Source of the DNA: an uncultured Planctomycetales bacterium
GTDB lineage: Bacteria > Omnitrophota > Gorgyraeia > Zapsychrales > CAYJUK01
DNA: 61,246 nt
Direction: 5' to 3'
NCBI GenBank assembly: GCA_964373335.1
Contig: CAYJUK010000001.1
Span: 719 to 61,964, forward strand
A program made the position numbers and the translations under genes. Positions within the stretch are counted from its first letter, which is position 1, and each line of letters starts with the position of its first letter. Below are positions 1 to 61,246 of this stretch, one piece after another. The notes beneath the pieces are model-generated. The model saw only the letters and a program-made list of their open reading frames with translations, was not told the DNA's origin and made no database searches.

Positions 1-1
1 G

Positions 2-775
2 ACCGGGATTGGGACCGTGTTCCATTTGGCCTCTATCGTCGGTGATCCAGCCTGCCAGAGATATCCGGAATTGGCCGCCGAGGTTAATCTTAAGGCTTCC
101 CATGATCTGCTGAAAAGTGCCCAGCAGCATCAGGTGAAAAGATTCATTTTCGCTTCGACCTGCAGCAATTATGGGAAGATGGATGTCAATAACGATTACG
201 TTGATGAACGGTCTCCATTACAACCCGTATCCCTTTACGCGAAATTGAAGGTGGATTTTGAGAATCACCTGCTGGAATCGAACTATCCGGATGATTTTAC
301 CGTGGTGTGTTTAAGATTCGCTACGGCTTATGGTCTGTCTCCGCGGATGAGATTTGATTTAACGGTGAATGAATTTATCAAAGATCTGTGTCTCAATAAA
401 GAGTTAGTTGTCTTTGGAGAACAGTTCTGGCGGCCTTATTGTCACATTGATGACATCGCCAGTGCCTGTATTTGCGCCCTGGAAGCAGATCGAGAGCTGG
501 TTCATAAAAATGTCTTTAATGTGGGGGATACCCAGGAGAATTATCAAAAGAAAATGATCGTTGACTTGATCAAGCAGCGATTGCCCCTGGGGAAGGTCAA
601 GTATATTCATAAAGAAGAAGATCCGCGGGATTATCGAGTCAAATTCGATAAGATTAAAGATGAGCTGCAGTTTTCGATATCTAAGAAAGTGTCGGATGGC
701 ATCGAGGAGATTATGCAGGCTATGAACTCCGGCATCTTTCAAGATCCCGAACAGAAAAAATATAAGAATTCTTAA
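2..775 (+). CDS. NAD-dependent sugar epimerase/dehydratase (extended SDR); N-terminus lies upstream of window
   Basis: Frame stays open to position 2; the M at 17 in the track is an internal GTG (Val) in ..TGIGTVFHLASIVGDP... Carries STCSNYG and catalytic YAKLK (YxxxK). First gene of the leg-type set, so possibly the 4,6-dehydratase step, but that cannot be shown here. Confidence 0.8.
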   Translation, partial: TGIGTVFHLASIVGDPACQRYPELAAEVNLKASHDLLKSAQQHQVKRFIFASTCSNYGKMDVNNDYVDERSPLQPVSLYAKLKVDFENHLLESNYPDDFTVVCLRFATAYGLSPRMRFDLTVNEFIKDLCLNKELVVFGEQFWRPYCHIDDIASACICALEADRELVHKNVFNVGDTQENYQKKMIVDLIKQRLPLGKVKYIHKEEDPRDYRVKFDKIKDELQFSISKKVSDGIEEIMQAMNSGIFQDPEQKKYKNS

Positions 776-1951
776 ATGGCGCAATCAAAATTTATTCCTT
801 TATCTGTCCCGCATATCTTCGGTCAAGAATGGCGGAAGGTCAAGCGGTGTTTTGATACGGGATGGGTTTCTTCGGCCGGACCTTTTGTCGATGAACTGGA
901 AAATGAGATTTGTCAATTGACCTCCTGTCAATACGCCGTGGCCTTGAGCAGCGGGACGGCGGCTCTGCAAGTGGCGTTAGAGGTCGTTGGGGTAGAAGCG
1001 GAGGATGAGGTGATTGTCCCCACGGTTACATTTATAGCCCCAGTGAATGCGGTGACGTATCTGGGGGCATATCCGGTTTTTATGGATTGCGATGATTATT
1101 TTAATATTGATTCTGAAAAGGTCATGACATTCTTAAATGAACAGACCTATATGAGAAACGGAGGGACTTACAATAGGAAAACTAAACGACGCGTACGCGC
1201 CATCATTCCAGTCCATATCTTTGGCAATGCCGTCCATCTTATGAGCCTAGTCCCGTTCTGCCGCAGGCGGAATATTTCGGTTGTGGAGGATGCCACAGAA
1301 AGCCTGGGCACTGTTTACAATAAAGGAATATATCAAGGAAGACATACCGGAACGATTGGAGATATCGGCTGCTATTCTTTTAATGGGAATAAGATTATCA
1401 CCGCTGGCGGTGGAGGAATGCTGGTGACTAATAATGTTCGATACGCTGAGCAGGCCAAATATTTAACGACGCAGGCCAAGGATGATGCCCTTTATTTTAT
1501 CCATAATTCTATCGGCTATAATTTCCGTTTGAATAGTCTTCAAGCGGCCATGGGGGCAGCCCAGCTGAAGGAACTGTCTAAGGTCATCCGCATCAAAAAG
1601 GTTAATTATCAAATTTACAAAGACGAACTTGACTCCATTAAAGGATTAATGTTGAGGGAGACCCCCCCGTTTGCGGATAATAACCATTGGATGTATGCCC
1701 TTCAGGTAGACGAGAAGAAGTATGGCCGATCGATTGATGATTTGATTCGTCTCTTTCAGGGGTTTAACATTGAGGTTCGGCCGCTCTGGTATTTGAATCA
1801 TCGGCAAAAACCTTATCGAGGCTGCCAAAGCTATGAGATTAAAAAAGCCCAGGTGATGCTGAAATCCACATTAAATATTCCTTGCAGCTGCGGGTTAACA
1901 AAAAATGAAATCTTCACAGTCATCAATTTTTTGAAAAAATGGAAAAGATAA
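776..1951 (+). CDS. PLP-dependent sugar aminotransferase (DegT/DnrJ/EryC1/StrS family; LegC-like position)
   Basis: SSGTAALQVAL, EDATESLG, and a PLP lysine in YSFNGNKIITAGGGGML. The ATG directly abuts the upstream TAA. Confidence 0.88.
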   Translation: MAQSKFIPLSVPHIFGQEWRKVKRCFDTGWVSSAGPFVDELENEICQLTSCQYAVALSSGTAALQVALEVVGVEAEDEVIVPTVTFIAPVNAVTYLGAYPVFMDCDDYFNIDSEKVMTFLNEQTYMRNGGTYNRKTKRRVRAIIPVHIFGNAVHLMSLVPFCRRRNISVVEDATESLGTVYNKGIYQGRHTGTIGDIGCYSFNGNKIITAGGGGMLVTNNVRYAEQAKYLTTQAKDDALYFIHNSIGYNFRLNSLQAAMGAAQLKELSKVIRIKKVNYQIYKDELDSIKGLMLRETPPFADNNHWMYALQVDEKKYGRSIDDLIRLFQGFNIEVRPLWYLNHRQKPYRGCQSYEIKKAQVMLKSTLNIPCSCGLTKNEIFTVINFLKKWKR

Positions 1952-2568
1952 TTGTTATCGGCGGGGGCGGACACGCTAAATCGGTGATCAGTGTCATTAA
2001 GAAGATGGGCCGGTTTCAAATCTTGGGGTACATTGATCTCTCGGATAAGGGACCGATTTTGGGAGTCGGTTATCTGGGGGATGACCGGCAGTTAGCGTCC
2101 ATTAAAAATCGATATCCCGATTGTCAGGCGGCCATCGGCATCGGTTATGTTGAGCTTTCTTCTAAGAGAGAAGGAATCCAGCAGCAATTATCGGCCTTAG
2201 GATTTGAATTGCCGGTTCTCATTTCGCCCACGGCTGTTATTAACGAGGATGTCCGGATTGGAAGGGGAACGGTTATTCATGATGGGGTTATTATTAATGT
2301 GGACTCGGTCATCGGGGAATGTGTTATCTTGAATACCAAAAGTTCCATCGATCACGATTGCCGGATCGGGAATTTTGTCCATATCGCTCCCGGGGCAACT
2401 CTCAATGGAGGCGTTATCATCGGGAAAAACTCAATTATAGGAACGGGAAGTACCATCATTCAGTATAAATCAGTTTGTGACAATTGTGTCATCGGGGCCG
2501 GGGCGATTGTGGTTGAGGATTGTCAGAATTCCGGGATTTATCTTGGGATCCCCGCGGAGATGAAATGA
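1939..2568 (+). CDS. sugar N-acetyltransferase, NeuD/PglD/LegH family (hexapeptide repeat)
   Basis: N-terminal IIVIGGGGHAKSVISVI lobe followed by a left-handed beta-helix repeat run (IGRGTVIHDGVIINVDSVIGECVILNTKSSIDHDCRIGNFVHIAPGATLNGGVIIGKNSIIGTGSTI). Overlaps the upstream gene by 13 nt. Confidence 0.85.
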   Translation: MEKIIVIGGGGHAKSVISVIKKMGRFQILGYIDLSDKGPILGVGYLGDDRQLASIKNRYPDCQAAIGIGYVELSSKREGIQQQLSALGFELPVLISPTAVINEDVRIGRGTVIHDGVIINVDSVIGECVILNTKSSIDHDCRIGNFVHIAPGATLNGGVIIGKNSIIGTGSTIIQYKSVCDNCVIGAGAIVVEDCQNSGIYLGIPAEMK

Positions 2569-3593
2569 ACTCAAAGTTAAGCTTTGTTTCCCAAGGGGTA
2601 TTCATTATTGCGGAAGCCGGCGTCAATCATAACGGCCAGATCGGCATGGCCAAACGTTTGATTGATACGGCCAAGTCCGCCGGGTGCGATGCCATCAAAT
2701 TTCAAACCTTCCAAGCGGAGAAATTTGTCAGCCGATTCGCCCCTAAGGCGGAATATCAAAAGAAGACCACGGATCGCCGGGAATCTCAACTGGAAATGAT
2801 CAAAAAGTTAGAACTCGATGAACAGGATCATAGGAAAATGATGGAATACTGCGTACAAAAAGGGATTATGTTTCTTTCGACTCCTTTTGATTTAGAAAGC
2901 ATCACCTTACTGCACAATCTGGGACTTAAGATATTTAAAGTTTCTTCCGGGGATATCATGAATTTACCTTATCTAAGAAAAATCGGCGGCCTGCGCGGGC
3001 AAGTGATTCTGTCTACCGGGATGGCGGAGATGGAGGATATCAAAAAGGCCTTGGAAGTCCTTATGGGGAATGGCACGAAAAAGCAGGATATCACGGTCTT
3101 GCATTGTACGACGGCCTATCCAGCGCCGTATGAAGAAGTCAATCTGCGGGCGATGCTGGCCATCCAGGAGACATTCCAGATCAAGGTTGGATATTCTGAC
3201 CATACGCAGGGGATTGAAATCTCTATCGCCGCCGTCGCATTGGGAGCCAGAGTTGTTGAAAAACATTTAACATTGGATAGACGTATGGAGGGCCCTGACC
3301 ATCAATCATCGTTAGAACCGGATGAATTTAAAGCGATGGTTCAGGCGATCAGACATGTGGAAAAGGCTATGGGCGATGGGATGAAAAGGCCTGCCGATTC
3401 CGCATTGAAGATTAGACCCGCGGCCTTAAAGAGTATCGTCGCCGCGAAGTCTATAAAAAAAAATGAGGTTATGAGTGATGAAAATATTGCCGTCAAACGG
3501 CCGGGGACAGGCATCAGCCCTATGAGATGGGATGAGGTTTTGGGGAAAAAGGCTGTCCGTGATTTTGCCGCTGATGAACTCATTGAGATCTAG
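2565..3593 (+). CDS. legI: NeuB-family nonulosonic acid synthase, probable legionaminic acid synthase
   Basis: The ATG at 2565 forms an ATGA overlap with the upstream stop; the track start at 2520 is a TTG inside the upstream gene. Motifs: IIAEAGVNHNG, DAIKFQTF, YSDHT, and a C-terminal SAF-like domain (VKRPGTGISP). The leg assignment comes from context (PtmE-like gene, gene order). Confidence 0.85.
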   Translation: MNSKLSFVSQGVFIIAEAGVNHNGQIGMAKRLIDTAKSAGCDAIKFQTFQAEKFVSRFAPKAEYQKKTTDRRESQLEMIKKLELDEQDHRKMMEYCVQKGIMFLSTPFDLESITLLHNLGLKIFKVSSGDIMNLPYLRKIGGLRGQVILSTGMAEMEDIKKALEVLMGNGTKKQDITVLHCTTAYPAPYEEVNLRAMLAIQETFQIKVGYSDHTQGIEISIAAVALGARVVEKHLTLDRRMEGPDHQSSLEPDEFKAMVQAIRHVEKAMGDGMKRPADSALKIRPAALKSIVAAKSIKKNEVMSDENIAVKRPGTGISPMRWDEVLGKKAVRDFAADELIEI

Positions 3594-3674
3594 CTCAAAT
3601 GATTCCTATGCGAAAGGGAGAGATGAATAGGAAGGAAAGCCTTTATCAGCGAATACCTTTTTGGGGTAAGAAAC

Positions 3675-4880
3675 ATGAGTAGGAAGATTGTTGTCTTCAC
3701 CGGAAACAGATCAGAATATGGTTTATTAAGACCGGTCATTAAGGAATTGTGTCGGGAGGCATCCTTTGAGATATCTTTGATTATTTCCGCGAGTCATCTG
3801 GATCGAGATTTTGGCGAGACTTTAGATGAAATAGAATTGAGAGACATCAGGAAGATCAAGAAGATCAAGAAGATTAAGATGAGGGATGTTTCTCAAGATG
3901 GGAAATCTATTCTTTTTCAAACAATCTCAACGATTGTGGATAAGGGAAGTAAAATCTTAAAGGATCTGAACCCGGATTTTATTATTTTAGCTGGGGACCG
4001 GTACGAAACGTTTGCCATGGCGATCGCGGCTTTTTATATGAATATCCCCATTGCTCATCTCTTTGGTGGGGATCTGACTGAAGGGGGCCACTTTGATGAT
4101 TCTGTCCGTCACAGTATTACTAAATTGGCGCACCTGCATTTTACCAGCAATGAGGACTCTTACCAAAGGGTTCTGGGACTCGGGGAGGAAAGATGGCGTG
4201 TTTTTAATGCCGGTTCACCGGCCGTGGATAATTTCAAAAATAAAGAATATGCGTTTCCAGAAGAATTGGCCCGGGAATTTAAGATCGATTTAAATCAACC
4301 TATTGTCCTTTTCACCCAGCATCCGGTGGCAGCACAGATCGATGCGGCCTACGAACAAGCCAAACAAAGTTTGGAGGCCTTGAAGGAATTGCGTTTTCAG
4401 ACAATGATTACCTATCCTTGTCCTGATCCTGGCAGTGAAGATATGATCAAGGCCATTGAGGAATATGCGGATGTTGCTTATTTCCGCATTCAGAAGAGTC
4501 TGGGAGTCAAGCGTTACTTTGGGTTCCTGGCCATTGCCTCTGTTGTCGTGGGGAATTCTAGCAGCGGTATCATTGAGACGCCTCTTTTTAAGGTGCCTTG
4601 TGTGAATATCGGGACAAGGCAAAAAGGAAGGCTTCGCGCCGAGAATGTCATTGATGTCATTTATGACAAGGAGCAAATTAAAAACGCCGTCAGGAAGGCG
4701 ATCGAGGATAAAGGATTTAAAGATAAGGTGCGGGGCTGTGTGAACCCTTATGGCCAGGGGAGTCCTTCTCAATTCATTGTCAATAAGCTCAAGACCATTC
4801 CCATCAACAGGCTGATAATTCAAAAGAGAATGGAGATCCGGGATTCTCAGGATAATAAATCAATGCTATCCGTATCTTAA
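3675..4880 (+). CDS. legG: hydrolysing NDP-sugar 2-epimerase (NeuC/LegG family)
   Basis: VVFTGNRSEYGLLRPVI N-terminus, LAGDRYE, HLFGGDLTEGG..DDSVRHSITKLAHLHF. Contains an in-frame KIK repeat insert (see the repeat feature). Confidence 0.85.
   Translation: MSRKIVVFTGNRSEYGLLRPVIKELCREASFEISLIISASHLDRDFGETLDEIELRDIRKIKKIKKIKMRDVSQDGKSILFQTISTIVDKGSKILKDLNPDFIILAGDRYETFAMAIAAFYMNIPIAHLFGGDLTEGGHFDDSVRHSITKLAHLHFTSNEDSYQRVLGLGEERWRVFNAGSPAVDNFKNKEYAFPEELAREFKIDLNQPIVLFTQHPVAAQIDAAYEQAKQSLEALKELRFQTMITYPCPDPGSEDMIKAIEEYADVAYFRIQKSLGVKRYFGFLAIASVVVGNSSSGIIETPLFKVPCVNIGTRQKGRLRAENVIDVIYDKEQIKNAVRKAIEDKGFKDKVRGCVNPYGQGSPSQFIVNKLKTIPINRLIIQKRMEIRDSQDNKSMLSVS
3852..3878 (+). repeat. in-frame 9-bp tandem repeat x3 (aagatcaag aagatcaag aagattaag) encoding KIKKIKKIK inside legG
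   Basis: Read directly from the sequence; the third unit has one C>T change. Confidence 0.9.
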
Positions 4881-4954
4881 GTTCATTTCACCGAAACTAT
4901 GGTCAGTGGTTCACGATTAGTTGGGTATCTTAGGACAAGGGATTTTATTAATCG

Positions 4955-6025
4955 ATGACTGAACTCTTAAAGAAGTTTTTTATAAAAGAAAATGTCACCG
5001 TTAAGCAAGCGATGCGGCAGATGGGGCGGACGGCCAAGAGAGTCTTGTTTATTGTTGATGATCAACAGAAATTATTGGGCTCATTAACAGATGGGGATAT
5101 TCGTCGCTGGGTCTTAGCCGGAGGCAGACTCTCGGATACCATTCACAAGGCTTATAATAAGAAACCCATCTTTGTTAAACAGCATTATAAAGATGAGAGC
5201 GTGAAAAAGATCATGCTGCATGACCGTATTGAATCTATCCCAGTGGTCGATCAAAACAATATGATAAAGAAAATCCTGCTATGGAATCATCTATTTGACG
5301 GTCATGCAAAAACAATTTATAAGCAGATTGATACCCCCGTTGTTATTATGGCCGGCGGGAAGGGTACCCGATTAGATCCCTACACGCGGGTGCTGCCCAA
5401 ACCCCTTGTTCCTATTGGGGAAAAGACGATCCTGGAATTAATCATTGAGAGATTTGTCAGCTTCGGGGTAGAGGAATTCTATTTATCTATTCATCATAAA
5501 TCCCGTATGATCAAGGCCTATTTTGAGGAAATTAGTCCCAATTTTAAAATCCATTATATCGAAGAAAAAAAGCCTTTAGGAACAGCCGGTAGCCTAAGGC
5601 TTCTCTATAATAAAGTTAAGGGATCCATTATGGTTTCTAACTGCGACATCATGATTGAAACCGATTATTCTGCCTTGCTCGAGTTTCATGAGTCTCAAGA
5701 GTATGATCTTTCGGTTGTCGGCTCTTTTCGTCATTATACTATCCCTTACGGGGTCTGCTCTATTGAGAATGGCGGAAGTCTCCGGGAAATTCATGAGAAA
5801 CCCGAATATGACTTTTTGGCCAATACGGGGATGTACGTCCTTAATGATCGCGTGTTGGGATTGATCCCAGTGAACAAGCTTTTTCATATGACGGATTTAA
5901 TCAAGAGGATCAAAAAAGAAAAGGGTAAGGTGGGTCTTTATCCTATCGATGAAAAATCCTGGGTCGATATTGGTCAATTAGAAGAATATCATCGAGTCCT
6001 TAAACAGCTAGAGATTAACCGATGA
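4955..6025 (+). CDS. ptmE: CBS-domain sugar-1-phosphate nucleotidyltransferase (PtmE-like)
   Basis: Two CBS-like repeats (LGSLTDGDIRRW; IESIPVVDQNN) followed by an NTP-transferase core, VVIMAGGKGTRLDPYTRVLPKPLVPIG. Same architecture and position as C. jejuni PtmE in the GDP-GlcNAc branch of legionaminic acid synthesis. Confidence 0.8.
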   Translation: MTELLKKFFIKENVTVKQAMRQMGRTAKRVLFIVDDQQKLLGSLTDGDIRRWVLAGGRLSDTIHKAYNKKPIFVKQHYKDESVKKIMLHDRIESIPVVDQNNMIKKILLWNHLFDGHAKTIYKQIDTPVVIMAGGKGTRLDPYTRVLPKPLVPIGEKTILELIIERFVSFGVEEFYLSIHHKSRMIKAYFEEISPNFKIHYIEEKKPLGTAGSLRLLYNKVKGSIMVSNCDIMIETDYSALLEFHESQEYDLSVVGSFRHYTIPYGVCSIENGGSLREIHEKPEYDFLANTGMYVLNDRVLGLIPVNKLFHMTDLIKRIKKEKGKVGLYPIDEKSWVDIGQLEEYHRVLKQLEINR

Positions 6026-6972
6026 AGATCATCTTTTTTGGCCTCGGGTCATCAGGACTGAGACACGCCCGACGCCTCAATCAATATAAAAATATAGAGC
6101 TCTACGCTTTTCGGACCGGGAAAGGACAAAAAAAGGTAACGATCAAGACGAAAGAAGTGAGGGCCTGGGAGGATATTGATCGGATCAAACCGGATGTCGC
6201 CTTTATCACCAATCCAACTTCATTACATGTGAAGACAGCCTTAGCGTGCGCCCGTAGAAATATGGATCTCTTTATCGAGAAACCTTTGGATAGTCAGATA
6301 AAAGATCTGGATCAATTTCTGAAGATCGTGAGAAAGAAAAATATTGTCACGTATGTCGCTTATGTCTTAAGGTTCCATCCGGTTATTCAGGAGTTGAGAA
6401 AATATATCCGGAAATATCCCTATTTACATATGCGGGTGACAGCCACATCCCTGCTTTACGGATGGCGGCCTTACGAAGACGTGAAAAAAAGCTATTCTTC
6501 CTTTAAGGAAATGGGAGGAGGCGTAATCTACGATCTCTCCCACGAGATTGACTATGCCCAATATCTTTTGGGGGATATCAAGAATATGCAAGGGCAGTTT
6601 TCCCGCCGCAGTCATATGACGGTAGATTCGGAAGATTACGCCGACTTCTTGATCCAAACCCAGAAGGGACCGGTGAATATTCATATGAATTTCTTGAGTC
6701 AATTATGGCAGCGTATTATTCAAGTTGATTTTAAGGGTAGGACTGTTATCGGAGATTTAAGAAAAAGCACGATTGTAGAGTATCAAAATAATAAAATCGT
6801 TAAGACGAAGCAGTTTGCCTATGGGACCAGGGAGTGTTTTGGTCTGCAGATAAAATATTTTCTTAAAAATTGGAAGGATAAGAACTCCCGGATGATGAAT
6901 AATGTTTTTGAGGCGGCAAAATTATTAAGAATAATATACCGCTTCAAAAAATCTCAGGAGCAATATGCCTAA
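6022..6972 (+). CDS. Gfo/Idh/MocA-family oxidoreductase (PtmF-like position)
   Basis: ATGA overlap with the upstream gene. N-terminal Rossmann KIIFFGLGSSGLRHARRL and an EKP motif (FIEKPLD). Confidence 0.75.
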   Translation: MKIIFFGLGSSGLRHARRLNQYKNIELYAFRTGKGQKKVTIKTKEVRAWEDIDRIKPDVAFITNPTSLHVKTALACARRNMDLFIEKPLDSQIKDLDQFLKIVRKKNIVTYVAYVLRFHPVIQELRKYIRKYPYLHMRVTATSLLYGWRPYEDVKKSYSSFKEMGGGVIYDLSHEIDYAQYLLGDIKNMQGQFSRRSHMTVDSEDYADFLIQTQKGPVNIHMNFLSQLWQRIIQVDFKGRTVIGDLRKSTIVEYQNNKIVKTKQFAYGTRECFGLQIKYFLKNWKDKNSRMMNNVFEAAKLLRIIYRFKKSQEQYA

Positions 6973-7678
6973 TATCTTATTGACCATAGCAGCCAGGGGG
7001 GGATCGAAGGGAGTCAAAGGAAAAAACCTCCGACCCCTTTTGGGAAAACCCCTGATTGCGCATACCATCGAACAGGCCCTTCAGTGGGGGAAGGCCAAAC
7101 AGGTGGTGGTGACGACCGATTCCCCTGACATCGCCCGGATTGCTAAAGACTATGGGGCCCAGGTCCCTTTTCTGCGTCCGGTGGAATTGGCGGATGATCA
7201 TGCCGCCAAGGGTCCGGTTCTGCAGCACGCCTTATTAAATTGCGAAAGGATTTTTAAAGAGCAATTTGATGTTGTGGTGGATTTGGATCCTACCTGCCCC
7301 ATGAGATCAGCGGAAGATTTAGATCATTGCCTGGACATCTTCCTTAAGGATAAACCTAAAACTCTTTTTAGTGTTGTCGCCGCTCATAAAAATCCTTATT
7401 TCAATATGGTTGAGCTTAAAGAAAACGGAAATTATGAATTGTGTAAAAAATTCGATAAGCCGTTTTATTGCCGGCAAGATGCCCCGAAAGTTTATGCGAT
7501 GAATGCCTCTATTTATTTGTATGAGAGGGATTTTCTTCTTAAGACCGCAGTCCCTTCTCCTTTCAGCGATCGGACCAGGATTTATGTGATGAACGAAGAT
7601 TGTGGGATCGATATTGATCGAGAGGTTGATTTTAGGTTGGTTGAATTCTTATTTAAAGAGAAGCTAGTGGAACGATGA
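6965..7678 (+). CDS. legF: CMP-nonulosonic acid synthetase (acylneuraminate cytidylyltransferase family; LegF/PtmB-like)
   Basis: LTIAARGGSKGVKGKNLRPLLGKPLIAHTI P-loop-like N-terminus typical of NeuA/CTP_transf_3 enzymes. 8-nt overlap with the upstream gene. Confidence 0.82.
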   Translation: MPNILLTIAARGGSKGVKGKNLRPLLGKPLIAHTIEQALQWGKAKQVVVTTDSPDIARIAKDYGAQVPFLRPVELADDHAAKGPVLQHALLNCERIFKEQFDVVVDLDPTCPMRSAEDLDHCLDIFLKDKPKTLFSVVAAHKNPYFNMVELKENGNYELCKKFDKPFYCRQDAPKVYAMNASIYLYERDFLLKTAVPSPFSDRTRIYVMNEDCGIDIDREVDFRLVEFLFKEKLVER

Positions 7679-8478
7679 TCAATTATCTGGAAAAGTTCTT
7701 TCTCAAAGGGAAAACAGCGTTTATAACCGGCGGGGCGGGGTTAATTGGCAGCGAGGTCTCAAAGGCTTTAGCGAGTGCGGGTGCTCAAGTGATCATATTA
7801 GACATTGATCTCAAGAAAAGTCAAACGCTGGTGAGAGAGATTCAGAGGGCAGGACATAACGCCAGCTATGAATTTTTTGATATGACCCGGATGAAAATTT
7901 TTGAGAGGAAGATTGAGCTGCTGGTGCGAAAATATCACGGAGCTGATATCTGGGTCAATATGGCGTATCCACGAACGAAAGATTGGAGTGATCCTATAGA
8001 GGAAGTCACTCTTAGCAATTTAAGAAACAATGTGGACATTCAGACGAATTCCTACGCGTGGTCATCGCGGATCATCGCTTTAAATATGAAAAAGAGAAAA
8101 ACGAAAGGAGTGATTATCAATTGCGGTTCGATTTATGGCGTGGTCGCCAATGATTTTACAATTTATGAAGGAACTAAGATGACCGGGCCTATGGCCTATT
8201 CCTTGATTAAAGGGGGAATTGTTCATTTCACCCGTTATATGGCTTCTTATTTTGGGAGATTCGGTATCCGTTTTAATAGTGTCTGTCCCGGGGCCATTGT
8301 CTATCAAGAAGATCAGATCAACCCCATTTTTCTTAAGAACTATAAAAAGAGAGTTCCCCTCAATCGATTGTGCCGAGCCGAAGATATAGCCTGCGGAACC
8401 CTCTTTTTAGCCAGCGATGCCGCTGCTTATGTTACTGGCCATACCTTAATGGTTGACGGGGGATGGACAATTATATGA
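7675..8478 (+). CDS. short-chain dehydrogenase/reductase (PtmA-like position)
   Basis: ATGA overlap. TGGAGLIGS cofactor motif and catalytic YSLIK (YxxxK). Confidence 0.8.
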   Translation: MINYLEKFFLKGKTAFITGGAGLIGSEVSKALASAGAQVIILDIDLKKSQTLVREIQRAGHNASYEFFDMTRMKIFERKIELLVRKYHGADIWVNMAYPRTKDWSDPIEEVTLSNLRNNVDIQTNSYAWSSRIIALNMKKRKTKGVIINCGSIYGVVANDFTIYEGTKMTGPMAYSLIKGGIVHFTRYMASYFGRFGIRFNSVCPGAIVYQEDQINPIFLKNYKKRVPLNRLCRAEDIACGTLFLASDAAAYVTGHTLMVDGGWTII

Positions 8479-9359
8479 AAAATATCCGTGTGATTGCTCG
8501 ATTGGATATCAAAGGTCCCAATCTGGTGAAAGGGATTCATCTCGAAGGTCTACGCGTGCTGGGTAAGCCTGAACATTTTGCCCGTTATTATTATGAAAAC
8601 GGTGCGGATGAATTATTCTATATGGATTTAGTGGCCAGTCTTTATGGCCGCAACAGCCTGCTGCATATTATTCAAAAGACGGCGCAAGAGACCTTTATTC
8701 CCTTGACCGTTGGGGGAGGGTTAAGAACCGTTGAGGATATCAATGCGGTCTTGCGGGCAGGAGCCGATAAGGTCTCGATCAACACCGCTGCCATCAATAA
8801 TCCCCTGTTCATTCAAGAGGCGGCGAAAAGATTCGGTTCTTCAACAATTATCGTAACTATTGAAGCGATCAAACAAGCGGATGGCAGATACTTGGTTTTT
8901 ACCAATAACGGCCGGGAACATACCGGCCGAGAGGTTGTGCAATGGGCGTGTCAGGTCGAAGCGTTAGGGGCGGGAGAGATTATGCTGACTTCTGTTGATA
9001 GAGAAGGGACAGGTCTGGGGTATGATATTGAGCTGACCAAGATGGTCTCTGAAGGTGTCTCTATTCCCGTGATCGCTTGCGGTGGCGCCGGAAAACTGGA
9101 ACATATCAGCGATGTTATTCTTCAAGGCCATGCGGATGCGGTCACTATCGCGTCTATGCTGCATTATGATTTCATTTATAATCATCGCCATGAAGCGATG
9201 GGGGCTGATTATTCTGAGGAAGGGAATATTGAGTTTTTAAAAAGCGGGACTCTTTTTACGAAAATTCAATATTCGAATATCAGTTCGATTAAATCTTATT
9301 TATTATCAAAGGCTATTTCTTGCCGTCATGAGATTGAAGAGAAGACGCTGAGGGTTTAG
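8475..9359 (+). CDS. imidazole glycerol phosphate synthase cyclase-subunit paralogue (HisF/WbuZ-like) for acetamidino-sugar formation
   Basis: The ATG at 8475 gives an ATGA overlap; the track start at 8463 is also possible. Motifs: [33 protein letters not shown]. Paired with a HisH-like gene and a PP-loop amidotransferase rather than with his genes. Confidence 0.85.
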
Positions 9360-9364
9360 AACCA

Positions 9365-10039
9365 ATGTCCATTAACATTGCTATAGTTGATTTTCAGATG
9401 GGGAATCTTAATAGTGTGCAAAGGGCATGCACCTCGGTAGGATTAATTGCGAAAATTGTCAATGAGAAGCAGGAAATTTTAGATGCCGATGGTGTTATTA
9501 TCCCCGGCGTAGGGGCCTTTGGAGATGCCATGATCAATCTGGAAAGACTTGATCTCATTAATACGATTAGGGAGATCATTGATCAAGGGAAGCCGGTTAT
9601 GGGGATCTGTTTGGGGATGCAGTTATTGATGTCGAATAGCGAAGAATTTGGCTGGCACAAAGGGTTAGATCTCTTCCCGGGGGCGGTGGTGAGATTCCCG
9701 GCGACTGGGGATAATAATAGGAAGATAAAAGTTCCCCAGGTCGGCTGGAGCGAGATTTATCCGCCTCTTTCTGATCAAGAGGATTTTGGGGAAGATTCTT
9801 TCTTAAAAGGCATTCAGCGCGGGGAATATATGTATTTTGTGCATTCTTATTATGCCCAGCCGGAACAATCAGAACTCATCATCGCTGCTTCCAGATATGA
9901 AGGAATCAAATATTGTTCTGCTATTCAATGGAAGAACGTCTTCGCTACCCAATTCCATCCGGAGAAAAGCGGCCGGGAGGGGTTAAAGATTTATCAAAAC
10001 TGGGCGCATCAAAACTGGGATATCGATAAAACCATATAA
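9365..10039 (+). CDS. class I glutamine amidotransferase, HisH/WbuY-like
   Basis: IIPGVGAFG, catalytic Cys in GICLGMQLL, and FATQFHPEKS. Confidence 0.87.
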   Translation: MSINIAIVDFQMGNLNSVQRACTSVGLIAKIVNEKQEILDADGVIIPGVGAFGDAMINLERLDLINTIREIIDQGKPVMGICLGMQLLMSNSEEFGWHKGLDLFPGAVVRFPATGDNNRKIKVPQVGWSEIYPPLSDQEDFGEDSFLKGIQRGEYMYFVHSYYAQPEQSELIIAASRYEGIKYCSAIQWKNVFATQFHPEKSGREGLKIYQNWAHQNWDIDKTI

Positions 10040-10055
10040 ACCAGGGAGATCAATA

Positions 10056-11303
10056 ATGTTGTTTAAGGAATCCATTGATGGTCAGCCGAGGGTTGTCGAC
10101 AAGGTCGTGTACTGCAAAAAATGTGTCGTTTCGAATCAAAGGCCGCGGATCACCTTCAATGAAGAAGGTGTCTGCAATGCCTGCCAAAATGCTTATAGGA
10201 AACATCACGTGATCAATTGGAAGGAACGCGAAGAAATGCTGTTGGAATTGTTAGCCAAATTCCGTTCAAAAGATGGCAGCTATGATTGTATCGTCCCCGC
10301 CAGCGGCGGCAAAGACAGCGGGTATGTCGCCTATCAATTAAAATATCAATATGGAATGCATCCTTTAACGGTCACATATGCCCCGTTTATTTATACCGAT
10401 ATCGGCTGGCGCAACTATCTGGCGTTTAAGGATTCCGGATTTGATAATCTCCTTTTTTTTCCCAATGGGAAGGTTCACCGAAAATTGGCCCGATTGTGTT
10501 TTGAGCTGATTGGGGATGCCTGGCAGCCTTTTACCTATGGCCAAAAGGCCTATCCCTGGCAAATGGCAGTCAAATATCAGATTCCACTTATTTTTCACGG
10601 TGAGAACGGGGAAGTCGAGTATGGCGGATCAACGAAATATTGGAACAAACCCTATGAATCCGATCTGAGCGATTGGAATGATCATCATTTTCGTCGTGCC
10701 GATGTCGATCGGGTGATCGAAAAAGGATTGGAGGCCGGGATTTTTACCAAGGAGGAAGTGAATAACAACTCTTTTGATCATTACCGCCAGCCCAGACGAG
10801 AGAATGTCGAAAAGCTGGGAGCTCAGATGCATTGGTTTTCTTTTTATAAAAAATGGATCCCGCAGGAAAATTATTATTGCGCGGTAGAACATACCGGCTT
10901 TCAGGCGAATCCGGAGCGGACCGAAGGAACTTATTCAAAATATGCGAGCCTGGATGACCGATTGGATGGCTTCCATTATTATTTAGGTTACATTAAATTT
11001 GGCATAGGCCGGGCAACCTCCGATGCCGCTCACGAAATTCGGGATGGCCATCTCACCAGAGAAGAGGGGGTGGCCTTGGTCCGGCGGTATGACGGCGAGT
11101 TCCCTAAAAAATATTTTAAGGATTTTTTGGCATATCTTAACATCACAGAAGAGGAATGCTGGGAGGTCATTGATTTTTATCGGCAGCGATCTGCTCATCT
11201 TTGGGAGAGAGCCGATGGTCAGTGGCGATTAAAGTATCAGGTCACTGATTTGACGGATACCGCCCCGCCTCATCCGATCTCTGTTTCTGGGTCGACCAGG
11301 TAA
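10056..11303 (+). CDS. N-acetyl sugar amidotransferase (PP-loop; PseA/WbpG/LfnA family)
   Basis: N-terminal Cys cluster CKKCVVSNQRP..CNAC and a PP-loop in VPASGGKDSG. Follows the HisF/HisH paralogues as in known acetamidino-sugar loci. Confidence 0.8.
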   Translation: MLFKESIDGQPRVVDKVVYCKKCVVSNQRPRITFNEEGVCNACQNAYRKHHVINWKEREEMLLELLAKFRSKDGSYDCIVPASGGKDSGYVAYQLKYQYGMHPLTVTYAPFIYTDIGWRNYLAFKDSGFDNLLFFPNGKVHRKLARLCFELIGDAWQPFTYGQKAYPWQMAVKYQIPLIFHGENGEVEYGGSTKYWNKPYESDLSDWNDHHFRRADVDRVIEKGLEAGIFTKEEVNNNSFDHYRQPRRENVEKLGAQMHWFSFYKKWIPQENYYCAVEHTGFQANPERTEGTYSKYASLDDRLDGFHYYLGYIKFGIGRATSDAAHEIRDGHLTREEGVALVRRYDGEFPKKYFKDFLAYLNITEEECWEVIDFYRQRSAHLWERADGQWRLKYQVTDLTDTAPPHPISVSGSTR

Positions 11304-11425
11304 CCCACAGGTATTGGGTAAAGGTTTAAGGATGCGGAAACCTTAAGGCGTGTGGCTTATGACTAATCAATTTATTGGCAAACGACAAATCTGAGATGAG
11401 TTTAAATAAGGAGTTGAAAAACTTA

Positions 11426-11453
11426 TAGACAATAAAACACTGTAATTTATAAT
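11426..11453 (+). promoter_or_regulatory. candidate sigma70-type promoter (TAGACA, 16 nt, TATAAT) in the 282-nt gap before the phosphonate module
   Basis: -35-like 11426-11431 and -10 11448-11453. The 10-nt direct repeat tgtaatttat occurs at 11441-11450 and 11458-11467, overlapping the -10. In an AT-rich gap a chance match is possible. Confidence 0.35.
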
Positions 11454-11585
11454 AAATTGTAATTTATCAATATAGATGATTTCAAATTTTTTGGAGTTTT
11501 GAACCCCGATTTCTATTTAGAAAACGCTGTTTCCCTCGAGTTTCCAGGAATCTCAATTTCCAGATAGGAATCAGGGTTTGAAAGA

Positions 11586-13256
11586 TTGAATATGATTGAA
11601 AAGAATCAGTTTCAAGGGAAAAGGCTGAATGAATCTTTAGGCAATAATGAGCTTCGAGAATATTTAGCTAATAAAGCTGAAACAAGTCTTGGAAAGATTG
11701 CCGTTCCGCATTCTCCTGATTTCAGGTATTACAAAAAGCCTATCCTGTCCAACATCGAAGTGTTGTTGATTGCCCCTCCCATTACTATCCCTCAGAACAT
11801 GATCAAAAGATGTATTCCGCCTCTGGGATTGAGTTATATTGCCGGATTCATTGAATCAGCAGGGTATAATATTTCGATGATCGATTGTGTTGTCGAAGGA
11901 TATGAACAGGAGATGCTGGATGGGAATCTCCTGACGTATGGATTAACCCCTCAGAAGATTGAGCAGCGATTAAGGTTATGTAAGCCGCCTGATGTGGTTT
12001 GCACCTCTGTTTTGTTTTCTACCGACCTGAATAATTTGTTCGCTCTCACCAGACGTGTTAGAAATGTTTTTCCAGAGACTATTATCGTGGTTGGAGGATT
12101 GCACCCCACCATTTATCCTAAAGATATATTCGAAATAGACCAGTCGTGCAATGGTCCTGATCGGACAGTTGATTTTGTTTTCCGCGGCGAGGGGGAACAC
12201 CGTATTGTTGAATTTTTAAGCAATTTAAAGCAGGGAAAAATTGACCGTAATGCCGATGGATTGGTTGGGTTTATTAATGATGAGTTCTTTTGTAATCATC
12301 AGAGATCCACAATCGACAATCTCGATGAGCTGCCTTTTCCAGCTTATCACCTTCTTCCCATGGAGAGGTATTTTGAAATCAATGTTCCGTTTTCCCCGGT
12401 GCCGCAGGGATCACGTGTTGCCCAAGTTTTGACATCTCGTGGCTGCCCGGTGAGTTGTACGTTTTGCGCGAGTACCAACATGTACAAAAAATTTCGATAT
12501 CGTTCAGTGGAAAATGTTATCGCCGAGATTAAAGATTTGAAAGAAAGGTACGGTATTGATGAGGTCCAATTTGCAGATGACAATTTGACCCTTGATCGAA
12601 AGCATTCCATAGAATTTTTTACAGCCCTTCGGGATGTGGGAATCAAGTGGTGTACTCCCAACGGCACAATGATTAATACTCTCACCCCCGAGTTAATGGA
12701 TCTTATGGCCCAATCAGGACTTTATCAGATTACTTTATCATTGGATAGCGGCAGTGCCCGGACCCTGAAGGAACTCCATCATAAACCGGTGAATTTAAAC
12801 AGCATTCCCGGATTGATCGCCAAAGCCAAAGAGTATGGGATCTTTACTCATGGGACATTGGTTGTCGGCATGCCGGGGGAAACTATAGAAGATATTGAAG
12901 AAGGGTTTAATTTTGTTAAGAATCATCTGGCCTTTACCAGTATATCCGTTTTTATCGCAACGGCCATTCCCGGTTCGGAACTTTATCATCAAGCCTTAGA
13001 AAAAAAGCTAATCACTAAAGAAGATGCCCATCGGGTCAATTTTACGAAAAGCCGAATACATTTAGCCAATATTGATCCCCTCCTTTTGGAAGAACGGGTT
13101 AAAAGGTTTTATGCCGATTTTACCGAGATTGCCAAGAAGCGTGACCCTGAAGAATATTACCGGAAATATTCGAATCTGATCAGATCCAAGAAGAATACAC
13201 ATTTCATTGAGGCGAGCTCAGAAGTGGAAGGGGTTTCTGTCGTCCGGCTTACTTAA
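11586..13256 (+). CDS. cobalamin-binding-domain radical SAM enzyme (class B), substrate unknown
   Basis: N-terminal B12-binding-like Rossmann (VLLIAPP.., VVGGLHPT), then a CxxxCxxC cluster in SRGCPVSCTFCAS. The track start is a TTG; the ATG at 11592 is an equally plausible start. Confidence 0.78.
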   Translation: MNMIEKNQFQGKRLNESLGNNELREYLANKAETSLGKIAVPHSPDFRYYKKPILSNIEVLLIAPPITIPQNMIKRCIPPLGLSYIAGFIESAGYNISMIDCVVEGYEQEMLDGNLLTYGLTPQKIEQRLRLCKPPDVVCTSVLFSTDLNNLFALTRRVRNVFPETIIVVGGLHPTIYPKDIFEIDQSCNGPDRTVDFVFRGEGEHRIVEFLSNLKQGKIDRNADGLVGFINDEFFCNHQRSTIDNLDELPFPAYHLLPMERYFEINVPFSPVPQGSRVAQVLTSRGCPVSCTFCASTNMYKKFRYRSVENVIAEIKDLKERYGIDEVQFADDNLTLDRKHSIEFFTALRDVGIKWCTPNGTMINTLTPELMDLMAQSGLYQITLSLDSGSARTLKELHHKPVNLNSIPGLIAKAKEYGIFTHGTLVVGMPGETIEDIEEGFNFVKNHLAFTSISVFIATAIPGSELYHQALEKKLITKEDAHRVNFTKSRIHLANIDPLLLEERVKRFYADFTEIAKKRDPEEYYRKYSNLIRSKKNTHFIEASSEVEGVSVVRLT

Positions 13257-13277
13257 CCTTATCATGATTAAAATTTC

Positions 13278-14039
13278 ATGAACAAAGAGAGAACGCTTTT
13301 AAGTCCAGCGCATTGGCGGCAAATCAGCGAAGAAACCAGGATAAGGCTGGGGAGGCAAGGTTTTTATAATACCGCTTTTTCCGAAAGATTTTTCGATATC
13401 TTGAGTTATTTGTTATGTCCCATTTTTCTGAAAGCCAGGATTTCCGCAAATTTCATAACATTTTGCACCTTGGTCTGGGGAGCAATCAGTGCCCTGATTA
13501 TTAGTGTAGGGACACACCCAGCCTGGATCATTGGACTTTTGATCTTTACCATGACCAATCTGTTAGACCACATTGATGGCAGAGTTGCCAGCAGTACCCA
13601 TACGGCTACCTATTACGGATATTTTATTGACGGGTTGACAGACGCGTTTGTTTTATGTCTTTTCCGTTTTGGCCTGGTGATCTCTATTTATAAACAGTTT
13701 CATTTTTCAACGCTCTTTATCCTGGCCATGAGTGTTCTAATTTTAACCCCGTTTTATATTTTTATTTATGACAAATACGCGGCTTTTGCCAGAAGGATTA
13801 ATCAAGAAAAAAATACGAATATCAAGCCGTATGTTCGCAATGATCATCTCAAGGTCCCGGCGAATCTTGTTATTGATTTAGAACGGGTAGCTTTATTAAT
13901 ATCTCTTTTTCACTTTCCAACGGGGCTGTGGATTTATTTTTCTCTGAATCTCTGCCTGGAAATGGGATTTATTTTTTATCATATCTTTTGCGCTTATCAA
14001 CAAATGCGGATTTCAAATTTAGAGATGTTAAGAAGTTGA
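13278..14039 (+). CDS. CDP-alcohol phosphotransferase-family membrane protein
   Basis: Polytopic hydrophobic protein. DHIDGRVASSTHTATYYGYFIDGLTDAF fits DGx2ARx8Gx3Dx3D, except that Arg is replaced by Ser. Confidence 0.7.
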   Translation: MNKERTLLSPAHWRQISEETRIRLGRQGFYNTAFSERFFDILSYLLCPIFLKARISANFITFCTLVWGAISALIISVGTHPAWIIGLLIFTMTNLLDHIDGRVASSTHTATYYGYFIDGLTDAFVLCLFRFGLVISIYKQFHFSTLFILAMSVLILTPFYIFIYDKYAAFARRINQEKNTNIKPYVRNDHLKVPANLVIDLERVALLISLFHFPTGLWIYFSLNLCLEMGFIFYHIFCAYQQMRISNLEMLRS

Positions 14040-14059
14040 GAAGGCGATTGGGAAAAAGT

Positions 14060-14683
14060 ATGGAAGAATTCGATTGGCATAAAGTTTGGGAGAGAAAAGG
14101 TCTGCTCGCGACAGATGATTTAGGGGTGTTGGATGGATATGAGTATACAGAGATAACTCCGGAAGAAGTGGCGCAGAGAATAACAAAAATTTTGGATATC
14201 AAAAAAGAAGACAGGATTTTGGAAGTCGGGTGCGGGGCAGGGGCTGTTGCTGCCTATTTAGATTGTCATTATGTTGGGATTGATTACTCATTCCCTTTAG
14301 TTAAGAAACATATCAAGATTCTTAATCATCAGGTATTGTATGGGGAAGCGAATAATCTTATTTTTAAAGACAAGTCTTTTGATAAGGTTTTCTGCTTTAG
14401 TGTCTTTCAATATTTTCCTGGTAAAGACTATGCCTTGCAAACCATGGCGGAGATGAAAAGAGTGGCACGAATAAGTGTCTTGATTTGTGATTTGGCTCTT
14501 AAATCTCATCGGAAAGAACATTTCGTGTACGAAAAATCTGACTTTGAGGGGTGGGAAATCAGCGAGGGCTTTCATGCCAGCAATGGATCATTACGGTTTA
14601 ATGCCAGGTTTGATCTTGGGACAAAAAATCCCATTTCAGGCAAGGAATTAGATAAAAGATGGCTTACCATTTCATCATTATAG
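14060..14683 (+). CDS. class I SAM-dependent methyltransferase
   Basis: Start moved to the ATG at 14060; the track start at 13928 lies inside the upstream membrane-protein gene. SAM motif I ILEVGCGAGAVAAYL and a motif-II-like FDKVFCFSVFQYF. Confidence 0.8.
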   Translation: MEEFDWHKVWERKGLLATDDLGVLDGYEYTEITPEEVAQRITKILDIKKEDRILEVGCGAGAVAAYLDCHYVGIDYSFPLVKKHIKILNHQVLYGEANNLIFKDKSFDKVFCFSVFQYFPGKDYALQTMAEMKRVARISVLICDLALKSHRKEHFVYEKSDFEGWEISEGFHASNGSLRFNARFDLGTKNPISGKELDKRWLTISSL

Positions 14684-14687
14684 AAAT

Positions 14688-16349
14688 ATGAAAAAAGAAG
14701 AATTTGCTAAGTTGATAAAAAGTAACAGCCTTATTTATACCATGGGTGCTCATAATGGTCTCAGTGCCAAGCTGGCTGAACGCAATGGATTTGATGCTGT
14801 TTGGGCCAGTGGTTTAGAGATATCAGCATCCTATGCCGTCCCGGACGCAAATATCCTGACGATGACCCAGTATCTGGAGAAGTCCTGTGAAATGAACGAA
14901 GCCATATCTCTTCCAGTTGTCTGTGACTGTGATACGGGATATGGAAACTCAAATAATGTTATTTATTTAGTTAAGAAATATGAGGCGGCCGGTATGGCCG
15001 CTATATGTTTAGAAGATAAGTTGTTTCCTAAAGCAAATAGTTTTATTAAAGGCCGTCAGGAGTTAGCTCCTATCGCGGAATTCGTAGGAAAAATTATGGC
15101 CGCAAAGAGTACGCAGAGGAGCGAAAATTTTAAACTTATCGCCCGGGTAGAAGCGCTTATTGCCGGATGGGACGAATCAGAGGCCCTTTTAAGAGCTGAG
15201 AAATATGTTGAAGCCGGAGCCGATGCAATCTTGATCCATTCCAAACAGTCGCATTATGATCAAATTATCAGTTTCGCCAAAAAATGGGGAAAGCAATCTC
15301 CGTTAGTGATTGTTCCTACGACTTACCCAACGATCATGAAAGATTTGACAGAAGAAGAATTGTTAGGATTAGGTATCAAGATGGTTATTTTCGCCAATCA
15401 GGGAATTAGGGCGAGTATAAAGGTGATGAATGACGTTATGTCCAGGATTCGAAAAATGCGGCATACCTGCGCGGTCGAAAAGGATATTGTTTCCATGGGA
15501 GAAGTTTTTGAACTGCAGGGGATGACGCAGATGAATGCGAGTGAACGGAAGTATTTAAAGACGGCCACCGAGGAATTTAATGCTATTTTTTTGGCTGCCG
15601 GGGGCCCGCACAATCAAGACGATCTAGCCCCGTTGTTACGAGATAGACCGGTCGCTTTGCTGGATATTAATGGACAGTCTTTGTTAAAAAGAAATGTGTC
15701 CACTATCTCTAAGTTTAATGTTGATCAGATTACTGTCGTGACCGGATATTGCAGTGAGCAATTTAACCTCGAAGGAGTTTCCTTAATTCATAATCTGGAA
15801 TATAACGAAAAAAATATTTTACATTCACTGATGTTGGCCGAAGAAAAATTGACCGGGAGGGTTTTGCTGGCTTATGCGGATGTATTCTTTGAGAAAGAGA
15901 TAGTAGAGAAACTTTTAAAGACCGAGAATGATATCGTGCTGGTCGGGGATCCGACATTCAAAAATATTAAAAATACCCGTAATAGCAAATTAGATCTACT
16001 CATTACAGATAGCCAACCCAACATTAGCCACCGATCCATCGATGATAATTATCTGCCTAAAGTTCTCAAAATCGGAGATCACATTGCGGAAGAAAATGCC
16101 CATTACGAATTTGTTGGTCTGGCTTTCTTGAGTGAGAAAGGTATTGGGTTGTTAAGGGAAGTTTACCACGATATGAAAGACGGAAACCCAGGTCATAAAC
16201 ATAAAGATTTTGATAAGATGACTATCAATGATGTTTTACAGGAGATCATAAACCGAAAATTTCCCATCCATGTATTGAAGGTCAACTCAGGTTGGGTAGA
16301 AATACATTCCTTTGAGAATTACCGATTAGCCTGTTCGAGTATAAAATGA
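14688..16349 (+). CDS. ppm: phosphoenolpyruvate mutase fused to a C-terminal nucleotidyltransferase-like domain
   Basis: The N-terminal ~290 aa carry the PEP mutase signature EDKxxxxxNS (CLEDKLFPKANS) and DCDTGYGN. The C-terminal ~250 aa start with IFLAAGGPH..LLDINGQSLLKRNV, which is MobA/NTP_transf-like. Confidence 0.82.
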   Translation: MKKEEFAKLIKSNSLIYTMGAHNGLSAKLAERNGFDAVWASGLEISASYAVPDANILTMTQYLEKSCEMNEAISLPVVCDCDTGYGNSNNVIYLVKKYEAAGMAAICLEDKLFPKANSFIKGRQELAPIAEFVGKIMAAKSTQRSENFKLIARVEALIAGWDESEALLRAEKYVEAGADAILIHSKQSHYDQIISFAKKWGKQSPLVIVPTTYPTIMKDLTEEELLGLGIKMVIFANQGIRASIKVMNDVMSRIRKMRHTCAVEKDIVSMGEVFELQGMTQMNASERKYLKTATEEFNAIFLAAGGPHNQDDLAPLLRDRPVALLDINGQSLLKRNVSTISKFNVDQITVVTGYCSEQFNLEGVSLIHNLEYNEKNILHSLMLAEEKLTGRVLLAYADVFFEKEIVEKLLKTENDIVLVGDPTFKNIKNTRNSKLDLLITDSQPNISHRSIDDNYLPKVLKIGDHIAEENAHYEFVGLAFLSEKGIGLLREVYHDMKDGNPGHKHKDFDKMTINDVLQEIINRKFPIHVLKVNSGWVEIHSFENYRLACSSIK

Positions 16350-16417
16350 TCAGTGAGGAATCGATTTTTAACTTAATGCAATAAGCTCAGAATTAAAAAG
16401 ATTAAGGATGCGACGAT

Positions 16418-18187
16418 ATGCCATTAAACAATAAAAACTATACTATTGAGGATATCATAAGCAATGGATATGGCAATGATAGAAAGATGGGATTGCGAAT
16501 CCTATTTGTCTATGCGAATACCGCCGGTGACCCGCTTGTCCCGGTAGGGATCCCGCAGCTTTATGCCGTTATTAAACAAAATTCCCATCAAGCCCGTCTC
16601 TTCGACACAACGTGGTATCGTTCACCGTTTTTCAGCTCTGACACAGGTAATAAAGAACGAGCGGCCACATTAAGCATCAGAGCAACAAATCCTGAGGATG
16701 TGGGGGTAGGATTTTATGATAGAAATATTTATGAGTCATTTGAGAAAGAAGTCGCGACATACAAACCTCACCTGATTGCTATCTCAGCGTTAGAAATGAC
16801 CGCCACGTTAGGATTTTCTCTCTGTGCTTATATTCGCAAAAAAGGATACTTCATTCCGACAATTGTTGGCGGTGAATACGCAACAACCTCTCAGCATCTT
16901 GTTTTTAAATATGATGATCCTGATCGTGCCGTAGATATGCTCTGTGTTGGAGAAGGAGAAAGGGCCTTTGCAGAATTAACAAATGAATTAGCGAAATTAA
17001 ATGCTTCCGCCGAGAATATCCGTAAGATTCAAGGGATCTGGACAAGAGATTCCTCTCTGTTTGGATTCACGGATACACGCTGGGGAAGTGCTGTTTCCTT
17101 AAATGAATTGCCGATAGGGGATGTCGATATCTTCCTGAATCCTGATTTAGGGGGAGATCCGAAAGTGATCTACAAGCCTATGTATGGGAAGTGGTGGAAA
17201 TCCTTGACCGTTGAGAAGGCCAGGGGATGTCATTTTAAATGCGCATTTTGTTGTCATGATCTCTATCATGACATGTATACCAATAACCCCGATTTATTTA
17301 AAATTGTTAACGGTCATACCGTAAAGGAAAATTTTAGAAGGGATAAATCCTACGAGCGTTTTATTGAAGACGCACGCAGAAAGATCGATAGATATGGGAT
17401 GAATTTTGTTTACGTGATGGATGAGGATGCCATCCCGCCTCCCTCACACGATGGATTGCGTAAAACAATCGAGTTCTCTCGTTTGTATGATCAATATATT
17501 AAGCTGCCTTTTTGGATAGAAACACGGCCGGAAACGATCACCCCTGAGGTTATTGGGGAATTAAGTCATTATTGCAAAGGGATTAGTGTGGGGGTTGAAA
17601 GCGGTTCCCCTCTAATAAGACAAAAGGTCATGAAGCGGGGCATGAGGCAGGAAAAAATTTTAAGCGCTTTTAAAATTTTATATCAAAAGGGGATAGAATA
17701 TGTCTCGGCAAACTTTATTCTGGGGACACCGCATGTTGTCGATAGGAAGCTTATTGGAGAAACAAGAGAGCAGATGATTGAATCAATCGAACTGGCTAAG
17801 CAGATTAAGGAAATCAATCCGCGGGTAACGCCTGTTTTTAATATCGCCCAGCCCTATCGAGGAACGACCTACCGGAAAGATTCTATCGCCGCGGGTTTGA
17901 TACCTGAAGATTATAGGTGTGGAGATTATCGTCGGCCTTCCAATGCTATCGGTTTAGGTGAGATCATGTCTAAACAAGAGTTAATCGGTCTACATCGATG
18001 CTCCGCATTATATGTTCATTTCCCGCGACAGAGATGGAACGAAGTCCTGGAGGCGGAAACGAATGATGTTGCATTCGATGCTCTCGTTGCGGAAGCCTCA
18101 AAGGAATATTTTAAAAGTACCCCCGAAAATTCACCTGAACAATCCAACCCTCAAGACCAAAATTATAGTAAGGTCGCTGCTCAATAA
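16418..18187 (+). CDS. cobalamin-binding-domain radical SAM enzyme (class B), paralogue of 46102
   Basis: LRILFVYAN..LFDTTWY B12-domain N-terminus, CVGEGERAF, and a CxxxCxxC cluster in ARGCHFKCAFCCH. Aligns by eye with the 46102 product (LKILLIYPN..LFDTTYY, CKGEGEDAL, HRGCPYTCAFCNS). Confidence 0.78.
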   Translation: MPLNNKNYTIEDIISNGYGNDRKMGLRILFVYANTAGDPLVPVGIPQLYAVIKQNSHQARLFDTTWYRSPFFSSDTGNKERAATLSIRATNPEDVGVGFYDRNIYESFEKEVATYKPHLIAISALEMTATLGFSLCAYIRKKGYFIPTIVGGEYATTSQHLVFKYDDPDRAVDMLCVGEGERAFAELTNELAKLNASAENIRKIQGIWTRDSSLFGFTDTRWGSAVSLNELPIGDVDIFLNPDLGGDPKVIYKPMYGKWWKSLTVEKARGCHFKCAFCCHDLYHDMYTNNPDLFKIVNGHTVKENFRRDKSYERFIEDARRKIDRYGMNFVYVMDEDAIPPPSHDGLRKTIEFSRLYDQYIKLPFWIETRPETITPEVIGELSHYCKGISVGVESGSPLIRQKVMKRGMRQEKILSAFKILYQKGIEYVSANFILGTPHVVDRKLIGETREQMIESIELAKQIKEINPRVTPVFNIAQPYRGTTYRKDSIAAGLIPEDYRCGDYRRPSNAIGLGEIMSKQELIGLHRCSALYVHFPRQRWNEVLEAETNDVAFDALVAEASKEYFKSTPENSPEQSNPQDQNYSKVAAQ

Positions 18188-18219
18188 TCACAGGGTATTA
18201 TTCAGTAATATTATTAAAA

Positions 18220-19014
18220 ATGAAAAAGAGTAATTCTAACAGTCGAGTTAAAATGGCGGTTATTTTGGCCGCCGGTTTAGGTTCACGAATGAGAAACATT
18301 ATTCATGATAAACCAAAGGGATTCCTCCAGTTTGGTTCAAAGCCTATTATTGAGGAATCGATAGAAAGTTTAATCAGTTGTGGGATCGAAGAGATCATTA
18401 TCGTAACCGGATATCAAAGTCAATTTTATGAAAGGTTAACCCGAGATCATAGTTGTCTTAAGACCGTAAAAAATCGACATTATGCTTCTTCCGGAAGTAT
18501 GTACTCCCTGTCTTGTGCTAAAGATTTGATTAAGGAAGATTTTCTATTAGTCGAATCGGATATCATCTATGAAAGAAAGGCGGCAAAATCCATCGTCAGT
18601 ACACAATATGAAAATTGTATATTGATTTCAGGAAAAACGAGGGCAGGAGATGAGGTATTTGTCGCTTCAATCAAGGGAAGGATCACCGACTTATCTAAAG
18701 ATTCAAAAAGGCAAGATCACTCAAGCGGTGAACTCGTGGGCCTATCAAAAATATCCAAGCCATTTTTTAGTAAAATGGTATCAATGAGTGAATTATTATT
18801 TAAGTCAAATAGAGATATTGATTATGAAAAGTGTATTTCCTCTTTGGCTAAAAAAGAGGCGATTTATTCTTATAAGATTGACGATTTATTGTGGGCGGAA
18901 GTTGACAATGAGAGCCATTTTAGAAGAGCCGAACAAATATATCCTAAAATTCTTGAAAAGGATCATCGAAACCCCAACTCCGAATCAAAAATGTTTTTTC
19001 GATCCCAATTTTAA
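18220..19014 (+). CDS. nucleotidyltransferase, LicC/PntC-like (candidate phosphonate cytidylyltransferase)
   Basis: VILAAGLGSRMRN..KPKGFLQFGSKPIIE Gly-rich NTP-transferase N-terminus. Sits between the PEP mutase and the phosphonopyruvate decarboxylase. Confidence 0.72.
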   Translation: MKKSNSNSRVKMAVILAAGLGSRMRNIIHDKPKGFLQFGSKPIIEESIESLISCGIEEIIIVTGYQSQFYERLTRDHSCLKTVKNRHYASSGSMYSLSCAKDLIKEDFLLVESDIIYERKAAKSIVSTQYENCILISGKTRAGDEVFVASIKGRITDLSKDSKRQDHSSGELVGLSKISKPFFSKMVSMSELLFKSNRDIDYEKCISSLAKKEAIYSYKIDDLLWAEVDNESHFRRAEQIYPKILEKDHRNPNSESKMFFRSQF

Positions 19015-19027
19015 ATGCAAAATTGGG
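19004..19027. repeat. small palindromic element, copy A (CCCAATTTT-aaatgc-AAAATTGGG)
   Basis: 9-bp perfect stem overlapping the stop codon of 18220..19014, flanked by ttcgat/ttcgac. Same core as the copies at 35.4, 56.9 and 59.97 kb. Confidence 0.75.
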
Positions 19028-19161
19028 GTTCGACGGGCTATGCCTCATCCCCCGGGTGAAAAACTTCACCCCTCGAGCTCTTAAGGGGAGGATTATTTTC
19101 TAATGCGGAGTTGGAGTCGAAAGATGGCTGTGGCGTAACTCAGAGTTAGAGGGCCGGCGGG

Positions 19162-20292
19162 GTGCTCAATACAAAATTATTTGGTGAGGAAATGGAACAT
19201 CTGGGCTTTAAATTTTTTTCCGGGGTGCCCTGTTCCTTTCTGAAATATTTAATCAACTATGCCATAAATCATTTGCGGTATATTGCCGCGGCCAATGAAG
19301 GTGATGCCGTTGCGATTGCGGCCGGCGCGTATATCGGTGGAATGAAGTCAGTCGTGCTGATGCAGAATTCAGGTTTGACAAATGCATTATCACCATTGTC
19401 TTCGCTGATTTATCCCTTTCAGATTCCCTTGCTCGGTTTTGTCAGTCTGCGGGGAGAGGAATCTATTCAGGATGAACCACAACATGAACTGATGGGTAAA
19501 GTAACAGTATCTTTATTAGAAAAGATGGGAATATCGTGGGAATTTCTTTCAACGGATTTTTTAAAAGCCGGTGACCAGTTAAAGCGAGCCAGCCATTGTA
19601 TAGAAAATAATGAATCATTTTTCTTTATCATCAAGAAAGGAACTTTTCAAGAGGAAATTTTGACTCAACAGACCATACCGGATGCCCGCAATTGTGAAAA
19701 GATCATTCAATCGGGACCTTGTCAGCTGCCGACAAGGGTCGAGGCTTTAAAGGCCATTAATGGATGTAAGGATAGGAATACTGTCCTGCTGGCGACAACG
19801 GGACTGACCGGCAGGGAACTTTATGAAATCGATGACGCGGAAAATAATTTATATTTGGTGGGATCCATGGGATGTGTCAGCTCTTTAGGGTTAGGACTGG
19901 CGTTAGCCAGGCCACAGAAAGAGATCATTGCTATTGATGGAGACGGTTCACTCATCATGCGCATGGGATCATTGGCGACGAATGCAGCCTATCACCCGTC
20001 CAATATGCTGCATATTTTGTTGGATAACAATATTCATGACTCAACAGGCGGTCAGGATACGGCTGCTAAAAATATCAATTTTGTGGAAATAGCAGCTTCC
20101 TGCGGTTATCAGCGGGCATTGTATGCGCATAATTTATCCGAATTGACTCAGCAAATACATCTTTGGAAAAAAAGGATGGCCTTAACATTCCTCTACCTGA
20201 AAATTCGACCCGGGAGTCCCAAATATGTAGGACGCCCAAAAGCTAAACCGGTTGAGGTTAAAAACCGTTTAATGTTATTTTTAGAACGATGA
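19162..20292 (+). CDS. ppd: phosphonopyruvate decarboxylase (TPP-dependent)
   Basis: FFSGVPCSFLK N-terminal PYR domain, GSMGCVSSLGLGLALA, and the TPP motif IAIDGDGSLIMRMGSLAT..LDNN. About 375 aa as in AepY/Ppd. GTG start. Confidence 0.85.
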   Translation: MLNTKLFGEEMEHLGFKFFSGVPCSFLKYLINYAINHLRYIAAANEGDAVAIAAGAYIGGMKSVVLMQNSGLTNALSPLSSLIYPFQIPLLGFVSLRGEESIQDEPQHELMGKVTVSLLEKMGISWEFLSTDFLKAGDQLKRASHCIENNESFFFIIKKGTFQEEILTQQTIPDARNCEKIIQSGPCQLPTRVEALKAINGCKDRNTVLLATTGLTGRELYEIDDAENNLYLVGSMGCVSSLGLGLALARPQKEIIAIDGDGSLIMRMGSLATNAAYHPSNMLHILLDNNIHDSTGGQDTAAKNINFVEIAASCGYQRALYAHNLSELTQQIHLWKKRMALTFLYLKIRPGSPKYVGRPKAKPVEVKNRLMLFLER

Positions 20293-20306
20293 GAAGAACG
20301 ATGAGA
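20283..20306 (+). repeat. 12-bp perfect tandem duplication (agaacgatgaga x2) spanning the ppd stop codon
   Basis: Read directly: 20283-20294 equals 20295-20306. Confidence 0.9.
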
Positions 20307-20366
20307 ATAAAGCGGAACATCCTTAATGAGTCATCAAGGCCTTTGAGCGTTCTCTTGCGATGGTAG
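20289..20366 (+). other. 25-codon ORF (MRRTMRIKRNILNESSRPLSVLLRW) whose MRIKRNILN mimics the phnW N-terminus MRLKRNILLN; relic gene start or leader ORF
   Basis: Hand translation. The ATG at 20289 and its duplicate at 20301 overlap TGA stops in ATGA fashion. Confidence 0.4.
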
Positions 20367-20388
20367 TAGACAAACAGGATTAACCCCA

Positions 20389-21531
20389 ATGATGCGTTTG
20401 AAAAGAAATATTCTTCTGAATCCCGGACCAGCAACAACAACAGATTCGGTCAAAAGAGCCTTGCTGGTCCCTGATATCTGTCCGCGAGAAAAAGAATTTA
20501 CTAAACTTGTTACCGAGATCAGAAAAGATCTGGTGAAGGTCGCTGCGGGAGATAAAAGATACACCGCGGTGTTATTCTCTGGAGCGGGGACGGCAGCGAT
20601 GGAGGCATGCATGAGCTCTGTTGTTCCCCCAAATAAAAAAGTGGCCATTATTGTTAACGGGGCTTATGGAAAACGATTCGTCGAGATTGCAGAGACTTAT
20701 CAGCTGGAAACTGTTGTGATCCCGTTCCCATCCCATGAAATTCCCAATCTCAGAATCATTGAGGATGTCCTGAAGAAAGACCGGCAGATTCGGGTTTTGG
20801 CCATCATCCACCATGAGACCACAACCGGTCTTTTAAACCCTATTCGAGAAGTTGGGAAAATAGCCGCAAAATACCGCTGCACCTATATTGTGGATGCGAT
20901 GTCCAGTTTTGCCGGGATCCCAATTAATATTATTGATTGCGATATCGATTTTCTCATCTCTACTTCTAATAAATGTATCCAAGGGATGCCGGGTATTTCA
21001 TTTGTGATTGGCCGGATCGAGGCCCTGAATCGATTAGAAATGATTCCTCCCAGATCGTTTTACCTTAATCTTTATCAACAGTACCGTTTTCTGGAATTGA
21101 CTGGAGAGATGCAATTTACTCCCCCAGTGCAGGTCATCTATGCCTTGAAAAGGGCTATTCAAGAATATAGAACCGAAGGGGCATGGCATCGTTATCAAAG
21201 ATATTCTGAAAACTGGCTGACTTTGAGAAGAGGACTAGAAAAGTTGGGATTCAAATTCCTCCTGAATCAGGAGAATGAATCTCGTATCCTAACCACGGTT
21301 CATGAACCCCAGGACCCTAAATTCGATTTCCAGAAGTTCCATGATCAACTTTATAAAAAAGGTTATACCATCTATCCTGGGAAGTTGGGGGAGCTAAGGA
21401 CATTCCGTCTGGCCAATATGGGAGCCATAAACAAGAAGGATATTAAGAATTTTATGCGAGAAGTAGAAAAGGTCTTAAAAAAAATGGGCCTTCCGCTTAT
21501 TCAAAATAACGGGAAGGTGATTAGGGAATGA
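20389..21531 (+). CDS. phnW: 2-aminoethylphosphonate:pyruvate aminotransferase-type class V aminotransferase
   Basis: NILLNPGPATTTDSV N-terminus, IHHETTTGLLNP, and a PLP lysine in STSNKCIQGMPG. Adjacent to ppd. Confidence 0.82.
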   Translation: MMRLKRNILLNPGPATTTDSVKRALLVPDICPREKEFTKLVTEIRKDLVKVAAGDKRYTAVLFSGAGTAAMEACMSSVVPPNKKVAIIVNGAYGKRFVEIAETYQLETVVIPFPSHEIPNLRIIEDVLKKDRQIRVLAIIHHETTTGLLNPIREVGKIAAKYRCTYIVDAMSSFAGIPINIIDCDIDFLISTSNKCIQGMPGISFVIGRIEALNRLEMIPPRSFYLNLYQQYRFLELTGEMQFTPPVQVIYALKRAIQEYRTEGAWHRYQRYSENWLTLRRGLEKLGFKFLLNQENESRILTTVHEPQDPKFDFQKFHDQLYKKGYTIYPGKLGELRTFRLANMGAINKKDIKNFMREVEKVLKKMGLPLIQNNGKVIRE

Positions 21532-23636
21532 GTCGAGGAAACTTGCATCAACAAGAGAGGGCAGCTCATATTGGCTGGGTTGATACCCTGGGGACATATG
21601 TGCTGATCAAGATCCTTTGTCTCCACAGGCGGTATCGATTTAAGGAGGTCAATTATTTAACCATGAGTCCAAGGTGTCGATGGATTTTTTCCCGATGGTC
21701 AAAACATCCTTTGAAGTTTAAGCAAATCTTTCTTTCAGTCGAAGGATTGATGGCCAGTGATGAAAGGGTGACTACGGATAGAACTTTTTCTAATGTGAGT
21801 GAGCTCATTTACCGAAGCATCAAAACCGAAAGGTTTGTGGATAAGATGCTTGATCTCATTGATCCGCGGTATAACCGAAAGAAGATCGATCTTTATCTTA
21901 AGCAAGAAATTGCCGTTGAAATGAATAGTTATATGCTCGTTTTAGACTTTATTAAGCATTATTACCTCCCTCAGTCGCCTCATCCCAAGGCCCAACACCT
22001 GGTTTTCTTGAGAAGTGCTTATTGGCTGAAATATATCCGCGAGTTTTTTGGTGACCTGCCCGTCAGGATTATCCCCTATTTTAATATGATGGAAAAAATA
22101 AAGTTCGTTTTTGCATTTGTGAGGATTTTGGCCGAACTCGTTTTAAACCTCGGATTGATCCTCAGTGGAAAAGAACTTAAATTACAGGGAATCCCTCAGC
22201 AGCCCAAAATCGCTATAGCTCATCTGCAGGATTTTCATTTAGCAAGACGTTCTGATTTCTTCTGGCTTCCCGGGTCAGGGATAAAAATGCAAAATGTTCT
22301 TTTGTATTTTAAATATGCGAACCGGCCCGCTGATTCTGAGACCCTCCGGCATCTACGGATGGTGAATATCCCGTATATTAATCTTCTTCCTCTGAGGATT
22401 TCCTTAAAGAAGATCTTTGGAGGAACGGCGGAATTTAACAAGTTTCCCACTATGATTTATGTTCGTAAATGTCTCAGTACTTTTTGTGTTGCTATTCATC
22501 TATTCTTCTTCGCTTTAAGGCAGAGGGATAAGATTTATTTATCTCTTCTGACAAATTTGATTGATCTTTTAAATCAAGTTGATTTTTTTGAATCATTTTT
22601 TAAGACATACAAGGTTAAGGTCCATTTTGCCCTGCATGAAACTGGCCGGGATATGATCGCATCGAATATCGCTATGGAGTGCGTGGGGGGAGTGGATGTG
22701 GGTATGCATTGGTCCAGTTATGAGGTAATTCATTTAGCTTTAGGGAAGGTTCAAGATGTGCATTTTACCTGGGGACCGTTATATTACTCCAATTATTTTG
22801 ATAAACCCTATTACTTGGTTAAGAATTTTGTTTACACTGGTTACCCATTTGATCGATTCTTTAAATTAGGAGCCATTCAGGCCAGGCAATATCGAGATCT
22901 GTTATTACAGAATGGCGCCAAATTTATTATTTCGTATTTTGATCAAAGTAATAATGATGATCTGCCGTTATGGGATAAAGAGTTGGAGAATTTTTATCAA
23001 TGTCTTTTAGAGTTGGTGGTCAGGGATGAAAAATTTGGTCTTATTATTAAGCCAAAGAAAAGAAGTCCGGAGGGAAGAATGCCGAATCTTTCCAAATTTA
23101 TTCAAAAAGCGGTTTTAACGAGAAGATGCTTGATCCTGGATGCCCAAGTGTTTCCCAATGAAGCGGCTTTAGCCTCTGATCTGGCCGTTGCTATCCACGT
23201 GGCCAGTACACCGGCGGTAGAATCGGCCCTGGCAGGAATCTGTGCATTAACCTATGATCCCGAATCTCATTGGGAACACCCTTTTTATAAGCAAGGCTAT
23301 CGAAAGATCACATTTAACAATTTGGAGGAATTTTTTTCCGCTGTAGAGAAGATTCGAAATCAAACCGGGGATGCGAAGGAGATTGGGAATTATAATTTCC
23401 TTTTCCCGGGGATTGATCCTTTTAGAGATGGATGCGCCAGTCAAAGAATGGGACAGTACATGCACAGCCTGATCAAGTGCTTTGAGGAGGGACGAAATAA
23501 AGAGGAAGCGATCCTTTATGCAAATAAAATATATCAGGGAAAATGGGGAGAAAATGCTATCGTAAAGACATCTCAAAGAGAAGAAAAGGATCATGCCAGG
23601 GAAGGAATAAAAACAAAGGAAGCCTTAGTGAATTAG
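21528..23636 (+). CDS. uncharacterised 702-aa protein, paralogue of 30620; GT-B/TagF-like C-terminal half
   Basis: ATGA overlap with phnW. The C-terminal region aligns by eye with the 30620 product (IISYFDQSNNDD / IISVFDSTFNDN; GLIIKPKK / FIVLKEKK; VASTPAVESALAGICALTYDP / FTSTSLEALSIQKKAVWYDP). Has internal hydrophobic segments. Confidence 0.6.
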   Translation: MSRGNLHQQERAAHIGWVDTLGTYVLIKILCLHRRYRFKEVNYLTMSPRCRWIFSRWSKHPLKFKQIFLSVEGLMASDERVTTDRTFSNVSELIYRSIKTERFVDKMLDLIDPRYNRKKIDLYLKQEIAVEMNSYMLVLDFIKHYYLPQSPHPKAQHLVFLRSAYWLKYIREFFGDLPVRIIPYFNMMEKIKFVFAFVRILAELVLNLGLILSGKELKLQGIPQQPKIAIAHLQDFHLARRSDFFWLPGSGIKMQNVLLYFKYANRPADSETLRHLRMVNIPYINLLPLRISLKKIFGGTAEFNKFPTMIYVRKCLSTFCVAIHLFFFALRQRDKIYLSLLTNLIDLLNQVDFFESFFKTYKVKVHFALHETGRDMIASNIAMECVGGVDVGMHWSSYEVIHLALGKVQDVHFTWGPLYYSNYFDKPYYLVKNFVYTGYPFDRFFKLGAIQARQYRDLLLQNGAKFIISYFDQSNNDDLPLWDKELENFYQCLLELVVRDEKFGLIIKPKKRSPEGRMPNLSKFIQKAVLTRRCLILDAQVFPNEAALASDLAVAIHVASTPAVESALAGICALTYDPESHWEHPFYKQGYRKITFNNLEEFFSAVEKIRNQTGDAKEIGNYNFLFPGIDPFRDGCASQRMGQYMHSLIKCFEEGRNKEEAILYANKIYQGKWGENAIVKTSQREEKDHAREGIKTKEALVN

Positions 23637-23703
23637 TCAGCTCTATCTATGAACCAGGGGCTTTGGACTTTAGTCCGTGGTCCCTATCAATACAGGGAAG
23701 AAT

Positions 23704-24681
23704 ATGCTCAATGACAAAGTGATACTTATTACGGGAGGAACAGGATCATTCGGTCAGAAATTTACTGAAATTGTTCTGCAGAGATACCGGCCCAAAAAGC
23801 TCATTATTTTTAGCCGGGATGAGATGAAGCAGTATGAAATGCGTAAGAAATTTAATACCCCCAATATCCGTTATTTCGTTGGGGATGTCCGCGATATGGA
23901 CAGGTTACATAGAGCCTTCAATAAAGTGGATATCGTGGTTCATGCCGCTGCTTTGAAAATCGTACCAGCGGCGGAGTATGATCCCTTCGAAGCGGTTAAG
24001 ACAAATATTATTGGCGCGGAAAATGTGATTAATATCGCCTTGGATAATAAAGTGAAAAAGGTGATCGCTTTAAGCACGGACAAAGCCGCTAATCCGGTCA
24101 ACCTATACGGAGCCACAAAATTGTGCGCGGAAAAGTTATTTATTGCGGCCAACAACTATTCTGGAGACGCAAAAACTATTTTTAGTGTTGTCAGGTATGG
24201 AAATGTCTTTGGCTCCCGGGGAAGTGTTATTCATCATTTCCGGGAATGTGCAAAACAAGGATTGATTCCCATAACCCATGAAGAAATGACCCGTTTTTGG
24301 ATCACGTTATTTGATGGTGTTAACTTCGTTTTGAATTGTATCAAGGAAATGAAAGGGGCGGAGATCTTTATCCCCAAATTACCCAGCATGAAGATTCTCA
24401 ATTTGGCCAAGGCCTTATTTCCCCATATTAAGGTGAAGATCATCGGGATCCGTCCAGGGGAAAAACTCCATGAAACACTATTATCCTCAGACGATGGGAT
24501 TGATAGTTTTGAGTACGAGGATCAATTTGTCATTCGACCCAAGATTGCCGCTTTCGATAGACCCCAAAAGACCGCCGGGAAAAATCTAGGGATCAAATTT
24601 CGAGGATACCGCAGTGATAACAACACTCAGTGGTTAACCACTGAAGATTTAAAAAGGATCATTGCCGAGGAGAAGTTATAG
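23704..24681 (+). CDS. pseB: UDP-N-acetylglucosamine 4,6-dehydratase (inverting), PseB/FlaA1 type
   Basis: VILITGGTGSFGQKF and YGATKLCAEK (YxxxK). Start placed at the ATG at 23704 after AGGGAAG; the track GTG at 23677 is also possible. Confidence 0.88.
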   Translation: MLNDKVILITGGTGSFGQKFTEIVLQRYRPKKLIIFSRDEMKQYEMRKKFNTPNIRYFVGDVRDMDRLHRAFNKVDIVVHAAALKIVPAAEYDPFEAVKTNIIGAENVINIALDNKVKKVIALSTDKAANPVNLYGATKLCAEKLFIAANNYSGDAKTIFSVVRYGNVFGSRGSVIHHFRECAKQGLIPITHEEMTRFWITLFDGVNFVLNCIKEMKGAEIFIPKLPSMKILNLAKALFPHIKVKIIGIRPGEKLHETLLSSDDGIDSFEYEDQFVIRPKIAAFDRPQKTAGKNLGIKFRGYRSDNNTQWLTTEDLKRIIAEEKL

Positions 24682-24682
24682 G

Positions 24683-25834
24683 ATGTCAGTCCTCCCCTAC
24701 GGACGACAATCGATCGATGGAAATGATATTCAGGCTGTTGTTGAGGTGCTGAAGTCAAACTGGATCACTCAAGGGCCTCGGGTGGAATATTTCGAGGAGG
24801 CCTTGGCAAAATATTGCGGGGCCCGTTACGCTGTGGCTGTGTCTTCAGGAACTGCGGCTCTTCATTTGGCGTGTTTGGCTTTGAATTTAAAGAAAAATGA
24901 GGAGGCCATCACCTCCCCATTGACATTCCTATCGACGGCCAATGCCGTACTGTATGTGGGAGCAAAACCGGTTTTCGCGGATATCGATCCCCTGACCTTG
25001 AATATTGATTCTCAAGAGGTTTTAAAGCGTATCAACAAAAGGACCAGGATCCTGCTGCCAGTTCATTTCGCGGGGCGGCCGTGTGATATGGCATCACTGA
25101 ATCGCCTGGCCCAAAAAAATGGTTTACGGATCATTGAAGATGCCGCTCATGCCTTGGGGGCCCGATATAAAGTGGGTAACCAGTGGTACAAGGTGGGCAG
25201 TTGTCAGCATTCTGATATGACCATCTTCAGCTTTCATCCGGTTAAACACATCACCACGGGAGAAGGCGGGGCCATCACGACAAATGATCAATCCCTTTAT
25301 AAAAAGCTCCAGAGTTTGAGAGAACACGGGATTGTCAGAAATGATAAAAACAAAGTCGGCCCCTGGTATTATGAAATGAGATATTTGGGTTTAAACTATC
25401 GCATCACCGATTTTCAGTGCGCCTTAGGCTTATCACAGTTGAAACGATTAGATGACTTTGTAGAAAAAAGAAGATCGATCGCGGGGGAATATATCATTTC
25501 CTTTACGGAGAGACCGCAGGTCCGAATCATTCTGGAATCCAAAAATGTTTATGGGAGTTATCATCTGTTTGTCCTTTTGATCAATTTTGGAAAGATTAAA
25601 AGGACACGTAAAACGGTGATGCAGCACCTGCGCAAAAAAGGCATCTCGACTCAAGTCCACTATATCCCAATCTATCTGCAGCCTTATTATAGGAAGCTTG
25701 GTTATAAAACGGATGAGTTCCCAATGACAAACGCTTATTACCGGGAATGCTTGAGTATCCCTATTTATCCAGCGATGACGGAAGAGAACATTGCCAGGGT
25801 TATCCGGGAAATTTCGGATATCTTGGTGAATTAG
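24683..25834 (+). CDS. pseC: UDP-4-amino-4,6-dideoxy-N-acetyl-beta-L-altrosamine transaminase-type DegT enzyme
   Basis: LPYGRQSIDGNDIQAVVEVLKSNWITQGPRV N-terminus and a PLP lysine in FSFHPVKHITTGEGG. The ATG at 24683 lies 1 nt after the pseB stop. Confidence 0.86.
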   Translation: MSVLPYGRQSIDGNDIQAVVEVLKSNWITQGPRVEYFEEALAKYCGARYAVAVSSGTAALHLACLALNLKKNEEAITSPLTFLSTANAVLYVGAKPVFADIDPLTLNIDSQEVLKRINKRTRILLPVHFAGRPCDMASLNRLAQKNGLRIIEDAAHALGARYKVGNQWYKVGSCQHSDMTIFSFHPVKHITTGEGGAITTNDQSLYKKLQSLREHGIVRNDKNKVGPWYYEMRYLGLNYRITDFQCALGLSQLKRLDDFVEKRRSIAGEYIISFTERPQVRIILESKNVYGSYHLFVLLINFGKIKRTRKTVMQHLRKKGISTQVHYIPIYLQPYYRKLGYKTDEFPMTNAYYRECLSIPIYPAMTEENIARVIREISDILVN

Positions 25835-25882
25835 GGCTGTATTCCCAATCCCTCGTTTCATAAAATTTTGTAATTTCTAACC

Positions 25883-25915
25883 GGAGTTTGTTAAAGCGAT
25901 TTTTTAACAAACTCC
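25883..25915 (+). terminator. perfect 13-bp hairpin (GGAGTTTGTTAAA-gcgattt-TTTAACAAACTCC) downstream of pseC
   Basis: Arms at 25883-25895 and 25903-25915. No clean downstream T-tract, so it could be an attenuator, an RNA-stability element or a weak terminator. Confidence 0.4.
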
Positions 25916-25943
25916 TGCCGTGTAATTTTAATTTGCCCTGTAC

Positions 25944-27149
25944 ATGGAAAATCGATTTGAACGATACAAATATTTCGTCATACCCTGTTTTTGGGTGTGT
26001 TTAATTTTGGGAATAGAGATTTCCATTTCTTTATTTCAATTTATAAGGTACAAAAATGAAATAAAACCTTATTACGTCACTCCCATTTTAAGGCCGTTAG
26101 TACGACTATTTGTGGCTGAAGATTTTGTGCCCAGAACCATGTCAATGTATGAGTGGCCGTGGGATTATAAAACAGATCGAGCCCGTCCCGGATATTATCC
26201 TAATCCCCTAGATCCTCAATCTCCGCCTTATACGATTAATTCTTTCGGATTAAGAGGAAAGGAATTTCTCATTCCTAAGACTCAAGGGACATATCGTATT
26301 GTTGTCTACGGGGGTTCGACCACTTTTGGTTCTGAAAGTACCGATGATGAAACGTATCCGGCCCGTCTTGAACAAATATTGCGTCAACGGACAGGGAATC
26401 AGGATGTTGAAGTGATCAATTATGGTGCCCATAGTAAAAGCTTATACTGGATTGCACAACAATACTTTCGGGAGGTGAAAAGAATTGAACCCGATCTCAT
26501 TGTGATCAACAATATTCGTAATACTTTTTTTGATCAGACGCAGAAGTACACTCCTTACACAGACATTGTCACCCCCAATAAAGCGTATGTCCTGAAAGTT
26601 CATTTATTTCTCTCGGATCATTTATTGCTTTATAGATTTATGAGGCGAGCGATAGAAAAAATTCAGTTTTCTGCAGTTATGCATCCTTTTGTCAATCGAA
26701 AGGAAGGCTGGATGATCAAGGATGGGATGCTTGATGAGACATTACCCGGTTTTTTTAATGATTTATATCCTGGTGTCATTGAAGGTATCTATACGGATGC
26801 TAAGAAGCGCGGGATTAGGCTCATGTTGGTAATAGAACCGATCCGATGCGAACCTTGCATAGAAATCAAAGGTCCAACCTGTATGTGGGGAAAATGTTCT
26901 GATAAAGTGCCTCTTTATTATGATGCCTTTCGCCGAGCGATCAAAAAGATGCAGGAGCAATATCCGGATATTATAGTCTTAGACCCAGTTGAAGATATGA
27001 TTCGCTTAGCTGATCAAGAGCCTCATGCTCAGACTATTTTTTATGGCGCCTTGCATTTAACGCCAAAGGGAAATATGATTTTAGCTGATTTCATTGCCTC
27101 AAAGATTATGAGAGAGAAATTATTATTGGATGAATCAATAAGACCTTAA
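25944..27149 (+). CDS. membrane-anchored SGNH/GDSL-like hydrolase or acyl-esterase family protein
   Basis: N-terminal TM helix (FVIPCFWVCLILGIEISISLF), block I VVYGGSTTFGSES, and a block V-like GALHLTPKGN. Confidence 0.6.
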   Translation: MENRFERYKYFVIPCFWVCLILGIEISISLFQFIRYKNEIKPYYVTPILRPLVRLFVAEDFVPRTMSMYEWPWDYKTDRARPGYYPNPLDPQSPPYTINSFGLRGKEFLIPKTQGTYRIVVYGGSTTFGSESTDDETYPARLEQILRQRTGNQDVEVINYGAHSKSLYWIAQQYFREVKRIEPDLIVINNIRNTFFDQTQKYTPYTDIVTPNKAYVLKVHLFLSDHLLLYRFMRRAIEKIQFSAVMHPFVNRKEGWMIKDGMLDETLPGFFNDLYPGVIEGIYTDAKKRGIRLMLVIEPIRCEPCIEIKGPTCMWGKCSDKVPLYYDAFRRAIKKMQEQYPDIIVLDPVEDMIRLADQEPHAQTIFYGALHLTPKGNMILADFIASKIMREKLLLDESIRP

Positions 27150-27271
27150 TAGGGCAATGAGTTGTGTGATCCGACAGCATCCAAGGCCACGGGTTTTACC
27201 CGTTTAGTGTATACGGTACCCCGCCAACAGCGAAGCGGCGAAGTGTAGGTAACCCGGTATTTAGGGAAGGC

Positions 27272-28024
27272 ATGGCTATAACAACAGGGAAAGTGATCTG
27301 CATTATGCAGGCTCGGTTGAGTTCAACACGATTGCCCGGGAAGGTGATGAAAAGGATTTGCGATAAACCGGTGATTCAGCACATTTGGGAGAGATTAAAA
27401 TTGTCTCAGACCATTGATCAGATTGTTGTGGCTACGACAACAAATCCTAAGGATGAGGAAATTGTTGAACTCTGTTGTCATGAATCTTTACCCTTTTATC
27501 GAGGGAGTGAGGAAGATACCTTGTCAAGGTATTATGAAGCGGCTACTACTTTTGGCGGACAAATCATTGTGAGGGTCACCTCGGACTGTCCCCTGATCGA
27601 TCCTTTTATCCTTGATGCCATGATTCAGCTTTATAAGACCAGCCCGTACGCTTGCGTCTCCAACGCGGGTTTGAATCAAAGCCATAGGACGTTCCCCCGG
27701 GGTCTGGACGCGGAGATATTTGGTTATAATGTGTTAAAGGAGGCGCAGGAGAAATCCGATCAACCTTATCAAAGAGAACACGTTACTCCTTACATTTATG
27801 AACATTTCCCTAGTATTTATTATTATAAAAATGATATCGACTATTCTCATTATCGCTGGACCCTGGATACAAATGAGGATTTGGCTCTGATGGAAGCAAT
27901 TTATGAGGATCTTTATCACGGGAAACCAGATTTTTTTTTGAAAGAGATCTTAGCCCTCTTTAAGAAGAAACCTTGGTTACAAGAGATCAATAAAGATGTG
28001 ATTCAAAAGCAAATCAAACAGTAA
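27272..28024 (+). CDS. pseF: cytidylyltransferase of the SpsF/FlmC/PseF type (probable CMP-pseudaminic acid synthetase)
   Basis: ICIMQARLSSTRLPGKVMKRICDKPVIQHI and VRVTSDCPLIDP. Located inside the pse gene set. Confidence 0.75.
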   Translation: MAITTGKVICIMQARLSSTRLPGKVMKRICDKPVIQHIWERLKLSQTIDQIVVATTTNPKDEEIVELCCHESLPFYRGSEEDTLSRYYEAATTFGGQIIVRVTSDCPLIDPFILDAMIQLYKTSPYACVSNAGLNQSHRTFPRGLDAEIFGYNVLKEAQEKSDQPYQREHVTPYIYEHFPSIYYYKNDIDYSHYRWTLDTNEDLALMEAIYEDLYHGKPDFFLKEILALFKKKPWLQEINKDVIQKQIKQ

Positions 28025-28099
28025 TGAGTTCAATGTCAAACTCTTGTCAGATAACCCGAGAGTTCATTGAGCAATGATCTTGAGGACGGATGTGAGTTG

Positions 28100-29572
28100 A
28101 TGACCATGGCGTTTCGTATCTTAGTGATCACCGAAGGCAAGAGGACTATTGGGTTAGGGCACCTATCCCGATGCCTGGCCTTAGTTCAGGCCTTTCAGGT
28201 TGTGAGAAAAGATTGTACCGTCAAGTTTATTGTGAACGGTGATCGTATCGCCGGGGAATTTCTCCGGAAAAATCAAATGGGATATCAATTGACGGACTGG
28301 CTGAGGCAAAAACAAAGACTTTTCAAGCTTTGTGAACAAGTGGATATTGTGATCATCGACACGTATTTAGCTAAGGAGGATTTCTTTGAAGAAGTAGATA
28401 AGGCTAAACGGTCCGAGGCCCTGGTGATTGTCATCGATGACAGTAACAGGATACATTATCAAGCGGATGTGATTGTCAACCCGTTCATTTATGGAGGGCG
28501 TCTCCCTTACCGAGAGGATTCTCAAATATTTCTGGCAGGCAGAAAATTCGTTATTGTCAGGAAGGAGTTCTGGAACGTCCCTTTCAAAAAGATCAAAAGA
28601 GAGGTCAAGGATGTCCTCATTATCTTTGGGGGGACTGATCAATCATTAAGGATCAAAAAAGTGGTTGATTGTATATTGAAATGGAACCCTTTCTTGAGGA
28701 TCCATATTGTCTCACCTCATTCTTTAAGTTCGTTGAGGAAACTCAACGGTGTCATTTTTTATCAAAATCTCCCAGGCCATAAAATCAAGGATCTGATGTT
28801 AAGGGCTGATGTCTGTTTAACCGGCGGAGGACAAACCACAAATGAATTAGCCAGATGCGGTGTCCCTTCGATTGGCATCGGCTTTGCTGAAAACCAAAGA
28901 TTGAGCCTGGAAGGTTGGAAGGATTGGGGATTTATGAAAGATTATCTCTGGGCTCATGATCCGCATTTGGCCGATAAATTGCCCTTGATCTTTGGGAGAA
29001 TCTGGGCTTATGAAAAACGCTTAATCCTTTCGAAAAGGGGACGAAGCCTCATTGATGGTCAAGGTCCTTTGAGGATTGCTAAGTCGGTCATCGCTTTGAA
29101 AAGGGAGAGTTTAAAATTAAGAAAGGTTAAAAAAGAAGACTGTGGTTTCCTTTTCCGCTGGCGGAATCATCCCGAGGTCCGGAGATACAGTCTAAATCAC
29201 AATAGGATTAAATATGCGGAGCATCAGCAATGGTTTTTTCGTGTCATCCGTGATCCTAACATCAAGATTTTTATTGCTTATCACGGGAAAGAACGCATCG
29301 GTGTGATTCGATTTCATCGGGGACCGTCGAAAAGCATCATTAACGTGAACCTCAATCCCCGCTTTATTGGAAAGGGCTTAGGTCCCGGGATTATCAGAGA
29401 TGGGACAAGGAGATACATTCAAGAAAACCGGGTCAAGAAACCTATTATTGCGGAGACATTGAAGAGCAATGTTAGGTCTCAAAGGGCCTTCGAAAAGGCG
29501 GGGTTTCATCTGTGTCGAACTAACGGAGAGTCTTCAGGGGTGGTGAGATATGAATATTGTCAGGCGCCATGA
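28100..29572 (+). CDS. PseG-like UDP-sugar hydrolase (GT28-like fold) fused to a PseH-like GNAT N-acetyltransferase
   Basis: N-terminal FRILVITEGKRTIGLGHLSRCLALVQAF and GGGQTTNELARCGVPSI (PseG type). The C-terminal ~160 aa, LRKVKKEDCGFLFRWRNHPEVRRYS..GKGLGPGII..AFEKAGF, is GNAT. The start is ambiguous (TTG 28067, ATG 28100 or ATG 28106). Confidence 0.75.
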   Translation: MTMAFRILVITEGKRTIGLGHLSRCLALVQAFQVVRKDCTVKFIVNGDRIAGEFLRKNQMGYQLTDWLRQKQRLFKLCEQVDIVIIDTYLAKEDFFEEVDKAKRSEALVIVIDDSNRIHYQADVIVNPFIYGGRLPYREDSQIFLAGRKFVIVRKEFWNVPFKKIKREVKDVLIIFGGTDQSLRIKKVVDCILKWNPFLRIHIVSPHSLSSLRKLNGVIFYQNLPGHKIKDLMLRADVCLTGGGQTTNELARCGVPSIGIGFAENQRLSLEGWKDWGFMKDYLWAHDPHLADKLPLIFGRIWAYEKRLILSKRGRSLIDGQGPLRIAKSVIALKRESLKLRKVKKEDCGFLFRWRNHPEVRRYSLNHNRIKYAEHQQWFFRVIRDPNIKIFIAYHGKERIGVIRFHRGPSKSIINVNLNPRFIGKGLGPGIIRDGTRRYIQENRVKKPIIAETLKSNVRSQRAFEKAGFHLCRTNGESSGVVRYEYCQAP

Positions 29573-29581
29573 GGGGATTTC

Positions 29582-30613
29582 ATGAAAGAATTCCGATTCC
29601 CTAAAAGCTGTTTCATCATTGCGGAGATTTCCGCGAATCACGGAAGGAGTTTTCAAAGGGCTGCTTCATTAATCAAAATGGCTAAAACCGCTGGCGCGGA
29701 CGCGGTCAAATTTCAAGTCTATACCCCGGAAACCATCAGTTTGAATTCGAGAAATAAATACTTTATGATTCAACATCCTCAATGGGGAGGGCAATCGCTC
29801 TTTGATCTCTATCAAAAGGCTTATACCCCTTGGTCATGGTTTAAGGGATTAAAACGAATCGCTGAGGAGCAGGGGCTTGTCTTTTTTGCCAGTGTATTTG
29901 ATAAAAGTTCGGTTGATTTTCTGGAAGGACTGGGGGTGTCTTTATATAAAATTGCCTCTTTTGAGCTGGTGGATTTGCCGCTGATCGCTTATGCGGCTAA
30001 GACTAAAAAACCTATCATCATCTCCACCGGAATGGCGACGAAAAGAGAGATCGATGAGGCCGTTCAGGAGGCGCGGAAAAACGGGGCTAAGGAATTGGCC
30101 ATCCTCAAATGCGTTAGCAGCTATCCCGCTGATCCGAGCCATATGAATTTACGAAGTATCCCTCATATGCAAAAAACTTTCGGCTTGCCCATCGGATTAT
30201 CGGATCATACCCTAGGAGTTGGAGTTTCGGTGGCGGCGGTGACTCTGGGCGCTCGGGTGATTGAGAAACATATCATATCTTCAAGAAGGCTTAAGACTCC
30301 CGATCATTTTTTTTCGATGGAGCCCCATGAGTTCAAATTGCTGGTAGAAAGTATTAGAACTGTTGAAAAGGCCATGGGAAAGGTTCATTACGGTTTAACC
30401 CCGGAAGAATATCAAAGCCGGATATTCCGGCGTTCCCTTTTCGTTGTGAAGGATATCAAAAAGGGAGAGTTGTTATCGGAAGAGAATGTCAGATCAATAA
30501 GGCCTGCCAATGGTCTGGCTCCTAAAAATGTGTATAAGATAATCGGGAAAAGAGCCCAATGGGATTTAAAGAGGGGAACCCCATTAACCAAAGAGATGGC
30601 CGGGGTTAATTAA
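29582..30613 (+). CDS. pseI: pseudaminic acid synthase (NeuB family)
   Basis: FIIAEISANHG, DAVKFQVYT, LSDHT, and a C-terminal SAF domain (VRSIRPANGLAP). Confidence 0.86.
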   Translation: MKEFRFPKSCFIIAEISANHGRSFQRAASLIKMAKTAGADAVKFQVYTPETISLNSRNKYFMIQHPQWGGQSLFDLYQKAYTPWSWFKGLKRIAEEQGLVFFASVFDKSSVDFLEGLGVSLYKIASFELVDLPLIAYAAKTKKPIIISTGMATKREIDEAVQEARKNGAKELAILKCVSSYPADPSHMNLRSIPHMQKTFGLPIGLSDHTLGVGVSVAAVTLGARVIEKHIISSRRLKTPDHFFSMEPHEFKLLVESIRTVEKAMGKVHYGLTPEEYQSRIFRRSLFVVKDIKKGELLSEENVRSIRPANGLAPKNVYKIIGKRAQWDLKRGTPLTKEMAGVN

Positions 30614-30619
30614 AGGAAG

Positions 30620-32593
30620 ATGATGCGAAAGATTATTGTCTTTGAAGAGATTATACCGGCCTACCGTTGGCTGATTGAGATCTATCTCAGAATGGGTTTT
30701 GAAGTCTATTATTGGAGGATCAATAAATCCATTGAGGAGATGGGTTGGTTTAAGAGAAATTTAAAGCCGGGGAGGATCAAAAAGGTTCCATTCAGCTTTC
30801 TTCTTCATTATACCGATGGGATTTCCGACACCCAGGCCTTCGAGAATTTAGAGCGCTTTTTCCCTGCCTTCCTGAAAAGAAATCCAGTCCTCCCTGACAT
30901 GAAAAAGCTTTATGATTCCGATCATATTGAATTAGCCTTTAAGAATATCCTGATCAAGAAACTGGCCAGGTTTTATTACCTTAAAGAAAATATGTCGCGG
31001 CTGAGAGAGTCTTTTGGGAAAGAGGATGTGATTCTTTTTTATCCGGTCCGGTCAACAGATGTTTTCCAGATTCTTGATTGTGATGTCTCGGATTATCAAA
31101 TGTTTATTAAAGAGGACCATCTCCTTGGGGCAGAGATCAAAAACAATCACAATGTCCATTTCCCTCGCTGGCTGATTTTGTCAAGGTCTATTCAATGCCA
31201 ATGGAAACGGCTGATTTGTCTGGCGAAGATTTTTATGATAATGGGATACATGGTCATCAACTTGGCGAGAAAGCCTCTTCAAAAACAATTCTTTAAATAC
31301 GGGATCCTGGTGCTCTCGGAAAGGCAGTTTGAGACAGACCTCAAGCCCATAGATTTTCTGGCGGATGGGACCCAAATTTTAAAATCCGAGATCATCTTTA
31401 TTCCTTACAACCGTCTCACCAAGAATCAAATCGATCATCTGAAACGGAAACGATTGAATTATATTGAAGACTCCAATACCTTTTTTAAATGGTCGGTAGT
31501 CAAGAAAGGAATTGCCTATTTTCTAAGATTAATCAAAGTGAGTTTACTGCTGGACATTGATATCTTATCGAATACCATGCGGCTGATTTATTATTACGTG
31601 AAGTGGGAATCGTTTTCCGAGAGACTGGGAGTCCAGCATTCCATCACCCAGAATACGGATACAGTGAATCAAGCGATTGCCCGCGATTTGATCTTTAAGC
31701 AGAAAGGGACGGTGAGCTGGAAATATATGGATTCTTCGAGTCTGGTGAATTATTTTTTCCCATTGAAAGATGTCACCATGGCCAAGGAGAACTCATTTGT
31801 TTATATGTATTGCGACAATCTTGTTTCCTGGTCTAGAGATAATACAGAGATTTTTAAAACGACAAGATCCGTGGTACAAAATTACTGGGAGACAGGACAT
31901 TTTTGGGCCGAATATGCTCGCATGATCCAGGAGCAAAGGATCGTCTCCATCCTCAAGGATATCCTGAGCTGCAATGGTTTGAGCGAACATCACAAAATTA
32001 TCAGTGTCTTTGACTCAACCTTCAATGACAATACCATGAACACCTATGAGGAGGGGATCAGGTTTCTAGAGGATATCTATAGGCTCTTAGAAGAATTCCC
32101 GGATGTTTTTATTGTTTTAAAAGAGAAGAAAACCAGAGAGGCGGTCTTTGGAGATTCTCCAACGATGGCCAACTTGTACAGCAAAGTCGAATGTCATCCG
32201 CGGTTCTATTCGGTTAAAAATTTTATCAGCCCGTCAGAGGTCATTGCGTTCAGTGAGGTGGTGATATCATTTCCTTTTACTTCAACGAGTTTGGAGGCCT
32301 TATCGATTCAGAAAAAGGCCGTTTGGTATGATCCCACTCATCTTTACCAGGGGACATTTTATGATAAAGTGCCGGGCTTGGTGTGTCATAACTATCAAGA
32401 GCTTTTATCGCAAGTCAGAAAATTGTTATATCAGACAACGGAAGAACAATACCGAGAATTCCTTAAAAGGTATATTGAGAATTATTGCTGTTCTTCTTTG
32501 GATGGATTAGGGATCACGCGATTCCGCGGGCTTTTGGTTAAATATGAAAATTTAGTCAATCTTCATAAGCTTGAGAAATCATTGATAGCATAA
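30620..32593 (+). CDS. uncharacterised 657-aa protein, paralogue of 21528; GT-B/TagF-like C-terminal half
   Basis: See 21528 for the alignable blocks. No canonical GT2/GT4 motif. Confidence 0.6.
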   Translation: MMRKIIVFEEIIPAYRWLIEIYLRMGFEVYYWRINKSIEEMGWFKRNLKPGRIKKVPFSFLLHYTDGISDTQAFENLERFFPAFLKRNPVLPDMKKLYDSDHIELAFKNILIKKLARFYYLKENMSRLRESFGKEDVILFYPVRSTDVFQILDCDVSDYQMFIKEDHLLGAEIKNNHNVHFPRWLILSRSIQCQWKRLICLAKIFMIMGYMVINLARKPLQKQFFKYGILVLSERQFETDLKPIDFLADGTQILKSEIIFIPYNRLTKNQIDHLKRKRLNYIEDSNTFFKWSVVKKGIAYFLRLIKVSLLLDIDILSNTMRLIYYYVKWESFSERLGVQHSITQNTDTVNQAIARDLIFKQKGTVSWKYMDSSSLVNYFFPLKDVTMAKENSFVYMYCDNLVSWSRDNTEIFKTTRSVVQNYWETGHFWAEYARMIQEQRIVSILKDILSCNGLSEHHKIISVFDSTFNDNTMNTYEEGIRFLEDIYRLLEEFPDVFIVLKEKKTREAVFGDSPTMANLYSKVECHPRFYSVKNFISPSEVIAFSEVVISFPFTSTSLEALSIQKKAVWYDPTHLYQGTFYDKVPGLVCHNYQELLSQVRKLLYQTTEEQYREFLKRYIENYCCSSLDGLGITRFRGLLVKYENLVNLHKLEKSLIA

Positions 32594-32610
32594 TCAAAGA
32601 AATATAATCT

Positions 32611-34590
32611 ATGCGTATTATTCTCTTAGAGTTTATTGATGAAGTCCAGGCGTTGATAAAACTTTATGGGAAAGAATTTTTTCTGGATACTGACACAATA
32701 ACCATCTGCATTCACCCTAAGGCGAGAGCTTATTTGAAAAATCTTGGAATACATTCTCAAGACACCCTTCCGTATTTAGATAATGAAGCTCAAAATCGCA
32801 TCATTTTAAAAAGTGAACAGTTAACCGTCAAATTAGTGGAGGAGCTGCGATTCAAAGACGATTTTGGATTTGAGAAGGGTTATCGGGAGACGTGTATTCA
32901 TCATGTGCGGTTTTATATTAATTATTTTCTCTGGATTATTGAGCTCCTGAAAGGAATCTTTGAAAAACATGGATCACAAGTTGAGGCTGTTTATGCCTGT
33001 ATCCCTCTTGGCCAGGTTCAATGCAATTCACGGCTGGGTTATATCCAGGATAGGGAACGTTATTTGGGGGTCATGACGAAGGAGTATTGTCTGATCAAAG
33101 ACGTTAATTTTATTCCTGCCAAGATGGTTCTTCAGCAAGAGCCATTCTGGGAACGGTGTGCTGCCGCTTTTGCCCGTCAACTTTTGAAAGTCTTTTTTAG
33201 GATTCATTATAAGATCTTGGCAAGGAGGGATTATAAAAATCATGACGTGGTCATCGTACCTGGCCTTTCCTATCGGATGGATCTATTGCTGAAAGATATT
33301 AAAAATCGTTATCCTCAAGTTAAAGCCTTTATGATTTGGGAAGGAGGGGAATCCTTTAGAAGACAATTAGCCAAGAGTTATATGACATTAACCCATCTCC
33401 AAAAAAAATGGAAAAGGGAGAATCTTTTGGAGTCGATCATTCATTTAGATTTTATCAAGGGAGATTTTCGTTTAGATCCCGCGATACAAAAAAATTTTTC
33501 TCAACACTTCGACGCATTGCTGGCTATGATTGACTCCGGCTTCAAGGAAGAATGTCATTATGAAGGGATAACGATCGCCCCTTACTTGAAAGAAAAGGTA
33601 GGCGGAGGGTTAAAACAGGAAATCTTGAATTTACAGCATTCCACGTATTGTTTAAGTGAAATCTTTAAAAAGTTTAAGCCCAGACTCTTGATCTCTATGT
33701 ACAGTGCCGGCATCTTTTATATGATGGGCGAGTTGGCTAATTATTATCATTTTCCCGCGCTTAATATCAGTCATGGGACGCATGTTCCTCCCAATAATGA
33801 ATTTGAAAGGATTGAAAATTATCGGCTTTCGACCAGCGTGATTATGAATACTTATCCCATTGTGGCTGTCCAAACCCCCTGGGCGGAAAAATTTTTGGAT
33901 TATTATGGAGATCGCCGCAAAAGGATTTTAACCGGCCCGTTGTTGTATTCGGAGATTAATCGCAGTGAAAGAGAGGCCCTGCTTCAACACCTTTGGGGTC
34001 ATCAATCGAATAGAAAAATTATTGTTCATGCGGCTACCCAGAAACCACGGTATGGCCTCCGTTTTCATATCACCGAAAGCCTCGATGAATATATCGCTGC
34101 TCTTGCTGATATTGTTGGGGTTGTCAATAACCTCAAAGACGTTTATCTTATCATTAGACCCCATCCCAGCTGTAATCTCAGCGAGGAAGAATTTCGCCTC
34201 CTATTGCCAGATTCCACGAAGGTCAAGGTGCTAGGGAAGGGGCCTTTCTCCCGCATTCTCTCTGCCAGTGATTTGATGATCAGTTATTCTTCAACTTGTA
34301 TTGAGGAGGCCACCCAGAATGGAGTTCCGGTATTGCTGTATGATAAGTGGAAGAGGTATAATCACTTTAATATTGGGGAGATTGATGATCCTTTTTCTTT
34401 AAAAAAGCAACCCTCCTACTATTTGACACATTCGGATTTATTGAAGCCAACCCTAGAAAAACTTCTCACGATGTTTCCTGATCCTTCTTTTGCAGGCCAG
34501 GAAATCCCCGAGTACAAATACCCCAAGAATTATCGGACTCATTTCACTCAATTTGTGGATCAAGCATTGAATGGAGGTATTCCTCAGTGA
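32611..34590 (+). CDS. uncharacterised 659-aa putative GT-B transferase with an HP...SxSST signature (sialyltransferase/TagF-like)
   Basis: C-terminal Rossmann-like unit KIIVHAATQ.., VYLIIRPHPSCN, then DLMISYSSTCIEEATQNGVPVLLYD. Confidence 0.6.
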   Translation: MRIILLEFIDEVQALIKLYGKEFFLDTDTITICIHPKARAYLKNLGIHSQDTLPYLDNEAQNRIILKSEQLTVKLVEELRFKDDFGFEKGYRETCIHHVRFYINYFLWIIELLKGIFEKHGSQVEAVYACIPLGQVQCNSRLGYIQDRERYLGVMTKEYCLIKDVNFIPAKMVLQQEPFWERCAAAFARQLLKVFFRIHYKILARRDYKNHDVVIVPGLSYRMDLLLKDIKNRYPQVKAFMIWEGGESFRRQLAKSYMTLTHLQKKWKRENLLESIIHLDFIKGDFRLDPAIQKNFSQHFDALLAMIDSGFKEECHYEGITIAPYLKEKVGGGLKQEILNLQHSTYCLSEIFKKFKPRLLISMYSAGIFYMMGELANYYHFPALNISHGTHVPPNNEFERIENYRLSTSVIMNTYPIVAVQTPWAEKFLDYYGDRRKRILTGPLLYSEINRSEREALLQHLWGHQSNRKIIVHAATQKPRYGLRFHITESLDEYIAALADIVGVVNNLKDVYLIIRPHPSCNLSEEEFRLLLPDSTKVKVLGKGPFSRILSASDLMISYSSTCIEEATQNGVPVLLYDKWKRYNHFNIGEIDDPFSLKKQPSYYLTHSDLLKPTLEKLLTMFPDPSFAGQEIPEYKYPKNYRTHFTQFVDQALNGGIPQ

Positions 34591-35348
34591 ATGTTGTCCT
34601 GATCATGGCTAAAGAAGGAAGTCTGGGCCTTCCGGGGAAAAACATATGGAAGATTAAGGAGAAAGGGACATTGCTTGAGTGGACGATCTCGGATGGCCGG
34701 CAATCCAAACTCGTTGATCGGGTTTTTGTCAGTACTAATGGGGAGAAGATCGCTCGTATCGCTCAAGAGGCCGGGGCTGAGGTGATCAGGAGAGAAGATG
34801 AGTTAGCCAAGAATGAAAAATTCCTGGAAGGTGTGGATCATGCCATCAGGACAATCAAAACATTCCATCCCTCGTTGGCTGTAATTGCGATTCCGCAATG
34901 CGTGGTTCCTTTCCGGGATCCTGATATCTTTGACCGCTGCATCTCGTTTTTATTGGAGAATAAGGCATATGATTCCGCGATCACGATTCGGAATGTGGGA
35001 TTTATCCCGGAGGCCTTAATGAAGATTGAGGGAGAAGATCTCATCCCTTATTTCCCTCACACGCAGGCCAACGTCTCCGGCTCCCGGCAAGACAGCTCCG
35101 GTTATGAGATTGATCATGCAGTAGAATGTTTTCGTTATGAGTCCTGGTTGAATCGAGAAAAAGGTATCCGGCCGTGGAATTATTTGGGGCGTAAGATCAA
35201 GGGAATCAAACAGTATTTTCATAATCCCAATTGCTTTGTCGATGTCCATGAGATCGATGACATCCGCTGGCTGGAATTTATTATTGATCATTGGGGATGC
35301 CAAGGGATGAAGTCTGCGACTTTAAGGAAAGATTATACTTGTTCTTAA
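34587..35348 (+). CDS. acylneuraminate cytidylyltransferase-family protein (third CMP-NulO-synthetase-like gene)
   Basis: GTGA overlap with the upstream gene. VVLIMAKEGSLGLPGKNIWKIKEKGTLLEWTI resembles the NeuA N-terminus. Confidence 0.72.
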   Translation: MNVVLIMAKEGSLGLPGKNIWKIKEKGTLLEWTISDGRQSKLVDRVFVSTNGEKIARIAQEAGAEVIRREDELAKNEKFLEGVDHAIRTIKTFHPSLAVIAIPQCVVPFRDPDIFDRCISFLLENKAYDSAITIRNVGFIPEALMKIEGEDLIPYFPHTQANVSGSRQDSSGYEIDHAVECFRYESWLNREKGIRPWNYLGRKIKGIKQYFHNPNCFVDVHEIDDIRWLEFIIDHWGCQGMKSATLRKDYTCS

Positions 35349-35493
35349 TGAAAACTTCGCACAAAACGGCGAAGTTTTCATTAAACCCCAATTTTGCAAT
35401 ACAAAATGTGGGGTTAAACCCCAATTCAACACCCGGGTGCTGAATTGGGGTAAACAAGCATTTCCTAAATACGAAATTTTGATTAATAGGTGG
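35334..35493 (+). repeat. left copy of a long inverted repeat; composite of three hairpins
   Basis: Hairpin 1 has a 16-bp perfect stem (35345-35360 / 35369-35384). Hairpin 2 is at 35384-35415 (AACCCCAATTTTG..CAAAATgTGGGGTT). Hairpin 3 has an 11-bp perfect stem (35418-35428 / 35441-35451). Its reverse complement recurs at 56829-56952. Confidence 0.85.
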
Positions 35494-35498
35494 GATAG

Positions 35499-36443
35499 AT
35501 GTCAAAAGGGAAATTATTTATATCAACGACCACATTTGGGCTCTGTGATCCAATGCCTTTATTGAAATTAAAAAAGGCAAAGATCAATTTTTCCTTGAAT
35601 CCTTTAAAAAGGACATTAACCACCGCGGAGCTCATCAATTTTCTGGATGGATCAAATTATCTGATCGCGGGAACGGAAAGAATTACCCGGGAAGTCTTTC
35701 GCCAATGTCCTCATCTGGAATTCATCTCACGCTGTGGCAGCGGAATCGATAACATTGACCTTAAGGCGGCGGAACAATATAATGTTTCAATTTCCTCAAC
35801 CCCGGAAGCGCCGGTTGGGGCAGTGGCCGAACTGACGCTTGCTTTCATATTGAATACATTAAGAAATATCAATTCCGCCGATCGGATGTTGCGAGAGGGG
35901 AAGTGGCAGAAGCCCATGGGAAATCTCCTCTTTGGGAAGAAGATTGGGATTCTTGGATTCGGCAGGGTTGGCAGACGATTGGCCCATTTATTGCAGCCTT
36001 TCGAGGTACAGTTTTTGATCCACGAGATCATGCCTCCAAAGATTGTCAAGGGGCTGAAAAATCTCCAATTTTTATCACTCAGAGAGGTTTGTAAGCAAGC
36101 TGATATTTTGACAATTCATTTGCCTTACTCTTTCAAGGTTCATCATCTGATCAATCAGAGGACTTTAAGTTTGATGAAAAAGGATTTGATATTGATCAAT
36201 ACCTCCCGGGGAGAGATTGTGGATGAACAGGCCTTGGCCGATGCCCTTTCACAAAAGAAAATCAAAGCAGCTGCCTTGGACGTATTCGAGCAGGAACCTT
36301 ATTCCGGCCCGTTGACACAGTTTGAAAACGTTCTTCTAACTCCGCATCTGGGAGCTTATACGAAAGAAACACGTGTCGCGATGGAGCTAAAGGTTGTAGA
36401 GAACGTTTTAGATTATCTTCAGAGGCGCCCCGCCAATGATTAA
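35499..36443 (+). CDS. D-isomer-specific 2-hydroxyacid dehydrogenase (phosphoglycerate dehydrogenase/hydroxypyruvate reductase-like)
   Basis: NAD motif KIGILGFGRVGRRLAHLL, then INTSRGEIVDEQAL and TPHLGAYT (catalytic His region). Confidence 0.82.
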   Translation: MSKGKLFISTTTFGLCDPMPLLKLKKAKINFSLNPLKRTLTTAELINFLDGSNYLIAGTERITREVFRQCPHLEFISRCGSGIDNIDLKAAEQYNVSISSTPEAPVGAVAELTLAFILNTLRNINSADRMLREGKWQKPMGNLLFGKKIGILGFGRVGRRLAHLLQPFEVQFLIHEIMPPKIVKGLKNLQFLSLREVCKQADILTIHLPYSFKVHHLINQRTLSLMKKDLILINTSRGEIVDEQALADALSQKKIKAAALDVFEQEPYSGPLTQFENVLLTPHLGAYTKETRVAMELKVVENVLDYLQRRPAND

Positions 36444-37092
36444 GGCTATTATCTTAGATTTTGACGGGATTATTCTAGAGACCAATAGGATTAAGCTCAA
36501 TGGATTCTTGCATTTGTTTCGAGACTATCCTTTGAAAATTCGAAGAAGGATTAGAGATTTACATCTGAATAATGGAGGGGTTTCCCGATTTAAGAAATTC
36601 CGAATCATTTATCATGAGTTTTTGAAAGCACCTTTAATCCCTAAGGAAGAAAAGCGCTTAGGAGAAGAATTTTCCTCATATTGCTTCCAACAGGTCTTAA
36701 AAGCCCCTTATGTAAAAGGCATAAAGGTATTTTTAAATTGGGCTTACAGAAGGTATAATTTATTCATTGTCTCAGCCACTCCAGAGGCCGAAATCAGAGA
36801 GATCGTAAAGCGAAGAAAATTAAATAAATTTTTCAAATCTGTGTATGGATCACCCCATCCCAAAGAAGCCCTTTGCCGTAAGATTATCAAGAAGAATAAA
36901 TTTAAAAAAGAAGACGTATTGTTTATTGGGGACTCTCTGAGTGATCTCAGAGGGGCGGAGGCCAATCAGGTGGATTTTGTTGTGAGGATTCATGAGGATA
37001 ATAAAAAATTATTCAAGAATAAGGAGATTCTTCGAATTAAAAATTTTGTCAATTTTCCAGCCCGATTGAGAAAATCTTATGAAGAAAAATAA
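36436..37092 (+). CDS. HAD-superfamily phosphatase
   Basis: Motif I IILDFDGIILET (DxD), motif II VSATP, motif IV FIGDSLSD. Confidence 0.78.
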   Translation: MIKAIILDFDGIILETNRIKLNGFLHLFRDYPLKIRRRIRDLHLNNGGVSRFKKFRIIYHEFLKAPLIPKEEKRLGEEFSSYCFQQVLKAPYVKGIKVFLNWAYRRYNLFIVSATPEAEIREIVKRRKLNKFFKSVYGSPHPKEALCRKIIKKNKFKKEDVLFIGDSLSDLRGAEANQVDFVVRIHEDNKKLFKNKEILRIKNFVNFPARLRKSYEEK

Positions 37093-38014
37093 ATTGAAAA
37101 TCGTTGTCTTTGGGGGATCGGGATTTTTAGGCCGTTATCTTGTCGAAGCCCTTTTGCCGGAAGGCCATGAGGTGACCGTCTTTGATCTTAAACAATCAAG
37201 GGTGGAGGAGCAAGGGGGCAGATTTATTCATGGAGACATTATTGATCGTAAAAGGGTGGCCCCTGCCTTAAAAGGGGTGGATGTGGCCTACAATCTGGCG
37301 GCTATTTCCGATATCGATGAATGTATCCAAAATCCGGTTGAGGCCGTGAGACAAAACATCCTGGGAAATACGATCATCCTGGATGAATGTGTTAAGTCCC
37401 AGGTGAAGAGATTTATCCTGGCCAGCACATTGTATGTTTATTCCTCCTCGGGAGGAATCTATCGATCCACCAAACAGGCGTGTGAGTCCATTGTGGAAGA
37501 TTATCATAAATATTATGACCTCGATTTTACGATCTTAAGATACGGGACCCCTTACGGACCGGGAGCCAATGGGAACAACAGTGTTTATCGATTTTTAAGA
37601 CAGGCGATTGAGGAAAAGAAGATCGAATACCGCGGCACCGGGAATGAGATGCGGGAATATATTCACGCCCATGACGCCGCCTTGTTAAGCATCAAAGTGC
37701 TTGAGGAACAGTACCGGAATGAACGCGTGATCCTTTCCGGCCCCCATCCTATTAAGATCAGTGATTTTTTTATGATGATTAATGAGATTTTTGGTAATAC
37801 CTTGGAGATTCAATATGTGAATAACGAGAAGAAAATCCCGGAAAGACATTACCAGATGACGCCGTATTCTTATAATCCCAAGATAGCCAAAAAATTAGTC
37901 GGTCAGTCTTATCTGGACCTCGGGCAGGGCATCCTGGATTGCATTGAGGGCATTAAACAAAAAATCCCTGTGTCCTCGGCAGACCTCAATCAGACCTTCC
38001 CACAATTAAAATGA
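37079..38014 (+). CDS. NAD-dependent epimerase/dehydratase (extended SDR)
   Basis: IVVFGGSGFLGRYL and YRSTK (YxxxK). Confidence 0.82.
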   Translation: MKKNKLKIVVFGGSGFLGRYLVEALLPEGHEVTVFDLKQSRVEEQGGRFIHGDIIDRKRVAPALKGVDVAYNLAAISDIDECIQNPVEAVRQNILGNTIILDECVKSQVKRFILASTLYVYSSSGGIYRSTKQACESIVEDYHKYYDLDFTILRYGTPYGPGANGNNSVYRFLRQAIEEKKIEYRGTGNEMREYIHAHDAALLSIKVLEEQYRNERVILSGPHPIKISDFFMMINEIFGNTLEIQYVNNEKKIPERHYQMTPYSYNPKIAKKLVGQSYLDLGQGILDCIEGIKQKIPVSSADLNQTFPQLK

Positions 38015-38769
38015 AAGAGATCCGCCATATCTGTTTGGATAAAGATGGAACCCTCATCGATGTTCATCTCTATTGGTCGTCCATTATTCACAAACGCTCA
38101 TTAAAAATCCTTGAACAATATTCAATCTCCAGGGAATATCTAGGTGATTTATGCCTGGCGATGGGGATTGATCTTCCTCGGCAGAAGATCATTAAGGATG
38201 GGCCGGTGGGGTATAAACCGCGCCAGATCGTGATCGAGGCGGCTGTCCGAACTCTCAAAGGATTAAATAAAGCCGCCACCTTTCGTCTGGTCAGCGAATT
38301 ATTTGAAGCTGTTGACCGAGAGATGCAGCAGAGGGAAGATTATCAAATAAAGGTTTTACCGAATATTGGACCTGCCTTGAAGGTTATGAAGGAACTGGAT
38401 TTGAAAATCTCCATATACACCTCAGACCGTTTAGAGAATCTGAAAAGCATTATGCGAAAATTGAAGCTAGAAACTTTTTTTGATGGATTGATTGGAGGAG
38501 ATTTAGTCAAGAATCCCAAACCGGATCCGGAAGGGTTCTTACTGGCCTGTGAGGCGGTAGGTGTTTCTTTAGAGCATTCCATTTATGTCGGTGATACTGT
38601 GGATGACATGCAGATGGCCAAGCTGTCTTCAGATGGTCAGGGATGGGGAGTAACGACGGGTCTGTGTTCTCAGAAAGAGTTGCTGAAGCACACACCGTAT
38701 GTTTTCCCTTCTTTACTGGCTATGAGTGATCATTTGATGAAAGGACGCAACCGGTGTATAACGCATTAG
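38011..38769 (+). CDS. HAD-superfamily phosphatase (phosphoglycolate-phosphatase-like)
   Basis: ATGA overlap. ICLDKDGTLIDV (DxDGT), IYTSD, KPDPEGF, YVGDTVDD. Confidence 0.8.
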   Translation: MKEIRHICLDKDGTLIDVHLYWSSIIHKRSLKILEQYSISREYLGDLCLAMGIDLPRQKIIKDGPVGYKPRQIVIEAAVRTLKGLNKAATFRLVSELFEAVDREMQQREDYQIKVLPNIGPALKVMKELDLKISIYTSDRLENLKSIMRKLKLETFFDGLIGGDLVKNPKPDPEGFLLACEAVGVSLEHSIYVGDTVDDMQMAKLSSDGQGWGVTTGLCSQKELLKHTPYVFPSLLAMSDHLMKGRNRCITH

Positions 38770-39623
38770 TCAAAATCGTCTGCCGAGATGAGCACAAGAT
38801 GATTTTCCGGGTTTATCCTGACGCGATCAAGATCAAATACCAGGCCGGTCAGTATGGGGCCTTAGGCCTCAGTAACCATGTCAATCGGATTGATCGAGAA
38901 ACCTTGTTCCGAAAGAATGGTGAGCTCCTGATCAAAAGGGCTTATTCCCTCTCCAGTCCAATCCTGGATGAACAGGATCACCTCTTGGATCCTTCCCACT
39001 TGAATTATTATGAATTCTATGTGGATTTGGTCTTAGCCGATGAGGAGTCAAAACCCCGTCTTTCTCCGCGGCTATTTTTCCTTAATGACAATGATCGTAT
39101 TTATGTTGGCCCCAAGATCGTTGGGCATTATACCTTACAGACAAGGGAAAAAGAGAGGAATGTCCTCTTTATTTCAACGACAACCGGAGAGTCTCCTCAT
39201 AATTCCATGATCTTGGAACTCTTGAAAAATAATGAAGCCATGGCTATGAGCAATCTTGTTGTCAGTGAAAAGGGCTGGATATCGGCCTATCATAATGTTC
39301 ATAGGCGTCTTATGAAACTGATTCCTCATTATAAATATATAACCTTTCAGAATGATGCGGGTTTTAGGAATTTAGAAACCTTTTTAGAACAGTGTCTGCG
39401 AGATTCGCGTTTTTCTCAAGAGGCCATGGGATGGGAGGTTAATGCAAAGAATACGCATATTTATCTTTGCGGGGATCCCCGGATGATCGGAGCACCGTTA
39501 AAATTAGGTGGATGGAAGTATGAATACCCGGATTATGGCTTAATGAGATTATTGCAGAAGTTTAAATTTCAGCCGTCCACAAGGTTCCAATTGGGCAATG
39601 TCAGTTTTGAATCCTATTGGTAG
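38754..39623 (+). CDS. ferredoxin-NADP(+) reductase-like flavoenzyme
   Basis: RAYSLSS (the RxYS FAD motif), FISTTTGESP (NAD(P) GxG-like) and YLCGDPRMI. GTG start overlapping the upstream gene by 16 nt. Confidence 0.7.
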   Translation: MYNALVKIVCRDEHKMIFRVYPDAIKIKYQAGQYGALGLSNHVNRIDRETLFRKNGELLIKRAYSLSSPILDEQDHLLDPSHLNYYEFYVDLVLADEESKPRLSPRLFFLNDNDRIYVGPKIVGHYTLQTREKERNVLFISTTTGESPHNSMILELLKNNEAMAMSNLVVSEKGWISAYHNVHRRLMKLIPHYKYITFQNDAGFRNLETFLEQCLRDSRFSQEAMGWEVNAKNTHIYLCGDPRMIGAPLKLGGWKYEYPDYGLMRLLQKFKFQPSTRFQLGNVSFESYW

Positions 39624-39629
39624 GAGAGA

Positions 39630-40688
39630 ATGATGGATCGATTTGAGTTAGAGAAAAAGATTCTATCCCAAGGGCATTTTTTCAAGTTGATTTGCGGGGC
39701 TGGTAATGAGGATGCCGAGGAAGTCTATAAGCTCACCCTAGTCTATGCCTTGGCTGGTGCCCTGGGCGTGGATGTCTCAGCCAAACCGCAGGTCGTCACC
39801 TCGGCGAAAAGAGCGGTTTTGAAGGCGAGATCCCTGGCTCCACAATTCGGTATCCAGAAATTTGTTGATCCCTATATCACTGTTTCAGTTGGGATGCCGG
39901 GAGATCAGCATGTGCGTAAGGCCCATATCATTACCGAGAATTGCACCGAATGCAATGCCTGTATTCCTGTTTGTCCAACGGATGCGATTCCTAAAGAACT
40001 TGTCATCATTCGTCAGCGATGTATTGGCTGCGGGGCATGTTCTGTCGCTTGTCAAGATGATGCCATTGGTTATACGCATAATCAAATCGATATGGAGCGA
40101 GTGTTGAATGAATGCATCGAAGCCGGCGCTGAGAATATTGAATTACACTCGAATATCCCAGATCATGAACCCACCCTGGTGGAATGGGAATTGATCAATA
40201 AGCTTTTACCGGACAGCTACGTGAGTGTGTGCACTGATCGAGGATATTTATCCAATCATGAACTCATGAAACGAATTAAGATGATGTTAGAGGTAGCCCC
40301 AGGAAGGATGATTGTGCAAGCAGATGGTATCCCTATGAGCGGAGGAAAGGATGATTACAATACCACACTGCAGGCTGTCGCCACAGCCGATATCGTGGCT
40401 AAAAGTCAGCTTCCTGTTTTTATCCTCCTCTCGGGAGGGACGAATTCAAAGAGTATCGAGCTATCCAAGGCGTGCGGTGTCCCTTACGCCGGTGTTTCTA
40501 TTGGAACATTTGCCCGGCATCGGGTTTATCCCATTATTAATCAGCCGGAATTTCCTGAACAGGGTCTTCTGAAGCAGGCTGTGCAAGTGGCCCGTCAACT
40601 GGTAGCGACCTGTTATCCCTTTGATAAGGAATATGAAGATTCACGGACAGAATTAGCCAGGAGAACATATACCGCGATTGAACCCTAG
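39630..40688 (+). CDS. 2x[4Fe-4S] ferredoxin-domain protein, LdpA-like
   Basis: FKLICGAGNEDAEEV..VDVSA N-terminus plus CTECNACIPVCP and CIGCGACSVAC clusters. GGAGAG lies upstream of the ATG. Confidence 0.72.
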   Translation: MMDRFELEKKILSQGHFFKLICGAGNEDAEEVYKLTLVYALAGALGVDVSAKPQVVTSAKRAVLKARSLAPQFGIQKFVDPYITVSVGMPGDQHVRKAHIITENCTECNACIPVCPTDAIPKELVIIRQRCIGCGACSVACQDDAIGYTHNQIDMERVLNECIEAGAENIELHSNIPDHEPTLVEWELINKLLPDSYVSVCTDRGYLSNHELMKRIKMMLEVAPGRMIVQADGIPMSGGKDDYNTTLQAVATADIVAKSQLPVFILLSGGTNSKSIELSKACGVPYAGVSIGTFARHRVYPIINQPEFPEQGLLKQAVQVARQLVATCYPFDKEYEDSRTELARRTYTAIEP

Positions 40689-40755
40689 AGAAACGTGGTA
40701 TTATCCCTCGTTTTTCTGGGATCAAAGAAATTTTTAATATTGCGAACTTAATGAA

Positions 40756-41586
40756 ATGAGAGGGATAGAGTTGACAACGAACAGTCAAGCGAGTCTTAAA
40801 GAGCGATTGAAGAAAGGAGAGGTTGTTTTAGGAACTTGGGGGACTCTTCCTTCGGCTTCGGTGATGAATGTCCTCGGCCTCAGTGGTTTGGATTTTGTGA
40901 TCATTGATATGGAACACGGGCCTATTGATATAGGACAGGCAGAACAGATGGTGCAAACTTTAGAGGTCAGTGGAACAGTCCCTATTATTCGTGTCTCTAC
41001 CAACGATCCGTCATTAATCCTAAGGGCCCTGGATATTGGTGCCCAGGGAGTTCAGATCCCCCATATCTCAACGGAAGAGGATGCCCGACTGGCTGTTCGC
41101 AGTGCTAAATATGCCCCGGAAGGAGAGCGGGGATTCACACCATTCACTCGAGCTGGGCAGTATGGATTAGCCGCGGAAGGATATGCGGAAAAGGCCAATG
41201 AACAGACAATGGTGATTTTGAATGTCGAGGGGGTAAAAGGATTACATAATCTTAAAGAAATCCTTAAGGTGAATGATATTGATGTTGTTTTCATCGGGCC
41301 GTATGATCTGTCTCAATCTTTAGGCAAAACCGGACAGGTAGAAGATCCTAAGATCGTAGATTATATCCGTTCCAGTGTGCAATTGATGAAAAGTCAGGGG
41401 GTGGCGTGCGGTTCTTTTGCGGGGAATGGGGAATTTCTTAAAATCCTCATGGATTGCGGAGTACAGTATATTACTTTTTCCGTCGATTCTGCGGTGATGA
41501 TGAAGGCCTATCAGGATATTCTCTCTCAATTTCATATGATGAAGAAAGGATCTAGGCGTGGACAATCGATTCCCAACAGAACTTGA
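40756..41586 (+). CDS. HpcH/HpaI-family class II (pyruvate-dependent) aldolase
   Basis: VLGTWGTLPSASVMNVLGLSGLDFVIIDMEHGP, then GAQGVQIPHISTEEDA and FIGPYDLS. Confidence 0.8.
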   Translation: MRGIELTTNSQASLKERLKKGEVVLGTWGTLPSASVMNVLGLSGLDFVIIDMEHGPIDIGQAEQMVQTLEVSGTVPIIRVSTNDPSLILRALDIGAQGVQIPHISTEEDARLAVRSAKYAPEGERGFTPFTRAGQYGLAAEGYAEKANEQTMVILNVEGVKGLHNLKEILKVNDIDVVFIGPYDLSQSLGKTGQVEDPKIVDYIRSSVQLMKSQGVACGSFAGNGEFLKILMDCGVQYITFSVDSAVMMKAYQDILSQFHMMKKGSRRGQSIPNRT

Positions 41587-43282
41587 AATCTTAGATTGTA
41601 CCATTCGGGATGGCGGGTATTTGAACCAATGGCAGTTCGATAAGAAGCTGGTCAAAGAACTCTACCGGAATCTTTCCCGCACTGGAGTGGATATCATCGA
41701 GATTGGGCTGCGAAATATTCAAAAAAAGGACTGCGGCCTATGGTATTCCACCCCGGAAGAATTGATCAATGAACTCTTTCAAGATTGTTCCGGAGCCGCT
41801 CTGGCCTTGCTGATTGATGAAGCTCGGTCTGACTTGTCTTGTATCCCTGAGGCTAAGGAAAGTTTGGTCAGGTTATACCGTATCGCCTGTCATAAAAACA
41901 GGGTTCTGGAAACTATCCATTTGTGCGAAGCGATTAAGGCCAAGGGATATAGGACTTCGTTACAGTTGATGGGTATTGTCGGTTATTCGGAAAAGGATTT
42001 TGAATCGATTATCAAGCCTGTTGCCCAGTCGTCCGTAGATTATATTTATTTTGCCGATAGTTATGGTTCCCTTTTTCCTCCCGACATTAAAAGATGTATC
42101 CAATGGTTAAGGCCAACCGGGAAAAAGATCGGATTTCACCCCCATAATAACCTGCAATTGGCCTTTGCAAATACCCTGGAGGCTATCAATAACGGTATTG
42201 ATATCGTTGATGGAACAGTCAATGGGATGGGTCGGGGGGCAGGCAATCTCCCTTTAGAGGTTTTGATAATCTATTTAGAAAAAACACTCAATCATAGAAA
42301 ATATAACTCACTTCCGATCCTGGACTTGATCGACCGGTATTTTAAGGCTTTACGCGTTGAATTTCAGTGGGGTTATAGTCTCCCGTATATGTTATCGGGG
42401 ATTTCTGAGGTTCATCCTGATTATGCCAAGACGCTTATTGATCAGTATCAATATAGCGTTGATGAGATGGTGAAGATTTTGGATATGATTAAAGATCTCA
42501 ACCCCATTGGCTTTAATAAAGAGTTATTAGATCGGGTGATCAGCAGTGGGTTTATCAGACCTATGGATATTCAGACAGAGCGGGGACATAATATTCTTGA
42601 AATAGAGAATCTTTTTAAAAAGCATCCGGTAAGGCATAAAGATCGTCATACGGGAAGAGACTTTTTAATCTTGGCCAATGGGCCCAGCCTCAAAGAGCAC
42701 AAGGATGAAATAGATGAGTTCATAAAGATTTATGATCCCATCGTGATGGGGGCGAATTACCTGGCAGGATTATTTAAACCCCATTATCATGCCTTCAGTA
42801 ATAAAAAGAGATTCATGACCTACGTAGATCAGGTGGATGAGCAGTCTCAGCTTTTGCTTTCTTGCATCTTTGATGAAGAATTCATCCGGGATTATACAAA
42901 AAGGAAATACGAGACGATCGTGCATTTGAACCGTTTTTCCGACAATTTTGAGATCGTTAACGATGTCATAACCTCAAACTGTAGGACGATTTCTATTCTC
43001 CTGATTGGGGTGGCCATCATGATGGGAGCCAAAAGGATTTTTATCGCTGGGATGGACGGATACAAAAGTCATGAGGATTTTATCTTGAACAATCTCCATT
43101 TTTATCAAGAGACTGCTGAGACGAAAAATTTCAAAGCCCTGCTGGAATTGCACAATTGGAATGAGAGGTTGTTGAGCAGCATCAATGCTTATCTTTTAGC
43201 GCGGAATAAAGAAGGCCTGAGCATTATTACACCAACAAGTCATAAGTATTTCTATAATAGCATTTATAACCTGCAAAGGTAG
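41558..43282 (+). CDS. HMGL-like (pyruvate carboxyltransferase/aldolase TIM-barrel) domain fused to a DUF115/Maf-like domain
   Basis: N-terminal ILDCTIRDGGY..FHPHNNLQLAFANTLEA..VDGTVNGMGRGAGN. The C-terminal ~230 aa, FLILANGPSLKEH..MGANY..IFIAGMDGY, resemble the MptE/motility-accessory-factor domain. GTG start with a 29-nt overlap. Confidence 0.68.
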   Translation: MDNRFPTELEILDCTIRDGGYLNQWQFDKKLVKELYRNLSRTGVDIIEIGLRNIQKKDCGLWYSTPEELINELFQDCSGAALALLIDEARSDLSCIPEAKESLVRLYRIACHKNRVLETIHLCEAIKAKGYRTSLQLMGIVGYSEKDFESIIKPVAQSSVDYIYFADSYGSLFPPDIKRCIQWLRPTGKKIGFHPHNNLQLAFANTLEAINNGIDIVDGTVNGMGRGAGNLPLEVLIIYLEKTLNHRKYNSLPILDLIDRYFKALRVEFQWGYSLPYMLSGISEVHPDYAKTLIDQYQYSVDEMVKILDMIKDLNPIGFNKELLDRVISSGFIRPMDIQTERGHNILEIENLFKKHPVRHKDRHTGRDFLILANGPSLKEHKDEIDEFIKIYDPIVMGANYLAGLFKPHYHAFSNKKRFMTYVDQVDEQSQLLLSCIFDEEFIRDYTKRKYETIVHLNRFSDNFEIVNDVITSNCRTISILLIGVAIMMGAKRIFIAGMDGYKSHEDFILNNLHFYQETAETKNFKALLELHNWNERLLSSINAYLLARNKEGLSIITPTSHKYFYNSIYNLQR

Positions 43283-43340
43283 GAAGGTAGGGAAGAGGAA
43301 GACCATTCTTCGCTGTCCAACTCCTTTTCTGGGAATCATA

Positions 43341-44075
43341 ATGAGAGTGATCGGTGTTATACCAGCGCGTTTAAAATCTACCCGGCTTCCCAATAAGGCC
43401 CTGGTGGATATTGAAGGGCTCCCCATGATTGTCCATGTCTTTAAACGAGCGGCGTTGTCTCAAGTCCTCGATGATGTCTTTGTCGCCACGGATAGTCCGG
43501 AGATTTATCAAACAGTCGTTCGTTTTGGCGGGAAGGCGGTTATGACAGCTTCTCACCATCAAACTGGTACGGATAGAGTTGCAGAAGCGGTTTCGTCTTT
43601 AACAACAGATATTGTTGTTAACATTCAAGGGGATGAACCTTTATTGGTCCCAGAGCATATTGATCAGGTTGTTGAACCCCTCTTGAGGGATAAGAATATT
43701 CAGGTGGCTATTTTAGTGGCTCCTTTTTCGAGAAAAAATAGTCCTTCGGATATTAAGGCCGTTCTGGATTTAGACCATAATATATTATATTGTTCCCGGA
43801 CAGATCTCCCTAGCCAGGCCCGGAATCCGGTGGAAATGATGTGGAAGATGTGTTTCATCGTCCCCTTTCGAAAGGATTTTCTTCTTCAATATACTTCCTG
43901 GTCTCAGACACCTTTGGAAAAGATTGAATTGAATGAATATTTACGGATTTTGGAACATAGTCATAAAATTAAAGCGGTTTGTGTACAGAAGGCCCATATC
44001 AGCGTCGATACTCCTCAGGATCTTGAAGAAGTTAAAGAGATCATGAAACAGGATCCCATCAAGCCCATGTACTGA
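43341..44075 (+). CDS. KdsB-family 3-deoxy-ulosonic acid cytidylyltransferase
   Basis: VIGVIPARLKSTRLPNKALVDIEGLPMIVHV, HQTGTDRVAEA, VNIQGDEPL. Confidence 0.82.
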   Translation: MRVIGVIPARLKSTRLPNKALVDIEGLPMIVHVFKRAALSQVLDDVFVATDSPEIYQTVVRFGGKAVMTASHHQTGTDRVAEAVSSLTTDIVVNIQGDEPLLVPEHIDQVVEPLLRDKNIQVAILVAPFSRKNSPSDIKAVLDLDHNILYCSRTDLPSQARNPVEMMWKMCFIVPFRKDFLLQYTSWSQTPLEKIELNEYLRILEHSHKIKAVCVQKAHISVDTPQDLEEVKEIMKQDPIKPMY

Positions 44076-44132
44076 GCTCCATACATACCTTAAGATAAAA
44101 CTGTTAATCAAAGAAGCAATATTTATCACCTT

Positions 44133-45956
44133 ATGATCATCCTTTCTAATATCCCGGGAGTTATTCTGAATTTCCTCCTTCATGGTTACCCTGTTAGCCA
44201 ATGGATCTATTTAGGGAAAAGTGATAAAGTTCTCTATAAATTAAAACGTTTTCTCCCTTCCCAGGCTCATTCCATTGATTATGCCCGTAAGCTCTATGAA
44301 TTAAGCGAAAAATGGAGAGATCAATATATCCGCTGGATCGATGAAATTTCTTTTTCCGGGCCGATCAGTAAAGAATGGCTTTTCTCTGTCCCCGCGGTTA
44401 AAAATCCCTATATTAGCAATGTTTATCTTTATCTTTGCTACTTCTTTGTATTGGAAGAATATCTTCGGGAAGATAAAAAAATAGATCTGGTGATCGTTGA
44501 TTCTCCTGCCTTAAGTTTCCTGTTGAAAAAGTATTTTTCCAAACGCATCCGATCCCATCCTATCAATGCTTTCCTGGGAAGCAGAATTTATCTGGAAGTC
44601 TTTTTCCGGACTATTTTAAGATTCTTTCGGCATGCCATTGATTTTGCCAGGGCTTGGGTTGCGGCCAAGAGGGTCTTTAAAGACAGATGCAGAAAGCTAC
44701 TCCGAGATAAGAAGATTATACTTATTAGAAATTATATTACGGTTCAGTATTTAAAATCCAAAACGGAAGAATTTGATCTACGGTACTTCCCTAAACTTTA
44801 TTCTTATCTTCAAGAACATAATAGTGTTCCTGTCTTTCTCCCATTGGCTGTGGTGAGGAATTATCGTAAATTATATAAGAAGGTGAGGGAGAGTAAACAA
44901 CTGATTATTTTTCCAGAGGAATTTTATAAAGTCCGGGATTATTTCAATACTTTTTCCAGTCCTCTGCGTGCCTTATGTTATCCATTAAAAATCCCGGAGT
45001 TATCGGGTTACTCTTTCGCTCCTCTGATTCGGGAAGAATATTATGCTAACCTGACTCAATCTGGCATCCTTAATGCCATTCTTCTATCCTGTTTTGGCAG
45101 ACGGTTAAAACAAAGCGCCATTGATCTTAAAGGGATCATCAATTGGGCGGAATTTCAAGCCTTTGAAAAGGGATTGGTGAGTGGATTAAGAGAGGCGTTC
45201 CCTGCGGCCAAGTTCATCGGCAGTCAGCCCTTTTTGACTGCTCCTAATCATATGTCACTGATCCCTAGTCAACAAGAGAGATTATTAAGATTAATTCCCG
45301 ACCGTCTTCTGGTATTAGGCCCTCTCGGGAAAAGACTAATCAACGACTATACTGTTAATGTGAATGTTGATTTTACTCCTGCATTTCGTTATCAATCCGT
45401 TTTCAAGTCTTTTTCTTCCAGAAACGGTGAGCATAAGAATATTTTGGTCTTGATGGGATATAGTTTGACCAATGCGGTCCATACCATGAAGATCTTGTGT
45501 CAGTGTCGAGAATATTTACAGGACTATCAATCCGTATATATTAAACTTCATCCAGTTGCGAATTATAACAAAGAGATTTTGATGAAGGAGACTATTATGG
45601 CCTTGCCTCATAATTTTAAATTTGTTGAAGGGGCCCTGGAGAGTTATCTGGAAAAGATTTCTTTGAGTATTTGTGGAGGTTCTGGAACGGCTGTTGAGGT
45701 TGTTTTGAGAGGTATTCCCGTCATCCTTATAGCTGATAGTAACACATTGACTATGAATTATCTCTCTTATAAGCGGGATCCCTATTTATGGAGGTTGTGT
45801 TTTTCTCAAGATGAGGTCAAGGAAGCTCTGCAATACTTTCGCAAAATCCTCTGTGAGCAGCCAGAACAATTAAGTCAAAAGGCTTTGGAGTTCAGAAGGT
45901 TATATTTTGCTGAACCGGATAATCGTTATTGGGAAAATTATTTGATTCGGGAATGA
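44133..45956 (+). CDS. uncharacterised 607-aa putative GT-B transferase with an HP signature
   Basis: C-terminal NILVLMGYSL.., VYIKLHPVANY, then ISLSICGGSGTAVEVVLRGIPVILI. Same layout as the product of 32611. Confidence 0.58.
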   Translation: MIILSNIPGVILNFLLHGYPVSQWIYLGKSDKVLYKLKRFLPSQAHSIDYARKLYELSEKWRDQYIRWIDEISFSGPISKEWLFSVPAVKNPYISNVYLYLCYFFVLEEYLREDKKIDLVIVDSPALSFLLKKYFSKRIRSHPINAFLGSRIYLEVFFRTILRFFRHAIDFARAWVAAKRVFKDRCRKLLRDKKIILIRNYITVQYLKSKTEEFDLRYFPKLYSYLQEHNSVPVFLPLAVVRNYRKLYKKVRESKQLIIFPEEFYKVRDYFNTFSSPLRALCYPLKIPELSGYSFAPLIREEYYANLTQSGILNAILLSCFGRRLKQSAIDLKGIINWAEFQAFEKGLVSGLREAFPAAKFIGSQPFLTAPNHMSLIPSQQERLLRLIPDRLLVLGPLGKRLINDYTVNVNVDFTPAFRYQSVFKSFSSRNGEHKNILVLMGYSLTNAVHTMKILCQCREYLQDYQSVYIKLHPVANYNKEILMKETIMALPHNFKFVEGALESYLEKISLSICGGSGTAVEVVLRGIPVILIADSNTLTMNYLSYKRDPYLWRLCFSQDEVKEALQYFRKILCEQPEQLSQKALEFRRLYFAEPDNRYWENYLIRE

Positions 45957-46002
45957 CAGGTTCTTAATCCAAAAATCACGCATCTTCTATAAAGGTGAGG
46001 AA

Positions 46003-46032
46003 AGTAAAGATTAGTAAAGATTAGTAAAGATT
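46003..46032 (+). repeat. 10-bp perfect tandem repeat x3 (agtaaagatt)
   Basis: Read directly: 46003-46012, 46013-46022 and 46023-46032. One helical turn per unit, immediately upstream of a candidate promoter. Confidence 0.9.
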
Positions 46033-46036
46033 AAAC

Positions 46037-46064
46037 TTGGAAAAGAAAAGAAGTTTGTTATAAT
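46037..46064 (+). promoter_or_regulatory. candidate extended -10 promoter (TTGGAA, 16 nt, TGtTATAAT) for the radical SAM gene at 46102
   Basis: -35-like 46037-46042, TGn 46056-46058, TATAAT 46059-46064. TAAGGT lies about 12 nt before the ATG. Confidence 0.4.
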
Positions 46065-46101
46065 CATTTTTAATATATATAGAAAATAAGGTTAATCATT
46101 T

Positions 46102-47658
46102 ATGAGTTTAAAAATACTGCTTATTTACCCCAATTTTAGAGGCATGAACATGCTGCCGCCAGGAATTTCCCTTCTCTCCGCTGTTCTTAAGCAGAGAGGT
46201 TTTCGGGTGAAACTTTTTGATACCACATATTATGATTCCATCGAAGGCAAGTCTCTGGATTCGGATGCCTCTAAAAGTGACCGACTCATGGCCCGTCCAT
46301 TTAAGATGCCCAATGAGATCTCCTATACACGAACAGATTGCTTTGAAGATTTTGAGAAAGAAGTATTAGATTTCCAACCGGATCTATTGGCCTTATCCTG
46401 CACGGAAGATATGTTCTCACTGGGGATTAAATTGTTAAAGAAGGCCAGATATTTAAATATCCTGACCATTGCGGGTGGTGTTTTTCCTACCTTTGCCTCT
46501 AAGCTTGTCCTCAGTTTCCCAGAGGTAGATATCGTTTGTAAAGGAGAAGGAGAGGATGCCTTAAGCACTTTGTGCGAACGTCTTCAGAAGGGCGAACAAT
46601 TCGATGATGTCAGTAATTTATGGATTAAAAAGAATGATGGAACTATCAAGATTAACCCCACCCGAATGGTGGACATGGATTCTAATCCCCTGATAGATAT
46701 GTCAATCTTTGAGGAGGCACGATTCTACCGCCCCATGGGGGGGAAAGTTTACCGGATGTTTCCGGTAGAGACTCATCGGGGTTGTCCCTATACATGTGCC
46801 TTTTGCAATTCTCCTTCCCAAATGGAGTTATATAAGAAAGAGGAGGGGAAGTCCTATCTTCGCCGGAAATCCTTTAAGAATATGTATCAGGAGCTTCTCT
46901 TTTATAAAAACGTAATGAAGGCAGAGTATCTCTATTTTTGGGCTGACACTTTTTTCTCCTGGAAGAAGGGAGAATTTGAAGAATTTTCAGAGATGTATAA
47001 AGATATTCGCCTCCCCTTTTGGTGCCAGACCAGGATCGAAACCGTTACCCCGGAACGTTTGATTTTATTAAAAGGGATTGGATGCGCGCGGATATCATTT
47101 GGGATAGAACATGGGAACGAACAGTTCCGCAGACAATGGTTAAAACGGCCGGTTTCAAATGAATTAATGATTAAAAATTTTAAGTTTGTCAGAGACAGCG
47201 GCATCCCATTCAGTGTGAATAATATTGTTGGGTTTCCTCATGAGACCTATGACTTGGCTTTTGATACGGTCCGTTTTAATCGGTTCATTGAAGCCGATGA
47301 CCGGAACGCGTATCATTTTACTCCTTTTCACGGCACACCCTTGCGAGATGAATGTGAACGATCCGGTTTTATTAAATCAGAAGACATTTGCCAGTCGTTT
47401 GTTATCGGAGATGCAATCTTAGATATGCCTCAATTTCCTAAAAAGACTGTACAAAGACTGATTAAAACTTTTAATATGTATGTGAAATTTCCCGAATCCC
47501 GATGGTCAGAAATTAAAAAGGCTGAAGAAGATTCTGCGGAGGGGAAAAAAATTTATCAGGCTTTAAAAGTAGAATTTAAGGATCGTTTTTTTAATATCCG
47601 CGATGAAAGTTTTGAAGCCGCTGCTATGGAAAAAGTTCTTACGGCCCCAATGAACTAA
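46102..47658 (+). CDS. cobalamin-binding-domain radical SAM enzyme (class B), paralogue of 16418
   Basis: LKILLIYPN..LFDTTYY, CKGEGEDAL, and CxxxCxxC in HRGCPYTCAFCNS. Confidence 0.8.
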   Translation: MSLKILLIYPNFRGMNMLPPGISLLSAVLKQRGFRVKLFDTTYYDSIEGKSLDSDASKSDRLMARPFKMPNEISYTRTDCFEDFEKEVLDFQPDLLALSCTEDMFSLGIKLLKKARYLNILTIAGGVFPTFASKLVLSFPEVDIVCKGEGEDALSTLCERLQKGEQFDDVSNLWIKKNDGTIKINPTRMVDMDSNPLIDMSIFEEARFYRPMGGKVYRMFPVETHRGCPYTCAFCNSPSQMELYKKEEGKSYLRRKSFKNMYQELLFYKNVMKAEYLYFWADTFFSWKKGEFEEFSEMYKDIRLPFWCQTRIETVTPERLILLKGIGCARISFGIEHGNEQFRRQWLKRPVSNELMIKNFKFVRDSGIPFSVNNIVGFPHETYDLAFDTVRFNRFIEADDRNAYHFTPFHGTPLRDECERSGFIKSEDICQSFVIGDAILDMPQFPKKTVQRLIKTFNMYVKFPESRWSEIKKAEEDSAEGKKIYQALKVEFKDRFFNIRDESFEAAAMEKVLTAPMN

Positions 47659-48043
47659 TAGAAAAGCGAAGCAAACCATTTCGAGGCAGAATTCCCTCAC
47701 AATTTAAAGCTGCTTTTTTCCCCTGCAGTAAATTTTATATTGATCATTTTTTCCTCGCTACCTGTTTGCCGAACAGGCAGGTGGGGTCCGTAGGTAAATG
47801 AAAAATAATTTTTAAAGAAGATTATATTGATTTCAACGGGTTTATAAACTTAAAAATCATATTTTGTAAGCCCGCGGAATAGAGTTTGTTAGCCTTAGTT
47901 CCGCAGTTTGGCAGAAAGAATTTTTGAAGGCTAAATTTTCCACGACAGCCAATACAGTCTTTTATCGAGTGCGATTTAAACTGTGGAACCAGGGTGAGAT
48001 GAAGAATCCCTTGGGTCTTAAGTCTTTCTTAAAGAATTAGATA

Positions 48044-49027
48044 ATGTTATATAACAATCATTCCATAAGTAGGTTAGATAAATTTTTTGCTGAGAATTAT
48101 GTCCGGATATGGGGTGAACGCAAAGGTTGTCTGTCGACTTTCCTTTTTCATGGGGTCTTTCGTGACAAAAATGAATGCCGTAATGAATTACTGGATATTC
48201 AACAGGGTATTACCGTAAAGCACCTTGAGACCTTTATTGAATATTTTCTTGATCAGCAATATTTTTTTGTCAGACAGAACGATATCTTAAATGGATTGGA
48301 TCCTCAAAAGAAATATGCTCTTATGACCTTTGATGACGGTTATTATAATAATATCTATGCCATCGACATTTTAAAAAAATTTCAAGTGCCTGCTATTTTT
48401 TTTATATCCACTAACCATATTCTTGAGCAGAAAACCTTTTGGTGGGATGTCATCTCTAGAGAACGTTGGAAACAAGGCGCTAGCCGCGAAAAGATTATCC
48501 GTGAACAAAATTTTTTAAAAATGAAAAAAAATGATGAGATCGAAAATTACATTATGGTTCAGTTTGGACATCATGCCTTAAGGCCTATTTGCGATGTGGA
48601 TAGGCCTTTAACCGTTAATGAACTGAAAAATTTATCGCGTCAACCTTTTGTTGAAATAGGTAATCATACCAGCAATCACGCCATTTTACCGAACTATTCA
48701 TACGACGCAGCAAAAGATGAAATGCTGCAGGCACAAAATCATCTTCAAGAAATAACCGGGATCAAGCCCGCAGCCGTTTCTTATCCCAATGGGAGCTTTT
48801 CAGATGAAACCGTTACGGCTGCCAAAGAAGTGGGATTTAAAATAGGGATAACAACATGGGAAGGAAAGAATTACCTGCCTCTTAACTTTAATAACAATGA
48901 ATTGTTTTGTTTGAAACGCTTTACTCTTTGGGGAGACGGCCGTTTCGTTGGTGAATGTGATCGGACCAGATCGGATTTTCAATTAAAGAGTTCTTTAAAA
49001 GAGCTCTTAGGGAAAGTTAAAAAATAA
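48044..49027 (+). CDS. polysaccharide deacetylase (NodB homology, CE4)
   Basis: Motif 1 MTFDDGY, motif 2 GNHTSNH (HxxxH), and YPNGSF. Confidence 0.82.
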   Translation: MLYNNHSISRLDKFFAENYVRIWGERKGCLSTFLFHGVFRDKNECRNELLDIQQGITVKHLETFIEYFLDQQYFFVRQNDILNGLDPQKKYALMTFDDGYYNNIYAIDILKKFQVPAIFFISTNHILEQKTFWWDVISRERWKQGASREKIIREQNFLKMKKNDEIENYIMVQFGHHALRPICDVDRPLTVNELKNLSRQPFVEIGNHTSNHAILPNYSYDAAKDEMLQAQNHLQEITGIKPAAVSYPNGSFSDETVTAAKEVGFKIGITTWEGKNYLPLNFNNNELFCLKRFTLWGDGRFVGECDRTRSDFQLKSSLKELLGKVKK

Positions 49028-49030
49028 ACT

Positions 49031-49885
49031 ATGCTTAAAGTTCTTCCGGCTAAGAAAGAGAATTTTGATAAGGTTTATCCGCTTTTAATAAAGATTCCTT
49101 CACCGATATCCATTCCCAAGGAAACCTGGCGTAATTTATTTAACCAACAATGGGATGGTCAAGTTGAACCGTTGGGGTATGTTTTGATGAAGGAAAATGA
49201 GATAGTCGGTTATATCGGTTTAATTACGGTGCAAAGAGAAATTCAGGGGCAACGGCATGAAATCATGGATTTGACAAGCTGGACGGTTAAAAAACAATAC
49301 GGCGTTCATGCGATCCAAATGCTTCTTCCCTTTATCCAGGACCAAAAAAGAACCTTGAGGTGTTTTACTCCCGCCAAGAGTATTGATGTAATTTTTCGCA
49401 GATTCGGATTTCAAGAACTGAATGCCTTTTTGCAAATCATTCCGTTTTGGGCCATATCATTCGGTCAAAATGATTATGAAATCTCGTTTGATATCGAAGG
49501 GAATCGGCAATTATTGACAAAAGAGGATTGGCAAATCTATTGCGATCATCGCAAATTCTCTAGCGAACATTTTATTATTAAAAAAGACCAGACCTATTGC
49601 TATGTGATCGCCAAACGGATTTTTAAGAAAAAATTGCCGTTTTTACATATCCATTATATGAGCGATAAGAAACAGTTTGCACAGGGAATTCAAAAGTTTG
49701 TAGGGACAATTTGTTGTCGCTCAAGGACGCTGGGTTTAATGATTTTCGAGCATTGTCTGGGGCAGGAAAGATTGCCAGGAGTCATAAAGATGAAAATGCG
49801 TGCTAAACCTTTGTTTCGATCGGTTTACTTAAAACCGGAAGATATCGATTCTTTGTATTCTGAATTTTTTGTTTTAAACTTTTAA
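49031..49885 (+). CDS. hypothetical protein, possibly a GNAT-fold acyltransferase
   Basis: Long ORF in tight spacing with its neighbours. The N-terminal half (EIVGYIGLITVQ..TSWTVKKQYGVHAIQ..FRRFGFQEL) loosely resembles GNAT strands, but no clean motif A is present. Confidence 0.5.
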   Translation: MLKVLPAKKENFDKVYPLLIKIPSPISIPKETWRNLFNQQWDGQVEPLGYVLMKENEIVGYIGLITVQREIQGQRHEIMDLTSWTVKKQYGVHAIQMLLPFIQDQKRTLRCFTPAKSIDVIFRRFGFQELNAFLQIIPFWAISFGQNDYEISFDIEGNRQLLTKEDWQIYCDHRKFSSEHFIIKKDQTYCYVIAKRIFKKKLPFLHIHYMSDKKQFAQGIQKFVGTICCRSRTLGLMIFEHCLGQERLPGVIKMKMRAKPLFRSVYLKPEDIDSLYSEFFVLNF

Positions 49886-49896
49886 AGTCCATCCTC

Positions 49897-50871
49897 ATGA
49901 ATCAATTTAATTCCATGGGTGACAACGAGTCTGAACTGATCAATGGCTATCCCATATTCAAACGACTTGTGGAAAGAGTCTTTTTAAAATCTCCTATGCA
50001 AAGGAAATATCTGAGTCATCACCTTGCCCAAAGAGACATCACGTTCTTCAGGCGTGCCGAGGGATTTGCCGGAAGATTCATAATCTATCTTGATGACATT
50101 GGCCTCTCGATCGACCAGGCCGTTGATGCCTATCTTGAGGTATGCAGAGATATGCTCACCAGCCAGATGAGATTTAAAAAAACACAAAAATATTCGTGTC
50201 GCAGCGCCAACGAAGCCAATGGTCTTGTATATTCGTCGACTGACAAAATGACGAACTATATGATCGGCCTGCTTTTGTCTCAGTTTATGTGGCCGAATCA
50301 TTATGAAATGTATGATTTTTTTATCGAGCAAAGTCAAAAGCTCATCAACATTAAGACAGTCCTCGAAATTGGCCCCGGGCATGGTCTTTATCTTGCCGAG
50401 TCCGTTTCTCTCTTTCCCGATGCCCAATTTGACGCCATTGATATCAGTCCGACTTCGAAGAAGCTCTGTGAGGCCCTTGTTTTTCATCTAACCGGAAACA
50501 TCCGATGCAAAGTTCAGCTTAAAGACATTAATCAGCTTGAGGATTGCGGTCCCTATGATTATATTGTCATGGGGGAGGTTTTAGAACATCTCGATGACCC
50601 GAGATCTGCCTTGAGGAAAATCCATAATTTATTAAATGAAGACAGCCATTTTTTTATAACAACCTGCGCCAATGCCCCAGCCATTGATCACGTTTATTTG
50701 TATGATAGTGTTGGGCATATCCAACGCGATATCCGTATGAGCGGTTTTGCACCTCTCTTCGAGCTGGCATTACCCGTTGAAGATGTCCCAGAGGATCAGT
50801 GGGAAGAACAGAAGGTCGAAGTCAACTATGCGGCCATGTATAAGAAGTCTAAGATGACCGATCAAAACTGA
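49897..50871 (+). CDS. class I SAM-dependent methyltransferase with an N-terminal extension
   Basis: VLEIGPGHGLYLAE (motif I), AIDIS, YDYIVMGEVLEHLDDP. Confidence 0.8.
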   Translation: MNQFNSMGDNESELINGYPIFKRLVERVFLKSPMQRKYLSHHLAQRDITFFRRAEGFAGRFIIYLDDIGLSIDQAVDAYLEVCRDMLTSQMRFKKTQKYSCRSANEANGLVYSSTDKMTNYMIGLLLSQFMWPNHYEMYDFFIEQSQKLINIKTVLEIGPGHGLYLAESVSLFPDAQFDAIDISPTSKKLCEALVFHLTGNIRCKVQLKDINQLEDCGPYDYIVMGEVLEHLDDPRSALRKIHNLLNEDSHFFITTCANAPAIDHVYLYDSVGHIQRDIRMSGFAPLFELALPVEDVPEDQWEEQKVEVNYAAMYKKSKMTDQN

Positions 50872-50932
50872 TGTTGACCGCTGAGCAGGGGAATCCGTAT
50901 TTAGAAATGAACGGCTTTTAAGGAAAGCATTG

Positions 50933-52897
50933 ATGATCAACGATCAAGTTGTGAGTAAAAATAACTTATCTATGGATCAGGGCTTGTTCAAAAAAGGCAT
51001 TTTGATCAGATCTGTTGAAAATAAACTTTTGCAGTTATTTTCAGAAGGAAAACTCAATGGGACTGTCCATACGTGTGTGGGCCAGGAATTTTCCGCTTTG
51101 GCTTTTGCCGGTCAATTATCCAACAAAGATATTGTTTTCTCAAATCATAGGTGTCACGGACACTATATATCGTTTACTGGTGATTATGAAGGTCTGTTGG
51201 CCGAATTGATGGGTAAAAGAAGCGGTGTGTGTAGTGGTATCGGAGGGAGCCAGCATCTTTGTAAAGACAATTTTTACTCGAATGGAATTCAGGGCGGGAT
51301 TGTTCCCGTTGCTGCCGGAATGGCCTTAGCCGCAAAACTCAATGGAAACCGGAACATTGTTGTCGTTTATATCGGAGAGGGAATGTTGGGAGAAGGGGTT
51401 GTCTACGAAACTTTCAATATCATATCCAAGTGGGGTCTCCCTATTTTAATTGTGTGCGAGAACAATTATTATGCCCAATCAACGCCAATGAGGTTTAATT
51501 TAGCCGGTGATATTCTAAAACGCGCCGAGGCTTTTGGGATTCAGACGTATTATAACGACATCTGGAATACGGAAGGATTGATGCAGGCAGCCTGTCAGTC
51601 GATTTCATACGTGCGCGAATATCAAAAACCCGTTTTTCATTTAGTTGAGACTTATCGGCTTAATCCACATTCTAAGGGTGATGATGACCGCGACCCTGCT
51701 GAAATTAACCTTTTTAAAGAAAAAGATCCTATCAATATCTTTGCCAGAGAAAATAAACAATTATTTGAGAAAATCCAATTGGAGACAGAACATCAGGTCA
51801 ATGCAGCGGTTGAAAAGATATTGAAACAATCTGAATTAGATATCGGCGATTATTATGAACCATTGAAGGAAAGACCTCGGGATCCATGGGAATCCCTTGA
51901 AGAAATTGACTTTAGGCAAGTTGAGCTTATTAATGCTTTCTTTAAAGAACAAATGCAACGCAATCGTTCGATCATTTTTATCGGTGAAGATGTTTTATCT
52001 CCTTATGGTGGGGCCTTTAAGATTGCCCGAGATTTATCAGATTTGTTTCCTGATAGAGTTTTTTCAACGCCGATCAGTGAAGCAGCCATTATCGGAATTT
52101 CGAATGGGTTGGCCATAAAAGGTTTTCGACCCTTTACCGAGATCATGTTCGGTGATTTTATCACTCTGGGGATGGACCAAATTGTTAATCATGCGGCTAA
52201 ATTTTACGATATGTACAACAAGCAGGTAAAATGTCCCATTGTCATTAGAACGCCGATGGGAGGAAGACGCGGTTATGGGCCGACACATTCACAGACTCTG
52301 GATCGTTTTGTTACTGGTATCCCTAATGTGAAAACGATAGCTTTAAATACATTGACGAATCCTAAAATAATCTACCAGAATGTCTTGGAGAAAGAGGAAC
52401 ATCCTGTTATTGTGATTGAAAATAAACTTGACTATGGCAGCAAGATTGCCAAAAAGAAGCTTAAACATTACAGGTATGAAAAGACCACCGGGGATTATCC
52501 CGTTGTCAGGATCCGTCCCTTCCAAGCTGTTCCCAATGCAACTCTTCTTTGTTATGGCGGCATGGTTAACATTGTCCTTGATTGTTTAGAACCGTTATTT
52601 GTGAATTTTGAATTAAAATCTGAGGTGATCGTTTTAACGAAGATATCACCCATTGAATATTCTGAGATTATCGAATCCGTCAGAAAGACGAAAAGGTTAT
52701 ATGTCATTGAAGAAGGAACGATGGCTGGAGGTATTGGCAGTGAAGTGGTCGCTTCTGTAGCTGAGATTTTAACAGAATATGTTACGATAAAACGCATTGC
52801 CGCATTACCGGTTCCGATTCCATCGGTCAGGTCATTGGAGAATCAGGTCTTGCCTAATGTCGAGACAATTCTTCGTTCCATTGCAGAAACTTTATAG
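50933..52897 (+). CDS. 2-oxoacid dehydrogenase E1 component, fused alpha and beta subunits (TPP-dependent)
   Basis: Alpha part: GTVHTCVGQEF and the TPP motif YIGEGMLGEGVVYETFNIISKWGLPILIVCENN. Beta part: IFIGEDVLSPYGGAFKI..STPISEAAIIGISNGLA. The ATG at 50933 follows AAGGAAAG. Confidence 0.82.
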   Translation: MINDQVVSKNNLSMDQGLFKKGILIRSVENKLLQLFSEGKLNGTVHTCVGQEFSALAFAGQLSNKDIVFSNHRCHGHYISFTGDYEGLLAELMGKRSGVCSGIGGSQHLCKDNFYSNGIQGGIVPVAAGMALAAKLNGNRNIVVVYIGEGMLGEGVVYETFNIISKWGLPILIVCENNYYAQSTPMRFNLAGDILKRAEAFGIQTYYNDIWNTEGLMQAACQSISYVREYQKPVFHLVETYRLNPHSKGDDDRDPAEINLFKEKDPINIFARENKQLFEKIQLETEHQVNAAVEKILKQSELDIGDYYEPLKERPRDPWESLEEIDFRQVELINAFFKEQMQRNRSIIFIGEDVLSPYGGAFKIARDLSDLFPDRVFSTPISEAAIIGISNGLAIKGFRPFTEIMFGDFITLGMDQIVNHAAKFYDMYNKQVKCPIVIRTPMGGRRGYGPTHSQTLDRFVTGIPNVKTIALNTLTNPKIIYQNVLEKEEHPVIVIENKLDYGSKIAKKKLKHYRYEKTTGDYPVVRIRPFQAVPNATLLCYGGMVNIVLDCLEPLFVNFELKSEVIVLTKISPIEYSEIIESVRKTKRLYVIEEGTMAGGIGSEVVASVAEILTEYVTIKRIAALPVPIPSVRSLENQVLPNVETILRSIAETL

Positions 52898-52908
52898 AAG
52901 ATAGTTCC

Positions 52909-54111
52909 ATGAAACCTTTACAGTCAATAATTGTTCCCCATGAGATCGTCAATGATGAATTTGTGACAATTGTCCAATGTCATTTTAACAACGGGGACAG
53001 GATTAAAGAAGGAGATCCCCTCATCACCATTGAGACCTCAAAGATGGTCGAAGATCTTTATGCGGCATTTGGCGGTTATATTTATTATCTGTGCCAAGAA
53101 GGATCTGAAATCAAGATTGGCGAAGTCATTATAGAAATCTATGATCAGCCTCTTATTCAGAGGAGTGCTCTTACTCAAGAAACAGTGGAAAAAAGAGAAA
53201 CCTCTTTGCCGGAGGACGATGTTATTTTTTCTCAATCGGCCTTGCGGATGATCGAAGAACTTAAGATGAGTAAAGAGAAGTTTAAAGGTCGGACTTTTGT
53301 GAGTACAGAAGATGTCAGGTTTGTTCAACGTCAAATCAGCCAAAATCAGTTTGCCTGGCGGGGAGCTTCGGAATCAACCCATTCGACCGTCCCCGGCCTA
53401 AAGTCCGGGGACTGCTCAGGGTTGACACTGAGCGGCGCCGAAGTGTCAAATTTTGAAAGGATGACGGCGAGTCCCGATATCGAATTTTTAAAGATTAGTC
53501 CCATTAAGAAAAGGGAGATTGAAAATCTTAATGCTGTGCAATCATCGCATCTGAGTAACGTGGTGAGTATGCTCATTGATGTGACTTCTTTTATTGACAA
53601 GTTGAAGCGTGAGAGTAAATTTTTTAAAAATTCTTTACTTCTGATCGTGATTTCGAAATTGCCGGCGTTGTTGGAAGAGTATCCGGAATTTAACGCCTTC
53701 TATAAAGATGGGACAATAGGTTTTTATAAGAATATTGCAATAGGATTTGCCGTGAACTTAGGGGATGGATTGCGGGTCTTGAAGTTACCCGTTACGAACG
53801 AAAAAAGTATTGCCGAGATAGAAATAATGATTTTTGACATGATCAAACAATATCTTGACAAAAAGTTAACCCCTCAGGACTTGGCCAGGGTCACTTTTAC
53901 GGTCACCGACCTTTCGAATGAGGGCATTCATTTTTTTATCCCGCTTATACCCAAAGGCCAGTCCGCGATCTTAGGCATTTCTGCCATTGATGAGAAGCTG
54001 CAGCGTAGCATAGTATCGCTTTCTTTCGATCACCGTGTGACGGATGGCAAAAAAGCCAGCGAGTTTTTGCGAAAATTAAAGAAGAGAATCGAGGCTGACT
54101 CGGTTGGTTGA
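52909..54111 (+). CDS. lipoyl-domain acyltransferase (2-oxoacid dehydrogenase E2-like)
   Basis: N-terminal lipoyl/biotinyl-type domain with ITIETSKMVEDL. C-terminal catalytic domain with SFDHRVTDGKKASEF (DHRxxDG). Confidence 0.8.
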   Translation: MKPLQSIIVPHEIVNDEFVTIVQCHFNNGDRIKEGDPLITIETSKMVEDLYAAFGGYIYYLCQEGSEIKIGEVIIEIYDQPLIQRSALTQETVEKRETSLPEDDVIFSQSALRMIEELKMSKEKFKGRTFVSTEDVRFVQRQISQNQFAWRGASESTHSTVPGLKSGDCSGLTLSGAEVSNFERMTASPDIEFLKISPIKKREIENLNAVQSSHLSNVVSMLIDVTSFIDKLKRESKFFKNSLLLIVISKLPALLEEYPEFNAFYKDGTIGFYKNIAIGFAVNLGDGLRVLKLPVTNEKSIAEIEIMIFDMIKQYLDKKLTPQDLARVTFTVTDLSNEGIHFFIPLIPKGQSAILGISAIDEKLQRSIVSLSFDHRVTDGKKASEFLRKLKKRIEADSVG

Positions 54112-54178
54112 CTTAAGAAAGAAACAAAAAATGTGAGACCGTTCAGTTTTATTGATTCTTAAAAGGTGGAGATAAAAA

Positions 54179-54427
54179 ATGCAAGAGCAAATACGACAAA
54201 TCATGTGCCAAATTTTTCATGTTCCCTTTGGACACATCACAGATGAGACCAAAGTCGAGACGATTGAATCATGGGATTCCTTAAATCATATCAATCTGAT
54301 CTTGGCCTTAGAGCTGGAGTTTAGGACAACGTTCTCTCCAGAGGAAATGATCAAAATGGTCAGTTTTCAAGAGATTCTGGAAATTTTAAAACAAAAGACG
54401 CAGGCTTGTGAAATAAGAGAAAAATAA
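54179..54427 (+). CDS. acyl carrier protein
   Basis: 82 aa. WDSLNHINLILALE carries the DSL phosphopantetheine-attachment motif. GGTGGAG lies upstream of the ATG. Confidence 0.8.
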   Translation: MQEQIRQIMCQIFHVPFGHITDETKVETIESWDSLNHINLILALELEFRTTFSPEEMIKMVSFQEILEILKQKTQACEIREK

Positions 54428-54537
54428 AATTATACACAATCACGTTGAAGATTACAGACTTCCGATCTCCCATGATCAACAAACGCGTAAATTCTTCCGG
54501 GAATTCGGTAAATTTTGGGATCACTTGATCAGACCCT

Positions 54538-54567
54538 TTGACAGCCTACATCATTTCTGGTGAAAAT
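54538..54567 (+). promoter_or_regulatory. weak candidate promoter (TTGACA, 18 nt, GAAAAT) in the 235-nt gap after the ACP gene
   Basis: TTGACA at 54538-54543 and a poor -10 at 54562-54567. Confidence 0.2.
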
Positions 54568-54662
54568 GCCTTTCCCAAACGCAAGGACAGGGATTTTTTT
54601 ACCGCGCTTGATATCGATGAGTCTCAAAATATTCCTACTTATTCTTTTGTAAGAGGTCATTT

Positions 54663-55559
54663 ATGAACAATCATTGTGATTATCTTTTAATTGGCGCTAA
54701 TGGATTGATCGGTAGTGCTGTGGCTGAAGAGTTGGATTCCCAATATAGCTGGGTGGGGACTTCCTTTAAGCGGAGTTCAGGCCGTTTGCATTTTTTGGAT
54801 ATTCTGGATAAAGAAAATTTAAAAAATGTTTTGCAGGTCTTGAAGCCAAAATATGTTGTGCTCGCGGCGAACCTTTCGGGCGGAACGGAATTTGCCCAAA
54901 CTCACCCGGATGTGGCCAAAACATTTTATTACGATGCGACAAAAAACTTAGGGGAACTCTGTTTAACCCAAAAAGTACGTTTGATTTTTATCTCCACGGA
55001 ATGTGTCTTTGATGGGAAAAGAGAGATTTATCAGGAGGATGATGAACCCAATCCGCTGAATCTCTACGGCCAATGGAAAGCCGAAAGCGAAATGTGGATA
55101 AAAAAAAATTTAGAAAATTATATTATTGTACGTACGATATCTGTCTTTGGCTGGCAACCCGAAACCGTGACCCCCAACGCTGTCATGAAAGCCTATTTTG
55201 CCATTTTGAAGAAGGAAAAAATCTTTGTTCCTACATACCGGTGGGTGACGCCAACATATGTTCACGATTTGGCCAAGGCCTTGGTTGAATTAAATCTTTC
55301 TGGTGCTCAAGGAATTTATCATGTCGCTGGCAGCACGTACATCAATCGCTATGAGTGGCTTAGAAAAGTATGCGGCGTTATGGAGTGGGATTCTTCCTGG
55401 CTTTGCCCGCAAAATGAAATTCATCCCGGGGCTACACCTTATCCGCTCAAAATAAGGCTCGATACGCAAAAATTCCGCCTTTGTCATAAGACAAGATTGC
55501 ACAGCCTTGAGGAATCTATGTTCATGTTGAAAAATGATATTTTTACGACCAGCCGGTAG
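54663..55559 (+). CDS. RmlD-like NAD(P)-dependent sugar reductase (dTDP-4-dehydrorhamnose reductase family)
   Basis: YLLIGANGLIGSAV, STECVFDG, YGQWK (YxxxK). Confidence 0.72.
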   Translation: MNNHCDYLLIGANGLIGSAVAEELDSQYSWVGTSFKRSSGRLHFLDILDKENLKNVLQVLKPKYVVLAANLSGGTEFAQTHPDVAKTFYYDATKNLGELCLTQKVRLIFISTECVFDGKREIYQEDDEPNPLNLYGQWKAESEMWIKKNLENYIIVRTISVFGWQPETVTPNAVMKAYFAILKKEKIFVPTYRWVTPTYVHDLAKALVELNLSGAQGIYHVAGSTYINRYEWLRKVCGVMEWDSSWLCPQNEIHPGATPYPLKIRLDTQKFRLCHKTRLHSLEESMFMLKNDIFTTSR

Positions 55560-55561
55560 CG

Positions 55562-56629
55562 ATGAATGCGCACCCCAAACTAAGCGTTGTGATGACGACT
55601 TACAATGCCGAGCGGTATATCGAAGAGGCAGTTCAAAGTATACTCAATCAGAGTTTTTCTGATTTTGAATTTATTATCGTTGATAATGACAGCCAGGATG
55701 AGACTTCGCTTAGGATGTTATCTTTTCATGACCCCCGGATTATTTTTATTCAGAATAATCGAAACATGGGGCAGACCAAAGCCCTTAATATCGGCATCGG
55801 TAAAAGCCAGACACGGTATATCGCGAGAATGGATGCTGATGATGTGGCGGAACCCGAACGTCTAGCGATTCAATATGAATTTCTGGAAAATCATCCTGAT
55901 ATAGCTTTGGTGGGGACTGCGTGGCAGTATATCGATCAAAACGGTAAATCCCTCCGCCGTGTTAAAGTTCCTACGGATCCTTTAACCATTCGATGTTATC
56001 TTTTAGCCTCTGGGGATTTGACTTCATGGTGTGTTGGGCATCCAACAGTTATGATGCGTAAATCAGCATTGGAAGAAGTGGGATTATACAATGAGCAAGA
56101 AAGTTTTGATGGTTATCCGCAGGATTACGCCTTATGGAGGGTGCTCTCGGCGAAATACAGCTTTGCTAATGTTGATCGGCCGCTTTTAAAATATCGTATA
56201 TTAAAAAATTCTGAATCAAGGAAATTTTTTGATAAATCATGCGAGTATCGCTATAACATTACACTTAAATATATTACCTCTTGCTTGACCAATTTCAATG
56301 AATACGAGAGAATTTCTCTCGCCAATATGCTGGAATACCGATCACAAGGATCAAAAAAGGATGGGGAAAATATTTTTGAAATTTTTGACCGCTATTTTGA
56401 TGTATCTGCAGGAAAATTCGGCGCCTTGGATAAAACGAAAAATTTTCGAAATCAAATGAAACTCTATTATCTTCCAAAATTATTTTTAACCAACAAGTGT
56501 CTATCACTAAAAGAGTTCATCGGGTTGGTTGTCCACTATCCAGTTTATCTTTTTGATATCAAATTCTATCGGAAGGTCATTAAAGTCATGCTGCAAAGTT
56601 TACTATTACAGCGTTTCAAAAATTCATGA
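55562..56629 (+). CDS. family 2 glycosyltransferase
   Basis: LSVVMTTYNAERYIEEAVQSILNQS, IIVDNDSQD, ARMDADD. Confidence 0.86.
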   Translation: MNAHPKLSVVMTTYNAERYIEEAVQSILNQSFSDFEFIIVDNDSQDETSLRMLSFHDPRIIFIQNNRNMGQTKALNIGIGKSQTRYIARMDADDVAEPERLAIQYEFLENHPDIALVGTAWQYIDQNGKSLRRVKVPTDPLTIRCYLLASGDLTSWCVGHPTVMMRKSALEEVGLYNEQESFDGYPQDYALWRVLSAKYSFANVDRPLLKYRILKNSESRKFFDKSCEYRYNITLKYITSCLTNFNEYERISLANMLEYRSQGSKKDGENIFEIFDRYFDVSAGKFGALDKTKNFRNQMKLYYLPKLFLTNKCLSLKEFIGLVVHYPVYLFDIKFYRKVIKVMLQSLLLQRFKNS

Positions 56630-56828
56630 ACAGGTTCTATCTTAAACGGCAAGAGGTTTGCCTGTCGGTTACAAAAAACAGATGCAAATTTTGTTAATAT
56701 GGTTATAATGCCAACTGAAAGTCTAGCCCTCCGTGATTTTAGTTTTTGGACACATCTATTATCCACGTGAGGGCTACTTTATTAATATTTTATTCAAAAT
56801 GAATTTCTAAAGTCGATTTGAACCTTTA

Positions 56829-56952
56829 CCACTTATTAATTGTGATTTCGTAATAGGAAATGCTTGTTTAACCCCACATTTTGCCTCGCAAGATTGGGGT
56901 TTAATGAAAACTTCGCTGTTTTATAAAAAAAATTTCATTAAGAACATGTATA
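56829..56952 (-). repeat. right (inverted) copy of the long repeat seen at 35334-35493
   Basis: The reverse complement shares identical runs with the left copy: gcgaagttttcattaaaccccaat (24 nt), caaaatgtggggttaaac (18 nt), aagcatttcct (11 nt) and tgttcttaatgaaa (14 nt). It lacks hairpin 3, and the left arm of hairpin 1 is degenerate. Confidence 0.85.
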
Positions 56953-56965
56953 TATTAAAGAATGC

Positions 56966-58780
56966 GTGTTAAATGTGAATAGACAATTAGTTTCCGATTT
57001 AATCCGTGGACTAGGATTTTGTCTCCTGGTGATCCTGGGATTTTGCTATTCGATATTTGAGAGGGGGTTTGCCGAGTTACATATCCAGTTATCGTTCCTT
57101 GACTTTCCTATTTTTGTTGGGGAAATCTTTTTAGGAATTTGTCTCTTATTATTAATCTTTTTTTTTATTACCCAACCTAAAATAATTCACAAATGGCATT
57201 CCATTATTGTCATTTATCTGGCCTGGCTTCTCGGGAAGTCGTTTTTAGGTTATTTTGTGGATGGACCATTTGCCTTTCGCACCGCAGCCCTTTTTTATTA
57301 TCCACTGTTCTCTGTTATCGGATACTATTCTTATGATCGAAGATTCTTTACCACAAGATCAGTTGCGGTGATGCTGGTCATCTTAATTGGAGTTATCTTA
57401 ATAATGAAACCCATTGTTGTCCTCAGTTACTACCATTTTGTGTATCTGATCCTCCCATTTGTTCTGCTGCTTTCTTTGAGATCTTTAGGGCTGAAAATCA
57501 TCCTTTCTCTTCTTATTCTTTTATTATTTCCCTGGGATTTGTATCTCGGTGGAGCGAGGACCAGATTCATAGGCTTTATTATTTCTGGTATTTTTATCGC
57601 TGCTTACATTAGTTTCTCTTTCCTCAGAATAAAAAAAGCTTCCAGCCATTTTTTATTTCTAGGGATGGTCGGATTTCTATTTTTATTTCTTATGAGCCAA
57701 GCCTCATCCAATAAGATCAAATCTTTATATAAGATAAACAAATTATCCCAGATTTATCAGAAACAACAGAGGTTCATTGATGAAAAAGAAAAAGATTTTA
57801 TTTTTCGAGAAATTCCTGTCAAGCTTTACCGGAAGGAATCTGACAAGATCACCAAGGAAGAGTTTGAAGATTATGTTAAGAGAACCACTCTGAGGTCACT
57901 GAATTATCCCGATGATTATGTGGTGGGGCTTAAATCCATTAAGGAAGAACAGAAAAGTGAGACTGAAAAAGAATTAGAAAATATTATTCGAGACCTATTT
58001 TTATTAGTTAAGGATAAATTATCAGAAGCTGTTAGTAACCAGGATGATTTAAAGAAAGAAAGTGGTTTAACTCCGACACAGATTCGTTATAAGATTGAGA
58101 AAGATTTTGAGCCAGAAATTCAATTAGTCATTGAAGATGTGGGGAAAAGGCTGGATCAATTGGTAGAGTCAGAACAATCTTTATCACAAGAGATGCCACC
58201 ATCAACGGAGACACCACCTTCACCGGAGAATGACCCGGAATCTATAGATAAAGAGCATATTAAAAAGCAAGTTGAAATTAAACTGAGAAGTTATATGGAA
58301 TTATATTTAAATCGAGATGTGACCTGGAATAAACCTTGGCCGGTAGAAGTGGATTATGGGAATATTCTTTTTCGTTTATTTATGTGGAAAGATTTGATTG
58401 ATGAATTAATCAAGACTCAATCCTGGATGGGAATAAGCTTTGGCAAACCATTTCGATCAAAGAGTATCGAAATCCTGAGTATTGCCCAGGGGGAGTGGGC
58501 GAGTGTGGGATGGGTTGATATTCACAATTCTTTTTTGAATACCATATACCGTTCTGGAATTGTTGGTCTCATCCTTCTCGTTTTATTATTTGGGAAGATA
58601 TTCTTAATCATAAGAAAATTTATCACCGCAAGGTCATTAAAGGGGATTTTATTGTGTAGTATCCTGATTGATTTCTTGGTTTATGCCTGTTTTTTAAGTA
58701 CCTTAGAAATGCCTTATACATCAATTACATTTTGGAGTTTATTAGGGATGACCCTGGCTTATCAGAAGCAACTCGCATGA
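56966..58780 (+). CDS. O-antigen ligase/polymerase-like (Wzy_C-type) polytopic membrane protein with a long hydrophilic insert
   Basis: About 8 N-terminal TM helices, a ~230-aa charged, Pro-rich segment, then WVDIHNSFLNTIYRSGIVGL (HNxxLxxxxxxGxxG-like) and C-terminal TM helices. GTG start. Confidence 0.72.
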   Translation: MLNVNRQLVSDLIRGLGFCLLVILGFCYSIFERGFAELHIQLSFLDFPIFVGEIFLGICLLLLIFFFITQPKIIHKWHSIIVIYLAWLLGKSFLGYFVDGPFAFRTAALFYYPLFSVIGYYSYDRRFFTTRSVAVMLVILIGVILIMKPIVVLSYYHFVYLILPFVLLLSLRSLGLKIILSLLILLLFPWDLYLGGARTRFIGFIISGIFIAAYISFSFLRIKKASSHFLFLGMVGFLFLFLMSQASSNKIKSLYKINKLSQIYQKQQRFIDEKEKDFIFREIPVKLYRKESDKITKEEFEDYVKRTTLRSLNYPDDYVVGLKSIKEEQKSETEKELENIIRDLFLLVKDKLSEAVSNQDDLKKESGLTPTQIRYKIEKDFEPEIQLVIEDVGKRLDQLVESEQSLSQEMPPSTETPPSPENDPESIDKEHIKKQVEIKLRSYMELYLNRDVTWNKPWPVEVDYGNILFRLFMWKDLIDELIKTQSWMGISFGKPFRSKSIEILSIAQGEWASVGWVDIHNSFLNTIYRSGIVGLILLVLLFGKIFLIIRKFITARSLKGILLCSILIDFLVYACFLSTLEMPYTSITFWSLLGMTLAYQKQLA

Positions 58781-59958
58781 AGATATCGAAAAATAAAAAG
58801 GGTATCTTGTTTATTGTCCCAACTCCGCCGCCTTATGCCGGGCCAGAAATATTATATCAGGCCATTTTAAAGTCTCCTTTAACAGAAGAATTTGAGATTT
58901 TCCATTTGCGCTGTAATATCCACCGGACCAATGCGCAAAGGGGTACCATCACGGTATTCTCTGTCCTAAAATATTTAGGACTTTTGGGACAGATGTTTTT
59001 GATCTTAACTATTCGTCGTCCCTATTGTGTTTATACGATCCTCAATCAAAATTTTAGCGGATTTATGCGGGATTCCCTATTAGTGATCATATCTAAAATT
59101 TTTAGAAGAAAGGTCATTCTGCATTTCCATGGTTCCAATTTTGAGTATTTCTATAAAACCCGGGGGACTCTTTTTAAAAAATATATTCTTTTTATCTTAA
59201 ATTTATCCGATAAGGTTATCTTGCAGGCGCAAAGGGTCAAAGAAAGGTTTAAGAAGTTTGTCCCTGAAAAGAAGTTATGTCTTATTTATAATGCGGTTCC
59301 CGAACATTTTATTGGCGCCCAACGTGGGCCAAAAGGGCAAGGAGAAAAAAGGGGGATTCATGTTTTGTTCTTAAACCATCTCTCTGTGGCCAAGGGGTTC
59401 TTGGATTTATTGGAAGCAGCCAAACGAATATTAGGTGAAAGAGAGGATATTCATTTTATTATCGCAGGGGACATCATTAATAAAGAGAAGAATATCCTAT
59501 TTTCGGAGAATGGGCAACAGATCATTTTCAAGGATATTCCTGACGCTATTGAGACGTTACGGCAAAATAAAAATTCCAATGGGAACATTCGTTTCTTAGG
59601 TGAGGTGTCGGAAATCAATGAAAAATTGAGGCTTTTCCGTTCTGCTGATATTTTTGTCCTCCCTTCGTATTCGGAAGGGTGTCCCATGTCCGTTTTAGAG
59701 GCCATGGCGGTGGGATTACCCCTGGTTGTGACCCCGGTGGGGGCCTTGGTTGATATTATCAAAGAAAGAGAGAATGGGGTTTTTGTTGCCATCGGACAAC
59801 CGGAAGATCTTAAAAATAAAATTGTTGCTTTAGCGGATAACCCTTCTTTGTGCAGGACAATAGGGCATAATAATCAATTATTAGTTCAATCTAGATTTAA
59901 TATTTCAATTTTATCTCAACAGTTATCTTCCGTTTTCAATGAATTAGCATTAAATTAA
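58777..59958 (+). CDS. family 4 glycosyltransferase (GT-B)
   Basis: The ATG at 58777 forms an ATGA overlap with the upstream stop; the track start at 58732 is inside the upstream gene. EX7E motif in SYSEGCPMSVLEAMAVGLPLV. Confidence 0.86.
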   Translation: MKISKNKKGILFIVPTPPPYAGPEILYQAILKSPLTEEFEIFHLRCNIHRTNAQRGTITVFSVLKYLGLLGQMFLILTIRRPYCVYTILNQNFSGFMRDSLLVIISKIFRRKVILHFHGSNFEYFYKTRGTLFKKYILFILNLSDKVILQAQRVKERFKKFVPEKKLCLIYNAVPEHFIGAQRGPKGQGEKRGIHVLFLNHLSVAKGFLDLLEAAKRILGEREDIHFIIAGDIINKEKNILFSENGQQIIFKDIPDAIETLRQNKNSNGNIRFLGEVSEINEKLRLFRSADIFVLPSYSEGCPMSVLEAMAVGLPLVVTPVGALVDIIKERENGVFVAIGQPEDLKNKIVALADNPSLCRTIGHNNQLLVQSRFNISILSQQLSSVFNELALN

Positions 59959-59989
59959 ACCCCATATTTTACATTGCAAAATTGGGGTT
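59958..59989. repeat. small palindromic element, copy D (AACCCCAtATTTT-acattgc-AAAATTGGGGTT)
   Basis: Starts at the GT4 stop codon and is flanked on both sides by TTAAAC. Confidence 0.75.
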
Positions 59990-60080
59990 AAACAATCTTT
60001 GTGGTCATTTTGACATAAGGATTGAATACTTAATATGTTATTTCCTTTGGGTATTGGATAGGGTAGAGGAGGTAGGCATT

Positions 60081-60764
60081 ATGGGATCACCCGTAGGACC
60101 AATCGCACAAACAGCCATAGCGATTTCCCTTATTGATCTTATTGTCGGAATAATCTTATCGATTGTCATTGGGTTGGGGATTGTCTGGATTTATCGATGG
60201 ACCCACCGCGGGTTGAATTATGAAAGATCTTTTTTGGTGACATTATTGTTGATCGGTCCCATTATCAGCCTGATTATGATGCTTATTGGCAGTAATTTAG
60301 CATTATCCTTAGGGATGGTGGGCTCTTTATCAATAATCCGTTTCCGAACTGTCATCAAAGACTCACGAGATATGATTTTTTTATTTTGGATGATTGCTGT
60401 TGGGTTAGGGTGCGGAACCAGCAATTGGATTGCTATTATCATTGCCAGCATATTTATAGCCGGTGTGATCTTGATATTGCATTATGTTCAATACGGCCAG
60501 GTGATCCATTCCGATTTTGTGCTTGTGGTGGGAGGCGAGGGACAGGTCGCAATTGATGCGGTGAAACAAACGGTAGCTCAATATTCAGCTATGTATCAGC
60601 TGCGTTCTTATGAGGTCATCAATAACGGTTGGGAGATTGTATTCGAAGTCAGGTGCATGAGAGCAGACATGAAAAATGAACAAGAAATGATTGTGGAATT
60701 GAAAAGGACAAAAGGAGTGAATAAAGTATCCTTACTCATTCCTCAACTTGCTTTGCCGGTCTAA
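60081..60764 (+). CDS. DUF4956-family membrane protein
   Basis: The ATG at 60081 follows GGAGG. LSLGMVGSLSIIRFRTVIKDSRD is the family hallmark as I recall it. Confidence 0.72.
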   Translation: MGSPVGPIAQTAIAISLIDLIVGIILSIVIGLGIVWIYRWTHRGLNYERSFLVTLLLIGPIISLIMMLIGSNLALSLGMVGSLSIIRFRTVIKDSRDMIFLFWMIAVGLGCGTSNWIAIIIASIFIAGVILILHYVQYGQVIHSDFVLVVGGEGQVAIDAVKQTVAQYSAMYQLRSYEVINNGWEIVFEVRCMRADMKNEQEMIVELKRTKGVNKVSLLIPQLALPV

Positions 60765-60779
60765 TCCTTTCCTCGGTGT

Positions 60780-61246
60780 ATGTTAGAGAAATCATATAAA
60801 AGACTTACGATCTTAAATTTTATTATTCTTATTCTATTTTTGATTTTTGTTCTTGGAGGATTTTTAGTAGTTAAAGATCATCCGGTCATAAAAAAAATTA
60901 TCGATACAAAATTAAAGAGTCTCCCTGCCATTGAGTTTCATCGATCTAAATTTTTTCGGGTTTCGCCGGGTTCCGATCTCAAGGAGTCCGGTGATACTCC
61001 CCCTGCTTATGAAATCAAAATCAAATCCCGGGATGTTCGTAAAATTCAGCTCCTTATTCAGGAGATGGCGGAAAAAGGACGTATGACCGATGAAGAGAAA
61101 CGATGGTTCCCCATGACCTTTTTTGCTGAGGGGCAAATCTATAAAGGAAAAATCCGGGTTCGGGGCGATGCCATGGAACATTGGATCAATCCCAAAAAAT
61201 CATGGCGGAGATCAAGACCCGCCCGGACGTGCCGCCCGATCGCAAG
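60780..61246 (+). CDS. CotH-like protein, 3'-truncated by window edge
   Basis: Not in the ORF track because it has no stop. I translated it by hand from the ATG at 60780: MLEKSYKRLTILNFIILILFLIFVLGG.. (signal anchor) ..YKGKIRVRGDAMEHWINPKKSWR, which resembles the CotH N-terminal RxRG..PKKS block. DUF4956 and CotH genes commonly co-occur. Confidence 0.55.
   Translation, partial: MLEKSYKRLTILNFIILILFLIFVLGGFLVVKDHPVIKKIIDTKLKSLPAIEFHRSKFFRVSPGSDLKESGDTPPAYEIKIKSRDVRKIQLLIQEMAEKGRMTDEEKRWFPMTFFAEGQIYKGKIRVRGDAMEHWINPKKSWRRSRPARTCRPIA

Follow-up and report, generated by a model that had tools for sequence, protein, structure and literature searches.

A block of genes at positions 38011–47658 of the window (the whole stretch of DNA analysed, 61,246 nt) recurs in many other genomes, and its conservation supports a functional coupling between aldolases and a homologue of the cytidylyltransferase KdsB. 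We tentatively propose that this cassette encodes a self-contained, aldolase-based route to a CMP-activated 2-ulosonic acid other than Kdo, which would be modified and then transferred to a surface polysaccharide. We found no paper on this cassette in the literature.

Gene content and conservation of the cassette

Family assignments with Pfam and NCBIfam bore out the gene content originally predicted for 35499–45956. All ten open reading frames (ORFs) lie at exactly the predicted coordinates, on the forward strand and mostly overlapping, and belong to the predicted families, the FNR-like reductase by weak matches and the GT-B-like protein through AlphaFold2 and Foldseek. From 35499 to 40688 neighbouring genes overlap or are 6 bp apart, and later gaps measure 57–67 bp. 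The predicted boundaries of the module stood only in part. The conserved core is 38011–47658 and comprises, in order, a HAD phosphatase, an FNR-like reductase, an LdpA-like Fe-S TIM barrel, an HpcH aldolase, a fusion of an HMGL-type aldolase to a DUF115 domain, the KdsB-like protein, the GT-B protein and a B12-dependent radical SAM enzyme. The original prediction omitted the last of these (46102–47658) and included 35499–38014, a stretch of variable accessories that lies outside the core. Downstream of the cassette are GT2, Wzy_C and GT1 genes.

To define conservation, we used 16 non-redundant GTDB-species loci whose fusion protein is at least 50% identical. The KdsB-like gene occurs in 14 of them, the two without it being contigs of 6–7 kb, while the core phosphatase gene (HAD-b) is present in all 16 and the HpcH and LdpA-like genes in 13 each. 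All these genes share one strand, and their offsets mostly recur from locus to locus; HAD-b usually follows the LdpA-like gene with the same offset each time. In the closest relative, L087, gene order is identical: HAD, FNR-like, LdpA-like, HpcH, fusion, KdsB-like, a 604-aa protein and B12-radical SAM. Many unrelated metagenome-assembled genomes (MAGs) contain this block, so the genes do not lie together by chance. Two natural triple fusions, P0261 (781 aa) and P0269 (774 aa), join aldolase, DUF115 and KdsB-like domains in single polypeptides. The predicted link between the aldolases and the KdsB homologue is thus supported, both by conservation across phyla and by these fusions. It extends to distant fusions (32–48% identity range), which lie directly beside a CTP_transf_3 gene in L022, L028, L029, L034 and L036, with a HAD gene also adjoining in L022 and L036. 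Such a trio of fusion, HAD and CTP_transf_3 genes follows the same logic as the synthase, phosphatase and cytidylyltransferase in the pathways to Kdo and Kdn.

Upstream of the core are three accessory genes and one possible addition, all on the forward strand. The latter (34587–35348; Pfam CTP_transf_3 2e-13, N-terminal half only) encodes a divergent cytidylyltransferase paralogue, 25% identical to the LegF-like product of 6965; its membership of the module is uncertain, and in L087, too, additional CTP_transf_3 genes shortly precede the cassette. The first accessory (35499–36443; 2-Hacid_dh_C 5e-55) is a D-2-hydroxyacid dehydrogenase resembling PGDH and glyoxylate/hydroxypyruvate reductases, whose best NCBIfam matches, PGDH (228 bits) and glyoxylate reductase (200 bits), are both under cut-off; a homologue is found near the distant fusion in L022. 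The second, a HAD-IA phosphatase (HAD-a, 36436–37092; HAD_2 3e-17), has homologues directly after the fusion and CTP_transf_3 genes in L022 and L036. The third, an SDR NAD-dependent epimerase/dehydratase (37079–38014; Epimerase 6e-42), reaches no NCBIfam equivalog cut-off; in L036 the fusion is directly preceded by a homologue, and in P0372 a KdsB-like protein is fused to the C-terminal part of another. Instead of 35499–38014, L087 has GFO_IDH_MocA, a GT2-CTP_transf_3 fusion and, in place of 35499, an Ldh_2 dehydrogenase.

These accessories bear on an alternative raised in the original prediction, that the module makes a small hydroxy- or oxo-acid of the glycerate, lactate or hydroxy-oxovalerate type to decorate Pse, Leg or the polysaccharide. 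The canonical product of DmpG is such a small acid, 4-hydroxy-2-oxovalerate. The 35499 dehydrogenase and a HAD phosphatase could yield glycerate or hydroxypyruvate, the Ldh_2 protein of L087 is a different 2-hydroxyacid dehydrogenase at the same place, and Pse and Leg with N-glyceroyl and related substituents are known (PMC5378307). However, the conserved core contains no acyl-activating enzyme, acyl carrier protein or acyltransferase, and the dehydrogenase and HAD-a genes belong to its variable surroundings. Moreover, we know of no KdsB-family enzyme that activates acyclic small acids, as the reaction needs a cyclic hemiketal hydroxyl beside the carboxylate. Substituent synthesis is thus very improbable.

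The KdsB-like cytidylyltransferase

None of the loci examined has a PEP-dependent synthase (NeuB/KdsA) inside its cassette. The window contains four CTP_transf_3 paralogues (6965, 27272, 34587 and 43341) but only two NeuB genes, at 2520–3593 in the Leg module and 29582–30613 in the Pse module, both modules lying upstream of the cassette, and there is no DAHP_synth_1/KdsA-type protein among its annotated ORFs. The original prediction was therefore right that the module lacks a synthase and that the NeuB genes are accounted for by Leg and Pse. As evidence for a new route, though, this lack proves little alone, since E. coli group 2 capsule (kps) clusters have kpsU but likewise no kdsA.

That precedent is in line with another possibility, in which 43341 is a CMP-Kdo (or near-Kdo) synthetase dedicated to capsule or O-antigen, like E. 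coli KpsU, fed by housekeeping KdsA and KdsC encoded elsewhere (our synthase search covered the window), while the rest of the cassette, aldolases included, makes something unrelated. The protein (43341–44075, forward strand; Pfam CTP_transf_3 2e-51) indeed passes the NCBIfam KdsB cut-offs (NF009905, 265 versus 255; TIGR00466, 181 versus 155), and its best PDB match is KpsU itself (1GQ9, 3.7e-43; about 43% identity, counted by eye). It also keeps the nucleotide-loop, QGDEP and VDTP motifs for CTP, Mg and catalysis, together with a near-invariant S-R. Its clade nevertheless differs from canonical KdsB exactly at the Kdo-contacting residues. The canonical KHxGIYAYR and EQLR, which by our count are present in about 85 of 143 KdsB-family representatives, read KMCFIVPFR and EYLR in 43341, and the resulting changes (His181→Met, Tyr185→Val and loss of the Gln of EQLR) hold throughout the cassette clade; Tyr185 is a ligand of the Kdo C5-OH (PMC12199768). 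At the level of sequence, these altered residues argue for a substrate other than plain Kdo and against plain CMP-Kdo as the product, although a Kdo-like substrate is still allowed because the KdsB equivalog model is passed. Ordinary CMP-Kdo supply would, in addition, leave the tight co-occurrence and natural fusion with an aldolase protein unexplained. Finally, among the contigs with the cassette are some whose labels name an archaeal or actinobacterial MAG (L016, L038, L036), and Kdo-containing LPS is not expected in these groups. Overall, CMP-Kdo supply is improbable.

Aldolases, transferase candidates and putative tailoring enzymes

Both aldolases have intact catalytic residues. The HpcH/HpaI class II (metal-dependent) pyruvate aldolase (40756–41586, forward strand; HpcH_HpaI 1e-32), core in the close clade, falls under all NCBIfam equivalog cut-offs; the solved structure closest to it in sequence is YfaU (4e-40), whose catalytic His, Arg, Glu and Asp positions are identical in the alignment. 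The predicted role of HpcH as the pyruvate aldolase is consistent with these residues, but the member most widely tied to the cytidylyltransferase is the HMGL-DUF115 fusion. This signature protein (41558–43282, forward strand; HMGL-like 5e-29) combines a DmpG-type aldolase TIM barrel (about residues 9–310) with a DUF115/MptE-like, GT42-like domain (about 350–574), and not one of its more than 5700 homologues carries a specific name. Its best PDB matches are 3DXI, a 'putative aldolase' (4.5e-48), and then DmpG (3e-19), of which it conserves the Arg, Asp and His-x-His metal site (R17, D18, H194 and H196), while DmpG His21 is replaced by Tyr. To our knowledge, all characterized HpcH and DmpG-type enzymes are catabolic.

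The C-terminal half of the fusion, taken alone, matches MptE-like/DUF115 at 35.3 bits (gathering cut-off 34.6). As a profile against the PDB, it matches only the CstII/CstI GT42 sialyltransferases (E 0.03–0.08, over the donor-binding region), a weak resemblance to their CMP-sugar-binding region; for Maf proteins, a structural relationship between DUF115 and Cst-II has been reported in the donor-binding region (bioRxiv 10.1101/2020.06.03.131540). Given this likeness, the fusion may act after activation and not before. The DUF115 domain would then bind an activated sugar (CMP-Pse or CMP-Leg from the neighbouring modules, or another NDP- or CMP-sugar), and the aldolase domain would attach three carbons from pyruvate to a keto or aldehyde function made by the SDR, giving a branched or chain-extended acidic sugar; the LdpA-like, HAD and B12-radical SAM proteins would tailor it, and the KdsB-like enzyme would activate a different or released intermediate. 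Consistent with such modification, the Leg and Pse modules lie in the same window, an SDR gene recurs next to the fusion, and distant fusions adjoin NeuB or homologues of the large 32611-type protein (L025, L028). In L021, the fusion, LdpA-like and HAD genes occur, with no CTP_transf_3 gene within ±10 kb, amid heptose-nucleotide and branched-chain-sugar genes (HldE-like, a GmhA-like SIS gene, a sugar C-methyltransferase and a TPP enzyme that on our reading may be YerE-like). On the other hand, NeuB lies within 10 kb in three of the 16 loci and is absent from that range in 13, the cassette brings its own KdsB-family enzyme, and the triple fusion reads equally well as synthase, transferase and activase. 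Furthermore, the KdsB family takes free ulosonic acids in all cases known to us, and we know of no aldolase acting on a nucleotide-linked sugar. Modification at the nucleotide-sugar level is therefore possible but rather unlikely.

A second transferase candidate is encoded by 44133–45956 (forward strand), a 607-aa protein with no Pfam match, no PDB sequence match and faint matches to TIGR04326 (3e-8) and DUF6716. Its AlphaFold2 model (pLDDT 90) retrieved GT-B glycosyltransferases in Foldseek (E about 1e-7), and thus agrees with the predicted GT-B fold. H473-P474, invariant in the family, follows a beta-strand of the C-terminal Rossmann half; in sialyl- and beta-Kdo transferases the HP histidine is the leaving-group acid (PMC9587256). 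A KdsB-like gene followed by an approximately 600-aa homologue occurs in L001, L003, L087, L012, L036 and others, consistent with a putative transferase for the CMP-activated product.

The remaining core genes, also on the forward strand, suggest dephosphorylation and tailoring. HAD-b (38011–38769; Hydrolase 2.8e-24) is phosphoglycolate-phosphatase/PpaX-like. The FNR-like reductase (38754–39623) is weakly assigned (no Pfam match at 1e-3; NAD_binding_1 0.007; NCBIfam ferredoxin-NADP reductase, Fpr, 3e-6) and confined to the closest cassettes, with same-position orthologues 58% identical in L087 and 48% in L012. The LdpA-like protein (39630–40688; LdpA_C 8e-15 and Fer4) is a (beta/alpha)8 TIM barrel into which a 2x[4Fe-4S] ferredoxin domain is inserted, and the eight Cys of its two motifs are invariant across 31 homologues. 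It scores 163 bits against NCBIfam LdpA, below the cut-off of 450, and its AlphaFold2 model (pLDDT 89) is nearest in Foldseek to the class II FBP aldolase, YdjI and SqiA barrels (E about 1e-7; target-normalized TM about 0.44–0.64). The cobalamin-dependent (class B) radical SAM enzyme (46102–47658; B12-binding 1e-12, Radical_SAM 7e-17), a putative C-methylase, has orthologues 77% identical at the same position in L087 and 75% in L012, and a B12-radical SAM gene lies beside the cassette in L001, L003 and L036.

A possible route to an acidic surface sugar

From the families, catalytic residues, cassette conservation, fusions, altered Kdo pocket and GT-B fold described above, we infer all substrates, the sequence of steps and the end product of the proposed aldolase route. 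The first step would be a condensation by a class II metal-dependent aldolase, in which pyruvate (possibly hydroxypyruvate) reacts with an aldose, free or phosphorylated, to form the 2-oxo-acid skeleton; in known pathways, PEP-dependent KdsA/NeuB hold this role. The most widely coupled candidate is the HMGL-type domain of 41558, with HpcH as a second or auxiliary aldolase. HAD-b, perhaps with HAD-a, would then remove the distal phosphate, as KdsC does. Tailoring might include C-methylation by the radical SAM enzyme, a redox step by the LdpA-like protein with the FNR-like reductase, and contributions from 35499 and 37079. The KdsB-like enzyme would link the acid to CMP, and the GT-B protein and/or the DUF115 domain may transfer it, with the downstream GT2, Wzy_C and GT1 proteins completing incorporation of the sugar into a Wzy-type polysaccharide.

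In favour of this route are the conservation of the cassette, the triple fusions, the coupling of distant fusions to CTP_transf_3, the lack of NeuB/KdsA, the aldolase residues, the altered sugar pocket with CTP/Mg motifs kept, the presence of transferase candidates and aldose-phosphate supply genes in related loci (transketolase-like, TAL_FSA and HAD genes in L003; the SIS and HldE-like genes in L021). Against it, two pyruvate aldolases and a third aldolase-type barrel exceed the need of a simple synthase, characterized relatives are catabolic, the KdsB equivalog is passed, and L023 (a 9.2 kb contig), like L021, has the fusion, LdpA-like and HAD genes without CTP_transf_3. The original proposal of a 3-deoxy-2-ulosonate formed by pyruvate aldol addition may thus hold given the coupling, residues and pocket, while the GT42-like DUF115 sequence leaves room for a role at the nucleotide-sugar level. 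If true, the cassette would represent a route to an acidic surface sugar of an undescribed kind, in many uncultured bacteria.

The cassette, its boundaries and its surroundings

All 53 gene-like ORFs of at least 150 aa lie on the + strand, and the window is one continuous glycan-biosynthesis island. Every 2 kb bin shows positive GC skew, and G+C content drops from about 0.44 to 0.35–0.37 at the 3' end (56–60 kb), home of the Wzy_C-like and GT genes. In the original prediction, the region 35499–45956 was a module in which pyruvate aldolases replace a NeuB or KdsA synthase in making a CMP-ulosonic acid. The ten ORFs of this region have the coordinates and, by Pfam and NCBIfam, the families given to them there: a D-2-hydroxyacid dehydrogenase (35499), two HAD hydrolases (36436 and 38011, the latter called HAD-b here), an SDR epimerase/dehydratase (37079), an FNR-like protein (38754; weak matches, 3e-6 and 0.007), a 2x[4Fe-4S] LdpA-like protein (39630), an HpcH/HpaI aldolase (40756), an HMGL-like aldolase fused to an MptE-like/DUF115 domain (41558; 'the fusion'), a KdsB-family cytidylyltransferase (43341) and a GT-B-fold protein without a family match (44133). 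A class B (cobalamin-dependent) radical SAM gene (B12-rSAM, 46102–47658; PF02310 1e-12, PF04055 7e-17) follows. The window has only two NeuB genes (2520 and 29582), within complete Leg and Pse modules as predicted, and none within 35499–47658; a KdsA-type gene, also predicted to be absent, was looked for in the window and is not present. Neither PF00793 nor NeuB was found inside the cassettes of three related loci (L001, L003 and L087), and there are no KdsA, KdsC or WaaA genes in the window or the related loci.

Homologues of the fusion number more than 5700, nearly all of them metagenomic and bearing generic names only. A scan that took one genome per GTDB species brought out a recurring neighbourhood of HAD-b, (the FNR-like protein), the LdpA-like protein, HpcH, the fusion, the KdsB-like enzyme, a protein of about 600 aa without a Pfam match, and the B12-rSAM enzyme. 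In the closest relative, L087 (fusion 71% identical), the gene order from HAD-b to B12-rSAM is exactly that of the window, and both loci run on into RmlD-like, GT2, Wzy_C and GT1 genes. Among 16 non-redundant loci whose fusions are at least 50% identical, HAD-b is present in all, the KdsB-like gene in 14 (the two others being contigs of 5.9 and 7.3 kb), and HpcH and the LdpA-like gene in 13 each, while NeuB lies within 10 kb of the cassette in only three. MAGs with the cassette include GCA_034680565.1 and GCA_016928195.1. Given this recurring block, the conserved core in the window is 38011–47658, and the module boundaries first proposed need to be redrawn: 35499, 36436 and 37079 are variable, and L087 has instead a GFO_IDH_MocA gene, a GT2–CTP_transf_3 fusion and an Ldh_2 dehydrogenase. 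Since more distant fusions in two other loci (L022 and L036) do have homologues of 36436 and 37079 beside them, these two genes are recurrent accessories. Scans of 34400–48100 for promoters (31 versus 30.9 expected) and terminators (15 versus 14.1 expected) were at chance level, and so are no guide to operon boundaries.

These boundaries bear on whether the region could make a substituent of the glycerate or lactate type. Such a role would suit the dehydrogenase and its HAD partner, but both belong to the variable part of the region, and the conserved core is without acyl-activation or acyl-transfer genes, such that we find this explanation very improbable. A study of T. forsythia names no genes for making its N-glyceroyl substituent (PMC5378307).

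Relative to the syntenic L087, the window has an insertion at 48044–54111, all on the + strand, of a polysaccharide deacetylase (48044), a 284-aa protein without a family (49031), a methyltransferase (49897), an E1 component of a 2-oxoacid dehydrogenase with alpha and beta fused in one chain of 655 aa (50930) and a lipoyl-domain E2 acyltransferase (52909). No E3 is found near the E1/E2 pair, and such a pair in a glycan island suggests that acyl or two-carbon units are transferred to a sugar.

Between the Leg and Pse modules sits a phosphonate module (11586–21531, + strand). It encodes a PEP mutase fused to a MobA-like nucleotidyltransferase (14688–16349), which by our own reading has a Fom1-like architecture, a TPP decarboxylase resembling phosphonopyruvate decarboxylase (19162), a class V aminotransferase (20389), a CDP-alcohol phosphatidyltransferase (13278), a methyltransferase (13928), a second nucleotidyltransferase (18220) and two B12-rSAM enzymes (11586 and 16418), the island's third being 46102. 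This content suggests a methylated, cytidylylated phosphonate decoration. The cassette resembles the Fom1/Fom3 systems, in which B12-rSAM enzymes methylate cytidylylated intermediates (a CMP-linked one in the case of Fom3): next to its cytidylyltransferase it conserves a class B radical SAM gene, whose product is 28% identical to that of 16418. Unlike Fom1/Fom3, the cassette has no PEP mutase, and its cytidylyltransferase is of the KdsB type rather than Fom1's MobA-like type.

The aldolase fusion and its cytidylyltransferase partner

In both putative aldolases the fold and the catalytic metal-binding and Arg residues of class II pyruvate aldolases (YfaU, GarL, HpaI and SwHKA; DmpG/BphI) are conserved. 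Enzymes of the HpcH/HpaI and DmpG/BphI families reversibly join pyruvate to aldehydes to give 4-hydroxy-2-oxo acids, which have the 3-deoxy-2-ulosonate skeleton, and the hydroxyketoacid aldolase SwHKA also uses hydroxypyruvate. The 40756 protein scores 113.5 bits against HpcH/HpaI (gathering cut-off 25), and its alignment with YfaU shows identity at the positions of the catalytic and metal-binding His, Arg, Glu and Asp; it lies outside the characterised specificity groups (TIGR02311, 194 versus 368.8; GarL, 169 versus 407; RhmA, 149 versus 441). Across 14 homologues, the HMGL domain of the fusion (41558–43282) shows no variation at R17, D18, H194 and H196, which align with DmpG Arg17 and with its DRE-TIM metal site, Asp18, His200 and His202. 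In contrast to DmpG, however, the fusion has Tyr21 in place of the catalytic His21, its C-terminal half is DUF115 rather than the communication domain, and no DmpF-like gene is present. 3DXI, an uncharacterised 'putative aldolase' structure and the best PDB match of the HMGL domain, likewise keeps the Arg, Asp and His-x-His residues and has this Tyr. As the fusion also falls below the DmpG equivalog (TIGR03217, 103 versus 286), neither aldolase reaches an equivalog cut-off.

Known class II pyruvate aldolases are catabolic and belong to operons for aromatic or sugar-acid degradation, whereas the context of the cassette is entirely glycan biosynthesis, and an aromatic-catabolic role was rejected for this reason. 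Since PEP mutase is lacking from the related cassettes (L001, L003 and L087), we also rejected a part in phosphonate metabolism for the HpcH and HMGL proteins.

The structural-genomics entry 3DXI belongs to a family of stand-alone aldolase domains without DUF115, found in some 45 loci of gut Clostridia and Opitutales (L040–L086). These proteins (about 340–370 aa in three examined) are about 35% identical to residues 8–308 of the fusion, and a KdsB-like gene lies nearby in one locus only (L055).

Our firmest result is that the HMGL–DUF115 fusion is tied to a KdsB-family enzyme by three independent lines of evidence: (i) the recurring cassette itself, (ii) more distant fusions (41–48% identity) without HpcH or LdpA-like neighbours, directly followed by a CTP_transf_3 gene of another clade (L022, L028, L029, L034 and L036), with a HAD gene also following in L022 and L036, and (iii) natural triple fusions of aldolase, DUF115 and KdsB-like domains in the library proteins P0261 (781 aa) and P0269 (774 aa). 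A third library protein, P0265, is a DUF115–KdsB-like fragment. The KdsB parts of all three belong to a class in which NGDE replaces QGDE and an HE[HL]LR-type motif replaces EQLR; that of P0261 is of the KAYHxxxF type, and P0269 has KGYF. The signature enzyme is this fusion rather than HpcH, on which the emphasis had been placed. The idea of aldolases standing in for the PEP-dependent synthase that would serve a KdsB-type enzyme has real comparative support. The absence of KdsA, by itself, is a weak argument.

The cytidylyltransferase 43341 matches CTP_transf_3 (2e-51) and exceeds the cut-offs of NF009905 (265.3 versus 255) and TIGR00466 (181 versus 155.2), and its alignments show that the nucleotide loop, QGDEP, S-R motif and VDTP are kept. 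Among solved structures it matches E. coli KpsU best (3.7e-43; identity by eye, about 43%). The sugar pocket differs. In E. coli KdsB, Gln98 and Tyr185 hold the C5-OH of Kdo, and His181 lies in the site (PMC12199768). While 43341 keeps Gln98, its counterparts of His181 and Tyr185 (H-x-G-x-Y) and of the Gln of EQLR are M170, V174 and Y200, and the whole cassette clade has KMCF[IL]V[PA]FR (KMCFIVPFR in 43341) versus canonical KH[IV]G[IL]YAYR, and NEYLR versus canonical LEQLR. Because the Kdo-pocket motifs are altered throughout the clade, the substrate of 43341 is likely to be other than Kdo. The alternative of an ordinary CMP-Kdo supply of the KpsU type is compatible with the KdsB HMM scores, but neither the altered pocket nor the natural fusions fit it, and we consider it distinctly unlikely.

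The KdsB family as a whole has 17,350 hits. By hand count, canonical pocket motifs occur in about 85 of 143 KdsB-family representatives, the rest forming several non-canonical classes. Several altered-pocket classes among the library representatives P0258–P0407 are large (e.g. KQVC[IV]IPF with [VI]DM[LM]R, or KAYH..F with HE[HL]LR), and their substrates, judging from these motifs, are probably not Kdo either. Just upstream of the cassette, 34587–35348 encodes a divergent orphan CTP_transf_3 paralogue without an obvious synthase of its own, the family match being confined to its N-terminal half; the window therefore has four CTP_transf_3 cytidylyltransferases versus two NeuB genes. L087 likewise carries extra CTP_transf_3 genes just upstream of its cassette, one of them fused to GT2.

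Candidate tailoring enzymes and transferases

The LdpA-like protein 39630 scores well below the LdpA equivalog (NF045992, 163.5 bits versus a cut-off of 450) and shares with the cyanobacterial circadian protein only the architecture of two 4Fe-4S motifs plus LdpA_C. In its model, a two-cluster ferredoxin is inserted into a TIM barrel. The protein's nearest Foldseek matches are class II FBP-aldolase-type barrels (target-normalised TM mostly about 0.45–0.64), which are generic, so no specific function follows. The cassette HADs are not of the KdsC type (TIGR01670, only 0.002).

Two parts of the cassette are candidate transferases. The first is the C-terminal domain of the fusion, which in isolation scores 35.3 against DUF115 (PF01973; cut-off 34.6). 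Searched against the PDB, the DUF115 profile matched only the GT42 sialyltransferases CstII and CstI, with marginal E-values of 0.03–0.08, in an alignment that spans N-x-R-x-x-S ... G-x-D-x-Y (N-Q-R129-I-T-S ... G-I-D-F-Y). For the DUF115 of Maf proteins, too, a resemblance to the donor-binding region of Cst-II has been reported (bioRxiv 10.1101/2020.06.03.131540). On this likeness, the domain may act after activation.

The second candidate, 44133, is predicted to have a GT-B fold (AlphaFold2 pLDDT 90), its Foldseek matches being GT-B enzymes at E 2.5e-7 and weaker. An invariant H473-P474 follows a strand of its C-terminal Rossmann half, where it recalls the HP motif of ulosonic-acid transferases; in sialyl- and beta-Kdo transferases, the histidine of an HP motif serves as the acid for the leaving group (PMC9587256). 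The GT-B matches are generic, with no sialyl- or Kdo-transferase in the Foldseek top 50, and sequence and profile searches against PDB sequences found nothing.

Behind the phosphonate and Pse modules lie three further proteins of 650–700 aa without a Pfam family (21528–23636, 30620–32593 and 32611–34590), which may be the island's nonulosonate transferases. The last of these has weak GT-B-type matches (Epimerase_2, 0.0016, and DUF6716) and a strand-HP motif, IIRPHPS at 518, resembling that of 44133. As hhalign comparisons of the 44133 family with 30620 and 21528 were insignificant, and that with 32611 marginal (E 0.009, probability 4%), a homologous transferase behind each CMP-sugar module is not established.

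With nonulosonic acid (NulO) systems (Neu5Ac, Kdn, Pse and Leg), which combine a NeuB-type synthase and a CTP_transf_3 synthetase with Maf/GT42 or GT-B sialyltransferases, the cassette shares a CTP_transf_3 activating enzyme and, as in Kdn and animal Neu5Ac synthesis, a putative trio of synthase, phosphatase and synthetase, and it lies in a glycan island beside genuine Leg and Pse modules. It also contains DUF115, the signature domain of the Maf flagellin NulO transferases, with its reported relation to GT42. On the other hand, it lacks a NeuB-type synthase, its DUF115 has an aldolase barrel as fusion partner in place of flagellin-binding domains, and 43341 lies on the KdsB branch and not on that of NeuA/PseF/LegF (30% identity to the window's PseF-like and 25% to its LegF-like paralogue, in partial alignments).

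A possible aldolase route to CMP-activated acidic sugars

No description of the cassette or its parts was found in the searchable literature; its parts are of known families, and the scheme of a CMP-activated acidic sugar plus a transferase is of a known kind. The reading we favour, tentatively and at somewhat less than an even chance, is that the product of the cassette is a 2-ulosonic acid other than Kdo, formed by class II aldol addition and then tailored, activated with CMP and transferred. Pyruvate or hydroxypyruvate would be added to an aldose or aldose phosphate, the HMGL domain of the fusion being the most general synthase candidate and HpcH a second or auxiliary aldolase. A HAD enzyme would take off the phosphate, the B12-rSAM enzyme and the LdpA-like/FNR-like pair would tailor the skeleton, and the KdsB-like enzyme would join the acid to CMP, for transfer into a Wzy-type polysaccharide by the GT-B protein and/or the GT42-like DUF115 domain. 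Substrates and order of steps are all inferred.

One point for this pathway is that the set of aldolase, HAD, cytidylyltransferase and transferase repeats the logic of KdsA-KdsC-KdsB-WaaA with the synthase exchanged. Like the Kdo/capsule pathway (KdsD, KdsA, KdsC, KdsB/KpsU, and WaaA or KpsS/KpsC/WbbB), in which a 2-keto acid sugar is made, dephosphorylated, CMP-linked and transferred, the cassette combines a KdsB-family cytidylyltransferase with a HAD phosphatase in the same operon, and a putative dedicated transferase comes after the activating enzyme. Unlike that pathway, it has two class II pyruvate aldolases instead of the PEP-dependent KdsA, it adds a B12-rSAM enzyme and an Fe-S TIM-barrel protein, and its putative transferase shows no specific structure match to GT30, GT99 or GT107. 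Another point in favour is that L003, with transketolase-like genes, a TAL_FSA gene and a HAD gene, and L021, with a SIS isomerase and an HldE-like gene, carry their own aldose-phosphate supply.

L021 (2139–18611), from a Neomarinimicrobiota MAG, has a trio of fusion, LdpA-like and HAD genes. Beside the SIS isomerase, its neighbours encode the HldE-like kinase/nucleotidyltransferase, E1-like TPP subunits, a Zn-ADH, a sugar C-methyltransferase and an acetolactate-synthase-type TPP enzyme that may be YerE-like. That this trio stands among heptose-nucleotide and branched-chain-sugar genes, with no CTP_transf_3 gene within 10 kb, favours modification at the nucleotide-sugar level, in which the aldolase domain would add a C3 unit to an activated sugar bound by the GT42-like domain; so does the presence of NeuB beside some distant fusions. 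We judge this alternative unlikely.

To our knowledge, a PEP-dependent synthase of the KdsA/NeuB type builds every known CMP-activated acidic sugar (Kdo and the sialic, Kdn, pseudaminic and legionaminic acids), so that mining genomes for such sugars depends on detecting these enzymes. It is possible, though on the doubtful side, that the cassette is the first anabolic, PEP-independent route to a CMP-activated 2-ulosonic acid, with DmpG/HpcH-type aldolases replacing KdsA/NeuB, a previously undescribed acidic sugar as its product, and a spread across many largely uncultured phyla, in some lineages as a single aldolase/GT42-like/cytidylyltransferase polypeptide. Recent mass spectrometry of environmental bacteria found CMP-linked alpha-keto acids that are still unassigned (bioRxiv 10.64898/2026.04.20.719630), so products of such cassettes may exist.

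Aldolase-based synthesis, if correct, would be a new biosynthetic principle for CMP-activated acidic sugars, and the cassette could supply new aldolase biocatalysts for keto-acid sugars. The combination of aldolase and KdsB-family enzyme would then be a second way to make this class of sugar. It would explain part of the large KdsB-like set automatically named CMP-Kdo synthetase despite a different sugar pocket, and would point to a new surface sugar in Omnitrophota, Elusimicrobiota, Planctomycetota, marine lineages and others.

Follow-up and report, generated by a model that had tools for sequence, protein, structure and literature searches.

What are a TPP-dependent E1, a lipoyl E2 and an acyl carrier protein (ACP) doing in a surface-sugar locus? 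The question is raised by the window, by which we mean the whole stretch of 61,246 nucleotides analysed here. It represents a large surface-sugar locus and holds a tight six-gene run on the forward strand (48044-54427; intergenic gaps, in gene order, of 3, 11, 58, 11 and 67 nt) encoding a CE4 deacetylase, a double-GNAT-fold protein, a SAM methyltransferase, a fused E1, a lipoyl E2 and an ACP. All six open reading frames named in a preliminary description of this DNA are present on the plus strand at the coordinates given below, and the Leg and Pse pathways to which its scheme refers are present as well, along with several sugar dehydratase and aminotransferase genes. Its statement that no CoA-dependent enzyme is encoded holds for the cassette but not for the window, which carries PglD-like and PseH-like acetyltransferases elsewhere. 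That an E3 is missing was confirmed for the window ORFs of 150 aa or more, which also include neither a lipoate ligase nor a phosphopantetheinyl transferase (PPTase).

Features of the locus

46102..47658, + strand: B12-binding radical SAM enzyme, upstream of the cassette (Pfam B12-binding, Radical_SAM)
48044..49027, + strand: CE4 (NodB-type) polysaccharide deacetylase, 327 aa (Pfam Polysacc_deac_1)
48326-48340, + strand: TFDDG motif of the deacetylase (aa 95-99; sequence)
48665-48679, + strand: HTSNH motif of the deacetylase (aa 208-212; sequence)
49031..49885, + strand: double-GNAT-fold protein, 284 aa, unnamed family (AF2 and Foldseek)
49897..50871, + strand: class I SAM-dependent methyltransferase, 324 aa (Pfam Methyltransf_23/12/11, E 1e-14)
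50930..52897, + strand: fused TPP-dependent E1 alpha+beta, 655 aa, Qnc/Ren type (Pfam E1_dh, Transket_pyr, Transketolase_C)
51374-51466, + strand: TPP motif GEG..ENN of E1 (sequence)
52909..54111, + strand: E2, 400 aa (Pfam Biotin_lipoyl, E 1.4e-10; 2-oxoacid_dh, E 9e-36)
53032-53046, + strand: ETSKM of E2 with the lipoyl site Lys45 (aa 42-46; sequence)
54028-54048, + strand: DHRVTDG of E2 (aa 374-380; sequence)
54179..54427, + strand: ACP, 82 aa (NCBIfam ACP models)
54272-54283, + strand: phosphopantetheine site Ser34 in WDSL of the ACP (sequence)

Family placement of E1, E2 and ACP

E1 matches Pfam E1_dh at E 6e-43 (its start is possibly the ATG at 50933 instead of the TTG at 50930) and keeps the TPP motif, a His aligned to the 'GHS' of human E1alpha, and the Glu of the beta-subunit SEAAI. 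In E2, the lipoyl domain spans aa 1-78 and the acyltransferase domain aa 194-395; part of the linker is similar to a peripheral-subunit-binding domain. Pfam detected no E3-binding domain in the protein. Judged by their sequences, both proteins belong to the Qnc/Ren/Scl family, which charges ACPs with glycolyl units in tetrahydroisoquinoline pathways (layout and function of QncN/L/M and SclQ1-4 in PMC6335953). Within this family, RenH and RenI have been assigned, by homology, the Qcn7/Qcn9-type conversion of a ketose into a glycolyl unit (PMC13249901).

E1 shares about 48% identity over 642 aa with RenH and 33-35% with E3-linked complexes, while E2 and RenI show 28% identity over the full length and have the motifs ETSK, TVTDLS and DHRV in common. 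After these, the closest relative is a Streptomyces ACP-E1alpha-E1beta-E2 set adjoining NRPS genes. In a neighbour-joining tree of E1, the split between E3-linked and ACP-linked sequences had a bootstrap value of 100% and the grouping of glycan loci with RenH one of 98%; support in the E2 tree was weak (66%), and both trees were built without QncN/L and NapB/D sequences. The proposed kinship of the trio with quinocarcin-type C2-acyl-ACP generators, as opposed to housekeeping dehydrogenases, is borne out by the identity to RenH and by the E1 split. A further concern, that ETSKM might be a biotinylation site, is settled in favour of lipoyl: S44-K45 and DHR are invariant in the E2 clade alignment, and the S-K pair is kept family-wide, including RenI and the NRPS-linked Streptomyces E2. 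Lipoyl motifs of E3-linked E2s read ETDKA or ETEKV, and ETSK is, from these alignments, a signature of the Qnc/Ren/Scl family, not a biotin hybrid. The ACP matches NCBIfam ACP models (E 6.5e-7) and, below cut-off, Pfam PP-binding (E 0.029); a profile of the protein and its homologues matched 47 solved ACPs (top 2lml, E 1.5e-12), with Ser34 (WDS34L) invariant in the alignment.

Recurrence of the generator and the cassette in glycan loci

E1, E2 and a carrier co-occur in glycan loci: the carrier lies directly 3' of E2 in 13 of 13, and an E3 is absent from all of them. Seven of these loci have a free ACP; in the other six a PPTase gene directly follows E2, its N-terminus being ACP-like in all five tested (hhalign 91.8%, E 7e-7). 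The dedication of the trio to a carrier protein is supported. This generator occurs in sugar loci across many bacterial phyla, and a Desulfovibrionaceae MAG keeps the four-gene unit of methyltransferase, E1, E2 and ACP at 45%, 46%, 29% and 33% identity. Its acyltransferase partner differs by locus: CE4 plus GNAT-like protein, a hexapeptide-repeat enzyme, or an MBOAT, which in L023 directly follows E1-E2-ACP. We found no description of the generator in sugar loci in the literature; so far it has been known only from antitumour-alkaloid pathways.

The complete cassette recurs as well. Three unrelated contigs (L001, L011 and L012) carry the identical six genes in the same order, at 60-86% identity and with different flanks, which is far beyond chance. 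In L002, diverged CE4 and GNAT-like genes are both placed after the ACP, and in L003 a PIG-L deacetylase and a hexapeptide acyltransferase replace the pair. Other transferases accompany E1-E2-ACP in 8 loci. In four (L007, L015, L017 and L019), the CE4/GNAT-like pair has no E1-E2-ACP in the 10 kb around it, so the link between generator and pair is facultative.

The deacetylase and the GNAT-like protein

The deacetylase matches Polysacc_deac_1 at E 2.1e-23 (83 bits; cut-off 23) and is matched by solved CE4 deacetylases (e.g. 6dq3, E 8e-11). Its homologues keep FDDG and NHxxxH; the canonical motif-3 Arg and motif-5 His were not recognised in comparison with them. Because an N-terminal hydrophobic segment is absent, the enzyme is probably cytoplasmic. 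In all close relatives, the GNAT-like gene lies directly downstream.

The GNAT-like protein matches no Pfam or NCBIfam family (GNAT reaches just E 0.096), and its family, comprising 1553 representative clusters, has no model in either collection. The name given to it in the preliminary description is upheld by its predicted fold: with the AF2 model (pLDDT 78), Foldseek returned tandem-GNAT structures only (2i00, 3n7z, Eis, 7q3a and 5kf1; E 2.5e-10, probability 1.0), and Acetyltransf_1 is matched by 19 of 57 sampled family members. Genes of this family adjoin CE4 deacetylases, and carrier proteins with four different kinds of loader. Carriers stand beside them in L017, L018 (an ACP 3 nt upstream), L019, L032 and L034, and an FkbH-like loader in L033. 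On pSymB of S. meliloti, the gene is found near an AMP-ligase, a PLP decarboxylase, a PP-binding protein and a polysaccharide deacetylase; in Rhizobium it adjoins a carrier-like ORF and an adenylating enzyme, and in Paludibaculum an FkbH-like HAD-IIIC loader and a deacetylase, with no separate carrier protein detected at that locus. L017 and L019 combine it with two Asn-synthase-like genes and a PP-binding protein. Since the pair, where it lacks E1-E2, is followed here by another carrier with its own loader, carrier dependence appears to be a property of the family, and we propose that the protein is a carrier-protein-dependent N-acyltransferase. This context, with GNAT-like genes beside both carriers and CE4 genes, is what the scheme 'deacetylate, then re-acylate from acyl-ACP' had predicted, and the suggested acyl swap is well supported by it.

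The methyltransferase and flanking genes

Several genes had been put forward as accessories. The methyltransferase combines an all-helical, family-specific N-terminal domain (aa 13-146) with a fold (AF2 pLDDT 93) for which Foldseek matched generic methyltransferase cores only, a search that does not tell O-, N- and C-methylation apart. Its gene lies immediately 5' of E1 in the window, L001, L002, L011, L012 and L031 (45% identity), and L023 also has a homologue. It belongs to the generator unit E1-E2-ACP, not to the deacetylase pair, which modifies the sugar-tailoring role first suggested for it. Candidate substrates are the hydroxyl of the acyl-ACP or the freed amine.

The radical SAM gene, likewise cast as a tailoring partner, is separated from the cassette by 385 nt; it is not kept with it in L001, L002, L011 or L012, which makes its membership doubtful, and the radical SAM genes of L005 and L024 are not orthologous to it. 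A supply of hydroxypyruvate had been suggested for the phosphoglycerate-dehydrogenase-like and HAD genes at 35.5-38.8 kb, but these have no counterpart near E1-E2-ACP in the other 12 loci and lie outside the module.

Proposed mechanism and alternatives

We consider it reasonably probable that the cassette comprises two coupled modules, one making an acyl-ACP (glycolyl) and the other, CE4 plus GNAT-like protein, swapping the N-acetyl group of a sugar. The domain identities, catalytic motifs, conserved gene order, family membership of E1 and E2 and association with a carrier are observed; what we infer in the following scheme is which acyl group is made and from which donor, which sugar accepts it, what the methyltransferase does, and that the GNAT-like protein draws on the cassette ACP. 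In the generator (methyltransferase-E1-E2-ACP), E1 would form a TPP-bound two-carbon unit, by family precedent dihydroxyethyl-TPP from a ketose phosphate; this precedent disfavours the 2-oxoacid decarboxylation proposed earlier, and the donor could differ from it at 47% identity. The unit would be transferred oxidatively from TPP to lipoyl-Lys45 of E2, whose catalytic domain (His375) would then acylate the phosphopantetheine arm of the 82-aa ACP in place of CoA. The product would be glycolyl-S-ACP, glycolyl being by analogy the most likely acyl group, and the dihydrolipoyl arm would be re-oxidised by an E3 from elsewhere in the genome. The methyltransferase might perhaps convert glycolyl to methoxyacetyl, which is the weakest link of the scheme.

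In the second module (CE4 deacetylase and double-GNAT protein), the cytoplasmic deacetylase would free the amine of an N-acetylated amino sugar, possibly on a nucleotide- or lipid-linked glycan intermediate, and the GNAT-like enzyme would re-acylate it from acyl-ACP. Acceptor candidates are Leg, Pse or a third ulosonate sugar of the window. The usual CE4 substrates are HexNAc residues in polymers, which counts against a nonulosonic-acid target, and we know of no CE4 enzyme acting on a nonulosonic acid.

Of the alternatives, the one that survives best is that the generator makes acetyl-ACP from pyruvate, by pyruvate dehydrogenase chemistry with an ACP acceptor, as a private acetyl donor for glycan O- or N-acetylation. 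The top curated models for E1 are pyruvate dehydrogenase E1 alpha/beta (TIGR03182, E 1e-60, and NF006667, E 1e-54, neither of which reaches its cut-off), the best solved match for the alpha subunit is human PDH E1, and the hexapeptide and MBOAT partners of sister loci belong to families that typically O-acetylate glycans. We nevertheless regard this as unlikely: removing an acetyl group to restore it would be futile in the window cassette, a four-gene generator kept across phyla is hard to justify when acetyl-CoA is universal, the dedicated methyltransferase has no obvious role on acetyl, and the tree separates E1 from the E3-linked pyruvate and acetoin complexes (bootstrap 100%), placing it with RenH and the NRPS-linked set.

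Ranked second, and a little less likely again, is that the modules are mere neighbours, the acyl-ACP serving another transferase of the locus and the CE4/GNAT-like pair using acyl-CoA, another carrier or, like Fem-type double-GNAT enzymes, aminoacyl-tRNA. Their separate occurrence, in four loci for the pair and in 8 with other transferases for E1-E2-ACP, would fit, as would the double-GNAT fold, found also in Fem and Eis enzymes, whose donors are different. Against this stand the contiguity of the six genes (gaps of 3-67 nt) in one order in four unrelated contigs, the lack of any other acyltransferase in the cassette, and the other carrier and loader that follow the pair where E1-E2 is missing (L017, L019).

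TPP enzymes such as YerE and AviB1/B2 add two-carbon branches to keto-sugars in branched-sugar pathways. With such enzymes known for C-branched deoxysugars, and sugar dehydratase and aminotransferase genes in the locus, E1 might add a C2 branch directly to a keto-sugar, E2 and ACP not being acyl carriers for N-acylation; this is very improbable, as C-branching would require neither the carrier nor the lipoyl E2, its catalytic His intact, that accompany E1 in 13 of 13 loci, nor the PPTase present in 6 of them. A 2-oxoacid or acetoin dehydrogenase of housekeeping or catabolic function, placed here by chance, would have the same E1 and E2 domains, but it can practically be dismissed given the missing E3, the non-canonical lipoyl motif, the adjacent ACP and surrounding glycan genes in every case, and the identity of just 33-35% to true E3-linked sets.

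Comparison with known systems

The cassette most closely resembles QncN/QncL/QncM, NapB/NapD, SclQ1-4 with SclP, and RenH/RenI, with which it shares PDH-type E1 domains, a dedicated ACP, a single-lipoyl E2 with a DHR site, the lipoyl signature ETSK and the lack of an E3 in the cluster. Its E1 is fused alpha+beta as in RenH, whereas E1beta and E2 are fused in Qnc and all parts are separate in Scl; like scl, which encodes SclP, sister glycan loci have a PPTase of their own. In contrast to the tetrahydroisoquinoline systems, the setting is a glycan locus with neither NRPS nor PKS, the unit includes a dedicated methyltransferase, donor and product are predicted, and the acyl-ACP is predicted to serve a GNAT-like, hexapeptide or MBOAT acyltransferase instead of a condensation domain. 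Pyruvate, branched-chain 2-oxoacid and acetoin dehydrogenases share the E1 alpha/beta and E2 folds, TPP motif, lipoyl swinging arm and E2 catalytic His/Asp; the cassette differs in lacking an E3, in ETSK versus ETDKA, in its 33-35% identity and in its predicted acceptor, ACP instead of CoA.

In logic, the proposed swap recalls Nod factor synthesis, in which NodB deacetylates, NodA N-acylates, NodS N-methylates and NodF/NodE supply acyl-ACP. Here, too, a CE4/NodB-type enzyme would remove N-acetyl and an acyltransferase add an acyl group from a dedicated acyl-ACP, and both operons contain a SAM methyltransferase, NodS (3ofk) being among the structural matches of ours. However, the cassette has no NodA-family protein but a double-GNAT fold, its ACP would be loaded with a C2 unit by a TPP/lipoyl machine and not by fatty-acid synthase enzymes, and its methyltransferase is tied genetically to the ACP generator, not to the deacetylase. 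In the Dlt system, the carrier DltC is loaded by DltA, and transfer of the acyl group to a cell-envelope polymer is the task of the MBOAT DltB. Carrier-dependent acylation of a surface glycopolymer is a common theme, above all where an MBOAT follows E1-E2-ACP, but the loader would be a TPP/lipoyl pair instead of an adenylating enzyme, and the window variant has a cytoplasmic CE4 and GNAT-like protein in place of the MBOAT.

Finally, CMAH (Neu5Gc) and NamH (N-glycolylmuramic acid) hydroxylate an existing N-acetyl group in an O2-dependent reaction. The predicted end product, an N-glycolyl amino sugar, is the same, whereas the cassette would exchange the acetyl group for a glycolyl group made beforehand, with no predicted oxygen requirement. 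If these predictions are correct, the cassette would replace the acetyl group of an amino sugar by glycolyl from an ACP-bound C2 generator, without oxygen.

A six-gene cassette in a glycan locus

The whole 61-kb window is a single glycan locus on the plus strand. Six of its ORFs form a compact cassette at 48044-54427, with intergenic gaps of 3, 11, 58, 11 and 67 nt, the last lying between E2 and the start of the ACP gene.

Genes of the cassette (window positions, strand, product)
48044-49027, +, CE4 deacetylase
49031-49885, +, GNAT-like protein, 284 aa
49897-50871, +, SAM methyltransferase (MT), 324 aa
50930-52897, +, fused E1
52909-54111, +, lipoyl E2
54179-54427, +, acyl-carrier protein (ACP), 82 aa

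The domains and motifs quoted in a preliminary description of this DNA are all where it had placed them (TFDDG, HTSNH, the SAM methyltransferase, the fused E1, ETSKM, DHRVTDG and the 82-aa ACP with its WDSL). The E1 combines the Pfam domains E1_dh, Transket_pyr and Transketolase_C with intact cofactor motifs (GEG..ENN, PHSKGD and SEAAI). In E2, a single lipoyl domain is joined to a 2-oxoacid_dh acyltransferase domain that has the catalytic DHR; Lys45 and His375 do not vary within the clade. The ACP scores below the Pfam cut-off and is matched in NCBIfam at E 6.5e-7; combined with five homologues as a profile, it matched 47 solved ACPs (best E 1.5e-12), and Ser34 of its WDSL motif is invariant in the homologue alignment. 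Among window ORFs of at least 150 aa we found no E3, lipoate ligase or PPTase, and the window holds no Pyr_redox protein.

The deacetylase reaches 83 bits for Polysacc_deac_1 against a cut-off of 23 and retains the Asp-His-His metal triad and the catalytic Asp, with TFDD and HTSNH conserved. Its motif 3 reads SYPNG where RPPYG is expected, and no LxH motif is recognisable for motif 5 in the homologue alignment. No match to the NodA family turned up; the proposed acyltransferase is the double-GNAT protein. None of the NCBIfam or Pfam models names the cassette proteins specifically, and promoter and terminator scans performed no better than on shuffled sequence.

E1, E2 and ACP belong with alkaloid C2-unit systems

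A translated search of a plasmid collection with the fused E1 returned three tiers of matches. The best match is RenH, likewise a fused E1 and encoded on the Candidatus Endohaliclona renieramycin plasmid (MK748462; L025 7935-11103), with 48% identity over 642 residues; the following gene, RenI, encodes an E2 that is 28% identical to the window E2 over its full length and has ETSK, TVTDLS and DHRV in common with it. The second tier (38% identity) is a Streptomyces set ordered ACP-E1alpha-E1beta-E2, next to NRPS and MbtH genes and with the lipoyl motif VETSKA. The third, at 33-35% identity, comprises catabolic sets with lpdA (C. difficile; Agrobacterium, which also has lipA) and a Rhizobium catabolic set, and the E2 lipoyl motifs of this tier are ETDKA or ETEKV. 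RenH and RenI have been assigned the role of Qcn7 and Qcn9, a 'two-component transketolase-ACP' reaction that turns ketose sugars into a glycolyl C2 unit (PMC13249901), and the domain layout of QncN/QncL/QncM has been described together with the homologous SclQ1-4 and the PPTase SclP (PMC6335953).

Bootstrap support in neighbour-joining trees (200 bootstraps; glycan-locus, RenH/RenI, Streptomyces NRPS-linked and E3-linked sets)
E3-linked versus ACP-linked sets: E1 100%, E2 66%
Glycan loci plus RenH/RenI versus the rest: E1 98%, E2 66%
Glycan-locus proteins alone: E1 24%, E2 22%

The glycan E1s do not form a clade by themselves, and RenH falls among them; the sequences suggest that the alkaloid C2-unit machinery and the glycan module may have exchanged genes. 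On the basis of the search tiers and the trees, the window E1-E2-ACP is, as far as homology can tell, a member of the Qnc/Ren/Scl kind, linked to the biochemically proven members through RenH/RenI and published homology statements. ETSK is the lipoyl signature of this kind, which removes the earlier caveat that the domain carrying ETSKM might be biotinylated: clade conservation, with S-K invariant, and context rule out a biotin domain.

The generator recurs in glycan loci of several phyla

We searched for relatives of E2 (514 at E ≤1e-10) and opened loci at a spread of identities; adding metagenome loci retrieved by the GNAT-like query and one retrieved by the methyltransferase (L031, from a Desulfovibrionaceae MAG) gave 13 independent loci, the window included (L-numbers denote loci from other contigs, genomes or plasmids). 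E1, E2 and a carrier occur together in 13 of 13 loci. The fused E1 always precedes E2 (in L010 it is called as fragments and is probably frameshifted), and a carrier gene always follows directly. Glycan genes surround every one of them, among them glycosyltransferases, NeuB, epimerases and flippases. E3 is absent from all 13, and neither the window nor its 12 sister loci, all of them glycan loci, contain NRPS/PKS genes.

Identity across the loci ranges from 46 to 86% for E1 and from 29 to 73% for E2, and the E2 clade shares the signature ETSK, TFT(I/V)TDLS and DHRVT(E/D)GK. A conserved linker segment in E2 (FSxxAxxLI..F.G.DFV..DV) resembles a peripheral-subunit-binding domain by visual reading only, and the Pfam E3_binding model found nothing in the linker even at E 1. 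Named matches of the E2 and methyltransferase searches include Puia, Magnetococcales, Fibrobacterota, Candidatus Udaeobacter and Desulfovibrionaceae. As a separate observation, the Mg/TPP motif of E1 (window 51374-51382) reads GEG in the window, L001 and L002, and GDG instead in every other compared E1 for which it could be located, whether ACP-linked or E3-linked.

Two kinds of carrier occur. A free ACP is present in seven loci (window, L001, L002, L011, L012, L023 and L031), and six have a PPTase gene directly after E2 (L003, L005, L008, L009, L010 and L024). The N-terminal ~70 residues of the five PPTase proteins tested align to the ACP profile (hhalign 91.8%, E 7e-7) with the conserved serine in register, and the predicted carrier of these loci is an ACP joined to the enzyme that activates it. 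Several of these fusions, those at L003 11314-12111, L008 11299-12030 and L009 11487-12209, end in a hydrophobic, probably membrane-spanning tail, which would place the acyl carrier at the membrane. The E2s themselves differ as well: those preceding a fusion, in all six loci, have a C-terminal, zinc-ribbon-like CxxC...CxxC tail, whereas those preceding a free ACP (window, L001, L002, L023 and L031 included; also RenI) lack it, a split of 6 versus 7 to which we saw no exception. This tail may dock the fused carrier.

Different transferases accompany the same generator. Hexapeptide-repeat enzymes occur in the six loci with fused carriers and in L031; in L003, a PIG-L-type deacetylase (E 1.6e-5) stands beside the hexapeptide enzyme and forms a non-orthologous version of the deacetylase/acyltransferase pairing. 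L023 (7058-13218), a nonulosonic-acid locus with NeuB and a PseH-like gene, has E1-E2-ACP followed directly by an MBOAT and a 406-aa family-less protein. This layout resembles Dlt and hints that glycan O-acylation by MBOAT-type enzymes can draw on acyl-ACP. To our knowledge, the donor in such reactions is generally unproven.

The deacetylase and GNAT-like pair

The 284-aa GNAT-like protein has no family match of its own (GNAT at E 0.096). Its AF2 model, built from a 16-sequence alignment (pLDDT 78, pTM 0.60), returned only tandem-GNAT proteins among the top Foldseek matches (E 2.5e-10, TM ~0.55), and of 57 sampled family members, 19 match Acetyltransf_1 (best 1.6e-6) and 8 Acetyltransf_9. An exhaustive profile search found 1553 representative clusters of the family, with 340 reaching E ≤1e-30. 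For the pair, the nearest relatives lie in a Candidatus Omnitrophota MAG, the one locus returned by a genome-collection scan with the close-relative alignment.

In all close relatives the CE4 gene lies directly 5' of the GNAT-like gene, and MT-E1-E2-ACP comes next in four unrelated contigs (window, L001, L011 and L012); in L002 both pair genes are diverged and stand after the ACP. The CE4 gene is split into two short ORFs in L012 (1264-2092) and L016 (1165-1993), which could reflect a pseudogene or an assembly error.

The pair also occurs with no E1-E2 within reach (L007, L015, L017 and L019), and two of these loci, L017 and L019, continue with two asparagine-synthetase-like genes and a 95-aa PP-binding protein. 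Elsewhere, L018 has an ACP 3 nt upstream of a GNAT-like family member. Cultured bacteria add three further arrangements. Sinorhizobium meliloti pSymB (L032; CP140934 1140945-1146631) carries the GNAT-like gene, an AMP-forming ligase, a PLP decarboxylase and a PP-binding protein, with a polysaccharide deacetylase across a gap of ~1 kb. In Paludibaculum fermentans pPfer1 (L033), the neighbours of the GNAT-like gene are an FkbH-like HAD-IIIC protein, a polysaccharide deacetylase and an MBOAT; a separate carrier protein was not detected at this locus. Rhizobium sp. T1470 (L034) combines a 104-aa carrier-like ORF (FDSMGL), the GNAT-like gene, an SDR and an adenylating enzyme. The double-GNAT members in these three cultured hosts are annotated as 'hypothetical' or generic GNAT, and the hosts are tractable for probing the function of the family.

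The strongest available evidence that this family uses a carrier-bound acyl group and a freed sugar amine is that four loader chemistries and a recurring CE4 gene adjoin it; its members are probably carrier-protein-dependent sugar acyltransferases.

The methyltransferase is part of the generator

The 324-aa methyltransferase is encoded directly upstream of E1 in the window, L001, L002, L011 and L012. MT-E1-E2-ACP is likewise contiguous in L031, where the methyltransferase shows 45% identity, and L023 has a homologue (31% identity, E 1e-31) 3 kb from the ACP. Loci with only the deacetylase/GNAT-like pair lack the gene. We assign the methyltransferase to the generator, and the linkage favours action on the ACP-bound acyl group.

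Only the Rossmann core of its AF2 model (pLDDT 93) matches known structures, namely C-, N- and O-methyltransferases including NodS, CNMT and BioC, and the structure search did not separate substrate classes. The all-helical N-terminal domain (~135 aa) is family-specific and found no structural match. Six residues outside the SAM site (C83, H135, H162, H231, C257 and H265) are invariant in the family (alignment A5); together with the helical domain, they possibly form a metal site or a carrier-docking surface.

Other sugar pathways in the window

Several further gene sets share the window with the cassette.

Gene sets outside the cassette (window positions, strand, content)
17-11303, +, legionaminic-acid-type set (DegT, PglD-like, NeuB, hydrolysing 2-epimerase, CBS-nucleotidyltransferase, GFO oxidoreductase, CMP-transferase, HisF/HisH pair, WbuX amidotransferase)
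13278-14039, +, CDP-alcohol phosphatidyltransferase
14688-21531, +, 2-aminoethylphosphonate genes
14688-16349, +, PEP mutase fused to a nucleotidyltransferase
19162-20292, +, phosphonopyruvate-decarboxylase-like gene
20389-21531, +, aminotransferase among the phosphonate genes
23677-30613, +, pseudaminic-acid set
39630-44075, +, third CMP-ulosonate-like set (LdpA-like Fe-S protein, HpcH/HpaI-type aldolase, HMGL-like aldolase fused to an MptE/Maf-like domain, KdsB-like cytidylyltransferase)

The third CMP-sugar set, whose KdsB-like cytidylyltransferase is recognised at E 4e-79, is kept as a block in L002 (1-4131) at 58-72% identity, and the pathway has no obvious described counterpart. Genes at 35499-38769 (PGDH-like, HAD and epimerase) may feed this pathway. 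The first two had been proposed to supply hydroxypyruvate to E1; they never accompany the generator in other loci. They adjoin the aldolase/KdsB-like set and more likely serve the third sugar pathway. Nor does the radical SAM gene at 46102, put forward as a tailoring member of the cassette, hold up in that role, as it is not conserved with it. The window has three B12-binding radical SAM genes (11586-13256, 16418-18187 and 46102-47658) with phosphonate genes nearby, an arrangement that suggests methylated phosphonate decorations.

Five large proteins of 600-700 aa have little or no family assignment. The product of 30620-32593 is a 'PFTS motif' polysaccharide protein (TIGR04417), that of 44133-45956 weakly matches TIGR04326 (Leptospira O-antigen-associated), and those of 21528-23636, 32611-34590 and 56966-58780 match none of the family models. 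All five are candidate transferases or polymerases for unusual sugars.

A proposed route to acyl-ACP and N-acyl exchange

We consider it very probable that E1, E2 and ACP together act as an acyl-ACP generator. E1 would form a TPP-bound C2 unit, for which family precedent points to a ketose phosphate giving dihydroxyethyl-TPP; the donor may instead be hydroxypyruvate or pyruvate. The unit would then move to the lipoyl group on Lys45 of E2, which would hand the acyl group to Ser34 of the holo-ACP, where the methyltransferase may act on it. E3, lipoylation and activation of the ACP would have to be provided in trans. The chances that the acyl group is of the glycolyl type are about even.

In the second half of the route, the cytoplasmic CE4 enzyme would de-N-acetylate an amino sugar intermediate, and the GNAT-like enzyme would re-acylate it from the ACP. 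We lean somewhat towards the pair performing this swap with the cassette ACP. A nonulosonic acid as the acceptor, as originally proposed, seems rather unlikely.

A broader reading, which we put forward tentatively, is that a portable MT-E1-E2-ACP generator, shared across phyla, makes glycolyl-S-ACP or methoxyacetyl-S-ACP for glycan acyltransferases that can replace one another (double-GNAT with CE4, hexapeptide-repeat, MBOAT). Because RenH nests inside the glycan clade, the tetrahydroisoquinoline C2-unit machinery would then be an offshoot of the glycan module. If this is true, the generator would offer an oxygen-independent route to N- and O-glycolyl surface sugars, including N-glycolyl nonulosonic acids. 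Such products would be the bacterial parallel to Neu5Gc, reached through wholly different chemistry.

Discussion

The genetic basis of unusual N-acyl groups has been called largely unknown for Tannerella, where N-glycolyl Leg is suspected (PMC5378307). The same gap extends to bacterial nonulosonic acids and other amino sugars, and the cassette provides a concrete, testable enzyme set with a predicted product. It also extends TPP/lipoyl/ACP chemistry, so far known from just a few alkaloid pathways, to glycan loci of Bacteroidota, Verrucomicrobiota, Fibrobacterota, Desulfobacterota, Pseudomonadota and candidate phyla. This suggests that acyl-carrier proteins, besides acyl-CoAs, are common donors for surface-glycan decoration, which bears on how antigens are predicted, on glycoengineering and on how 'pyruvate dehydrogenase' genes within polysaccharide loci are annotated.

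Two elements have precedents: the chemistry of a TPP/lipoyl/ACP C2 generator, and the logic of re-acylating from an ACP after a NodB-type deacetylation. No precedent exists for their combination, for its setting among glycan genes, for a methyltransferase as part of the unit, for the exchange of one acyltransferase for another or for the phylum-wide spread; a full-text literature search on E1/E2/ACP in connection with glycans, O-antigen, nonulosonic acids or Leptospira rfb found no description. A canonical 2-oxoacid dehydrogenase has an E3 partner and the lipoylation motif E-T-D-K-A, whereas the window has no E3 and carries ETSK instead. The Qnc, Nap, Ren and Scl systems come closer, with a PDH-type E1, a single-lipoyl DHR E2, an adjacent carrier and no clustered E3, all as in the window; they deliver their unit to an NRPS assembly line, whereas the window generator lies in a glycan locus without NRPS.
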